NCBI GenBank assembly: GCA_964016885.1
Contig: OZ024741.1
Coordinates: 158,348,001 to 158,412,000 of the forward strand
Origin: Eledone cirrhosa
Taxonomy: Eukaryota
Reading direction: 5' to 3'
DNA length: 64,000 bases
Shown: positions 1 to 64,000 of the stretch, in pieces
How positions within the stretch are numbered: the first letter of the stretch is position 1
How the letters are laid out: every line of letters starts with the position of its first letter
The notes under the pieces: model-generated
Seen by the model: only the letters and a program-made list of their open reading frames with translations
Told to the model about the DNA's origin: nothing
The model's database searches: none
Program-made: the position numbers and the translations under genes

Positions 1-1
1 T

Positions 2-3000
2 ATGAGCAACACATCGTTACCAGCGTATTCTGGCGATGCTAAATTGTGGTTTGCCCAGCTAGATGTGTATTTTGCGGCCAACGGAGTACAGGCAGCACAG
101 CAAAAACTACACGTGCTAATCAGTGGAATTCCCGCTTCGCTAGCAACTACAGTAAAGGACATCATCACGGATCCTCCACAAGGCGCTTCCTATGAGTCTC
201 TGAAGTCAGAGGTACTGCGTAGGAACAGTAGGTCGTCTGAGAGTAGATTTCGTTCCTTATTAGAGGATGAAAATCTGGGGGACAGAACTCCTTCAGAGTT
301 TTTACGGCGTATCCAAGAACTCTGTGATGTTGCGCCTAAAGTCAGTTCCTTCGTAAAAAAAGTTATTCTTCTCCCATTTGCCAACCAATGTGCAAATCGT
401 ATTGGCGAATATGGTTGAAACCAGTTCGATAGAACAAATTGCTGCCTCTGCGGACAGAATTATGGAATTTTCTAGGGGACCTACCTCGGCTGATTCGGTC
501 ATTGCTTCTTCTATTCTTAAGAAACAGCCTGCCTCACCTAGTGAGGAAGCCATATTGAGAGCTATTGATGGGTTAACACGTCAAGTAGCTAAACTGTGTC
601 GTGATCGAGCGCCACCTTTTCTTCTAACCGACGTACGAACCCCCCAGCCAACAGTTCTTCTTTGTGTTGGTACCATGCGCGTTTCAGTGATAAGGCACAT
701 CATTGTATCAAGCCCTGTTCTTTTTGGGGCATCGGAAAACTAAGTTTGGAGAGTCTGGGCACGGCAGACCTCTCCCTTAACATTTCGGCTTGTCGTGCTT
801 TCTTCATCAGATACCGAGTCTCAAACAAATCATTCATGGTCGACACAGGATCAAGTTGTAGTATTTGGCCCTTACGATTCAGCTCTACCAAGCCAACTTT
901 TTCCGGTATTTCCTTGTATGCAGTGAACCAGTCTCCTATAAAAAAAAACTATGGACAGATATCTTTATAATTGGACCTAGCTTTGCGTCGAGATTTTAAA
1001 TGGATTTTCGTCATTGCCGACCTACGTCATCCTATTCTCGGTGCGGATTTCTTACACCACTATTCACTTTTGGTAGATGTCAGGAAACAGAAGCTTGTGG
1101 ATAATACCACATCCTTATCTATGCCTACTCGTAAATCTACTGCTGCTGCTGTCAGTCCATCGTTTTTTGTGTCTGCCGCTGGAAACTAGTTTCATGCACT
1201 CCTTACTTCGTTTCCTGAGTTAACGGATATTTCATTTAAACCTACCTAGGCAGCCCACTCGAGTCAACACTTCATTATAATGACTGGTCCACCTGTTTTC
1301 TCTCGTCCACGAAGGTTGGCTCCGGATAGACTAAAAAAAGCCCGAGACGAGTTTGAGCACATGCTCCAGCTCAGTCTAATACGACCTTCCACCAGCCCAT
1401 GGACATCTCCACTACACTTGGCTCGAAAGGGTGAGGCGGATTTTAGATTGGTAGGAGATTACCGAAGACTTAACGCTATCACCACACCTGAACCTACAGG
1501 ATTTTTCATCCGTTCTGCATGGATGCACAATATTTTCCAAAATTGATCTAGTACGTGCATACCAGCAGATACCCATGAATCCAGAGGATATACCAAAGAC
1601 AGCCGTGACCACCCGCTTTGGTTCATTTGAATTCCTGTCCATGCCTTTTGGCTTGCGGAATGCCTCTAGCACGTTCTAACGTTTTATCGATGAAGTCATG
1701 CGTGGATTGGATTTCGTGTTTGCTTATGTGGATGACCTCCTGATAGCCAGCGACACAGCTAAACATCATCAGCAACATGTATCTCAGTTATTTCAACGTC
1801 TTCAATCGTACCCGGTCAGAATCAACCCAGCTAAATGTGTGTTTGGTACAGCTTCACTGGAATTCCTAGGACATCTGATAGATTCAGAAGGCATTCGACC
1901 TCTGCCATCTAAGGTGGAAGTGATTGAGCGAATCGCACTCCTCACCTCATTGAGGCAGTTACGTCATTTCTTAGGATTAATCAACTTTTATCGTCGTTTC
2001 ATTCCTAACTGTGCGGACAAGTTGTTGCCCTTGACATAGTTTTTAAAGGCTGCGAAAAAGAAAGATGCTTCCATTTCACTTTCTGCCGATGCTTTGCAAT
2101 CTTTCAAATCCGTCAAGTCCGAAATAGCTAAAGTTTCCTTTCTGGGTCATCCTTTTGCGAACACGAGGCTATCCTTAATTGTCGATGCGTCCGATCATGC
2201 TGTCGGAGGAGTCTTGCAACATACAATCAACCACCAGTTTCAACCACTGACGTTTTTCTCACGCCAACTAAAATCAGCAGAGCAACGTTACAGTACTTTT
2301 GACAGAGAGCTTTTAGCAGTTTATCTTGCTGTGAGACACTTCCACCATCTTCTTGAAGGTCGGGAGTTCACGGTATTCACAGACCATAAACCATTCACAT
2401 TCGCTCTTCAATCTAAGTCCGACAGTTACTCTCCGAGGGCATTTGGATTTCATCTCCTAGTACACCAGTGACATTCGTCATATAGCTGAAGCTGCCAACG
2501 TACCCGCGGACGTACTGTCTCGACTCCCTGTGTGCTCACTTGCGTCTCCTGTACATATTGATTTGGTTGCCATTGCGACTGACCAACCTTCTTTGGATTC
2601 TCTGGATACTTCTTCTACCCAGTTTTCCTACTGTAAATTTGAATATTTACCTCTTCCGTCTACTGAAGAGAAAATTCTTTGCGACATTTCTACCGGCTCA
2701 CCCAGACCACTTGTTCCAGATTGTCATCACCGTACCATTTTTGATGTACTTCATTCCTTGTCGCATCCCGGCATAGCTGCCACGGTGAAGCTTATCATGG
2801 CCTGATTCTTATGGCCTAGCTTGCGTCGTTTAATCACTGGTTGGGCACGATCTTGTTTGCAGTGTCAGCTCTCTAAGGTTCATCGGCATGTTCGCGCTTC
2901 TCTTGGTAAATTCAGCCCACCGGACGCTCGTTTCCGTCACATTCACATGGATATTGTTGGTCCTTGGCCCGTTAGTCGTGGGTTCACATATATATTGACT

Positions 3001-3864
3001 TGTATCGATCGTTTCTCTAGGTGGTCTGAAGTCATACCCCTAGTGGACATAACAGCAGAGTCTGTTGCCCGAGCTTTCATTTCCAATTGGGTTGCTCGCT
3101 TTGGTGTTCCTTCTAAAATAACCACGGATCGAGGACGTCAGTTCGAGGCTTCCTTATTTCGTGAAATATCACAACTTTTGGGTGCTCATCGCATTCATAC
3201 GACCAGCTATCACCCAGCCTCCAACGGAATGGTGGAGAGGTTTCACAGACAGTTGAAAGCTGCACTCCGCGCTACTCCTGATTTGCAACATTGGACAGAA
3301 TTTTTGCCAATTGTGCTTCTGGGTTGTCGTTCTGCCGTTAAGACAGATTTGGGTTTCTCCTCAGCTGAACTTCTTTACGGTACCACCTTGACTCTTCCCG
3401 GTCAAATGCTAGCACCGGTTGATTCATCGCATCTTGATCCAACATCATATGTCACCAGGATTCGTTCTTACTTCTCGGATCTTCCACCAATGAACCCTCG
3501 TGACCAGTCTATTTCTTCTGCTGTTCCATCAGATATCTCTACGTGGACACACATTTTTATACGGAATGATTCCGTCAAGGGACTTCTTAAGTCACTCTAT
3601 AATGGACCTTTTAGTGTGCTTTCGCACACACCAACACATTTCACAGTGGCTGTCAATGGTCGAAAAGAGACAATATCCATTGACAGAGCAAAGAGGGATT
3701 TCTCTGAAAGTCTCATTACAATGCCTGATACACCTCATACATTCACTCCCACACCAACACCTTCACCTCCACCGCAAACACTACATACCACACAACCTTA
3801 TGTCACACGAGGTGGCAGAACAGTAAAATGGCCACGTAAATTGTCAAAAACTATATACATTTAA
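2..3864 (+). mobile_element. Ty3/Gypsy LTR retrotransposon gag-pol, degenerate (frameshifts and stops)
   Basis: Ordered fragments: gag (2-~740, WFAQLD...LGDRTPSEFL), aspartic protease (FMVDTGSS, ILGADFL), RT (PWTSPLH, DYRRLN, YVDD ~1725), RNase H (VDASD, YSTFDRELLA, TDHKP), integrase (H..SHPG, C..C, MDIVGP, TTDRGRQF, NGMVERFH). PR-RT-RH-IN order is Gypsy. The 5' LTR is outside the window. Confidence 0.95.
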
Positions 3865-4252
3865 CCCCTGGTGGCATTAACAAACTCTTTTCAGTTTCAG
3901 ATAGAATTAGAGTCAGAAACGGCTGTACACTGGTGGTGTATGAACTATTTGATTTTGAAGAAACTTTGAACTTACCATTGAGCTTTAATTTTTCTCTGCT
4001 CCTTTATGTTAACTTTGAGTTATCAGTTTTGTTACATTTACATTTTTTCTGCATCATCCTTGTGCAGCAAAAAAATTTTTCTTTGTAAAATACATTGACT
4101 TGATTTGTGCTTTTTTGCTATTTGCTTCAGTTGCGAGCTCATGTTTTATTCATGCACTTTCTTGTACCTTTACTTTGCTCCTCATTTCTTACGGGTTCTT
4201 GCTACAATGACCTTCGGTTGGTTATTCGACTTCTCGTCTGAGAGGGAAGTCT

Positions 4253-4608
4253 TGTAGCGCTCTCTAGACAAAGGGAAGTAGCTAGAGTTACTTCCCGTAG
4301 AATTTCTAGAATATTCCTTGAACTTCCGTTCCAGGTATTATAAAAGAAAGAGCAAAGAGCAATCTCCCTCTTTTAGCAGCAGGCTCTTTAACTGACCACA
4401 CCAAGCACAAATATGTTAAGTTTTTCTAATCCTATCTTGTATTTCAGGATTACACCATATCATGTCACGAGGTACGTTTTGTTACCAAATTGTAATACAC
4501 ACACTACAATAAATACAAGTTGTTATTGATACTCGTTTTGAGATATTCGTCATGCTTCATTTTATTACGCTGAATGTAGAGAGATAATTCTAACCAAGAA
4601 AAATTACA
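4253..4608 (+). mobile_element. Probable 3' LTR of the Gypsy element (right end uncertain)
   Basis: Polypurine tract GAGAGGGAAG (4240-4249) followed by TGTAG at 4253, TATAAAA at ~4339, AATAAA at 4508 and a candidate TTACA end at 4608. No second LTR is available to confirm. Confidence 0.55.
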
Positions 4609-5511
4609 TAAAAGTTCTTCTTTATCTTCTTTCAAATTAAATTAGTGGTTGGCATGCAGTGGTTTTTACTGGAGTAAATAACTCTATGACCAACTCACTA
4701 AAACAGTAATAAGAGTTTAAATACAAATAGAAGATTGTTTTCGAGGGTCTGACAGAATTATGGGATTTTAAAATACAAGAAGATTGTTTTGAACAATCAG
4801 ACAGAATTATCGAATAACATTGAAAAGAAAAGATTTGATTCAAAGTTAAGCGGGCGATATAATACTGATAGGTGAATGGACTAGGAACATGGAGAGACAA
4901 GAAAATAGGGTGAATACATTACATTTTTCAAAAGCGAGCGAGCGTTCGGCCAAGAATAACAGATCGACAAACTCTGAGATTCGTAGCTCACAAGTTTATT
5001 TTATATTTGGAGAGAGAGGGGGTGAGAGAACCTGCAGGCATATATACGATATATGAGGGGGATAGAGAAGGGAGCGAGAAGGTTTGAGAAGGTTATTTTA
5101 TAATATAATCCTAGAAATTCGGCCATAATTAAACGAGCATATAAGAGTAACAAGAGTTTAAATACAAGTAGTTTGTGTAAATGTATATGTGTGTATGTAT
5201 GTTTGTGTGAATGTATGTGTATTTGTGTGAATTATGTCCGTGAGTGTGTATTTTTATAAGTTTGTTTACATATAGATGTATGTATGTGCACACTCATACG
5301 CGTCAGTGTGTAGAAAATCATAATCTCTCTATCTATCTCATCACACACTCTCTCTTTCTATATATATGGTAGTTGAAGTGATGGTGGTGATGGCGACGAT
5401 ATACCGGAAGTGCAACTTTGAAAAGAAGTCAATTTTAGATTATTTATTTTTACAAAATTTAGCACATAAATTATGTAATATTCATTCATTATTTATTCAA
5501 AGTAAGGATAA

Positions 5512-5610
5512 GAGGTTAACTTTGCCTTTAATCCTTACGGGGTCGATAAAATAAAGTACCAGTAATTCACTGGGTAATTGCTGGCCTTGTGCCTAAAGTA
5601 GAAACAATTA
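5512..5610 (+). mobile_element. 5'-truncated tRNA-SINE, family A (Meta-domain-like)
   Basis: TTTGCCTTTAATCCTTACGGGGTCGATAAAATAAAGTACCAG...GTGCCTAAAGTAGAAACAATTA matches the full copies at 14107, 20084, 21979 and 48003. Confidence 0.8.
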
Positions 5611-5691
5611 TTTATTCAAAGTAATCCGACTTATTTTACTAACTGGATTAAAAAAATAAACTGTACGCAGTCCCGCAGCCCTTGCTTTATT

Positions 5692-5801
<110 letters not shown>

Positions 5802-5811
5802 AACCAGTAAG

Positions 5812-5905
5812 ACCCCGACAGCTGAGCTCAAGCCGTTTCGACGGCTAATTCTGGACTAAATGAAAATTTATCCTGGTATTTAAATAGCCGATCTTCTCAA
5901 GGGGT
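5812..5905 (-). ncRNA. Second copy of the U3-A8 hammerhead, in the inverted pLTR
   Basis: Reverse complement of 8738-8831. Confidence 0.8.
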
Positions 5906-6275
5906 AATTCCATATATGGTCAAAGTGATTGTCAAAAATCAGTAGTAATTCTGTGGTTGCAAATTAGTAGGGGAGATGGTGGCTAAACCTGCCAGTAGGA
6001 GAAAGAGGGGAGGGGGTGGAGTAGACCCAATCAAGCGTTGGTAGTGCCAGCTACAGCTGGGCATGAGGTCAAAGAAGATACAGGGGAGGGGGAGGAAGTC
6101 GGAACGGTAGGTAGAACAATGGTGGGTAGAAATATATAGGAAAGAAAAAATACTGAGAATGAAGAAAAGCAAATAAGTGTAAAGAAAAGTGTAAAGTAAA
6201 TTAAATTCTACGACCTAGGTCTCAGGCTATTGTTAGGCTAGAATAAAAATCACCTTACCGCTACTTACTGCCGCC

Positions 6276-7631
6276 TTGGACTTCGCCGAAACACTTGTGC
6301 CCATCACCGACCAGGAAAGAAAAATCATCCTCCACGCCAGGAAGACAGTCTTACTCTTTGACGACTCTAAATGGATAAAAAGAGCTCCCGACTCACCCTT
6401 CGACGTCAGCATGGGCGCCACGGATTCGGCGGAGGTCACAGATCTTATAGGATTATTCCTAATAGCCAAACTCACTGATATGTTTCCTGCATTCGGTGGT
6501 GGATTGTACCGTGATGATGGGCTCCTTACCCTTAAAGGGTACAAACCCAGTAGTACAGATCGGGTCCGGAAACAATTAATCAGATTCTTCCGCGACTGGG
6601 GATTTAAAATAACCCTACAAACGTCCCTGACCCGAGTAAACTTCCTGGACGTGACCCTCGACCTCGAAAACGACCTGTACTACCCATACAGGAAACCTAA
6701 TGACAATCTGCACTACATCCACCGCCGATCAAACCATCCTAGGAACATCACAAACAACCTGGTCAAAAACATCTCCCTCCGCATATCCCGTTTGTCAGCA
6801 AATGAGCGGATATTCGATGAACATGCGCCTTATTACAACCAGGCCCTCAAGCGGAGTGGTTTCCGGGAGGAAATATCCTACTGTCCAGCTCCCATTAGCG
6901 GAACCAGCAGGAGACACCGCCGCTCACGCAATGTAACATGGTTCAATCCTCCCCACAACGCAGAGGTGACAACTCCCATCGGGAAACTATTCTTTAGGCT
7001 CATTGAAAAACACTTCCCATTACAACACCGCTACCACAACATAATTAACAAAAATACCATCAAACTCTCTTACAGCACTACACCAAACTTCGCACAAAAC
7101 ATCGTCTCCTCTAACAACAAAAAACTCAACCCCGATGGCAGAAATAACCTAAATAGCAGTGGAGAACCGACCAGGAGGTGTAACTGCCCGGATAGATCTA
7201 TTTGCCCACTCGACAATAGATGCAGAGACCGTAATGTGATCTACCAGTGCAACGTGAGGACGGATACCTCCAACAAAGCCTATATAGGACTTACCGCATG
7301 TGACTTCAAGACCCGGCTATACCAACATAGACATACCTTCCGAAACCCGGCCCGGCGTCACGCCACTACACTTTCGGACCACATATGGGACCTCAAGGAC
7401 AACAACATCACCTATGATCTCACTTGGAGATTACTGTCCAGAGCCAATTCTTACACGGGAGGACGCCATCCGTGCAATTTATGCTCGGAGGAAACTTTAC
7501 AAATGCTGTTTTCGACGGACCAACTCCTAAACAAGAAAGATGAACTGGTTACTGCATGTAAACATAGATTGCGTAGGACTTACCTCGCCCTCAAACCCCA
7601 TAATGACCCGGGGGGGGGGGGGGTAGACTAG
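6276..7631 (+). CDS. PLE reverse transcriptase plus GIY-YIG endonuclease (N-terminally truncated, open frame)
   Basis: MGATDSAEVTDL, LYRDD, VNFLDVTL, SNHP, WFNPP; linker CNCPDRSICPL (CxCx5C); VIYQC...YIGLT...FKTRLYQH; CNLCSEE. Confidence 0.92.
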   Translation: MDFAETLVPITDQERKIILHARKTVLLFDDSKWIKRAPDSPFDVSMGATDSAEVTDLIGLFLIAKLTDMFPAFGGGLYRDDGLLTLKGYKPSSTDRVRKQLIRFFRDWGFKITLQTSLTRVNFLDVTLDLENDLYYPYRKPNDNLHYIHRRSNHPRNITNNLVKNISLRISRLSANERIFDEHAPYYNQALKRSGFREEISYCPAPISGTSRRHRRSRNVTWFNPPHNAEVTTPIGKLFFRLIEKHFPLQHRYHNIINKNTIKLSYSTTPNFAQNIVSSNNKKLNPDGRNNLNSSGEPTRRCNCPDRSICPLDNRCRDRNVIYQCNVRTDTSNKAYIGLTACDFKTRLYQHRHTFRNPARRHATTLSDHIWDLKDNNITYDLTWRLLSRANSYTGGRHPCNLCSEETLQMLFSTDQLLNKKDELVTACKHRLRRTYLALKPHNDPGGGGVD

Positions 7632-8737
7632 GGCTATAACACCCCACTTGCCGATTTTGCAATGGGTAACCCCTGCTTGCCAAGGAAGACGTAAGATCTT
7701 CTTTGTATTCTTTTATCGCTTCCTTTATTTCCTTCCCCCCTCTCTCCTTAGTCCTTCTACCCCAGCTCTTCTCCTTTGTCGGCGTCTTTTCTCGCCCACC
7801 CGAGGCTGCCCTTTGGCCCCATGTAGCCTTAGTACCCCCACCACCCCCTCCCCTAGTCTATGATAGATTTGGCGGACTCCGCCCTTTATAGCAGTTGGCT
7901 TAGACCCCGGATACTTGCCCCCTTTTTCCGACCGCTCCCACTATTCTCTGTGCCCTCTATATTTCTTAGTGGCACTTATGCCTTATTTTTTCGTTTCAGT
8001 ATTTCTTGCTTCGCTTTTCTTCTGGGCGGGGTGGATTCTGAATTTATTTCTCCGTATTCTACCTTTATTTCGTACGAACTTTCATGTAGCTTGTTTTAGA
8101 TCTTTTAGAGTTAGCATTAGTATATATTTTTCTCGGGACTCTGAATTATTATCTCGTACAAGTTCACTTTGCTGCACTGGGTCGTTGCTGGCCCGGGATG
8201 GAAACCTTTATTGTTTATTTCGTGGTAGTCTCTTTAGTATTTTGGCCCCTTTTGTTGACCCGTCACCGTATCATTTACGTACTTATACCTCTTAAAAGGG
8301 TCCTTGCCTATCCGTCCCACCTAGTTCTTTTACTTATTTCGTTATTTCTTTATTTATTTCTTTCTTTACTTCTTTCTTTCTTTCTTTATTTTATTCTAGC
8401 CTAACAATAGCCTGAGACCTAGGTCGTAGAATTTAATTTACTTTACTTTTTTCTTTACACTTATTTGCTTTTCTTCACTCTCAGTATTTTTTCTTTCCTA
8501 TATATTTCTACCCACCATTGTTCTACCTACCGTTCCGACTTCCTCCCCCTCCCCCTCCCCTGTATCTTCTTTGACCTCATGCCCAGCTGTAGCTGGCACT
8601 ACCAACGCTTGATTGGGTCTACTCCACCCCCTCCCCTCTTTCTCCTACTGGCAGGTTTAGCCACCATCTCCCCTACTAATTTGCAACCACAGAATTACTA
8701 CTGATTTTTGACAATCACTTTGACCATATATGGAATT

Positions 8738-8831
8738 ACCCCTTGAGAAGATCGGCTATTTAAATACCAGGATAAATTTTCATTTAGTCCAGAATTAGCC
8801 GTCGAAACGGCTTGAGCTCAGCTGTCGGGGT
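8738..8831 (+). ncRNA. Type I hammerhead ribozyme with U3-A8 covariant core, in the PLE pLTR
   Basis: Stem I ACCCC/GGGGT; core TTGAGAA (8743-8749); stem II GA(T)CGGCTA...TAGCCGTC; GAAA (8804-8807); stem III ACGGCT-tgagctc-AGCTGT; GTC cleavage triplet ending at 8826. Confidence 0.8.
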
Positions 8832-8923
8832 CTTACTGGTTCCTATTACCCACTCTACTACCTCAAGTATTGAGTACTTTGGTGCGTTATGGTCCACCTG
8901 GTTCCTTACCACATTTCCTTCGT

Positions 8924-8982
<59 letters not shown>

Positions 8983-8989
8983 AGGGGCT

Positions 8990-9555
8990 AGTACTATCAC
9001 CACAATCACCACCACCATTGCCAATCACCTACACTGCTGACATCATCTCCACCATCATCACCACCAATTCTACTTCCAACAACACCCTACCACCACTGCC
9101 ACCATCACCACCATTACTACCACTACTGTCACTACCATCACCACCACTGCTACTACCACTGTCACTACCATCACCACCACTGTCACGACCATCACCACCA
9201 CTACTACCACCGCTGCTGCCACCATCACCATCACTATCACCACCACCACTGCCACCATCATCACTGCTGCCACCACTGTCACTACCACCACCACTACTTC
9301 CACTAACACCACTACCACCATCACCACTAACACTGCTGCCATCATCATCACCACTGTCAGTATCACCACCACAACTACCACCATCACCACCACTGCCACC
9401 ATCTCCACCACTGTTGCCACTACTGCCACTAGTACCACCAGCAATATCACCACCACCATCAACCCCACCTCTACCACAAGTGCCACTACAACTACCACCA
9501 TCACCACTGCCACTACCACCACTAACACCACCATTACTGCTGTCACCACCATAAT
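8990..9555. repeat. Degenerate (CAC/CAT/CTA/CTG)n trinucleotide tract
   Basis: Direct inspection. The overlapping Pro-rich and Val-rich ORFs are artefacts. Confidence 0.9.
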
Positions 9556-9615
9556 CAATCTATCACAATCATAAATTTTAACATATCTTCTCTTTTTCAC
9601 TGTCCGTATTTTCAG

Positions 9616-9782
9616 GTGATGCTAGTTCTCCGGAATGGTGACAATGATGTCCTCACTTTGAAGTTCAATGCTATTGGTAGCAACATCAGCAATTGGTTTA
9701 CAGCAGACAACCTAAAAGATAACCCATGGTCTGATCTAGAATTGAACAATGCAACATTCCAAATGGACGCCATAAATGATGA
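9616..9782 (+). CDS. Internal exon of an unnamed gene (globular domain, first part)
   Basis: ttttcag| ... GA|gtaagt. Phase 0 translation: VMLVLRNGDNDVLTLKFNAIGSNISNWFTADNLKDNPWSDLELNNATFQMDAIND. It resembles a recurrent uncharacterised marine-invertebrate domain (F.G.GS...WF...L..PW.DL), recalled from memory and not searched. Confidence 0.8.
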
Positions 9783-9829
9783 GTAAGTTATTTCAAATTT
9801 TCATTGGCTGGTTTAAATATATTAACAAG

Positions 9830-10735
9830 TGTTTGTTTAACTACTGTTAATCTAACTGACAGCAGTTGGTTTAACTAATCATGGTTGGTCTAACTAGCTA
9901 CTGATGGTCTAACTAACCCTAGTTGGTCTATCTTACCATTGTTTTTTTAAACTATTGTTGATCTGACTAACTACTGATGGTTTAACTAACCCCAGTTGGT
10001 CTAACTAACTACAGTTGGTTTAACTAACCACAGTTGGTCTATCTAACCATTGTTTTAATAACTACTGTTAATCTGACTAACTACTGATGGTCTAACTAAC
10101 CACAGTTGGTCCTACTAACTACTGTTGATCTGACTAATTACTGATGGTTTAACTAACCACAGTTGGTCTAACTACTGTAGGTTTAACTAACCACAGTTGG
10201 TCTATCTTACCATTGTTTTATGAACTACTGTTGATTTAACTAACTACTGATGGTCTAACTAACCCTGGTTGGTCTAACTAACTACTGTTGCTTTAACTAA
10301 CCACAGTTGGTCTATCTTACCATTGTTTTATGAACTACTGTTGATCTGACTAACTACTGATGGTCTAACTAACCCTGGTTGGTCTAACTAACTACTGTTG
10401 GTTTAACTAACCACAGTTGGTCTATCTAACCATTGTTTTATGAACTAATGTTGATCTTACTAATTACTGATGGTCTAACTAACCATGGTTGGTCTAACTA
10501 AATACTGTTGATTTAACTAACCACAGTTGGTCTATCTAACCATTGTTTTATGAACTACTGTTGATCTTACTAACTACTGATGGTCTAACTAATTACTTTT
10601 GGTCAGAATTCTGTCAGACTAACTAATGTTAGACTAACTAATATTGGTTTGATTACTGTTGGACTAATTACTGTTGGATTAACTGTTGTTGTACTAATTA
10701 CTGTTGGACTAATTACTGTTGGACTAACTACAATT
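9830..10735. repeat. Intronic minisatellite (CTAACTAACCACAGTTGGT-like ~19-bp units with a ~97-bp higher-order period)
   Basis: Direct inspection. Confidence 0.9.
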
Positions 10736-11067
10736 GGAAGATAAAGAAGAGATAAGGGGTGATTGAGTTTCAGTGAACAATTTAAGGAGATGGAGGAGAT
10801 AGTTAACTATTGTGTGTCAGAGTATAGTACAATCTCACAACAATCTATTGCAGTCTTAGTACAATTTAATCTCACCATAATCTCTTTTTAGTTCCATTGC
10901 TGCCCCACCACAGTCCCTGTTTGACGGCAGCATTTGAACTAACAGTCATTGCACTTAGATGCTCAGTAGCAGAACTATATGTCCTCTGATACTCTCCAAT
11001 ATCTTTAGATAAGGCAACAAGCCCTCCTCACTTTTTACACATACTCTTCTTTATTTTCACATTATAG

Positions 11068-12207
11068 CATAAGAAATGATAATAATTCAGGTAACAACAA
11101 TAATGGTAATAACCAAGGTAACAGCAATAACCAAGGTGACAACAATAACCAAGGTAACAACAGTAATCTATGTAGTAACAATAACCTAGGCAAGAACAAC
11201 CAAAGCAACAACAATAACCAAAGCAGTAAAGGAGACCAAGAGAATAGAAACATGGTAGTTAAAGGAACCAAAGGACATAAAGGAAATAAGGGAGATAAGG
11301 GAAACAAAGGAGATATGGGACCCAAGGATAACAAGGGAGATAAGGGAAACAAGGGACCTAAGGGAAAGAATGAACATAAGGGAGATAAGGGACTCAAGGG
11401 AGATAAGGGAAACAATGGACATAAGGGAAACAAAGGCGATAAGAGACCCAAGGGAGATAAGGGAAACAAGGGACATAAGGGAAACAATGGACATAAGGGA
11501 GATAAGGGACTCAAGGGAGATAAGAGAAACAAGGGACATAAGGGAAACAAAGGAGATAAGGGACCCAAGGAACATAAGGGAAACAAGGGACATAAGGGAA
11601 ACAATGGACATAAGGGACTTAAGAGATACAATGGACATAGGGAATATAAGGGACTCAAGAGAGATAAGAGAAACAATGGATATAAGGGACATAAGCGACC
11701 TAAGGGAAACAAGGGAGATAAGGAACATAAGGGAAACAAGGGACATAAGGGAAACAAGGGACATAAAGGAAACAAAAGACATAAAGGACATAAGGGAAAC
11801 AAGGCAGATAAGGGAGAAAAGGGAAACATGGTTGATATAGAAAACAAGGGAGATATGGGAGAAAAGGGAAACAAGGGAGATATGGGAGAAAAGGGAAACT
11901 TGGTTGATATAGAAAACAAGGGAGAAAAGGGAAACTTGGTTGATATAGGAAACAAGGGAGATATGGGAGAAAAGGGAAACAAGGGAGATATGGGAGAAAA
12001 GGGAAACTTGGTTGATATAGAAAACAAGGGAGAAAAGGGAAACTTGGTTGATATAGGAAACAAGGGAGATATGGGAGAAAAGGGAAACTTGGTTGATATA
12101 GGAAACAAGGAAGATAATCACTGCATCAATAATGGCCAGGACAACAATAACCAAAACAACAACCAAAATGCTGAAGACAAAGAGCTGAGTCCAGATGAAT
12201 ACCAGAG
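11068..12207 (+). CDS. Symmetric (phase 2-2) 1140-nt exon with Asn-rich and Gly-X-Lys collagen-like repeats
   Basis: Polypyrimidine tract plus tag| acceptor at 11067 and AG|gtatta donor at 12207. The frame is open throughout and matches both flanking exons (11069 to the ATG at 11252 is 61 codons). Confidence 0.7.
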
Positions 12208-12507
12208 GTATTAATATTAATATTATTAATATCAATATTATTTTTATTGTTTAGCCCTAGGTCAGCAGTCCTATGTGATCAATATGTTGTTGTTGTTATT
12301 GTTTAACCCTAGGCCCTGTAGACCTGTGTGACCAATACATTGTTGTTGCTGTTTAGCCCTAGGTCAACAGTCCTATGTAATCAATATTCTGTTGTTTAGC
12401 CCTAGGTCAGGGTTTAAATGATGTTTTAAACAGTAATGATATAGCTAGTGATAACTACAACTGCTTTAAATCATACAATAATGTTCGTATTAAGTTTCTC
12501 TGGCACC

Positions 12508-13990
12508 ATCCATCACTCTCACTCTCATCCATCACTCTCACTCTCATCCATCACTCCTCCTCTCATCCATCACTCTCACTCTCATCCATCACTCTCACTC
12601 TCATCCATCACTCTCACTCTCATCCATCACTCTCACTCTCATCCATCACTCTCACTCTCATCCATCACTCTCACTCTCATCCATCACTCTCACTCTCATC
12701 CATCACTCCTCCTCTCATCCATCACTCTCACTCTCATCCATCACTCTCACTCTCATCCATCACTCTCACTCTCATCCATCACTCTCACTCTCATCCATCA
12801 CTCTCACTCTCATCCATCACTCCTCCTCTCATCCATCACTCTCACTCTCATCCATCACTCTCACTCTCATCCATCCCTCTCACTCTCATCCATCACTCCT
12901 CCTCTCATCCATCACTCTCACTCTCATCCATCACTCCTCCTCTCACTCTCACCCATCACTCCTCCTCTCACTCTCATCCATCACTCCTCCTCTCATCCAT
13001 CACTCCTCCTCTCACTCTCACCCATCACTCCTCCTCTCACTCACATCCATCACTCCTCCTCTCATCCATCTCTCACTCTCCTCCATCCCTCTCACTCTCC
13101 TCCATCACTCTCACTCTCCTCCATCACTCCTCCTCTCATCCATCACTCTCACTCTCATCCATCACTCCTCCTCTCATCCATCAGTCTCACTCTCATCCAT
13201 CACTCTCACTCTCATCCATCACTCTCACTCTCATCCATCAGTCTCACTCTCATCCATCACTCCTCCTCTCATCCATCACTCTCACTCTCCTCCATCACTC
13301 CTCCTCTCATCCATCACTCTCACTCTCATCCATCACTCCTCCTCTCATCCATCACTCTCACTCTCATCCATCACTCTCACTCTCATCCATCACTCCTCCT
13401 CTCATCCATCACTCTCACTCTCATCCATCACTCCTCCTCTCATCCATCAGTCTCACTCTCATCCATCCCTCACTCCTCCTCTCATCCATCACTCTCACTC
13501 TCATCCATCACTCCTCCTCTCATCCATCACTCTCACTCTCATCCATCACTCTCACTCTCATCCATCACTTCTCCTCTCATCCATCAGTCTCACTCTCATC
13601 CATCCCTCACTCCTCCTCTCATCCATCACTCTCACTCTCATCCATCACTCCTCCTCTCATCCATCACTCTCACTCTCATCCATCACTCCTCCTCTCATCC
13701 ATCACTCTCACTCTCATCCATCACTCCTCCTCTCATCCATCAGTCTCACTCTCATCCATCCCTCACTCCTCCTCTCATCCATCACTCTCACTCTCATCCA
13801 TCACTCCTCCTCTCATCCATCACTCTCACTCTCATCCATCACTCTCACTCTCATCCATCACTCCTCCTCTCATCCATCAGTCTCACTCTCATCCATCCCT
13901 CTCATCCATCAGTCTCACTCTCATCCATCCCTCACTCCTCCTCTCCTCCATCACTCCTCCTCTCCTCCATCACTCCTCCTCTCATCTGTC
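12508..13990. repeat. 19-bp minisatellite (TCATCCATCACTCTCACTC / TCATCCATCACTCCTCCTC)
   Basis: About 75 units with two interspersed variants; the + strand is almost free of G. Confidence 0.95.
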
Positions 13991-14106
13991 ACTCCTCCTC
14001 CCATCTATCGCTCACTTTCTCTTCCATCACCCTCTCTCTCATCAACTACTCTCTCTCTCTGTCATCAATAACTGACCTTCTCTATCACTCATTATTCACC
14101 TTTCCT

Positions 14107-14297
14107 TCGGTGGATTGGCAGTATTGGTAGAGCGTCGGACGCCATGCTTTGCAGCATAGAGTTATGGCCCTTTACGTTCTGAGTTCAAATCCCACCAAGG
14201 TTAATTTTGCCTTTCATCCTTACAGGGTCGATAAAATAAAGTACCAGTAATGCACTGGGGTAATTGTTGGTTTTGTGCCAAAATTAGAAACAATTAA
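14107..14297 (+). mobile_element. tRNA-derived SINE, family A (Meta-domain-like)
   Basis: A box TGGCAGTATTGG, B box GTTCAAATCC, then GCCTTTCATCCTT..GGGTCGATAAAATAAAGTACCAG. Confidence 0.85.
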
Positions 14298-14369
14298 CCT
14301 TTCCATTTCAAACGAGATACAATGCATTTGAATGGAATTTACTAAAATTATTAATTATATCAATATTAA

Positions 14370-14586
14370 CCCTTTAGCATTTAAACCGGCCATATCCGGC
14401 CAGAATTCTTTCCCCTCTTTCTGTTCAAATTGGCCATAACCAGCCACTCATACCAATGTTAAGGTATTGTTCTCAAAATAAATAACATCAAAATCTCCTA
14501 GATTCAATATTATGAGAGATTTTTTATGATTTTTATGATCTGTGAAAATACAATAGCAAATTTAGAGTAATGCAAATGCTAAAGGG
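14370..14586. mobile_element. piggyBac-like MITE
   Basis: TTAA target duplication on both sides; TIRs CCCTTTAGCATTT / AAATGCTAAAGGG. Related copy at 40749-40933. Confidence 0.85.
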
Positions 14587-14786
14587 TTAAGACAGTTTTT
14601 GTAATATAACTTGACAAAAGATTTTTATATCACATTCTATTGGAAGATTTTGATTTAAGAAAGAGCCTTTTTAAAATGGGTGGGTTTTTTTTCATAGAAC
14701 AAGAGCTGCTTTGGGGTAGGTTGATATCAAAAGAGTTATTAGCCATCAGTCTTTCACTTATCACACTTCTTTTGATTTCTTTTCAG

Positions 14787-14929
14787 TCGGTGCTCCTTTA
14801 GTATTTCTATGGGTGAATCCCACACTTGGCTTATAGTTTCAAATAAGAAAAATCCAAACTCAAATGCATCTGGCGATTATGTTATTCAGTATGTAGAGGA
14901 AGGTAAAATGGCTGATAATAATCCTGAAA
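14787..14929 (+). CDS. Internal exon of the same unnamed gene
   Basis: ttttcag|T CGG... RCSFSISMGESHTWLIVSNKKNPNSNASGDYVIQYVEEGKMADNNPE A|gtaaga; phase 2 in, phase 1 out. Confidence 0.8.
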
Positions 14930-15010
14930 GTAAGAAAAAAATTGATCTTCTAATAACTGTTGTCACCTTTGATCTAATAACAATATTGACTATGCCCCTA
15001 CGGTGGGAGT

Positions 15011-15072
<62 letters not shown>

Positions 15073-15381
15073 AGGGGGTGGGGAGAGGGGGAGACATATC
15101 ATCACCATTTTACATCTGCTTTTCCAAAGCCAATTTCTTCCAGAGAAGGAGAGTGAGAAAGAGATATAGAGGAAGAATCAACCACAGTACTGGACTGGTA
15201 CTTTTTCTTAACCTTGAAAGGATGAAAGGCAAAGTTGACCTTGGCAGGATTTAAAATCAGAGATTACAGAGAGCAGGAAACATACTACAAAACAACATTC
15301 TATTCAACATTTTAATGACTCTGCCAATTTCCTGCCTTTGGTGATTTTTATTTGTCTAATAATGTATTTGTGTTGTTTCAG

Positions 15382-15431
15382 ATTCATTAAAAAAAGCTGA
15401 GAGCATGACTATCTACATTAAACTTGACTGA
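15382..15431 (+). CDS. Terminal coding exon of the unnamed gene
   Basis: tttcag|AT, phase 1, reading (N)SLKKAESMTIYIKLD* with TGA at 15429-15431. Phase is compatible with the previous exon. Confidence 0.75.
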
Positions 15432-15548
15432 TCTGAAATTGTTACCTGTTGGAAGTGATGGAATGGCATATGGAAACCTTCTGTTTAAATACACCAACAT
15501 ACTCTCTCTTTCTCTCTCTCATATATATATAAATTATATATATATATA

Positions 15549-15862
15549 TCATCATCATCATCATCATCATTTTACGTCCGCTTTTCCCTGCTTGCAAGGG
15601 TGGGACGGGAACTGATTCTGGCTTGATTTCTACAGCTGGATGCCCTTCCTAATACCAACCTCATTTACAGTGAGTGCTGGGTGCTTTTTTGCCGTAGCAC
15701 CTCCACGACCACTTTGCCGTGGAATGATATGGACTCCAGTCCCTATCATCCCATTTCTACAGCTGAGTAAACTGGATCAATGTGAAATAAAGTGTCTTGC
15801 TCAAGGAAACAACATATCACCCGGTCTGAGAATTGAACTCAACCTTTCGATTGCAAGGCCAA
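15549..15862 (-). mobile_element. SINE family B (tRNA head, V-like and Ceph-like domains, RTE tail)
   Basis: Reverse complement of the copies at 24012, 24378 and 33771; (ATG)n tail. Confidence 0.85.
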
Positions 15863-16583
15863 TCATATATATATAATTATCTAACAACCTACCTATCTAT
15901 CTATCTATCTATCTATCTGTCTATCTATTTATCTACCTAGCAATCTACTTATCTATCTGTTTGTGTGTGTGTGTGTGTGAATAGTGGCAAAAGAAATCCT
16001 TAACAGAAACAGTGTGATCTCAGTTGACAATAAAGATATAATAAACTCTGCTACAATTTATTCACTACTTTTTCTCGTTTGTAAACATAAACACATCGAT
16101 TCATTAACAGCCAACTATGAAATGTTGGCTAAAGAAAATGTAGTAACAATGACAGTGTCATTTCATGGCCACAGACTGGGCTCTGGAACAAGTAATAGAT
16201 TAACTGAATATATATATATAAATATACAGCACTTTGTGCTGTACTGAAGTGGTGCTGATGCCATGACAAAAGTACCCAGTCCACCATGTAAGGTGGTAGT
16301 ACTAGTGCCATGATAAATAGCATCAAGTCCACCCTGTAAGGAGGTAGTGCTGAAGTCATGATAAAATGTTCCCAGTACATTCTGTAAATTGTGTGTTAGG
16401 AAGAGCATTTAGTCATAGAAAACAAGCCAAAGCAAAGCATATAAGCAGGACCTAGTTGGACACAACAGCTACGTAACCCATGCAAGAATGGAAAATACAC
16501 ATTAAACAGTGATCATGATGATGAAATATATATATATATTAATTCAAAATATTAATAAATATAGACATTCAATGTAATCAAAA

Positions 16584-16653
16584 TATATTTTATTATATAT
16601 ATTTCGGAGGTACTGTGCTGTTTTTTCAGTACGTCCTCATCAGATAAAATATA
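16584..16653 (-). ncRNA. Minimal type I hammerhead ribozyme in a (TA)n-flanked pLTR fragment
   Basis: Minus strand: tatattttat CTGATGA ggacgtactg-loop-cagtacctcc GAAA tatatata ataaaatata. Canonical core and palindromic stem III region. Confidence 0.85.
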
Positions 16654-17268
16654 TAAATTGATGTACCTCAACTGTGCTGATGGTTCAATTCCAGTCTTGG
16701 CAGTTTAACTTTTGGTTATATATATATTTATATATATATATATAAGCAAGTGAATAAATGAAGGAGTCGCTAGCTGTTACAAGTTGTTTATACAATTCTA
16801 GAGATGTTAGAATTATATATATATATATAATTCTAACATCTCTTACTATCAGGACTCTTAATATGGATAAGCATTCATATACTCCCAGATGAACCCATAT
16901 CTCGTTACATACATGAATTCTTCACTAGCAACTACAATATACCGCAAAATGAGTGGTAGTAGTTGACCTGTTTACACCACTGTCACTAAGGTCAGTTAGT
17001 TCTCCAAACCAGAACACCCCTATTTTCTAGCTATATACATTTATTATAGCTGGTTGTTAAAAACAGACTGACCTGTTTCAAGGACAATAGACTTGGTACT
17101 GGAGTGTTAAGGTGTATTCTTCTGATGCTTGAATTCATTCATTCTAATTCATATGCCACCAGTTCTTTGAGAAAACAACACCACACTTTGGAACTGGGCA
17201 TATCAATGAAAAAACAGAGGTAAACTTTGCACCATTATGTTTTCTTGGTTTTTCTGTTCAAGTTCTAG

Positions 17269-17325
17269 CTGCCTGATGAGGTCATAGCTGTTGAATAATG
17301 GTTATCACCAAAATATATATTGCAG
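17269..17325 (+). ncRNA. Degenerate hammerhead motif (G12->A)
   Basis: ctgc CTGATGA ggtcatagc...gttatcacc AAAA tatatatt gcag. Stems I and II pair, but GAAA is mutated. Confidence 0.6.
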
Positions 17326-17374
17326 TGAATATGAATAAATAAAGTTAATTTTAACCTCTTGACTTACACTTCTT

Positions 17375-17432
<58 letters not shown>

Positions 17433-17547
17433 GTAAATTCCTGACCGCGGCGCTGCAGTTAGGATTTTATCTAGCTCTATACCCACATTGAGTACTCCCA
17501 TGATTAGTAGTCTCCTCGGTCTCAACCCCGCAGACTCTCCCCACCTC

Positions 17548-17592
<45 letters not shown>

Positions 17593-17760
17593 GCTGTAGA
17601 AATCAAGCCAGAATCAGTTCCCGTCCCACCCTTGCAAGCAGGGAAAAGTGGACGTAAAATGAAATGAAATGATGAAATGATATACTATCCAGGAAGCTCC
17701 AACCATTAATGTTGTCTTTTTTTCTGGGTATGTCAATATTTATTTATAAAACAAATCTGT

Positions 17761-17824
17761 ATTTTATCTGATGAAAGCGCACCATAATTCGCATTGGTTG
17801 CCCTTGAAATATGTATAATAAAAT
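17761..17824 (+). ncRNA. Minimal type I hammerhead ribozyme
   Basis: attttat CTGATGA aagcgcacca...tggttgccctt GAAA tatgtata ataaaat. Confidence 0.8.
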
Positions 17825-19026
17825 GAATATGGTTTTATAAATATAGTTTCCATTTATTAATATATTGTTATTACTCCACTAAATTGTTGAGTGCTTTATA
17901 TCAGTTATAAAAATGTTTAAGCTTGTTGAATCCCAACAAATTAAATATAACCTCTGAATATATATATATATATATATATGTATGTATATATATATATATA
18001 TATATAGTTACATTTTTACACTTTGTTGGGGAGGATGCTGCAATTAAAAACACATGCACCAGTTGAGTTTCAATTTCTTTTTAATATTAGTCAGGTAACT
18101 AATCCATTCCTTGGTTAGTTTAGCAACTGGATGGTTATTTAATTGTCAAACCTCTTTTGTCACACAGTCTATGAATTACTCAATGAATATTAAACTAACC
18201 GTGGAATGGATTATTTACTTGACTTATCATAAAACTGAAGTGGAACTCAATTGGTGTATGTATTTTTACTGGCAGTATGACCTTCCTACCGCACCATTCT
18301 TCGTGCGGGTGAACAAGGGACGTGTCCAGGCCTTATATCAAGAGGTCTGTTTAAAAAATATATTGCAGTCTCCATTTTTTGCCACAAAAGCTGGAAATGG
18401 GCTTGCAACCTATCCTGGGAGGTGTGGGAAGGATTCACAAAGGTTCTGTATCCCGAGACTGCAAAGAGGGGCCAGAAAGGAGCAAACCTTAACAGTTGGA
18501 ACCTGGAACATCACAACCCTTACAGGTAAGGAGCAGGAACTAGTGGAGGAGTCTAGATGTAGACCTTGCAAAATATAAATATATCTGTTTCAACACTCTT
18601 CTACATCAAGTATCTTGCCAAACGAATATGTAAATGAAGAATATATATATATATATGAGAAAGATTGAGATCTTTGGCGCCATGCAGTTGTACAGAAGAC
18701 CTGACTGTCATTGCATACAAACCTACAGTCAGTAGGCACCTCTTAACTCATTGTACACCCCCACCTCGTCCTCCCCTTCCTGTTCCATCCATTGTGTCGA
18801 TGACACAACAGACCACACTGTAAGGTGGTCGTGTAGGAGACACGGTTAAAAGGCTCCCAGTCCACACTGTAAATGTAGTTAATGTTAGGAAGGGCATCCA
18901 GCTGTAAAAAACCTGCCAGAGACACTTCCGTATGAGCGAGACACACTCTTCCAACCATTCCCACATCAAATGGAACAAAACCGACTAACCTATGCTAGCA
19001 TGGTAGATGGACGTTAAATGATGAGA

Positions 19027-19480
19027 ATGATGCGTATGAAGGATGACAGCTGCATAAAAAGGTGCAGGGCACTAAAAGTTGATGGAAGCCTTGGAGTGGG
19101 GAGACCCAAGAAGACCTGGGATGAGGTGATAAAAGCTGACCTTGTCCAATTGCACCTCACAAAAGTGATGACACAGGACCGTGTCCTCTGGTGTCCCAAC
19201 TTCCCACGGGTACAAGACGAAGCTGAAACATATAGACAATATGTCCCCACCACCTTCCACTATAAAGTGGCCGTGGAGGTGTCACAACAAAAAAAGCACC
19301 CAGCACTCACTGTAAATGAGGTTGGTGTTAGGAAGGGCATCCAGCTGTAGAAATCAAGCCAAAATCAGTTCCCTTATGAGCAAGACAAGGTCACCCAACC
19401 TGGCACTGCCCACAACAGGACAACCCATCTAACCCATGCTAGTGTGGAAGAATGGACATAAAACAGTGATGATGATAATG
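19027..19480 (+). mobile_element. RTE 3' fragment with Ceph-like tail
   Basis: MRMKDDSCIKRCRAL...GRPKKTWDEV matches the RTE ORF C-terminus; (ATG)n tail. Confidence 0.75.
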
Positions 19481-19481
19481 A

Positions 19482-19530
<49 letters not shown>

Positions 19531-19706
19531 ATAACTAACAAATATTTTTATCGCTCTACATGGCTGAATACAAGAAATGTATATCTGAGTTTTTTCAAAT
19601 ATTAATAATAATATTCAATTCATTTGCAATTATGCAAACAGCCTCCTTAAGCCATATCAGTAGAATGAGCCCATCATTCTTGCTGGTGTATTGGCATATA
19701 AACAGA

Positions 19707-19753
19707 ACGGCAGACACTAATGTTTCTGGGTGATTACCCTTCATCAGTACCAT
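19707..19753 (-). ncRNA. Minimal hammerhead ribozyme (left arm, intact core)
   Basis: Minus strand: atggta CTGATGA agggt-aatc-accca GAAA cattagtg TC tgccgt; GUC site. Confidence 0.8.
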
Positions 19754-19821
19754 ATACTGTTTATCTGCCAGAAAATATCATATACTTTCACTAGCTCTGA
19801 CAGTTGGCAGGTAAACAGTGT

Positions 19822-19868
19822 ATGGTACTGATGAAGGGTAATCACCCACAAACATTAGTGTCTGTCGG
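19822..19868 (+). ncRNA. Hammerhead motif (right arm, G12->C)
   Basis: atggta CTGATGA agggtaatcaccca CAAA cattagtg TC tgtcgg. Confidence 0.6.
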
Positions 19869-20009
19869 TCTGTTTACATGCCAACACAACAGCAAGAATG
19901 ACAGGGCCATTCTACTGATATGGCTTAAAGAGGCTGTTTGCATAATTGCAAATGAATTGAATATTATTATTAATATCCGAAAAATCTCAGATATATATAT
20001 ACATATAAT

Positions 20010-20597
20010 ATATTGGTTGAGTCATAAATCATTTCCGTTTTAGTAAAATAATTTATTCATGAATAATTTAACAATAAATTAATTGTTTCTACTTTAGGCA
20101 CAAGGCCAGCAATTATTCAGTGCATTACTGGTACTTTATTTTATCGACCCCGTAAGGATGAAAGGCAAAGTCAACCTCGGCAGGATTTGAACTCAGATCG
20201 TAAAGGGACGTAACTATACTGGAAAGCATGGCGTCCGACCCTCTACCGATACTGCCAATCCACTGCCTTAACAATAAATTAATATCAATTAATAGTATAT
20301 TTGCCGTTCTTTTGAATCACCTCCTGCCATTTATCAGGTAGCTTGTTAATTCCTCTTAAGTAAAATTCAGCTGCTTTCAAGCTCAAGAAGTTTTCCTCAA
20401 ATGTTTTCATCTAATCTTCTTGAGAAAACTTTTTGCCATTCAGAGCATTTTGTAGAGAATGAAAAAGATGGAAATCACTTGATGCAAGATCTGGTAAATA
20501 TGGTGGATGGGGTAGAACAGACCAGCCTAAATCCAATACTTTTTCCTGCATGATTCTTGCTCAATGTGGCTTTGCATTATCATGGAGAAGCACAATG
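20010..20597 (-). mobile_element. Mariner transposon 3' part, decayed and interrupted by a SINE
   Basis: Minus-strand translation IVLLHDNAKPH...LGWSVLPHPPYLPDLASSDFHLF...GINKLPDKWQEVI; TIR-like TATTGGTTGAGTCATAAATCATTTCCGTTT at 20010. Confidence 0.88.
20084..20267 (-). mobile_element. SINE family A with a 16-bp TSD
   Basis: TTAACAATAAATTAAT duplicated at 20068-20083 and 20268-20283. Confidence 0.92.
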
Positions 20598-21178
20598 ATA
20601 GATAGATAGATAGATTTCTTTATTAGCCACAAGGGCGCAACAAGAAAGGGGACAATACAAAGACATGCCGGGGATTTTACATACAGTCGTGTAAAAAATA
20701 TAAAAACAAACAATTTCAACAATCGAAATCCCCAATAGGGGGGAGGCGCCACAAATGGGTTGTTTAATACCCCGTCGATAGAACAACCCTCAACTCAAGG
20801 AGCGAGTTGTGCAAGTGCTCCTTTCTTCCTTTTGCTCTCTTCCTCAACCTACAGGCTTATAAACAGAGAAGGCCCAATCACTCGGGCCATTTTCGCTTCA
20901 TTCACCCACCTTTCAGTAAATTTACTGGGGTGCAGTGCCTCTCTCTCCACCCTGATTCTCCTTCTAAAGTGATACTTAAAGAATGGAATCAATTGTTGTC
21001 CGGAGAGAAAGGCATCTGTCCTCAGTCCTCTCAACCTCGTCCACCATATAACTTCTTTCACCATAGCCACCGTACAGAGGAAAACCGCCTCTCTTTCGTT
21101 TTTGAAAGAGTCTGGCGGTTTGATCCTTACTATGGACTCGGCAGTCAACAGATAGATAGATAGATAGATAGATAGATA
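20598..21178 (-). mobile_element. 5'-truncated non-LTR element (Tx1/L1-like ORF2 C-terminus) inserted in (GATA)n
   Basis: ORF end ...AMVKEVIWWTR...FTERWV..., a 3' UTR ending AATAAAGAAATCTATCTATC, and (GATA)n at both ends. The clade assignment is an inference. Confidence 0.6.
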
Positions 21179-21404
21179 AATGTAGTTTTTATTACCCAAA
21201 GATAAACACATATGTAGATAGCTATAGATAATTGCTGTTCTCCCACTGACAAACGGTGAGTTTGGGGAAAGGTATCAAATTACCATTTTCCAAAACAAAT
21301 CTAGCACAAACACACATATATATATAATCTCTCTCACTCTTTCTCTCTCTCACCCCTCCCTTTCTTTCTTCCACTATATATATATATATCTATATATATA
21401 CATT

Positions 21405-21940
21405 AACAAATCCTTCAGCAGACCAACCAACATAACTAAAAACCTGTTTAAGAATGTCTCATTGAGGCATTCCCATTTGTCAGTGAATGAGCAATTTTCC
21501 CCAATCATTCCAAACATTATTATGAAGCTCTGGCTTGGTATGGATTTCTAGATAAGGCAGAATACATTAAGTGTGAGCTCAAAATTAGAGAAAAAATAGA
21601 TCTAATGGTTTATATGGTTTAACCGACCATATAATCTGGAAGTGGCCTCCCCAATAGCTAGTTTTCCTTAGGAAGAATTTCCCCTTAGCATATTCAATAG
21701 AAACACTGTTAAAATAACCTATTCCACAACTCCCAAGCTTGCTCATAGCTTTACTGCATCTAACTTAGCCAAATTATCTAACCTGTAGAAATATAGACAA
21801 TCCCTAATTTAGTTCTAGCTGTAATTGCAATAATAGAAACAACTGTCTTTTAGTTTTTAATTGTAAGGTCGATGCACCCACAACTAATAAAACTTACATA
21901 GGGTTAGCCAATAGATTCAAGCAGCATTTATACATGCACT
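21405..21940 (+). mobile_element. Highly decayed PLE fragment
   Basis: Aligns by eye to 38190-38770 (NITKNL..NVSLR, NRNTVKITYSTTP, CNC, YIGL). Confidence 0.75.
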
Positions 21941-21978
21941 CTCGTTTAGTTTTTGTATTTATTATTATTACTACGCAC

Positions 21979-22152
21979 GGGCGGTGGATTGGCAGTATCG
22001 GTAGAGGGTCGGACGCCATGCTTTCCAGCATAGTTACGTCCCTTTACGATCTGAGTTCAAATCCCGCCGAGGTTGACTTTGCCTTTCATCCTTATGGGGT
22101 CGATAAAATAAAGTACCAGTAATTGCTGGCCTTGTGCCTAAAAGTGGAAACA
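21979..22152 (+). mobile_element. SINE family A with a TSD
   Basis: ATTATTATTACTAC(G/A)CAC flanks both ends. Confidence 0.9.
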
Positions 22153-23015
22153 ATTATTATTACTACACACACAAACACATTTTGTTTTTGTATGAGTCTT
22201 GCAAGATTCTTGATGTGTATTATGTGTTGATTTCTGAAATTGGCATTTGGGAGGTTAGTTACTACAGGTACCTAGTTTACAAAATGTTTTGATTAGATCT
22301 AAAGTATGGCCATTGCAATTGTGTGATAAAGAAAGGCCATCATCTCAGTACAAACCAGTAGGGTAGTTGAGGATTCTTAAGTGTATGAAGAAAATATACA
22401 CCAATCAGGTCACACACATTGGCACTGCCATACAACCTCACTGAGACATCAAAGGAATCCTCTGGATCAAGTTTTAAGTCCTATGGTCCCATTATTAAAC
22501 AGAGGATGTTTTTGTGGATGTCTAAAATAAGTTTGAATTCCTCATCACTAATGTAACTAATGAACAGTGGGTGAACTCTAAAGCCTTGGCTAATAGTGGC
22601 CTATAAATGAACGAATAAAATTCCCTTGTGACAATCTATGTAAATCTGGCTTGATTTTCATCTACATGAGGTTGAATTGAACCTAGAATAACATTATCTT
22701 CAGTAATACCCTGTAATTTCAACTCTGCCATATGTGTGTGTATATAAGATTTGAACCTACAACAATGTGGTCTGCAGTAATGGCTAACAAAATGGAGAAA
22801 AATACATATTAGACTTTAAAAAAAGAAAATATGCACTGAAGTTTGATATGATTGGCTGGCAGGACAATAACTGAAACAAAAGAATATATATTTACATACA
22901 CACATTGTATGTCAATACTCATCCTTTTCCATTTCTCAGAGGGTTCTAAACCCTACTATCAGGCTAAAATTTCTTTAGTCAAACAATACAGCAAAAGCTT
23001 CTATTTCTAAATTAA

Positions 23016-23048
<33 letters not shown>

Positions 23049-23086
23049 GTAAAAATATTTTTCGAAACACCGAGCGGGTTTGAAAT

Positions 23087-23309
23087 TATTATAAATGTAA
23101 GCTATCGCCATATTTTGACTAAAGAAATTAAAGAAATTATTTAGCCTGGTAGTGGGGTTAAGAACCCTCGGAGAAATAGAAAAAGATGAGTATTGACGTA
23201 CATGTACGTCAATACTCATCTTTTTCCATTTCTCTTAACCCCACTACCAGGCTAAATAATTTCTTTAATTTCTTTAGTCAAAATACGGCGATAGCTTACA
23301 TTTATAATA
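23087..23309. repeat. Spacer-less ~110-bp-arm palindrome
   Basis: Centre GACGTACA|TGTACGTC at 23202/23203; one ~10-bp indel between arms. A diverged third copy lies at ~22905-23003. Confidence 0.92.
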
Positions 23310-23329
23310 TATATATATATATAGTAATA

Positions 23330-23842
23330 ATAATAAATTTGAAGACTAAAATCCAAAGAGGGCTCGATAAGGATAAATATATATCAAATATATAAGAACC
23401 AAATATATTTGGATTTTAGTATATAAAATAGCTCCATATTGCATAATCGGCAGTAAGGCTGGCCTGCACGATATGCGGAAGCACTAGAAAGTTTTGTCCA
23501 TTTCAAAGTGTATTGCAGGTTACTTTCGCACAACTGCCAAATTGTATTGGCTAAGGTAGTTACGGAACGGTATTTGATGTTCTTTATCGAACTACGGTGT
23601 TGGTACCAACGATATTTAAAAGTGGTAGAGGTACAGCCGATACAGTGCCATCTTCGGTTATCCAATTCAACGGTGCATTGATACACCAAATTGGATTCCA
23701 TGCATTTGTTATTCAGAGGGCAACGATCAGGTAGGTTGCAGTTGCACTTATCAGCTCCTGTAGTATTATTATCTTGTACAGATTGCGTTAGGTTTATATG
23801 TGTGTCTGCTGCAGGAGGGTTTACATTCAGTGGTTGAGAGTT
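23330..23842 (-). mobile_element. PLE GIY-YIG fragment
   Basis: CNCNLPDRCPLNNKC, LVYQC, CIGCT..FKYRWYQH, CRLCNME. Confidence 0.88.
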
Positions 23843-23904
23843 ATATATATATATATATATATATATATAACTCTCAACCACTGAATGTAAACCCTCCTGC
23901 AGCA

Positions 23905-24011
<107 letters not shown>

Positions 24012-24358
24012 AAGACACATGACTTAGTGGTTAGAGCATTGGCCTTGCAATCGAAAGGTTGTGAGTTCAATTCTCAGACCGGGTGATGTGTTGTTTCCTT
24101 GAGCAAGACACTTTATTTCACATTGCTCCAGTTTACTCAGCTGTAGATATGAGATGATAGGGACTGGGGTTCCTATCATTCCACTGCAAAGTGGTCGTGG
24201 AGGTGCCACGGCAAAAAAGCACCCAGCACTCACTGTAAATGAGGTTGGTGTTAGGAAGGGCATCCAGCTGTAGAAATCAAGCCAGAATCAGTTCCCGTCC
24301 CACCCTTGCAAGCAGGGAAAAAGCGGACGTAAAATGAAATGATGATGATGATGATGAT
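24012..24358 (+). mobile_element. SINE family B, first of two tandem copies
   Basis: tRNA-like head TAGTGGTTAGAGC...GAGTTCAATTCT; CCTTGAGCAAGACACTT; TTAGGAAGGGCATCCAGC; RTE-type tail. Confidence 0.9.
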
Positions 24359-24377
24359 ATATATATATATATATTAT

Positions 24378-24705
24378 GGAGGCACATGGCTTAGTGGTTA
24401 GAGCATTGGTCTTGCAATCGAAAGGTTGTGAGTTCAATTTTCAGACTGGGTGATGTGTTGTTTCCTTGAGCAAGACACTTTATTTCACATTGCTCCAGTT
24501 TACTCAGCTGTAGAAATGAGATGATAGGGACCCCACTGCAAAGTCGTCGTGTAGGTGCCACGGCAAAAAAGCACCCAGCACTCACTGTAAATGAGGTTGG
24601 TGTTAGGAAGGGCATCCAGCTGTAGAAATCAAGCCACAATCAGTTCCCGTCCCACCCTTGCAAGCAGGGAAAAGTGGACGTAAAATGAAATGATGAAATG
24701 ATGAT
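24378..24705 (+). mobile_element. SINE family B, second copy
   Basis: Same structure as the copy at 24012. Confidence 0.9.
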
Positions 24706-24938
24706 ATATATATATACACGTATCTGTGTGTGTATGGATGTATATATATACATATATCATCCTCATCATCACCATTTTTATATCCAGAATTATTATGAAT
24801 AGCAGTGGGCTAAGAACCAAGTCCTGATAAACTCCTACATGCACCTTGAATCCCTGACTAAATTTACTTCCTACTCATATATACATATATATATATAATA
24901 AATACAATATCGGAGAAAGCTTTTTAGCGATACTCCGG

Positions 24939-24974
<36 letters not shown>

Positions 24975-25496
24975 AATTAAAATGAACAATTAGAAATAGG
25001 ACTATCCATCATCAGTGATCTACTAGCCATCATAGGTATTTCTTCACATTAAAGGCCAGATACCTTCGGCTAGGGCAATACAATAACTAAATTATTATTA
25101 TTGGGATAAAAAGAATTGGGTGGAGAAAGAGAGACAGGTAAACAAACATGAAGGTGAGGCAACGTAAAGAGAGGAAAAAATGAGAAAGTCAAGTCAATGA
25201 TTCATTTGAACATAAGAACTTGCAAATATTGACGAGAAGACGAGAGACACATCCCAACCATGCAAAAGTAAGCGAGGAAAGAATTACGCACGGTGTGGGA
25301 TGATGGAGGAAGTGAGAGAGAGGGAGAGTAGCAGAGAGTGAGTGAAAGTGTGAGGAAGAGGCTAGCTGAGAGAGGGTGACTAGCAGAGGGGGTGAATGAA
25401 AGTAAGAGGGAGGAGAGAGAAAGAGGATAGCAGTAAGGGAAGAGAAAAAGACAGGTCACAGCGAAGGGGAAAGCATATAAGAGCATGCCATTTTTC

Positions 25497-25547
<51 letters not shown>

Positions 25548-25549
<2 letters not shown>

Positions 25550-26855
25550 GATGATCTAATGCTCATAGTTGAATCTAAGGCTGAACTAGAGAAGACATTC
25601 CAAACATGGAAGCATGGCCTACAATTAAAAGGCCTTAACTTGTCTAAGACTAAAGTTCTAGTATGTAGAAATGAAAATAGGGCACAGATGCCCTCTGGGA
25701 AATGGCCATGCTCAGTATGTAGGAAAGGCGTAGGTAGAAATTCCATTCTATGTCCCAAATGCAAAAGATGTAGTGGGATCACAGGCAAGCTATCTAAGAA
25801 CGTAGATGTTATATGTGGCTGATGCTCAGGTGCAATAAGTAGCAAGTGCCCACAGGATACTAGCTCCTTCTACTGCCCAGATGGTTCCATAGAAATAGTG
25901 GACACTTTCTGTTACCTGGGTTACAAAATCAGCTGTGGTGGTGGGTGTTCTGAAAGTACAGTAACCAGAGTTAGAACGGGATGGAAAAAGTTCAGAGAGC
26001 TTATACCGCTGTTGGCCACAAAAGGTTTCTCTCTGAAAATGAAAGGCAGATTGTATGATGCTTGTATACGAACAGCAATGTGTGCAGAGGACCTGCACAG
26101 ACTGGAAAGGAACGAAGCATGCATGCTCCGTTGGATGTGTAATAGTAATATACTTGAACGGCAAAACATAAATGAACTAAGTGAGAAATTAGGAATAAGA
26201 GAGATCAGATGCTGTTTACTTGAGATTATGTTGGTATGGTCATGTGATGCGCATGAAAGACGACAGCTGTATAAAAAAGTGCAAGGCGATCAAAATTGAT
26301 GGAAGTTACGGAGTAGGTAGACCCAGAAAAACCTGGGACGACATGATAAAGTCCGACCTTGCACACTTGCACCTCTCTAAGACAATGTCACTGGATCGAG
26401 ATCTTTGGTGCTACGCAGTATTACAGAAGACCCACCTTCCCTACGTGCAAAGTTAACCTGCAGTCAGTATGCCCCTTCAAACCAAACATACACCCATCTC
26501 ACTACCCCTACTCCATCCTCCCACTCCCACCAACACCACCCTTTCTCTATAAAGTTATGTTGGTACCACAACATCCAGTCCAAACTAATGAGATCGTGTA
26601 GGTGTCACGACAAAAAACACAGTCCACGCTGTAATGTGGCCATGTAGGTAACACGGTAAAAAGTTCCCACTCCACACTGTAAATGTGGTTGGTGTTAGGA
26701 AGGGCATCCAGCCGTAGAAAACCTGTCAGATAGTCCTATACGAGAGAGACACGGTCACCCGACCAATCTTGCCTCAAGTGGGACAACTCCCATCTAACCC
26801 ATGCTAGCGTGGAAGATGGGCGTTAAACGATGATGACCATGATGATGATGGTGAT
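25548..26855 (+). mobile_element. RTE LINE, 5'-truncated and decayed
   Basis: DDLMLIVES...GKWPCSVC...GWKKFRELIPLL...GRPRKTW with frameshifts; 3' UTR and (GAT)n tail as in 42358 and 51358. Confidence 0.9.
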
Positions 26856-27745
26856 ATATATCTATATATAATGTATATATATATACATTCTTCCATCTTT
26901 TCTCATATCATTGGCCATAAAAATTATTATTTTTTTAATACATTATAGTATTACCTTTAATAGTCCTACGTTAGATTTTTCTTCCTTAAATTTATTTCAT
27001 GCTCGTTTGACTTTTACATATTACAATACATAAAAACAAACTTAAACCCTAACTAATTTCTTTTAATATATTATATTATTACCATTAGAAAATATTTCGA
27101 AAACATATATATTTTTTTATGTTAGATATTTTCTTCCTTAAACATTCTTTTCTTCTTTGCCTTCTGCGCTCATTTTTAAACAAACTATTTACGTACACAT
27201 ATTACGCACACATATTACATTACATAAAAACAAACTTAAACCCTAACTAATTCCTCTAAATTCATAACTCATTCATTCTGCTCCTTCTTTTCACATTATA
27301 TCCTTAATAACATTAATATTTTTATTTTAATAATACATATTAATAATTTCTTTTCCTCGCACATATTATTAAACCCTTCAATATACATACCTTAATTTAA
27401 TATTATTCTTAATTCTTTTTTCTCTTCATGCATAAACCTCATTAACTTTTAATTTCAAATTCTTTTAAATTATCTATTATCTTCCAACGGCTTTTTAATT
27501 TCTCTCTGTGAGACAATATTTTTTTTTTCTCAGTTGTAAAGGCTATATCTCTCTCTCTCTATCACCCACCGCTCCTCCTCTCTCATCCTTCCTTCTTATA
27601 CTCTTCCCCCACCATTCTTTACTCTCATCTCCTCCTCTTTCCTTACCTTTTCCAATCTCATAGATCAATCTTATATTATTTTTCATATGTTGATTTAAAA
27701 CTTCACTATTCACAAGTGTTTTTTAAGCTTCATATCATGTATCCT

Positions 27746-27816
27746 TATTTTATCTGATGAGAACGCAGATATCATCCCATGATGATATTTGTTTTTGAAA
27801 TACGCATAATAAAATA
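27746..27816 (+). ncRNA. Minimal type I hammerhead ribozyme at the end of an AT-rich pLTR-like tract
   Basis: tattttat CTGATGA gaacgcagatatcatc-ccat-gatgatatttgttttt GAAA tacgcata ataaaata; stem II has about 15 pairs. Confidence 0.82.
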
Positions 27817-27851
27817 CTTGGAACTCTTTTAACCATCTTTTGATCTTATAT

Positions 27852-27907
<56 letters not shown>

Positions 27908-28335
27908 CATACAGACAGTCCTATGCGAGCAAGACAACCACTCTTGCCTCAAGTGAGAAAACTCCCGTCCAAACCCATGCAAGCATGGAACACGGACGTT
28001 AAACGATGATGATGATGATGATGATATATATATATATATATGAAAAATAGAAGGCTGAATTAAATGCAAGAACTGCTGAAGCTTGTGCATTCATGCACCA
28101 GCTTAAGTACTCAGTTATATATGTATGTATATATATATATGCATTTATATATATATATATATATGTATTGAAGTTTCCGTTGAAAATTGAAAAAGTCATA
28201 GGAGTGAAGAGTGCTCTATGTACGTTACAGAACTAAATTTTATATATCTCTTGTATTACTTTTATTTATATGTTTTTTTTGCTCGTTAAACTTTTGCCTT
28301 TCTTGAGGAGATTTTTCAAATATTTCACTGTTTTA

Positions 28336-28413
28336 AATTGCCTTGTCTGACGAACGAATGAGGACGTTTCTTGTATTCGTCTTATTCGGGAAACCTCTGG
28401 TAATGAGGTAATT
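28336..28413 (+). ncRNA. Type I hammerhead ribozyme
   Basis: aattgccttgt CTGACGA acgaatgaggacg...cgtcttattcgg GAAA cc-tct-gg TA atgaggtaatt; 11-bp stem I including G-U pairs; GUA site. Confidence 0.82.
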
Positions 28414-28504
28414 ATATTATATACATATATTATATTATATTTATATTATATTATATACATATATTATATTATATACATATATATATATACATATACATAC
28501 ATAA

Positions 28505-30996
28505 CCTACAAATCTGGTGAGCACATAAGCCAGATTGACTTTTTACTAGTTAGGCAGCGGGACAGGCAGATAGTGTCTAATACCAAGGCATACCCTGGGG
28601 AAGAATGTACCCCACAGCATAGGTTAGTTGTTAGTGATATCTCAGTAAGCAAGAGATGGAATGAGACATATAGGAAGGTGTGGAGAAGAAAGGTCTGGAA
28701 GCTAAAAGACCTTTCACTAAAATACAAATTTAGGAAAGCCCTTCAAGATGTATATGACGAAAAAGAAGACGATTTAGAGACATATGACATAGATAATAAC
28801 TGGAATTTCCTATGTGACAACTTGCTACAGGCTACTGATGAAACTTGTGGCTGGAGCAGAGCTCCAACCAGACAGAGAGTGACCTGGTGGTGGAACAGCA
28901 CAGTAGATAAGGCTATTAGAGACAAAAGACTAGCATGGAAGGCTTGGAAAAAGAGTGGGAGTAGGGAAGAATATACAGCCACTAAGAGAGAAGCTAGACG
29001 TCAGGTGTACTTAGCACGCAGGGAGGCAGAGAGTAGGAGGTTTGCCAATGTTCTGCGACGGGAAGATCAGAGGCGTGCGGTGTTCCACATTGCAAGGCAG
29101 TGTGTCAATGCAAATCAGGATGTTGTTGGAGATAAATGTGTCCGGGATGATGCCGGTGTACTTAGTGTCACGAATGATCAGAAAAAGGAGGCCTGGAAAT
29201 GTCATTATGAGAGACTGATGAATGTGGAGAACAAATGGGAGAGAGAGAAATTACCCTTGGTAGATCCGACAAAGGGACCAGCTATTGAGATTGACGAATA
29301 TAGGGTCCAAGAGGCGATTAAGGAAATGAAAAATGGTAAGGCTGCCGGACCATCGGGAATAGTTGCTGAGATGCTGAAGGCATCAGGGGACGTAGGCACT
29401 AAACTGGTTGCACGCATCATCAATCAGGCTATATATGGTGGTGTCATACCCAAAGACTGGTGCAGCAGTATTCTCATAAATTGCTATAAAGGTAAAGGGG
29501 ATGCTTTGGAGAGGAGCAATTATAGGGGTATAAAACTGATAGATCAGGTTAGGAAAGTGGCAGAAAGGATTTTAGCACAACTAATTAGAGAAAGGGTCAA
29601 ACTAGATGAGATGCAGTTTGGTTTTGTGCCTGGGAAGAGTACAACAGATGCCCTCTTCTTGGTGAGACAATTGCAAGAGAGGTTCTTAGAGAAGAATAAG
29701 CCACTATACTTAGCCTTTGTTGACCTAGAGAAGGCCTTTGATAGGGTACCCCGATCTGTCATCTGGTGGTCCCTAAGGAAGCTAGGTGTTGAGGAATGGC
29801 TTGTGAGGACAGTGCAAACTTTGTACAGAAGTACTCTCAGTAAAGTCAGGGTAGGAATGGAGTTTAGTGAGGAATTCCAGATACAAGTAGGAGTACATCA
29901 GGGTTCGGTCCTCAGCCCGCTCTTGTTCATTATAGTCCTCCAAGCCATAACAGAGGAGTTTAAGACTGGCTGTCCGTGGGAACTTCTCTATGCTGACGAT
30001 CTGGTTCTTATAGCAGAATCAGTAGAGGAGCTAGAGAATAAATTCTGGCTATGGAAACAGCAGTTGGAAGCAAGAGGAGTGAGAGTGAATCTAGCTAAGA
30101 CAAAAGTGTTGATGAGTAGAAAAGAGGACAAAACCCTGATTCCGTCAGGGAAATGGCCATGTTCGATATGCAGAAAAGGAACTGGCATAAATTCTATAAA
30201 ATGCACACACTGCAGATCCTGGGTACACAAGAGATGTAGCGGGAAAGCAGGCAAACTAACAGGTAGGGAGAAATATGTATGCAGTAGATGTACAGGGAAA
30301 TTAGACAGTAGAAGTTGCATTGATAGACACATTTTTCAAATGCAGGAGGGCGCTATAGAAGTGGTGGATAGCTTCCGGTACCTAGGAGATCAGATTAGCA
30401 TGGGAGGAGGGTGTTCCGAGGCCATAGTATCTAGAATAAGGACGGGTTGGAAGAAGTTTAGGGAGTTGCTTCCTCTGTTGACGAAGAAGGGTTTCTCCCT
30501 GCGTATGAAAGGCCGGTTGTATGATGCCTGTGTGAGGAGCGCGATGCTGCATGGTAGTGAGACATGGGCAGCAACTGCAGAGGATATACAACGGCTGGAG
30601 AGAAATGAGGCAAGCATGCTCCGTTGGATGTACAGTGTAAATGTACGTGAACGACCCAGCTTAAATGTGTTGAGAGAGAAACTGTGTCTGAGAGGGATAG
30701 AATGTAGTGTACGGGAGAGGAGACTGAGGTGGTATGGACATGTGATGCACATGGAGGATGACCGATGGGTGAAGAAGTGCCAGGAATTGCCAGTTGAAGG
30801 AAGACGCGGTAGAGGTAGACCACGAAAAACATGGGCGGAGGTGGTGAGAACAGACCTCAGATCATTGAAGCTCACAGTGGAGATGACGAGGGACTGTGAC
30901 GAGTGGAGAGATGATGTGCTGAATAAGACCCGTCCCACTCTTGCAAGCAGGGAAAAGCGGACGTAAAATGATGATGATGATGATGATGATGATGAT
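28505..30996 (+). mobile_element. RTE LINE, 5'-truncated, with a 797-aa open ORF (end of APE, RT, PHD-like finger)
   Basis: NYRGIKL, QFGF, FVDLEKAFD, GVHQGSVLSP, YADD, C..C...C..C..WVH..C...C..C. The stop codon lies directly before an (ATG)n tail. Confidence 0.95.
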
Positions 30997-31004
30997 ACAT
31001 ATAT

Positions 31005-32400
31005 AACTGAGTACTTAAGCTGGTGCATGAATGCACAGGCTTCAGCAGTTCTTGCATTTAATTCAGCCTTCTATTTTTCATTACTCATTCCATGTAGAGT
31101 GCACTTCACAGGCTTTCTTGAAAGAATGAATGGATGTCTTCACAGTACTTATTTTCATTTCTGCCATGTGTAGCACTTGGCAGCAAACCTATCCAGAGCA
31201 TGTCGGAGATCACTTTCTGACGAGTTAAGTAATACCTTGTTATCTGCCAATTCCAGCCGATTTATCTAACAACCACCAGTCTTAATACTACTTCCACAAC
31301 AAGTCCTGTGAAATGTGGTTGTATGCCTTTTCAAGGTTAAAAAAAACACAAGCATACACCATTTGGAAATACTCCCACAATTTCTCACTGACCTACTACA
31401 GAGTGAATATTTTGTTGGCTCTGCTATGTCCAGAGTGAAAACCACATTAGCTTGGACTCAACAATATCCCTACTTCTTTTTGCTAGACACTTAGCATAGA
31501 CTTTACTGAGGAGGCTTAACAAGGAGATTTCTCTATAATTAGAGCAATCTCTCATCACCCTTTTTAAAAATTGGGATTGCTTTGGTGCTTTTCCTGAGAT
31601 CCGAGCCAACTGGCAATCAAATCTGCCAGAGCATATCTTCTATGTTTAGCACTGAACATCTGAGACTGAGTTTTATCCTCCCCAGAGATCCTGTCACATT
31701 TGAGCATTTAAATTGCTCTGGTAACCACAGCCTCTGAGACGAAACTTATGTATATCCCATGTTGTTGTGACCAGATTTAAGAAATCAGCAAAGTATTCTC
31801 TCCACCTCAAAAGGATGCATTCCTCTCCAAATGAGTTCCTTAGCAAGCATGGAGGGGGATGTTTTATTATTTGCTGATCTAAAGTCAAATTCTAGCTTAA
31901 CACCCAAATCCCCCCCATGTCTTAACCTTGGATACCTTTACTGTTTCTGCTGTGACCTTTTGTGCCTGCTTGCAATACAAGTGCAAGAAGTAAAACTTAT
32001 TTTCAGGCAGAGCTTTGTAAGCAGCATTCTTTGCTCTGATGGCATCTTTATCCTCCTAGTTGAACCATGGTGTTCTCTTGCCACCCATAACCAGATCAAG
32101 ATCCCTTCATCTGCAGCATTTAACAGCTGAAGCAAAAATTGTTGAGCTAAACAGTCTCTACTCTGTTTCAATGTCCTCAATTTGTTTAGGGCGTTCTATG
32201 AATTTGGATGCAATAGTATCTGCATACCTATTTCTGACTTCCTTATTTGTTAGTGCTTCCCACTTTACCCTGTAGATTAAGCTAGACCTGTAAGTTTTGT
32301 GAGCTCTCTTGGCTTTAGGTAGTCTCAGGCTGTAGATAACTATATGGTGATCAGTTAACAGCTCAGCCCCTCTCTTAACACAGATATCCAGCATAAAATC
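31005..32400 (-). mobile_element. Old RTE-like LINE fragments of a different family
   Basis: VKRGAELLTDHH, WREYFADFLN, CSNYREISLLSL, ELNARTAEA; many stops. Confidence 0.75.
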
Positions 32401-33770
32401 GAAGAGATCCGAGACATTAAAAAAATAAGACCACCAAAAACTTCAGATTTGATAAAAGCAATCATACCATGTCTTCTTCATACGGGGTAACAAAGGATGT
32501 GTTCAAGTCTTAGGCAGAGGGTCCATATGAAATATATATATTGTAGTTTCCATCTAACACCAAAAAAACTGGCCTGTGAGGTGTAGGATGGATATACAAT
32601 GGTTGCGTATCCAGAGACCCACCTTTGTATATACTAAAAAAATCTAGGTGCAAAAAGCTGCATGTGACCTATCTACCAAATCTGGCTATGGGCTTGATAT
32701 GTTAAATAATGGTTTCTAATTGAGTCACAAGTTCAATAATGTTTGTGAGAGAAAAATCAATTACATTAGGCCCAGTATTTGAGTAGTATTTTATTTGATT
32801 GAACCCAGAAGGATGACGACAAAGCTGGCCTTGGTGGGATTTGAACTCAGAACTCAGAACATATACTGCAATGGATTTGTCTGGTGCTTTAACATTTCTG
32901 CTAATCTATTACCTTCAAAATATTATAAAAATGTTTATACAAGTATATAGGAAAGGCATCCAGCCAAACAAAGGCGTTGGGAAGACTTTTCAATTGTGCT
33001 GTAGATATAACAACCTCCCTAGTGTTGGTGTTCTACATGGTAAAACACACCCAGTAGTCACTAATGTGGTTGGTGATAGGATAGGCAGCCTGTCATAGAA
33101 GATTTGTCAAACAAAGGTTCAGTAGGACTCATTAGCCATCTCCAAGATATGACAACTTCCTTTTGTTTGGTGCCACAATAAAATGCACTTGGCAGAGCAT
33201 GAGAACGTATGTTGGGGCCCCAGTCTGTCAGAGCAATCGATACAGTATAGGAACGTATCTGAAAGGTTGGTAGCTCTACTTAAGTACTAACCAGTTTGTG
33301 ATGACATGTCCAGCCACTGCTAGCAGAGAAAAAGGATGTTAAACGATAATGATGATAATGGTGATGATGATGATTATGATATGCATGTAAGAACTCCAAA
33401 ATAACTTGTAGTAATAAGTGGTAATTGTTGAAACTGTATCATGTCTTAACATGCTGCCATTAATGTATTGATTCATTGATTTCTGTCAAACGTCAAGTGT
33501 GGAATTGCTAACAATTTGTATACTAAATATGATCCGATAAATAGGAAAGAAAATGTAAATCCTTTAATATGTTCTAAGTGTGTCCAGGGTCAAACATGTT
33601 ACCCAGTAAAAAACACTTGACACTAATATATGTTTCACATGAATATGTCTTGAAGTGTTGTCAACATGTATTGAATATCAGAAAAATCATTGCAGAATAC
33701 AAAATAAAATATATATATAAGTATGTATCATCATCATCATCACCGTTAATATATATATATATATATAGAG

Positions 33771-34118
33771 TGGAGGCACATGGCTTAGTGGTTAGAGCAT
33801 TGGCCTTGCAATCGAAAGGTTGTGAGTTCAATTCTCAGACCGGTGATGTGTTGTTTCCTTGAGAAAGACACTTTATTTCACATTGCTCCAGTTTACTCAG
33901 CTGTAGAAATGAGATGATAGCACTGGGGTCCCTATCATACCACTGCAAAGTGGTCGTGGAGGTGCCACAGAAAAAAACACCCAGCACTCACTGTAAATGG
34001 GGTTAGTGTTAGGAAGGGCATCCAGCTGTAGAAATCAAGCCAGATTCAGTTCCCGTCCCACCCTTGCAAGCAGGGAAAAGCGGACATAAAATGATGATGA
34101 TGATGATGATGATGATGA
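33771..34118 (+). mobile_element. SINE family B
   Basis: Full copy with an (ATG)n tail. Confidence 0.9.
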
Positions 34119-34119
34119 T

Positions 34120-36140
34120 ATATATATATATAAAACTGATGTTGTCTGTGTGTGTGCCTTCATTTTTGCAAAGTCTATACAAATCCCCATTTCTACTCCG
34201 ATTGACTTCAAATTTGCATTTATATATTCCTTGCGGTCTAAAGATATTAACTGCAGCTTTTATTTTTCAATTTTCTGTTGTTAAAGGGGTGTTAGGCGCT
34301 GGTTATCCATCTCTGCCCAGCCCTTATAATATCTGTCTGTATGTCTGGCTGTCTGCATAACGACATTCTGATGAACACGTCATTGCTGACGTATTATCTT
34401 CACTACATTCACACACACACACACATATATACTTATATATACATATATATATATATACACATATATACATATACACACACATATATACACATATACATAT
34501 TTATATATATATACAAAAGTTTAAGCAAAGAATCACTGCTTATTACTATATATATATATATATATATAAACTGAGGATGTGTGTGTATGTCCGTACCCAC
34601 AGAAATTCTACAGTTTGCAACCGATGTTCTTCCAACTTGGAACAAACATGCGTTATGTTCCCAGGAGTGTTTTGGACTCATAAAAGTTTCAAGTTTTTGT
34701 TAATGCGGCTCCTAGATAGATATTGGTTGGCTGGTTGCACGAAAACTACACACACACACATATATATACATCTAAAGAGAGAAAGGGAGATGTAGAGAGA
34801 GAGAGTGAGATAGGTCGTTATACAGAGAGAGGTACAAGATATTCAGACAGAGAGAGAGAGAGAGAATGGCGACGAATGCTGGTTCACACACACACAGAAA
34901 CATATATATATATATAAAGACAAAGAGAGAGAGGGAGAGAGATCTGCGTGTTCTTTATTGTCTTCTGTAGAGGAAGAGAGAGAGAGAGGATGTATGAGTG
35001 AGAGAGAGAGAGAGAGAGTGAGAGAGAGAGAGAGAAAGAGAGAGAGGGTATGAGAAAAAAGGGAGAGAGGGGTTGAGAAAGAGAGTGAGGAACTTTAACT
35101 TTTATTTATTTATCTATTCTTTACACACTGTTCAACTCTCCCCTTTCCTCAACCTAATGTCTCTTTCTCTCTTTCACACAAGACGTACTGTGACTGTGTG
35201 TTATATATATTTATGTCTGCGCACACACACACACACACAAAGACGCATCTCTCTCTCTATATATATATATATATTTGTTATAAGAACAGATTAAAGTTTA
35301 AGCAAAGAATCGCTGCTTTCAACATTAACGGGATCTTCTGAAACTAAAAAATTAAATCTGTGAACGCAGAAGTAAATATTTCGAAGGAAAACAGGAAGAT
35401 GATATTTTGGTTTATGAAGACGTTCCCTGGCAATGAACAGAAAACAAGCCAGGATAATACGTTGTTATGTGGACCGAGAAGAACAATTTCATGCAAAGAC
35501 AAGACCAAGTTTATGGTATAAATGGCGTCGTTAGACTAATGTTCTATTTAAAATAACAAAATGATTTCGAGCCCCGGAGTTTAAGAATGATGTAAATAAA
35601 ATTGTAAACAAAAATGATAGAGGTTATTTAAATAGTAAAAGTAAATAGTGAAGATTTAGGCCAGTACATACATATGCGCCGACGGACATACACATACATA
35701 TACATATACGCGTGTGTAAACCTTATGCATTTCTACAGTATTTTCACCAAACCTAAGACATAGGTTACTTACGTACTCCGGATGGTCATGGGCACTTTCA
35801 TTTTTCCAGATATTGATTATAGGGCCTCCCAGCAGATAACGCCCTTTAACCGCTTCCTTGGAGTCGACTGAAGCACTGCAGTGCAACAAAACGTCATAAC
35901 TTCTGGAGTTCGCAACCGATTTTCACAAAACTTCACACATGGACTACGTTTGTTCTACAGATGAATGTGAACTCAGAATTGGCACATATTGAATAGGGGA
36001 CCCTGGGGGCAGGAATCCCCTTTTGGAAATAGCTGATGATTTTGTAAAAGTATAGTTTTCGAAGCAACACTGAAGTATTGACATAAATGGTATACATAAC
36101 TGCTATTTAATACCCGAGCAATGCCGGGTACTTCTGCTAG
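34120..36140 (+). mobile_element. Non-autonomous Helitron-like region (composite)
   Basis: 3' hairpin ACCCGAGCAATGCCGGGT followed by CTAG|T at 36137-36141. Starts of the form TATATATAAA..GTGTGT at ~34125 and ~34565. The 5' boundary is uncertain. Confidence 0.55.
35295..35345 (-). ncRNA. Hammerhead-like motif with CAGAAGA core (solo pLTR copy)
   Basis: Homologous to 39272-39322 with the same U4->A core; stem II is partly mutated. Confidence 0.55.
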
Positions 36141-37067
36141 TACATTATATATACATATATATACTTTCTTTTTGTATTTGTTTTGCAAGATTTTTTATGT
36201 GAAAACGTGTGTTGAAAGATAGTGTTATACTTTGGGAGGATCATGCTGCCAATAAAAAGCACACGTACCTCCTCATTGACTACTTTTGTTGTTATTTTGT
36301 GTCTCTTCTTTGTTCTGTCCTACACTTTCTGGTTTTTGTGACAAAGGTCACAGAATGTTTGAGGAATGAGCTTTGATGACAACCAACAATTAAACAACCA
36401 TCTGGTTATTAAACTAACTGTCTGGGAAATTAAAATAATAAATTGAAGTGAAATCCAACAGGTGTGTGTGTTTTTATTGGCAGCATGACCCTCCAAAGTA
36501 TAACAATATATATATATATACACAAAACTGTGTTCTCTGACACTATGCAGTAATGCAGAAGACCCGCCTTTCCATGAGCACAGGCCAAAGCGTACATCTA
36601 GTATGTACCACCTTCACCTCCATACATTTGACAGGTCCTAACACCCTACCCTTGTTCTAACACTGCCCCTCACACACTCCTCTCCCACCAAAGTGTGCAG
36701 CCCACACTGTAAAGTAGTCACGATGGCAACATGACAACAAGTGTCCAGCTCACACTGTAAAGTGGTTGTGATGGTGACACGACAAGAAGCACCCAGCTCA
36801 TACCGTAAAGTGTTGAGTAGGTGACACAACAAAAAGCATCCAGGTCACACTATAGGGTGGTTGTGTAGGTATCATGACAAAAATACCCAGCACACATTGT
36901 AAATGTGGTTGGCATTAGGAAGGGTATCCAGCTGTAGAAACCAAGCCAAAATTAGTTCTGTATGAGCAAATGTGGTCATCTGACCTGGCTTCTCTCTACA
37001 ACTCGTCTAGACCATGCTTAGCATGGAAAAATGGCCATTATATGGTGATGATAATATATATATATAT

Positions 37068-37878
37068 ATCATCGTTTAACGTCTATCTTTCACGCATGGG
37101 TTAGACGGGAATTGTCCCACTTGAGGCAAGATTAGTCGGGTGACGGTGTCTTGCTCATATAGGACTACCTGGCATGTTTTCTACGGCTGAATGCCCTTCC
37201 TAACACCAACCACATTTACAGTGTGGACTGGGAGCTTTTTACCGTGTTGCCTACACAACCACATTGCAGCGTGGACTGTGTGTTTTTTTTGTCGTGACAC
37301 CTACACGACCTCATTAGTTTGGACTGGATGTTGTGGTACCAACATAACTTTACAGAGAAAGGGTGGTGTTGGTGGGAGTGGGAGGATGGAGTAGGGGTAG
37401 TGGGTTGGGGGTGTATATTTGGTTAAGGGGTGCCTACTGACTGTAGGTTTCACTTTGTACATAGGCAAGGTGGGTCTTCTGTATTACTGCGTGGCGCCAA
37501 AGATCTCGGTCCAGTGACATTATCTTAGAGAGGTGCAAGTGTGCAAGGTCGGACTTTATCATGTCGTCCCAGGTTTTTCTGGATCTACCTACTCCGTAAC
37601 TTCCATCAATTTTGATTGCCCTGCACTTTTTTATACAGCTGTCGTCTTTCATGCGCATCACGTGACCATACCAAGGTAGTCTTCTCTCTAGTAAACAACA
37701 TCTGATCCCTCTTATTCCTAATTTTTCACTTAGTTCATTTATATTACTATTACACATCCAACGGAGCATTCATGCTTCGTTCCTCTCCAGTCTGTGCAGA
37801 TCCTCTGCACACAATGCCCATGTCTCACTGCCATGTAACATTGATGATTGTATACAGGCATCATACAGTCTGCCTTTC
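37068..37878 (-). mobile_element. RTE 3' fragment with full 3' UTR
   Basis: KGRLYDAC...RWMC...WYGHVMRM...KTW, plus a Ceph-like UTR and tail. Confidence 0.88.
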
Positions 37879-39345
37879 AGCGATTCTGCGGAGGTTACTG
37901 ATCTTATCGGCCTTTTCCTTCTTTTCTCTATCAAGGACGAATTCCCCAACGCGGGCGATGGTTTGTACCGTGATGATGGTCTTTTGACCATGACTAAGTG
38001 CGGCCATCGTGCTTGCGACAGGTTCAGAAAAGAACTCACAGCCTTCTTTAAAGGCTTCAACCTCTCTATACAGGTTGAGGCCAACCTCTCAGTCGTTAAT
38101 TACCTCAACGTTACCCTCAATTTATCAAATGGTTTGTATTACCCGTATAGAAAGCCGAATGATACGCTTAATTACATAAGTAAGCATTCCAACCATCCTG
38201 CCAGCATAACCAAGAACCTGGTAAGAAACGTTTCGTTGAGGCTTTCCCGTCTATCTACTAACGAGCATATTTTCAACGACCATTCCACTTATTACAATGA
38301 AGCTCTTGCTCGGAGCGGATTTGTCGATAAGGTAGCATATACAGAGTACGAGAATAGACCTAAAAGAAATAGATCCCGTCGCATTATATGGTATAACCCA
38401 CCATATAATATGGAGGTGGTCACACCATTAGCTAAGATCTTTCTATCCCTTATTACGAAGCATTTTCCCCCTACACATAAATATAGTAAAATTTTTAATA
38501 GAAATACTATTAAAATTTCTTACTCTACGACTCCTAACCTTGCACATAACATCACAGCTTCAAATTTAGCTAAACTACCTAGCCGTAGGAACACGTGCAA
38601 CCCTGTAGTTAGTACTAACTGTAATTGTAGGAATCGGGTTGATTGCCCCCTATCCGGGAAATGCCTCTCTAGTAACATTGTCTACAAATGTAAGGTTGAA
38701 ACACCCACGTCCCGTAGGGCCTACATAGGGTTAACCGCCTATAGATTCAAGCAGTGTCTTTACATGCATACCCATTCTTTTCGTTACCCTCTAAGAAGGA
38801 ATATGACGTCACTTTCAGCTTATATCTGGAGTCTAAAAGACAACCACACCCAATATAAGTTACACTGGGAGATCCTAGCTAGGGCTAGATCATATAACGG
38901 AAATAAAAGACCTTGTGACCTCTGCGCCGCTGAGGCCCTGGAAATACTCTACGCCACAGACCACATCTTAAACAAAAAATCTGAGGCAATTTCGGCTTGT
39001 AAACATAAATTGCACAAAACTTTCCTGTATTACAGCCCCACATTATACCCTAACGGATAGTACGATCTATACATGGATATTTTACGTCTTGATGTGGTAG
39101 CTAAGTATATGTTATGTTTATACCTTTACTTATTTGCATAGGTAAGTATATATTACCTGTATGTTTTGTGAAGGGAACGTTTCCACGAACCAAAGTATCG
39201 TCTTCCTGTCTTCCTCCGGTTGCAACGTTTTTTTTAAATATCCACTTCTGCGTTTACAGATTGACTTTGTTAGTTTCAGAAGATCCCGTTAAGGGTGAAA
39301 GCAGCGATTCTTTGCTTAAACTTTAATCTGTTATTTTAATAAATA
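37879..39345 (+). mobile_element. Penelope-like element (Hydra-clade-like), 5'-truncated, ORF open to 39060
   Basis: DSAEVTDLIG, YRDD, SNHP, WYNPP, CNCRNRVDCPL (CxCx5C), IVYKC..YIGLT, CDLCAAE; ends in (TA)n. Confidence 0.92.
39272..39322 (+). ncRNA. Hammerhead-like motif with CAGAAGA (U4->A) core in the PLE pLTR
   Basis: agttt CAGAAGA tccc-gttaa-gggt GAAA gcag-cgattct-ttgc TT aaact. All three stems form. Confidence 0.65.
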
Positions 39346-40429
39346 TATATATATATACAGTTCATCACCTCAGACATACATTGTTTGATTAATATAGAAT
39401 CAATTGTTTCTACCTACTCTGTGATTATTGCACTAGAAGGTCTGTAATGACACTTAACTCTGTAATAGATGAGGTTACCAGTTTGTAAATTGGTAAAGAT
39501 GTGCAGACAACAGCTGAAAAAAAAATCTGTCTCCTAAAGAAGAAGAAAAAAGTAGTTGTTATTCTACTACTACTACTACTACCTTAGGTAGAGGGGCATG
39601 TTTGAACATTATATTGCAGTACCCCCAACCCATCCAAATTCTTAAAGACTGGCAATGGGACTGTGACCTATCCTGGGAGGTGTGGGATGGACATACAAAG
39701 GTTTTCTTTTTTGTGCCATAAAATACTTCAGGATTCGATTTTTGCTCACCTTTGAGTTGAAGTCCCAATTACATCAGAGAGTTCCTTAGATATCTGAGAC
39801 AGTGTAGTTGTGACACATCTTTGAGTTCAAGTCCCAGGTACATCAGCCATTTCTTTAGATATCTGAGTCAGTGTAGTTGTGACAATAATTCTAGACCAGA
39901 ACTTTCCAAACGTTTCACAATAGAGACACATTTGTAAAAAAACATATTTTCCAAAACACATCATGTATGTACAACAATATTATGCATTTTGAGGCCATTT
40001 TCCTTGTTTTGTGTGGCCCCATACATCTTCAGAACAAATTCTTAGAATTTCTTCTATTTTTTCTTTTGTTTAAGGGAATCCCTAATCCATTCATATTGTA
40101 GAGCAACTCTACCTAAATATATGAAAGTATTATATCAACATCGTGGGCTAATACATATTGCAATGTATTGTAATATTTCTGGAGTAATTTGTACCTCTAT
40201 ATATGAAAATATTTTATTAACATTGCGGGCTAATACATACTGTAATGTATGATAACATTTCTGGGGTAGCCTGTTCCCAAATACTTGGTTGTATAACAAT
40301 GTGGGCTAACATCTATCACAATGTATGGTAATATTTTGGGATAGCCTGTTTCCAAATATTTAGTTGTATAAAAATGTAGGCTAACATGTATGATTGTATG
40401 AGAAAACTACTCTAATTTGTGCAGCTTAA

Positions 40430-40672
40430 CCCCTTTGATACCAAACTACCTGAAACTGCCTCTGGTTTTATAATACAAAATTGTTTGTCTTTATCTAAAA
40501 ACCTTTTATTATAATTTTATGTAAGAATCTTTGTTAAGTCATATTCTAAACACCAGCGTAATAACGAGAAAGTTAGTTACATTACTAAATCCATCCAAAA
40601 TTTTGATAATGTACCAAATTATTTGAAAACCATAAGCAGTGTCTTTCAGTAGAGATAAGGTAATGAAAAGGT
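40430..40672. mobile_element. piggyBac-like MITE, second family, degenerate
   Basis: TTAA|CCCCTTTGATACC ... GTAATGAAAAGG|TTAA. Related ends occur at ~47258, ~55378 and ~56345. Confidence 0.6.
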
Positions 40673-40748
40673 TAATGATTGATTGTGTGAGACCACTATA
40701 TGCTAACATCTACTTTAATGTATGATTGTAGGCTAACATGTATCTTAA

Positions 40749-40933
40749 CCCTCCAGCATTCTCTCACCTATTTCTGTTCAAATCAGTCACTCATACTGAT
40801 GTTAAGGTATTGTTCTCAAAATAAATAATATCAAAATCTCGTAGATTCAATGTTATGTGAGATAATTATGTGAGGTAAAGCCTTTACCATGAAAATTCAA
40901 TAGTAAATATAGAGTAATGTAAATGCTAAAGGG
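40749..40933. mobile_element. piggyBac-like MITE (same family as 14370)
   Basis: TTAA flanks; CCCTCCAGCATT / AATGCTAAAGGG. Confidence 0.8.
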
Positions 40934-41611
40934 TTAATGTATCGCTGTCTATCTGACAATGTGTATTGTGAGGGTAGAGCTGGAATATAAACACAAATAC
41001 TGAAATAAATTTTTATATCAAAACAAACAAATGAAAGATTTTATAAACAAATTTGACAAGTGAGGATTGTTGAATGAATAACTTTCTTGGAAGTAATATA
41101 TCATGAACTGAAACAGAGAGGGTCTCTGTTAAGAGTATACCTTATTTCTATCATTTGAAATGAAAATATAAATATCTCAGTATATAAAGACATAAATCTC
41201 TTTTATATCCACATAATCTCTATATATACAAAATGTCAGATTTTTACCAATAGGTATGTAGAGAAGTGGCACACACCAAAGAGTATGAAGTCAGCACCAA
41301 GTAAGGTGAGCTGCTGACATCACAGCAATTTTGGGTGCTATTAACTTCACTTCTTTTCACTGCTAGTGGAACCAGGGAAATGAATGAATGTCACACCTTC
41401 ATGTTTTTATATAAATATGTGATGTTGTGTCAATGATATGTACAGGAAAACAGACAATCTGCTGCTGTCCATTAATGTTGTTTATATGTGAGGGTTGGGT
41501 GGTGGGGTATTGGAATGAGAAGTTTTTGTGATGTTAATTTTTTTTTTATTTAAAAATATACAGCAGACATAGTAAGACAGTAGGGGAACCTGAGTGGGTC
41601 GAGAGAAGGTT

Positions 41612-41849
41612 TTAAAAGGTAACTTTTGTGTGAACTTTCTTGAAAGCTCGAGATATCCTCCATGCATTTGGTTCTTCATATTTGTTATAGAGAGGTTCAA
41701 TCTTCTGTTGCTTCTTCTGCTTGCTCAGTTTAGTGGGGTCAGAGAACTTGAAAAACTTGCAGGCAAACTCTACAAGCCACCGAGGGTCAATAGTAGTTAC
41801 TTCTCTCATATATTCCTTGGTAGTTAGGACCAATTCGTGGTAGACAACC
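41612..41849 (-). CDS. DHX8: ATP-dependent RNA helicase DHX8/PRP22, last coding exon
   Basis: (W)[28 protein letters not shown]...[19 protein letters not shown]...*; tag acceptor at 41850-41852. Confidence 0.95.
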
Positions 41850-42357
41850 CTAATAACAGACAAAAAGAAAAAAAAAACATTAGTTCACTTCTTGTATAAA
41901 TGGTTTAGAATAGGTTTACATGATATCAAAAACAAAAAAAAAAATGCTGTCAGGAAGAGCGTCTGGCTGCAAAACATTGCCCCAAACAGTTCTGCCCAAC
42001 CCAAGCTAGCATCGAAAAAAAATCAATGTAAAATTGATGACGATTTCATTGATTTTTAGGACATAACAGTTTCTGCCTATTAACCATGTTTTTAAAAATT
42101 AACATAAATATTTGGGTATAAGTAGCACTTTTACAACAAAAGTATGATGTGAAAAACCAGCAGTAAATGTTGTACAAAACATCAGTTCAAAACATGTGGT
42201 ACATGGTGAATGTTTGAATTGAAAATAGAGGTGTGACTTATCTACTAGAACTACAAAGCCTCAATTCAAAATATAACATACATTGTAAATGTTTATATGG
42301 AAATTGGAGGTGTGTCTTATATGTTGGTGCAACTTATACACCAGTATATATAGTAAA

Positions 42358-45300
42358 ATCATCATCATCGTTTAACGTCCATGTTCCATGCTTGCATGGG
42401 TTTGGACGGGAGTTTTCCCACTTGAGGCAAGAGTGGTTGTCTTGCTCGCATAGGACTGTCTGGCGGGTTTTCTACAGCTGGATGCCCTTCCTAACACCAA
42501 CCACATTTACAGTGTGGGGCTGGGAGGTTTTTACAGTGTTGCCTACACGGCCACATTACAGCTTGGACTGTCTGGCGGGTTTTCTACAGCTGGATGCCCT
42601 TCCTAACACCAACCACATTTACAGTGTGGGACTGGGAGGTTTTTACCGTGTTGCCTACATGGCCACATTACAGCGTGGACTGTGTGTTTTTTGTCGTGAC
42701 ACCTACACAATCTCATTTGTTTCGGCCTGGATGTTGTGGCACCAACATAACTTTACATTGAAAGGGGCGGTGTGGATGGGGTGGGGGTGGTGGGACGGGG
42801 GTGTATTTTGTTAGAGATGCCTACTGACTGTAGTAGGTTTTACTTTGTATTTAGGTAAGGCGGGTCTTCTCTATTACTGAGTACCGCCAAAGGTCTCGGT
42901 CCAGTGACATTGTCATGGAGAGGTGTAAGTGTGTGAGGTCGGAATTTATCAGCTCGTCCCAGGTTTTTCTGGGTCTGCCTACTCCGTGGCTACTATCTAT
43001 CTTTATTGCCCTGCACTTTGTTATACAGCTGTCGTCTTTCATGCGCATCACGTGACCATACCAACGTAGCCTTCTCTCGAGTAAACAACATCTGATCCCT
43101 CTTATATTTAATTTTTTCCTTAGTTCGTTTATGCTTTGCCGTTCACGTATATTACTATTACACATCCAGCGGAGCATGCAAGCTTCGTTCCTCTCTAGTC
43201 TGCGTATATCCTCTGCACACAATGCCCAGGTCTCACTGCCATGCAACATTGCTGTTCGTATGCAGGCATCATACAACCTGCCTTTCATTTTTAGGGAGAA
43301 CCCTTTAGCGGCTAATAATGGTATAAGCTCTCTGAACTTTTTCCATCCAGTTCTGACTCTAGCTACTGTACTTTCGGAGCACCCTCCCCCACTGCTGATT
43401 TTGTCACCCAGGTAACGGAAGCTGTCCACTATTTCTATAGAACCCTCTGCGCAATTGAAAGAGCTAGTATTTTGTGGGCACTTGCTGCTACTTATTGCAC
43501 CAGAGCACCGGCCACATGTAAAATCTGTGTTCTTAGTTAGCTTACCTGTGATCCCACTACATCTTTTATGCACCCATACTTTGCATCTGGGACATAAAAT
43601 GGAGTTTCTACCTACGCCTTTCCTACACACTGAGCATGGCCATTTCCCGGAAGGGACCGGCGCCTTATTTTCTTTCCTACAAACTAGAACTTTAGTCTTA
43701 GCCAGGTTAATTTTAAGGCCTTTTGATTCTAGGCCGTGCTTCCATGTTTGGAATTTCTTCTCTAGCTCGGCCATTGATTCAGCTATGAGCGTTAGATCAT
43801 CTGCGTATAGGAGTTCCCATGGGCAGCCGGTCTTGAACTCCTCTGTTATAGCCTGAAGGGCAATAATAAATAGTAGGGGGCTAAGAACAGAGCCCTGATG
43901 GACACCAACTTTTACGCTAAACTCTTCACTATATTCGTTGTTAATTCTAACCTTGCTGACTGTTTCTTTATACATGGCTTGTATAGCTCTCACAAGCCAT
44001 TCGTCAACACCTAGTTTTCTAAGAGCCCACCAGATAATGGAACGGGGGACTCTGTCGAAGGCTTTCTCCAAGTCGACAAAAGCTAAGTATAGGAGTTTAC
44101 TTTTAGCTAGGTACTTCTCCTGTAGTTGTCGTACAATTAAAAGAGCGTCTGTGGTACTTTTGCCTGACACAAACCCGAACTGCATTTCATCTAGATCAAT
44201 TCTCTCTCTGATTAGTTGCACTATTACTTTTTCCGTGACCTTCATGACCTGGTCGATTAATTTAATGCCTCTATAGTTACACCTATCTAGGGCGTCTCCT
44301 TTACCCTTGTAACAGTTAACGATGATGCTGCTACGCCAGTCCTTCGGAACAACCCCATTCTGTATGACTTGGTTTACTATCCGGGTGACCATGGTGTGTC
44401 CGACCGTACCAGAGGCTTTCAGCATCTCAGCAACTATTTCCGAAGGCCCAGCCGCCTTACCCGTCTTCATATCTTTGATTGCCTTACTTATTATACTACC
44501 TTCGACTAACACTGCTGGTCCCTCTATTGGGTCGATGTGGGGGAGACTGTCTTTCTCCCATTTATTCTCCTCATTTAGTAGCCTTTCGTAGTGACACTTC
44601 CAAGCTACCTTCTTATCAGCGTCAGTGATGGCAAGTACGCCATCATCGTTAAGTACACACTTCTCCCCGACAATATCACGGTTTTCCTTGACACATTGCC
44701 TAGCAATCCTGAACACCTCATGTTTTTGGTCCTCGCGTTGTAGAACATGCTTGAACTTTCTTTCCTCTGCTTCCCTTCTTGCGAATTACACTTGTCTCCT
44801 AGCTTCCCTCCTGGCCACTTGATAGTCTTCTCTACTTCCCCCATCCCGCCATGCTTTCCAAGCCTGCTTTTTGGCCTTGATTGACCCCTCCACCTTACTG
44901 TTCCACCATCATGTTACTCTCCTCCTGCCTACAGGCCTGCTCCAGCCACAGACTTCGTCTGCCGCCATCAGCAAGTTTGCTTTCAGGAATTCCCACTGTT
45001 CCTCTACCTTGTACGACTCTAATTGCTCTTCCTTACTGTCGAAAGCATCAAGTAATATGCTTTGAAATTTATTTCTGGCTGTGGGATCCTTTAGCTTCCA
45101 TATTTTTCTCCTGAGGATAGACCTCTTCTGCTGTCTAGTACGTCTCGTCCTGACTATGAGGTCGCTAATTATCAGTCTATGTTGGGAGGTGCATTCTTCA
45201 TGGGGGAGGGATTTAGTGTTTACAACAGACACTCTGTCACGTCTTCTGGTAAGGATATAATCTACCTGGCTGGTATGTTCCCCTGATCTGTAGGTGATCA

Positions 45301-46615
45301 AGTGATTGTCTCGTTTTTTGAAGTTAGTGTTACAGATAGTTAGGTTGTTTGCATCACAGAATTCCAGGATTCTGGAGCCTTCCTCGTTTCTAGTACCAAA
45401 CCCATAGCCTCCGTGGATTCCGTCATAGCCGTCACAATGTTGTCCAACGTGGCCATTTAGGTCGCCAGCAATAATTATATAGTGACTGTCGGTTATTTGG
45501 GAGGTAGTGAGCATCAGTGTCTCATAGAATCTGTCTTTTATAGCACCAGGCAGTCCGGATTGGGGCGCGTATGCAGATATTACTGTCACAGTAGTTCTGT
45601 TTAGAACAAGTCTTATTTTAATTATTCTGTCATTCACTCTATTTACATCTATTATCTTATCCACCCATTTTTCTGCTAACATGATTCCTACCCCCCCCCC
45701 GCCCCCCCCAATCCCATTGTCATTTCCCACCCAGAAAAGCTTATAGCAACGTTTTTTACCCACAATGAATCTAGCAGACCCCCCCCCCCCACCTGGTCTC
45801 TTGGATACAGCAAACATCAACCTCCTTACGTTCAAGCAATTCTACAACCTCGTTAGAGCGGCCTTTTAAGGTGCCTACGTTCATGGTACCAACTCTGAAG
45901 TTTTGGATTGTGTTTGGAGGATGGGGCGCAGGGATGGGTGAGGGGGGTGGGGTTGGGGTTGTGTTGGCCATCCGCGGCCGAAACAAAGAGGGGGGGGGGC
46001 CTTGCCCTTTCGTCCAGCAGCATGAGGTGAATTTGTCGTTATCTTTGGCATTGTCATCGAGTGTCCAGATTCTTCAGACTCTCCAGAAATTCCTTAGTCC
46101 ATCTATCATATCGAAAAGCAGCCAGTAGTGATAGCATAGGCCGTTGACTTTTGATTGGTCCAAATAGTAAAGGTGGAGAGTGGGGGCGGGAGGGAGGGAT
46201 ATGGAGTAGTTAGCAAAGAGAAGATTAATTTAGAACAAGCGTGGAGAAGATTAATTTAGAACAGTGAGACGGAATTATAGGATAGCAACGATTGTAGATA
46301 TATATGGATGAATGAACCAAGTTTTAGGAGACAAGAAGAAAATGTTCTATAATACATTACATTTTCGTAGAATCGACTGACAATTTAATAAGAGTTGACA
46401 AATTCTGAGGTTTTGTCCTTCGTAACATTCTTATTTATATTAGGAAGTGAGAGAGCGAGAGGGACGTATATGTTAGAGAGAGTGGGAGTAATAGCGATTT
46501 TGATGGGCGAGAGAATCTATTTTTATGAATCCTGGAAAATTTTTTTTTTCTTTTTCGGCCAAAATGGTAGCAAAGAGAAGATTAATTTAGAACAAGCGTG
46601 GAGAAGATTAATTTT
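42358..46615 (-). mobile_element. Near full-length RTE LINE in the last DHX8 intron, inactivated (5' boundary uncertain)
   Basis: APE, RT and PHD-like finger. Nonsense codons at ~44909 and ~44786 and a homopolymer frameshift at ~45780. A ~111-bp tandem duplication lies in the 3' UTR; (GAT)n tail. Confidence 0.92.
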
Positions 46616-47313
46616 CATGTTTGAACCACGTTTTGATTGGCTTGTTGTTATGGCTCACACCTGCATGATGTTGCACTCATAGGAGGTATTTAGGGTATTT
46701 TAATGATAGAGGGTGTCAGTCTTATCATGTTTCTGGTGACAAGAAGCTGGATTTGAACTCAGAATGCACAAAACTTGAACACATGCTACAAAGTGTTTTG
46801 TCCAATGTTCTAACAATTTAGTTAATTCAATGTCCTAGACTGGTACATTATTTACCAACAAAGTTGACCCTAGTGGGATTTAAACAAAAAATGCAGAGCC
46901 AAAATAATTTTCACAATGCATTTTATCCTATGGTTTAACAACTCTGTTAGATCTAGTCTAACAGATTTTATCTACTCGGGCATTTCAGAAAAAAAAAAGT
47001 TCTAATAATTTATAATCCATCTATTACTATATTTATAATGAAAATCACTGCCTATCATTTTCAATTAATTTTGAAAATAATCAGGAATTTGGAAGGATTT
47101 AAGGATTTAGTAATATAACTAACTTTTTCCTTTCTTAACAAAGGTTCTTACACAAAATTATGATGGACAGATTTTAGATAAATATAAACACTTTAAAAAA
47201 GAACAGCTTTGTACCGTTGAAAAAGGGGCAGTTTTAGGTAGTTTGGTATCAAAAGGGTTAAAATGAGAGAAAAGGTTGACTAGGGTAGTAACATAAAGTA
47301 GAAGACTACACAC

Positions 47314-47493
47314 CAGTCAGGTTGTCGGTTGAAAAGAGCACTGGACGGGTGTATATAAACCATCTGACTATCAACGAGAGTTCTGTAGCCTTCTTGGGGG
47401 TCTTTTTTAGCTGCGTTGCGAAAGAAACCACTGCAGATTGCTTTCTGTACATGTGCAGTATGTTTTCCACAGCTGACAACATCCAGTTTGTGC
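47314..47493 (-). CDS. DHX8: DHX8 exon (180 nt, phase 2-2)
   Basis: [10 protein letters not shown]...[21 protein letters not shown]...[14 protein letters not shown]; AG/GT boundaries. Confidence 0.95.
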
Positions 47494-48002
47494 CTGAGAG
47501 AGAGAAGGTTAGGAGATAAATTATAGAGAAAACACAAGACAGATGGTAAATTAGGTTAGAAGTGGTAATGTATTGAATGATGTATGTAAAAAAATATTCA
47601 GTAGGTTGTTAGTGTGGTAGATTTACTAAAATCCTGACTGGTTAGTAGTTAGAGGTTAGTAATTTGGTTTGGATAGATGGAAACTTTATGGAAGCCCATC
47701 AGATATATTGTACCTTGTCACAATGATTTGGCTTCACATTACATTATGGATATGTGTGTCTGTAGAATACTCATCAATTTACACACACGCACATATACTC
47801 CCTGAACTCCAAGCTACACACCATATTGAGTAACTTTACTCTAGACCCTTTGGAGGAATCCCATATATATATATATATTTGCTAATATTGGTAAATATGA
47901 AAATGAGTATTCAATACCATAGTAGAAATTAATCATTTATTAAGGCTGACCCAGTGGCCTGTTATTCTAGAGTTTCCCCTATTTATCAGACAGTTAAATA
48001 AT

Positions 48003-48186
48003 TGTTTCTACTTTAGGCACAAGGCCAGCAATTACCCAGTGCGTTACTGGTACTTTATTTCATCGACCCCGTAAGGATGAAAGGCAAAGTCAACCTCGGC
48101 GGGATTTGAACTCAGATCGTAAAGGGACATAACTATGCTGGAAAGCATAACGTCCGACCCTCTACCGATACTGCCAATCCGCCGCC
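48003..48186 (-). mobile_element. SINE family A with an 18-bp TSD
   Basis: ATCAGACAGTTAAATAAT at 47985-48002 and 48187-48204. Confidence 0.92.
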
Positions 48187-50316
48187 ATCAGACAGTTAAA
48201 TAATGAATACAAAAAAGGTGAAATTACCCTATGCCAAATTGAGTGAGGGGCTTGTGATAGATGATTAGTTGGGTTTCTTTGAGAAGGAGAAAAAGGAAAA
48301 AGACAGGGAGACAGAAGGTGGGGGAGAGTAAAAGAAAATCAACAAGGGATGAGGGGAAAATTGGAGATAAAGTAGAAGAGGAAGAAAGAGAGGGGAGAAC
48401 TGAAAGATAATAAAATAGAAGAGAAGGGGAAAAGAAAGAAACTGCAAAAAGCTGACCAGTGCCCAAATCTTCGTAAGACAGCTGCCCAAATATTTGTAAG
48501 TCAACAACAGACAGCTGCATTTTACCTTGTCAGCTACCTTGTTGGAGTGCAATTTTGCACATTTCACCATTTTTCAATAAACTTAAAGGCTTTAAAGTTA
48601 AAGTTTTGACTTTTAAAACTTTAAGTTTACTGAAAAAAAAAAGTTTGCTACCAAGACTGTGCATTTTTTTTTTTTGCTGATACTATATTTATATATGCAC
48701 CATTTTTTTTTAATAAACTTAAAAAAAAAATAAACTGCTATGTTTTTATTCCCATGACCACCCCCTCCTCTATTTCTCCTTTGTTGTCTCTCTTTCATTC
48801 TCTCCTAGTTTCTCTCATTATTGTTCTCTTCTCTAATTCCTTTCTGGCCTTTATCCCATCCTTGATAAGTAGCATACTTCTTTTTTTTTTCAGCCCTGCA
48901 ACCCAACTATATTTTCCTGATGAAAGTCAAATCTTTTTCAACTTTGAGCACATTTTATTGTGGTGCCATTACTATGATATTTCAACCCTAGCACACCTGT
49001 GTCTTCGGCTGGACTAGGAAGGCAGAGGTAGGAAAGGGTGGGGGAGAATGGCGTTTGGGCTGCCTGTTACTGGAGGGAAGGTTGGGATGACATTAGGGTG
49101 TGTGTGTGTGTGACATCTGGTGGTATGGAGGGTGAGGGGGTGAGTCTGGCTTTCTATGCTGATATAGTTGAGCAAGGAGGAAGAGAATTCAGGGATAAAG
49201 TTGGCTGTGTAAGTTGTGGGAAAGAGAGTAAGTGTTGGGTCCAAGGGTAGTGTTGGTAGAGAAAGAAAAAGAGTGAACAAGCAGCATCTGGCAGTACAGT
49301 GAAGGTGCAGTTACCTTTAGGAAGGAGTCTGGGATGTGATCAAGTGTGTGAGGGTAGACTTGGAGAGAGGAATAGATAGTGAAGTGGGGGGGGGAGGTGA
49401 TGGAAGAGGCAGCCTAAGTGTTGTTACATTTTTCTGCCTTTTACAGCCATTCTCCCCATGTTTGTGGAGTCAGGAATATGAATGAGCAGAGACTAAACGA
49501 GTGGGGGAGATGGTGAGGAAGGGAGTGGCTGTCTAAGTGTTGTTACTTCTTTCTGCCTTTTACAGCCTTTCTCCCTATCCTTGTTTGTGTAGGGATGAAT
49601 TTTGTGTAGGGATGAGTTTTCTGTAGTATGGCACACCACAGTTGACTCAATCATGTGTCATCTCCTCTGTGTGGTCCAACTTTTTATGGTTAACTTTTAC
49701 CATATCATCTCACGTTTTTCTAGGTCTTCCTCTTCCACAGTTTCCCTCAACTTTGAGTGCCCTGAGTTGGGAGGACCCTTCAGTTGTGTCAAGGACATGA
49801 TAATATCCCTAGTGTTAGAGATTTACATGATAAACTCACCTAGTATACATTGTAAAGTGGTTAGTGGTAGAGACGGCATCCATAGAAATCTTGCCAGTTA
49901 GGAGGACCCTCAGTTGTGTCAAAAGCATGACAACCTTTCCTGAGCACTTGATGGAACGTGAGACCGTACATAAGTGAGACACAGGTCCCTGGTCTGCTTG
50001 GGAGATTAGTGGCTTCGCCTCAATACTGACTTGGTTTATATGGACCCGGCCAACCATTGCTAGCAGGTAAAGCGGATGTTACGATGATGATAATATATAT
50101 ATATATATAAAAGAGTTTAAATGAGTTGGTAATACAACCATATAAAAGCAAAGAATATTTTAAAGCTCAATGTGATTTTATAGTCCACAGCAAGATAGGT
50201 AAAAGACAGTTCAGAATTGAATCCAATTGGTAATTTCCAATTGCAGTAGTGTTATATCACAGAGCATATATACATAAAAAATAAATATAACAAGTATTTA
50301 AATTAAATCAGTTAAT

Positions 50317-50384
50317 TGATTTATGAGTGTTTCGTTATACTAACTAGAATATTCATTCCTATTAGAATAAGCTCATCAGAATCG
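50317..50384 (-). ncRNA. Hammerhead motif (stem III degenerate) in an AT-rich pLTR-like insert within a DHX8 intron
   Basis: Minus strand: gatt CTGATGA gcttattctaatag...ctagttagtataac GAAA cactcata aatc. Confidence 0.6.
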
Positions 50385-51357
50385 AATAAATACAAATAAT
50401 ATTTACCTTACATACCCATGAATTACAGTGGAAGGGTGAAAAAATATAAACAATAGCATTCAAATATTGTTGGGAAAAACGTTAAAAGTTTATGGAAGCC
50501 TAAAGACATAATTAAAATTTAACAGTGATAAAAAATAAATATAACATTCAATAACTATAAATATTATACAAACTATCATACATTTATACACATATTTTAC
50601 TCACTAAATTAGAGGTATAACACTTATTAACTGAAGTTATAAAATTAATATTATTAGAATATATTAAGAAAAACAATAAAAATTTATGGAAGCATAATGC
50701 AGTAATAAACATATCTATAATTAAGTGATGGTTTAGTTATAAAGAAACGTATAACTTAAGATGTATTAACAGAGGACATAGACTAATTTCAGAATAAAAT
50801 AGTGATTATAATATAGCATAAGTATACACATATATATACCAATACATACGTACATAAATATTACACCCACACATACACACAGGTATGCAAGCGTGGAAGA
50901 TGGACGTTAAACGATGATGATGATGATGACGATGATGATGATGATGATGATGATGATACATACATAGATACACAACCATAAATATACATACATACACACA
51001 CACATAAATAAATATGAATTAAAATTTCAGTTCATTAACTTCAAAAGTCTAAAACCTTATAAGATGATTTAACCTATAGGCAGGGTATAAAAGATATATG
51101 AGATGACTATTCAAAGTGTTATTAAATACCTAAACAGGAATATCAATAGGTATATTTAATCAGGGTTGAGGATTTAGTAAAAGAATGTGTGAACAGTTCT
51201 ATGTGGATAAGAAGGTATTATCTAGGTTAAATTATCTTTGGGACTGAACCCGAAACCAAATGGTTGTGAAGTGAAATTTTTTCCCACATAGCCAGGTCTG
51301 TGCCTATCTAAGAAAGGAAAATGAAAACAAAGTTAAAATTGCAAAATAAAAATAAAA

Positions 51358-54300
51358 TCATCATCATCATCATCATCAACGTTTAACGTCCGTGTTCCAC
51401 GCTTGCATGGGTTTGGACGGGGGTAGTCCCACTTGAGGCAAGAGTAATTGTCTTGCTCGCATAGGACTGTCTGGCAGGTTTTCTACAGTTGGATGCCCTT
51501 CCTAACACCAACCACATTTACAGTGTGGGTCTGGGAGGTTTTTACCGTGTTGCCTACACGGCCACATTACAGCGTGGACTGTGTGTTTTTTTGTCGTGAC
51601 ACCTACACGATCTCATTTGTTTCGGCCTCGATGGCGCGGCACCAACATAACTTTACATAGAACGGGGTGGTGTGGATGGGGTGGGGGTGGTGGTGGTGGG
51701 ACGGGGTGTATTTTGTTAGAGATGCCTACTGGCTGGAGTAGGTTTTACTATATATTTAGGTAAGGCGGGTCTTCTCTGTTACTGAGTACCGCCAAAGGTC
51801 TCGGTCCAGTGACATTGTCTTGGAGAGGTGTAAGTGTGTGATGTCGGAGTTTATCAGCTCGTCCCAGGTTTTTCTAGGTCTGCCTATTCCGTGACTACCG
51901 TCTATCTTTATTGCCCTGCACTTTGTTATACAGCTATCGACTTTCATGCGCATCACGTGTCCATACCAACGTAGCCTTCTCTCGAGTAAACAACATCTGA
52001 TCCCTCTTATCTCTAATTTTTTCCTTAGTTCGTTTATGCTTTGCCGTTCACGTATATTACTGTTATACATCCAGCGGAGCATGCAAGCTTCGTTCCTCTC
52101 TAGTCTGCGTATATCCTCTGCACACAATGCCCAGGTCTCACTGCCATGCAGCATTGCTGTTCGTATGCAGGCATCGTACAACCTGCCTTTCATTTTTAGG
52201 GAGAACCCTTTAGCAGCTAATAGTGGTATAAGCTCTCTGAACTTTTTCCAACCAGTTCTGACTCTAGCTACAGTACTTTCAGAGCACCCTCCCCCACTGC
52301 TGATTTTATCGCCCAGGTAACGGAAGCTGTCCACTATTTCTATAGAACCCTCTGCGCAATTGAAAGAGTTAGTATTTTGTGGGCACTTGCTGCTACTTAT
52401 TGCACCAGAGCACCGGCCACATGTAAAATCTATGTTCTTAGTTAGCTTACCTGTGATCCCACTACATCTTTTATGCACCCATACTTTGCATTTAGGACAT
52501 AAAATGGAGTTTCTACCTACGCCTTTCCTACACACCAAGCACGACCATTTCCCAGAAGGGACCGCCGCCTTGTTTTCTTTCCTACAAACTAGTACTTTGG
52601 TCTTAGCCAGGTTAATTTTAAGTCCTTTTGACTCTAGGCCGTGCTTCCATGTTTGGAATTTCTTCTCTAGCTCGGCCATTGATTCCGCTATGAGTGTCAG
52701 GTCGTCTGCGTATAGGAGTTCCCATGGGCAGCCTGTCTTGAACTCCTCTGTTATAGCCTGAAGGGCAATAATAAATAGTAGTGGGCTGAGAACAGAGCCC
52801 TGATGGACGCCAACTTTTACGCTAAACTCTTCACTATATTCATTGTTAATTCTAACCTTGCTGACTGTTTCTTTATACATGGCTTGTATAGCCCTCACAA
52901 GCCATTCGTCAACGCCTAGTTTTCTAAGAGCCCACCAGATAATGGAGCGGGGGACTCTGTCGAAGGCTTTCTCCAAGTCGACAAAAGCTAAGTAGAGGGG
53001 TTTACCTTTAGCTAGGTACTTCTCCTGTAGTTGTCGTACTATGAAAAGAGCGTCTGTGGTACTTTTGCCTGACACAAACCCGAACTGCATTTCATCTAGG
53101 TCAATTCTCTCTCTGATTAGTTGCGCTATTACTTTTTCCGTGACCTTCATGACCTGGTCGATTAATTTAATGCCTCTATAGTTACTCCTATCTAGGGCGT
53201 CTCCTTTACCCTTATAACAGTTAACGATGATGCTGCTATGCCAGTCCTTCGGAACAACCCCATTCTGTACGACTTGGTTAACTATGCGGGTGACCATGGT
53301 GTGTCCCACCGTGCCAGATGCCTTCAGCATCTCAGCAACTATTTCCGAAGGCCCAGCCGCCTTACCCGTCTTCATATCCTTGATTGCCTTACTTATTATA
53401 CTCCCCTCGACTAACACTGCTGGTCCCTCTATTGGGTCGATATGGGGGAGACTGTCTTTCTCCCATTTATTCTCCTCATTTAGTAGCCTTTCATAGTGAC
53501 ACTTCCAAGCTACCTTCTTATCAGCGTCGGTGATGGCAAGTGTGCCATCGTCGTTTAGTACACACTTCTCCCCGACAATATCACGGTTTTCCTTGACGCA
53601 TTGCCTAGCAATCCTGAACACCTCACGTTTTTGGTCATCGCGTTGTAGAACATGCTTGAACTTTCTTTCCTCAGCTTCCCTTCTTGCTAAGTACACTTGT
53701 CTCCTAGCTTCCCTCCTGGCCACTTGATAGTCTTCTCTACTTCCCCCATCCCGCCATACTTTCCAAGCCTGCTTTTTGGCCTTAATTGACCCCTCCACCT
53801 TACTGTTCCACCACCATGTTACTCTCCTCCTGCCTACAGGCCTGCTCCAGCCACAGACTTCGTCTGTCGCCAACAGCAGGTTTGCTTTCAGAAATTCCCA
53901 CTCTCCCTCTATATTGTCCGACTCTAAATGTTCTTCCTTACTGTCGAAAGCATCAAGTAATATGCTTTGAAATTTATTCCTGGCTGTGGGGTCCTTTAGC
54001 TTCCATATTTTTCTCCTGAGGATAGTCCTCTTCTGCTGTCGAGTACGTCTCGTCCTGACTATGAGGTCGCTAATTATCAGTCTATGTTGGGAGGTGCATT
54101 CTTCATGGGGGAGGGATTTAGTGTTTACAACAGACACTCTGTCACGTCTTCTGGTAAGGATATAATCTACCTGGCTTGTGTGTTCCCCGGATCTATAGGT
54201 GATCAGGTGATTGTCACGTTTTTTGAAGTTAGTGTTACAGATAGTTAGGTTATTTGCATCACAGAATTCCAGGATTCTGGAGCCTTCCTCATTTCTAGTA

Positions 54301-54900
54301 CCAAACCCATAGCCTCCATGGATTTCGTCGTAGCCGTCACAATGTTGTCCAACGTGACCATTTAGGTCGCCTGCAATAACTATATAGTCACTGTCGGTTA
54401 TTTGGGAGGCAGCGAGCATCAGTGTCTCATAGAATCTGTCTTTTATAGTGCCGGGCAGTCCGGATTGGGGTGCGTACGCAGATATTACTGTCACCGTAGT
54501 TCTATTGAGGACAAGTCGTATTTTAATTATTCTGTCGTTCACTCTATTTACGTCTATTATCTTATCTGCCCACTTTTCTGCTACCATGATTCCTACTCCA
54601 CCCAGCCCATCGTCGTTTCCCACCCAGAAAAGCTTATAACATCGTTTTTTACCCTCAATGAACCTAGCAGACCCACCCCTCCACCTGGTCTCTTGAATAC
54701 AACAAACATCGACCTCCTTACGTTCAAGCATTTCTACAACCTCGTTAGCGCGACCCTTTAGGGTGCCTACATTTATGGTACCAACTCTGAAGTTTTGGAT
54801 TGCGTTTGGGGGGTGGGGGGCGGGGGGCGATGGGGTTATGTTAGCTGTCCGCGGTCGAAACAATGAGGAGTGCTCGCATTCTCGTCCAAGAGGTGAATTT
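51358..54900 (-). mobile_element. RTE LINE with an uninterrupted APE-RT ORF (51756-54920, 1054 aa), truncated in the 5' UTR
   Basis: NVGTL, IQETRW, YAP, GDLNGH, VDYIL, SQH; RT with YADD. Closely related to the copy at 42358. Confidence 0.96.
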
Positions 54901-54931
54901 ATAAAAAAAAAAGGAAACAAAACTGTTGTAC

Positions 54932-55128
54932 CTGTCCATTATACCCAACATTTGTTTTCTGACATCTTGAGCTCGCTTTAAAGTTCGAATTTGGACAAAG
55001 TTTTCATAGCACCAAGGACTGGAAAATTTATTATTTCTCCATGAATTGTAAACAGCCAGCAGAGTTAAATGGTCACCTTCAGGCTGGTGGAATTTGGCCT
55101 TGCGTTGATCTGCAAGGGCTTGTTTGTC
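54932..55128 (-). CDS. DHX8: DHX8 exon (197 nt)
   Basis: [30 protein letters not shown]...QMLGIMD; AG/GT boundaries. Confidence 0.95.
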
Positions 55129-55431
55129 CTGGAAAATAAGGTCAGTTTTAATAATCAATGGAATTGCAAGATATTAAAAAGAAAAAGGTATGTGTGTAAA
55201 ACATTACCTCAAAAAGGACCCCATGATCAATATGAAGTCTATTTTTAGGCCCCACAAGGCTAACCCTTGCTTTAGCAGGGGAAAATGGTCTGAAAATGCT
55301 TATCGTATAACATTTTAAAATAAACTGTTTTATACTGTAGAAACTGGGCAGTTTAAGGTGATTTGGTATGAAAAGGGTTACACCCTATGTCCTACAGAGG
55401 ACGGAATGATGAAATATATACCATAACTAAC

Positions 55432-55560
55432 CTTTGGTCGATAGAATACATTCTGTACGGACAACATTGATACAATTGTTAAGATCTCATCACTGCAAGA
55501 TAAGTGGACTGACATAATCAACATCTTGGACAACATGGGCTCCAGGGGGAATTCAGCCAT
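55432..55560 (-). CDS. DHX8: DHX8 exon (129 nt)
   Basis: [18 protein letters not shown]...VQNVFYRPK (HA2 region). Confidence 0.95.
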
Positions 55561-56399
55561 CTGTAAATGGAGAAATCACATCAATATAGAATAAACATCA
55601 ACTTTTTCTCTTTAGAAATTGATCAATTAAAACATCAACATCATTATTTTTGTGCCCGCTTTGTCATGCTGGACAAGATTTTTTGAGGCAGTTTTACTGT
55701 GGCCTTCACTTCACAATACCTTCATTCCAGGTGTTTCTTGAGCAAATGTCATTACCATAGTTGACCCAAGATGTGTGAGTGAAATTGAGTAAATGGAAGC
55801 TTGTTGGATGGACTGTACCTCTAATACAAAGAGCCCAGCTTTTTCATACTGAATCTAACTGAGAACTACATTAAGGGTACATATGCTTATGGAATACTCA
55901 GCCATTAATTTAATGAATAGGCCTTCCCATTAAAAGAACAAAAGGAAAACTCATCATTGACACCAAAGGAGAAACATTTTATCAGGTTGTACCTAATTCT
56001 TTTCACAATCACTCCATATCTATCTACAATCTCAAATCCTTATTTCTCACACTCATTACCTCATACTTCATACAGTCTTCTTATAATACATAGTAACTAT
56101 ATCAGTTGATGTAAAGTTTAGCAGTTTCATTACCATATTTTTAATGAAAGACACTGCCTATAATTTTCAAATTAGTTTGAAAATAATCAAGAATTTGGAG
56201 GGATTTAGTAATATAACTAACTCTCTCTTTATTAAGTTGGTGTTTGGAATATAATTTAACAAAGGCAGGTTTTTAGATAAACATAAACACTTTAAAATAA
56301 ATAGCTTTGTATCATAGAACCAGGCGTGGTTTGATATGAAAGGGGCTAAAATGTTGACACCTCCAAAGTGTACAATAAAAGATGATGGTAGCAACTTAC

Positions 56400-56693
56400 C
56401 CTGCGACCGAGTCTAGTCAGCAAGCCTTCATCATCGAGTGCACTCAATGCATGAAGCTGTTCCATAGCTGATATTAAAGTCTGCATGGGTGGTGCATCCA
56501 TGAAGTCAAAGGAGAGGAGATCATTAATACCCATGGCCTTCAAGGACAATACTGTACTGGCCAAGTTTGTACGCTGGATCTCAGGGACATTTGTAGGAAG
56601 CATCTCATCTCGATACGCCCGCTCGGTGTAGAGTCGATAGCACTTGCCTGGACCTGTGCGACCAGCACGTCCAGCACGCTGTTTGGCTTGAGC
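56400..56693 (-). CDS. DHX8: DHX8 exon (294 nt, helicase motif VI)
   Basis: [31 protein letters not shown]...[13 protein letters not shown]. Confidence 0.96.
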
Positions 56694-57640
56694 CTGTGGA
56701 AGATAGAACAGAGAATGTCAAATATTGAAGGCAGCTTACTGTAGAAGATAGAACAAACAATGTCATATACTGAAGACAGTTGAGCCTGTAGATGATATTA
56801 TATACTGAGTCTGTAGAAGCTAGAACAGACAATGTGAGTCTGTAGAAGATAGAACATACAATGTGAGCCTGTAGAAGATAGAACATACAGTGGTAGTCTG
56901 TAGAAGGTAGAATAGACAATGTGAGCCTGTAGAAGATAGAACATACAGTGGGAGTCTGTAGAAGATAGAACATACAGTGGGAGTCTGTAAGAGATAGAAT
57001 AGACAGTATGAGCCTGCAGACGATAGAATAGACAATGTGAGCCTGTAGAAGATAAAATAGACAATCTGAGTCTGTAGAAGATAGAATAGACAATGTGAGC
57101 CTGTAGAAGATAGAACATACAGTGGGAATCTGTAGAAGATAGAACATACAATGTGAGCCTGTAGAAGATAGAAGATACAATGTGAGCCTGTAGAAGATAG
57201 AACATGCAGTGGGAGTCTATAGAAGGTAGAACATACAGTGGGAGTCTGTAGAAGGTAGAACATACAGTGGGAGTCTGTAGAAGATAGAACATACAGTGGG
57301 AGTTTGTAGAAGGTAGAACATACAGTGGGAGTCTGTAGAAGGTAACATACAGTGGGAGTCTGTAGAAGATAGAACATACAGTGGGAGTCTGTAGAAGGTA
57401 GAACATACAGTGGGAGTCTGTAGAAGATAGATCATACAATGTGAGCCTGTAGAAGATAGAATAGACAATGTGAGCCTGTAGAAGATAAAATAGACAATCT
57501 GAGCCTGAAGAAGATAGAATAGACAATGTGAGCCTGTAGAAGATAAAATAGACAATCTGAGTCTGTAGAAGATAGAACAGAGGGAGTCTGTAAAAGATAT
57601 GACAGAGAATATCATATACTGAGTCTGTAAAAATATAACA
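56689..57640. repeat. 29-bp minisatellite derived from the DHX8 splice acceptor
   Basis: Unit TGAGCCTGTAGAAGATAGAATAGACAATG and variants, about 30 copies, contiguous with the exon start at 56693. Confidence 0.93.
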
Positions 57641-57698
57641 GACAGGCAAATACCAAGGAAGGCTCTAATTGAACTACATACACACAAATAAAAGATCA

Positions 57699-57902
<204 letters not shown>

Positions 57903-58009
57903 TCAAACAACATACAACACAGATATTACTACTGTGTGCATTGTATTTTTGTTAATTTTTCTACAGAAATAATTCAATTAATATTTAGAAATTCAGACAA
58001 TAAACAATG

Positions 58010-58345
58010 ATGCATTCTCTGATGAATGTGTAATAGTAGTGTACAGGATTGATAAAGCATCAAACGTCAATGAACTGAGAGAGAAATTAGGCCTAAGAGG
58101 GGTCAGAAGCAATGTGCAGGAGAAGACACGATGGTAGTATGGACATATCATATATATGGAAGATAACAGCTGTATAAAAAGGTGCAAAGTAAGTAAAGTT
58201 GTTGGAAACTATGAAAGAGGAAAATCTAGGAAAACTTGGGATCATGTGGTAAAAGGTGACTTCATGCAATTAAACCTCTCAAAGGAAATGATGATGTAAG
58301 TTCAAGTTCTCTGGTGATATACCATACCTTAGAAGACCCACCTTT
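58010..58345 (+). mobile_element. Old RTE 3' fragment
   Basis: ELREKLGLRG..., GKSRKTWD remnants. Confidence 0.7.
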
Positions 58346-59072
58346 CCACACATACAGGATGAAAAAGCATGGAGGACAGTTTGTACTAATTTCCTTCATG
58401 CATCTACCCCAATTCAATACTCTCCCTTCACTATCTAAATACCCACCATAGATCCCTCCCCCACCACCTTAACACCCCTCTTAGCTCAGCCCAACCCATA
58501 CCAAGATACAAAAGATGGATACTCCACCATCCATCTCATGCCAACATAGAAGGCCAGACATGCTCCACCTTGTACCATGACAAAATGCAAAGTTTGAGTT
58601 AAGAAAGACATCAAGCCAGGTAGGCTATGCCAGAACAAAAACAGAATGCATGAAGTAGACGTGATCTGTCCAGCCTAGGTTGTCTGTCTGGCCCAAGCAG
58701 ACATGGGGAAATAGATGTTTAATGATGATATGAGGTACTCTCTTGCTCCTCTCCACACTTATGATACACCTTTCCTGTCCAACTCATGCATGCATGCACA
58801 GAAAGCCAAACATGTTCCACAGTGACTCTCCCAGTGCTGGTGACACAACATAAAGCCCCAGTCCACTCTGTAAGGTATTCATACTGGTGCTACAACAAAA
58901 AGCACCTAGTCCACCTTGTGAGGTGGTCATGCTGGTTCTTTGACAAAAAAGCACCCAGTCCACTCTGTTAAGTGGTTGTTCTACTATCTATGGTGATCAA
59001 CTGTTATTACAGTTATTTTCTGCATTTAAGACTGTCACACATTCAAGTTTTTGTACTTGTAAAATGTCTTAC

Positions 59073-59254
59073 TTTTCTTGATCCTGGTGGTGCTGGTTCA
59101 AATATACGTGTTTGCATTTCACTGGGCAAGGCACTATATACGGGTAAGATAATCAACTCAGGTACTTCAGGTCCCAAAGCTTTCATACGTTCATATAAGA
59201 TTTCACAGGCTGTATCAATTTCTTCTTGACCAGTGAGGAAAAGTAGTATATCTC
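59073..59254 (-). CDS. DHX8: DHX8 exon (182 nt, motif IV); not shown in the ORF track
   Basis: (G)[60 protein letters not shown]; tag acceptor, gtaag donor. Confidence 0.95.
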
Positions 59255-59497
59255 CTACAAAGTAAGACCAATAAATATTTATTCTTCCATGACATAGAAA
59301 CTTTGAGAACAGTTAATAAAGCTTCATAAACAAACATTCTTATTGGCCCAGATCTTCAAAGTAACTGGTTATTCTTGATAACTAGGTGCCCTGGAGTATT
59401 TAGAATTAAGTGTCCTTTCTCTGAGTAACAACAGAATACCTGCAGTAAAAACTTTCAAGCTGTTAGTCCATTTTTAACAACCATTTGACCTAGACAG

Positions 59498-60280
59498 TGC
59501 AGTGAATAAGCAGAGTTGTTATCATGTAGAACAAAATGCTCTACGATATTTGTTATGGCTCTCTGCAGTGAATTGGCAGAGTTGTTAACGTGTAAGATAT
59601 AATACTCTATGGTACTTGTTATGGCTCTCTGCAGTGAATTGGCAGAGTTGTTAACATGTAAGATATAATACTCTATGGTACTTGTTATGGCTCTCTGCAG
59701 TGAATTGGCAGAGTTGTTAACATGTAAGATATAATACTCTATGGTACTTGTTATGGCTCTCTGCAGTGAATTGGCAGAGTTGTTAACATGTAAGATATAA
59801 TACTCTATGGTACTTGTTATGGCTCTCTGCAGTGAATTGGCAGAGTTGTTAACGTGTAAGATATAATACTCTATGGTACTTGTTATGGCTCTCTGCAGTG
59901 AATTGGCAGAGTTGTTAACATGTAAGATATAATACTCTATGGTACTTGTTATGGCTCTCTGCAGTGAATTGGCAGAGTTGTTAACATGTAAGATATAATA
60001 CTCTATGGTACTTGTTATGGCTCTCTGCAGTGAATTGGCAGAGTTGTTAACATGTAAGATATAATACTCTATGGTACTTGTTATGGCTCTCTGCAGTGAA
60101 TTGGCAGAGTTGTTAATGTGTAAGATATAATACTCTATGGTACTTGTTATGGCTCTCTGCAGTGAATTGGCAGAGTTGTTAACATGTAAGATATAATACT
60201 CTATGGTACTTGTTATGGCTCTCTGCATACTCAGTTCAAATCCAGATGAGGTGAGCTATGCCTTTCAACTTTTCATGGTC
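59498..60280 (+). repeat. 66-bp tandem array (about 11 units) made from a SINE head, followed by the SINE body
   Basis: Near-identical units contain TGGCAGAGTTGTTAAC. The array runs into CAGTTCAAATCC...TGCCTTTCA. Confidence 0.88.
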
Positions 60281-60751
60281 ATCATCATATTTATCAGTTA
60301 ACATCCAATCTCCCTGCTAACAAGGGTTGGACAAGTTGGTATTCAAAGCAGAGATACTGACACCATGGAGAGCCAGGAGCCTGTATTTCACTTACGTATC
60401 TACTTACGTATTGATCTTTGCTCTGTGTTTTTGGGTAGACTTAATTTAACATCACCTGATCCTTGGGTAGTAAACTTAATCCATCACCTAATTTAACATT
60501 TCCACCTGTCCCTAGGGTGGTAGACTTAATCAATCATCCAGTTTAACACTATTATTTGTCCTTTGGGTGGTAAGACTTAATTCATCACCAATCACTCATT
60601 TTCTCTCTCAACCCCACTAAACTTACCAGCTAAAGAGAGTCAGCATTGGTAAGTACACAATTCTCTCTCTCTCAATTTTTAACATTAACTAAAATATAGC
60701 TCATAACCCACAGCCTTCAATGACCAGTGTTATAGAGACAGTAAAAATCTA

Positions 60752-61171
<420 letters not shown>

Positions 61172-62552
61172 TCATAGATGTGGTATTTTGTGGTTGGTGC
61201 AGGGATGGAGTTAAAATTTCAATGAAAACAGAAGGCTAGATTCCAAATATTCCTTTAATATTGCAAAATCACAATATGTATTTCTATGGCCTTCTTACAT
61301 CATCAGATCATGACATAGGACATATGGCGATGTCATCAGGTGTAAATTGCAAAGATTAAGTAACCAATTACTGGATTACGGCAAACATAAACAGAAAATA
61401 GACTTGAATCAAACAGCATGACATCCAGTGTTACTGCTATGACAAAGTGCCTCCAAATGCCACACACTCAGCAATGTTAAGCATTGTGGGTTCGTAGACG
61501 TGTGGGGGAGGGTAGTGACAGAATTCTGCCATCCTCCGATAATGCTACAGTATTAATCAGAACCATTTATTTTTGTTTACTTCCACCCACTCACACACTG
61601 GAAGTATTTTGAAAGCAGGAGATTGAATAAGAGAACATTGTATGGGGATTCATTGAGTAGAAGAGAGAGGGAGAGAGAGCAAGCAAGAGAGAGAGAGGAG
61701 GAAGAGTAGGTGAAGAGAGAGAGCAATAAAATACAAGTCAGAAGTAAGATTTCAATCTTACTTACATATAATTGAAAGAAAAAGTATAATTAAATCACAG
61801 AGAAAAAGTTGGTATGTGTGTGTGTGTGTGTGCTAGCATGTTTATGTTTCATTGTAAAATAATCACTCCAGATATTTTAGTACCACATTTATGTAGAATT
61901 TGAAGTTGTGAAAATTGGCAAAATATTGACATTGAATATAAGTTGAAGCCACATTTTACCATTAATTTTTACCACATATTTCTCAGTTTATATGGTGTGT
62001 GTGTGTGTATATTCTTCGTCCTCCAAGCATGAAACACTATTGCATCTTCTTGTTTGTTTGTTTCATGTTTCCTTGACTATATATATATATATATAAAATA
62101 TAAAAGTAATGAAGATTGCTGATATAAAGTCAATGTTCTCCAGCCATCGTCTAGCTCACTCAATGAATCTACCGAATTGCAGTGATGCAGCTGCAGTCAG
62201 CTGTCCAGAGTGCACATATTTAGTTAATAGCAGAAACGGTGGCTGTGTTTTGGTAGAGATAAAAGTAAAAATCTCAACTCCTGGACGATATCATATCTGT
62301 GCAACATAACTTCACAAATGCAGATATGACATCCACAATGTTCAGAAAGTCACGTAATATCAGCAGATATTTCCGTAACTGGGCTATTACACGTCATTAG
62401 CATATAGCCCAAGTCATAAGATAGATCTATTTAGTGTGTGTTAGCCATTACTATTGGGTAAGGTATCTAGCAGTTCTTGCCATTCTTACACTCTGCCTCT
62501 AATGAAAAAGAGGAAGAATCCTATCTTAGACTAATATATCGTAATATATCAT

Positions 62553-62587
<35 letters not shown>

Positions 62588-62789
62588 TCTCACTGACCCC
62601 CCGCCACCACAATAACAATAACGTCTACACTCGCTCCCCACCATCACCACAGTACTCATTACTCTATCTAAGGTGGCTGACCTGTTCCCTGTTCCCTGTT
62701 GACATACTGCTGACTCTTTTGATGTATGTATGTGTATATACATATATATATGTGTGTGTATATGTATATCTCAGTGGATGCGACCAGAT

Positions 62790-63107
62790 TTCAACACAGC
62801 AACAACTACAACAACAGCAGCAACAACAACGGCAACAACACCATTGTCTGTGTTGAATGTGTGTGTATGTATGTATTTGTATATATGCAACAGCAATAAC
62901 AGCATCAACACCATTGTCTGCAGCAACAGCAGCAGTGAAATGAAGAACAACAACAACAGCGACAACAGCAACAACGACAACAACAGCAACAGCAACTACA
63001 ATAACAACTACAGCACCAACAACTGACACCACCATCACTGACCATCCACCACCACCACACTGACACCATCCACCACCACCACCGCCATTACCAGCGTAAA
63101 GCAAACA

Positions 63108-63142
<35 letters not shown>

Positions 63143-63375
63143 CAAGCTGAACTGGACTGGGAAAGGTCAACAGTTGATATGATATTGATTTTGATTTTGA
63201 TGATTTTGATTTTGATTTTGTATCAGTACTGTCGGTAATATATGTATATATATGTGTGTTTGTGAGTGGTGTGTGTGTGGTTGTGGTTTGTATGCATGAG
63301 TGTTGGTGTGTGAGTGTTTGTGTGTGTGGTTGTGGTTTGTATGCATGAGTGTTGGTGTGTGAGTGTTTGTGTGTG
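62790..63375. repeat. Cluster of simple repeats: (CAA/CAG)n, (CCA)n, (ATT)n, (GATTTT)n, GT-rich
   Basis: Direct inspection. Confidence 0.85.
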
Positions 63376-63464
63376 CGTCGTGTCAATAAGTTTTTTTTTT
63401 TTAAATGACCATGCTGTAAAATGGAGGGGTTGAGAGGGCCCTTGAGTCTAGTAAGACATCCTCT

Positions 63465-64000
63465 CTAGTGCTGGTGGCACAAATAAAAGCACCCAGTCCA
63501 TGCTGTAAAGTGGCGCTGGTGTTAGGAAGGGCATCCAACCAGTGTATCAATGCCAAAACGCTTATCAGCACAGCAACAAATAGGAACAACAACAAAATAT
63601 GAAGACGTCGCATCTCAGAGTTGCAACACTTAATGTTGGCACTCTCAGAGGTAGATCTGCTGAAATAGCGAAGATGCTGGAGAGAAGGCAGGTGGATGTG
63701 TGCTGCGTGCAAGAGGTGAGATGGAGAGGTGCCTTTGCGAGACTAGTCGTAGGCAAGCGTCTTAGCTATAAGCTATTCTGGGTAGGTAAGGATGATGGGC
63801 TAGGGGGAGTAGGCATTTTCCTGGCTGAGAAATGGATCAATAAGACAATAGAGGTAGTTCGAGTTAGTAATCGAATAATTAAGCTTAGATTAGTTGTAGG
63901 TAAGAGACTACTGACAATCATCTCGGCCTATGCTCCCCAAGCAGGCCTAGGCAAAGATGAGAAAGACTGCTTTTATGAGCAACTTTTGCAAACAACCGCA
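63465..64000 (+). mobile_element. 5' end of an RTE LINE (5' UTR and APE start), running off the window
   Basis: LRVATLNVGTLRGRSAE...VDVCCVQEVRWRG...YKLFWVG...ISAYAPQ, open to the window end. A Ceph-like motif lies upstream. Confidence 0.9.

What the first reader, a model, noticed from the sequence alone, without database searches (positions are those of the whole stretch)
11068..12207. 380-codon Asn-rich and Gly-X-Lys collagen-like symmetric exon splitting a globular domain
Seen: the exons 9616-9782, 14787-14929 and 15382-15431 join in frame. Between them lies a 1140-nt phase 2-2 exon with good splice signals, so it can be included or skipped without a frameshift. It encodes (GNNNNQ)-type repeats, then about 60 mostly G-X-K triplets (X = N, D, H, P, L; about 11 GHK), then GEKGNLVDI repeats. 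The triplets are proline-poor and strongly basic. Known: molluscan nacrein has a Gly-X-Asn tract inserted inside its carbonic anhydrase domain, and free GHK binds copper. Inference: a lineage-specific structural, adhesive, matrix or metal-binding protein with an optional repeat insert.
Basis: partly seen in the sequence, partly recalled or inferred. Interest (0 to 1): 0.75.

Follow-up and report, generated by a model that had tools for sequence, protein, structure and literature searches.

The report
Rewritten repeat loop in octopus protein
An octopus-type gene splices a 380-amino-acid lysine-rich repeat exon into the middle of a globular domain of a likely secreted protein; the Octopus bimaculoides counterpart has an insert at the same spot built from a different repeat, so it is likely a flexible, cross-linkable loop rather than collagen.

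Summary
The exon is real. Spliced contigs of one run join 9782>11068 and 12207>14787. It lies in a six-exon gene for a predicted 673-aa protein: signal-like N-terminus, PAN/apple domain, then an unnamed invertebrate domain (weakly fibrinogen-like) that the insert splits at a family-wide phase-2 intron. The Octopus bimaculoides orthologue (XP_052830469.1) has a 309-aa insert at the same site with a homologous Asn-rich start, but its core is a Lys/Gly/Asp/Cys repeat with no Gly-X-Y register and no GHK. Here 13 of 63 triplets have lost Gly by single-base changes, and the longest clean run is 8. So the site, length, ~20% Lys and hydrophilicity are conserved, while the triplet pattern is a lineage-specific 9-bp minisatellite. 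Skipping was not seen (one contig; 4 of 4 orthologue records include the insert). Both orthologues also lost a family-wide Cys pair and sit on a very long branch. Best reading: a regularly included, likely disordered Lys-rich tether in a fast-evolving extracellular protein, like nacrein or sea-star bindin in design. Tissue and function are untested. The scan had not noted this gene on other DNA.

The parts
9616..9782 (+). Third coding exon, N-terminal half of the unnamed domain; phase 0 to phase 2, same phases in 14 paralogous exons. Two earlier coding exons lie outside the window: G000:C2:158332443-158332814 (ATG, signal-like stretch, PAN domain) and C2:158337859-158338010 (152 nt, start of the domain)
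   Evidence: spliced on both sides in X4; upstream exons (PAN-exon junction inferred from frame, orthologue and contig length)
11068..12207 (+). 1140-nt phase 2-2 insert exon (protein aa 231-610), single copy in the genome search
11069..11263 (+). Asn-rich start of the insert with a Cys (LC); homologous to the orthologue's
   Evidence: 27 of 64 identical; local score 116, reached by 0 of 2000 shuffles; BLASTP 18/35
11264..11830 (+). 63 units of a 9-bp minisatellite read as G-X-K; basic (net +44); 13 Gly-breaking units; no homology to the orthologue's core
   Evidence: core score reached by 463 of 500 shuffles
11831..12109 (+). GEKGNLVDI/GDMGEK repeats, includes a young 108-bp repeat (98% matches)
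12110..12207 (+). Asn-rich end of the insert with one Cys; similarity to the orthologue's end not above shuffles
   Evidence: 421 of 2000 shuffles reach the score
14787..14929 (+). Exon, C-terminal half of the domain; begins with a Cys shared with the orthologue, lacks the family Cys pair
   Evidence: joined to 12207 in X4
15382..15431 (+). Last coding exon, final strand of the domain and stop; first AATAAA at 15786
   Evidence: junction 14929>15382 inferred from frame, family profile and contig length, not read directly

Best explanation
The exon is spliced in and encodes a likely disordered, lysine-rich loop of 380 residues that hangs out of the C-terminal domain of a likely secreted PAN-domain protein, and would act as a flexible, cross-linkable tether rather than a collagen helix. 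Shown: inclusion in RNA-type contigs, gene structure, position at an ancestral phase-2 intron, an orthologous insert in O. bimaculoides with the same site, similar length (309 aa), the same Lys share (0.20 vs 0.21) and a homologous Asn-rich start, and an unrelated repeat core. Inferred: (1) an ancestral octopod exon arose in that intron; (2) its centre has since been rewritten in each lineage by in-frame minisatellite slippage, with selection on frame, length and Lys/polar composition but not on the triplet; (3) the two halves of the domain still close around the loop; (4) the shared Cys at the start of the insert and the shared Cys just after it pin the base of the loop or link chains, replacing the family Cys pair that both orthologues lost; (5) PAN and the remodelled domain bind a surface or partner while the Lys-rich chain binds or is cross-linked into an extracellular coat, gel or glue (basic and His-rich here, near-neutral and Cys-rich in Octopus).
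For: Inclusion junctions. Orthology: best BLASTP hit among 178 family proteins, four exons of this locus hit back, clade 100/100. Insert 227-535 in 4 of 4 O. bimaculoides records. Composition: G+K+N+D+E 0.75 vs 0.69, hydrophobic 0.11 vs 0.07. N-flank 42% identical, like the folded parts (46% and 56%), core unrelated. Gly decay: 13 breaking vs 1 synonymous change at Gly codons, all 13 in different contexts; G>A at Gly-breaking sites 10-11 of 126 vs 8 of 54 at synonymous Lys sites, p 0.18-0.29. The skip-join matches the family profile in one piece, E 3.7e-25. AlphaFold of the orthologue: halves mostly pLDDT 75-94 and 52-92, insert under 50 without secondary structure; one structural match spans both halves (Angptl3 domain, Z 6.5, rmsd 4.3, 156 aligned). 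Strongest hydrophobic stretch at aa 14-28. Precedents: nacrein repeat replaced by a D/E repeat in oyster (PMC4066178, passages); bindin repeat exon conserved in length, variable in repeats, with Gly/Lys-rich tracts (PMC4063459, passages).
Against: No tissue, protein or binding data; steps 3-5 are inference. Only two species compared. Net charge is not conserved (+32 vs +2), so a conserved polycation role is unlikely. The Gly test is weak: A sites mutate less than G sites in this array, units are not independent, and the point estimate (odds about 0.5) allows mild constraint. Low pLDDT in the insert is expected anyway because the alignment has no depth there, and the aligner misplaced one short strand into the insert (seen in A3; same marker in A4). 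The long branch and Cys loss also fit relaxed selection. RNA evidence is one sample of one study at contig depth 4-12, kind not on record. No signal-peptide predictor was run; a type II anchor is possible.
Confidence: 0.55

Rival explanations
1. Tolerated passenger: the insert has no function of its own; a surface loop in a relaxed paralogue was filled by repeat slippage in a repeat-prone genome, and only frame is kept.
For: Core changes look neutral; many 9-bp GGN-led minisatellites give Gly-X-Y frames in this genome; stem branch 2.55 vs median end branch 0.32; family Cys pair lost (150 of 160 hits keep it); low contig depth in X4.
Against: N-flank as conserved as the folded domains; similar length and identical Lys share reached from unrelated repeats; splice signals and frame kept in two lineages whose folded parts are only about 50% identical.
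Confidence: 0.2
2. In this lineage the core forms an interrupted, salt-bridge-stabilised collagen triple helix, trimerised through the fibrinogen-like domain, a ficolin-like design with the stalk inside the head.
For: PF01391 E 2.1e-26, above cut-off; 72 of 80 Gly in one register, 17 KGD and 3 KGE; five runs of 6 or more triplets, the working definition in PMC11923368 (section 17 read), which also reports KGD/KGE bridges compensating for interruptions (passages).
Against: 13 of 63 Gly replaced, 11 by Arg or Glu; longest run 8 and Gly share 0.78, lower than in all 13 other PF01391 loci examined (0.83-1.00, runs 18-157); two collagen-type exons in the same genome show 33/34 and 22/22 Gly, 14-15% Pro and mixed Gly codons, against 2% Pro and GGA in 64 of 65 here; net +44; the orthologue has no register (Gly 18/11/10 over three frames; no Pfam hit).
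Confidence: 0.1
3. A regulated cassette exon: skipping gives a compact PAN plus intact domain, inclusion gives a long charged form, switched by tissue.
For: Symmetric phase 2-2; skip-join is in frame and scores better on the family profile (76 vs 60 bits); the donor GAG|GTATTA is further from consensus than its neighbours.
Against: Symmetry is forced for any exon gained in a phase-2 intron; the only X4 contig over the upstream exon enters the insert at min_share 1; 4 of 4 orthologue records, including RefSeq isoforms X1 and X2, include it. Contigs drop rare forms, so this is not exclusion.
Confidence: 0.08
4. A precursor cut after Lys or at KR sites to release GHK copper-binding tripeptides or cationic antimicrobial pieces.
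For: 11 GHK, 7 KR sites and one R-x-K-R in the core; GHK is thought to be released from collagen or SPARC by proteolysis (PMC7503498, passages).
Against: 0 GHK in the orthologue; the KR sites arise automatically when GGA after a Lys codon mutates to AGA; GHK binds Cu with its free N-terminal amine (PMC7503498), absent in the intact chain.
Confidence: 0.05

Closest known systems
Octopus bimaculoides XP_052830469.1 / A0A0L8IDZ1 / XP_014773361.1 (automatic names 'clkA', 'Apple domain-containing', 'GATA zinc finger domain-containing 14-like')
   Same: Orthologue: same N-terminus, PAN, split domain (46-56% identity), insert at the same site with homologous Asn-rich start, 21% Lys, same Cys changes.
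   Different: Core is KGKGKGDCKDEEKDKEKC-type, near neutral, Cys-rich, no Gly-X-Y, no GHK; 309 vs 380 aa.
Unnamed signal-PAN-domain proteins of octopods, amphioxus, corals and echinoderms (e.g. O. sinensis LOC115226398; 597 representatives at E<=0.001)
   Same: Architecture, exon phases and domain profile.
   Different: 167 of 216 domain hits span the junction in one piece, none with more than 78 extra residues; 150 of 160 keep a Cys pair lost here.
Nacrein and nacrein-like proteins (PMC4066178, passages read)
   Same: A low-complexity repeat inserted inside a globular domain of a mollusc extracellular protein; the repeat type is swapped between species.
   Different: No carbonic anhydrase domain; basic, not acidic or Asn-type core; no link to mineral shown.
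Sea-star bindin (PMC4063459, passages read)
   Same: One large repeat exon between conserved parts, length conserved and repeats variable, with Gly/Lys-rich 'collagen-like' tracts; fast evolving.
   Different: No sequence relation tested; bindin's repeats lie between domains, not inside one; no gonad expression shown here.
Ficolins and other collagen plus fibrinogen-domain proteins (recalled; PDB chains)
   Same: Gly-X-Y-patterned segment together with a domain that weakly resembles the fibrinogen C-terminal fold.
   Different: In ficolins the collagen stalk precedes an intact domain; here the repeat is inside it, degenerate and not conserved.

Membership tests
Collagen / collagen-like triple-helix proteins | Gly-X-Y pattern recognised by PF01391; runs of 6 or more triplets | tested here: met
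   E 2.1e-26; five runs of 6-8 triplets
Collagen / collagen-like triple-helix proteins | Gly kept at every third residue under selection | tested here: not met
   50 of 63; 13 breaking vs 1 synonymous change; G>A rate not distinguishable from synonymous sites, though the test is weak
Collagen / collagen-like triple-helix proteins | Register conserved in orthologues | tested here: not met
   orthologue has no register and no Pfam hit; one orthologue only
Collagen / collagen-like triple-helix proteins | Stabilising Pro/Hyp or KGD/KGE salt bridges | tested here: inconclusive
   2% Pro; 17 KGD and 3 KGE but net +44
Collagen / collagen-like triple-helix proteins | Forms a triple helix in solution | not testable with these tools
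   needs CD or SAXS
Nacrein | Alpha-carbonic anhydrase domain | tested here: not met
   host domain belongs to another family
Nacrein | Repeat inserted within the globular domain | tested here: met
PAN/apple domain proteins | PAN fold and core Cys pattern | tested here: met
   four core Cys shared with the orthologue; PAN_1 E 0.0036 below cut-off; orthologue model Z 8.7, rmsd 2.1, 76 aligned to HGF N domain; family model Z 10.1
Fibrinogen-related domain (FReD) | Fibrinogen C-terminal fold | tested here: inconclusive
   Z 4.7-6.5 to Angptl3 and intelectin, tied with TLDc Z 5.0-5.5 in the family model; a coral member carries Fibrinogen_C positions 2-53 directly before the domain; the domain was not folded alone
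Fibrinogen-related domain (FReD) | Calcium and acetyl-ligand site, trimer formation | not tested
   no site mapping done; the family Cys pair next to the insert is lost
Alternatively spliced cassette exon | Inclusion form exists | tested here: met
Alternatively spliced cassette exon | Skip form exists | tested here: inconclusive
   not seen in one sample's contigs nor in 4 orthologue records; contigs drop rare forms

The most novel reading that the evidence does not exclude
An octopod-specific glue or coat protein, possibly reproductive like bindin, in which a lectin-like domain was rebuilt around a hypervariable exon whose cross-linking chemistry is swapped between lineages: Cys disulfides in Octopus, His/Lys metal or oxidative cross-links here, giving species-specific materials from one gene.
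Probability: 0.12. Interest if true: 0.7.

Novelty: new variant of a known kind. Interest (0 to 1): 0.42.

Why it matters
It is a clean two-species case in which a 300-400-residue insert inside a folded domain is kept while its repeat core is wholly replaced, showing that a strong Pfam collagen hit (E 2e-26) can be a passing minisatellite pattern. It also flags an unnamed, widespread invertebrate domain family (597 representatives) with one octopod clade that changed sharply (long branch, Cys swap, insert), a testable candidate for a cephalopod extracellular material. The orthologue stands in databases only under misleading automatic names.

Tried and rejected
Intronic minisatellite artefact: rejected by spliced contigs and the orthologue. 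Open frame as evidence: rejected by controls. Paralogous copies of the insert: the own-genome search gave the exon itself and 48 weak hits to one stop-ridden satellite. Paralogues with an insert: in 4 of 8 regions fetched the next exon follows after 0.56-1.09 kb, too short for it; in the other 4 the next exon was not found. Word-index searches with single exons found nothing; the orthologue came from the HMMER search. No RNA holder is listed by record; X4 is taken as RNA from its spliced contigs. Sequence searches of the PDB gave nothing significant; fold searches named no clear match for the C-terminal domain, and it was not folded alone. A three-copy complex prediction of aa 66-185 returned no verdict (score 0.00); it is no evidence either way. 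Atlas searches with homologues returned mostly PAN-type clusters. Paper searches (listings only) found nothing on this gene or on four of the orthologue's accessions; gene identifiers were not searched, and supplements and subscription journals were not seen. PMC4500399 (abstract only) and PMC11703226 (passages) were looked at as analogies and not used.

Full report
Observation. The insert has an Asn-rich start, 63 triplets from a 9-bp unit (50 Gly-first, 54 Lys-third, 11 GHK, 5 Pro, net +44), GEKGNLVDI-type repeats and an Asn-rich end. The open frame by itself proves little: about 1.2 stops are expected under neutral change, and the intronic 19-bp array next door is stop-free in all three sense frames.

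It is spliced. Four coded runs hold the exon. X1-X3 read through the flanking introns. X4 contigs stop at 11068 and 12207, and their loose ends are the end of exon 9616-9782 and the start of exon 14787; so X4 is taken as RNA. Over exon 9616-9782 X4 has one contig, which enters the insert; no skip form appears at min_share 1. This is one sample of one study, depth 4-12, tissue unknown, and contigs drop rare forms. One SNP inside the exon (11246, R60G) and no indels were listed, with fragmentary cover of the repeat.

The gene. The upstream loose end maps to a 152-nt exon 10 kb before the window (G000:C2:158337859-158338010); 5 kb further lies an exon with ATG, a hydrophobic stretch and a PAN core (C2:158332443-158332814). 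The predicted protein has 673 aa with the insert at 231-610. The junctions PAN>next and 14929>15382 are inferred from frame, orthologue and contig lengths. The genome is a 3.0-Gb assembly; the closest proteins are from octopods.

The host domain. Exon 9616-9782 has 14 paralogous exons in the genome search, all with a phase-0 start and a phase-2 donor candidate, so the insert sits in an ancestral intron and had to be symmetric. The family is unnamed, matched no Pfam model over this domain, and occurs in octopods, amphioxus, corals and echinoderms. The skip-join matches its profile in one piece (E 3.7e-25). Of 216 domain hits in 178 proteins, 167 span the junction in one piece, with at most 78 extra residues. 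In 4 of 8 paralogous regions the intron is 0.56-1.09 kb; in the other 4 the next exon was not found. A family model (pLDDT 81) puts the site in a loop between strands; PAN matches clearly (Z 10.1), the C-terminal domain only weakly, to fibrinogen-type domains and TLDc (Z 4.7-5.5).

The orthologue decides the reading. P0072, O. bimaculoides XP_052830469.1, is the best hit, hits four exons of this locus in return and forms a 100/100 clade with it (31 rows; one of 30 listed homologues dropped out). It has an insert at the same site in 4 of 4 records, 309 aa in P0072. Folded parts are 46% and 56% identical; the Asn-rich start 42% (0 of 2000 shuffles reach it); the end is not above shuffles (421 of 2000); the core is unrelated (463 of 500). 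Its core is a Lys/Gly/Asp/Glu/Cys repeat with no Gly register, no Pfam hit and no GHK, net +2 over the insert. Shared are Lys share (0.20 vs 0.21), polar share and scarcity of hydrophobic residues. Both proteins lack the Cys pair that 150 of 160 family hits keep just after the site, both have a Cys early in the insert and one just after it, and their stem branch is 2.55 against a median end branch of 0.32. AlphaFold of the orthologue folds both halves and leaves 225-534 almost wholly under pLDDT 50, and one match spans both halves (Angptl3 domain, Z 6.5, rmsd 4.3, 156 aligned); the alignment had no depth in the insert and misplaced one short strand, so this is only supportive.

Collagen or not. 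For: PF01391 E 2.1e-26, five runs of 6-8 triplets, 17 KGD and 3 KGE, motifs that stabilise interrupted helices (PMC11923368, passages and section 17). Against: 13 of 63 Gly lost, nearly all by single-base changes, in 13 different contexts, against 1 synonymous change; G>A at Gly-breaking sites 10-11 of 126 vs 8 of 54 at synonymous sites (p 0.18-0.29, a weak test that allows mild constraint). Among 13 of the 25 other PF01391 loci fetched, every one has a higher Gly share and a longer run; two collagen-type exons have 97-100% Gly, 14-15% Pro and mixed codons, while several others are single-codon 9-bp minisatellites like this one.

Mechanism. Shown: inclusion, gene structure, shared site, turnover of the core. 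Inferred: secretion; disorder; domain closure with a Cys staple; a Lys-rich chain that tethers or is cross-linked into an extracellular coat, gel or glue. Rivals are a functionless passenger (0.2), an interrupted triple helix (0.1), a regulated cassette (0.08) and a GHK or cationic-peptide precursor (0.05; GHK uses its free N-terminal amine, PMC7503498, passages).

Comparison and novelty. It works like nacrein in design (repeat inside a domain, swapped between species; PMC4066178, passages) and like sea-star bindin (length-conserved repeat exon with Gly/Lys tracts; PMC4063459, passages), but is filed under neither. The ficolin comparison is recalled. Seven paper searches, read as listings, found nothing on this gene; supplements were not seen. 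Unchecked notes of this scan describe other repeat-expanded exons in the same genome, which supplied the passenger rival and lower the surprise. Verdict: real, a new variant of a known kind, interest 0.42.

Noticed in passing
G000:C5:15979785-15987088 (-), loci L079, L083, L084, L087, L088: Two open frames (1362 and 413 aa) of almost pure GHH/GYH triplets, both ending in the same short non-repeat tail; possibly His/Tyr/Gly-rich structural proteins.
   Followed up: no
G000:C12:7035623-7041346 (+) and C20:8911443-8924769 (-): Very long PF01391-positive open frames: 1008 aa of GED/GEA triplets on C12; 3493 and 1439 aa on C20.
   Followed up: no
G000:C3:62.25-62.74 Mb and C27:8.19-8.24 Mb (L002, L004, L006, L007, L009, L010; L012-L014): Tandem clusters of the same unnamed domain family; the C3 copies differ mostly at the exon's 3' end, next to the site of the insert.
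   Followed up: partly
window 54841-61171 (-): Exons of a DEAH-box RNA helicase (HA2_N hit; PRP22/DHX8-like by recalled motifs), converging on the gene studied.
   Followed up: no
window 357-3864 (+), 6237-7631 (+), 28351-30966 (+), 42851-46073 (-), 51756-54938 (-): An LTR-type retroelement (RT, integrase), a Penelope-like frame (label recalled, no Pfam hit) and several LINE copies with endonuclease, RT and PHD finger.
   Followed up: no
window 12507-14059: 19-bp intronic minisatellite, 82 copies, stop-free in all three sense frames; a trap for ORF-based exon calls.
   Followed up: partly
P0044 (1211 aa, amphioxus) and P0002-P0004: Proteins with several tandem copies of the unnamed domain, or with it fused to D8C, C-type lectin, F5/8 or EGF modules.
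   Followed up: no
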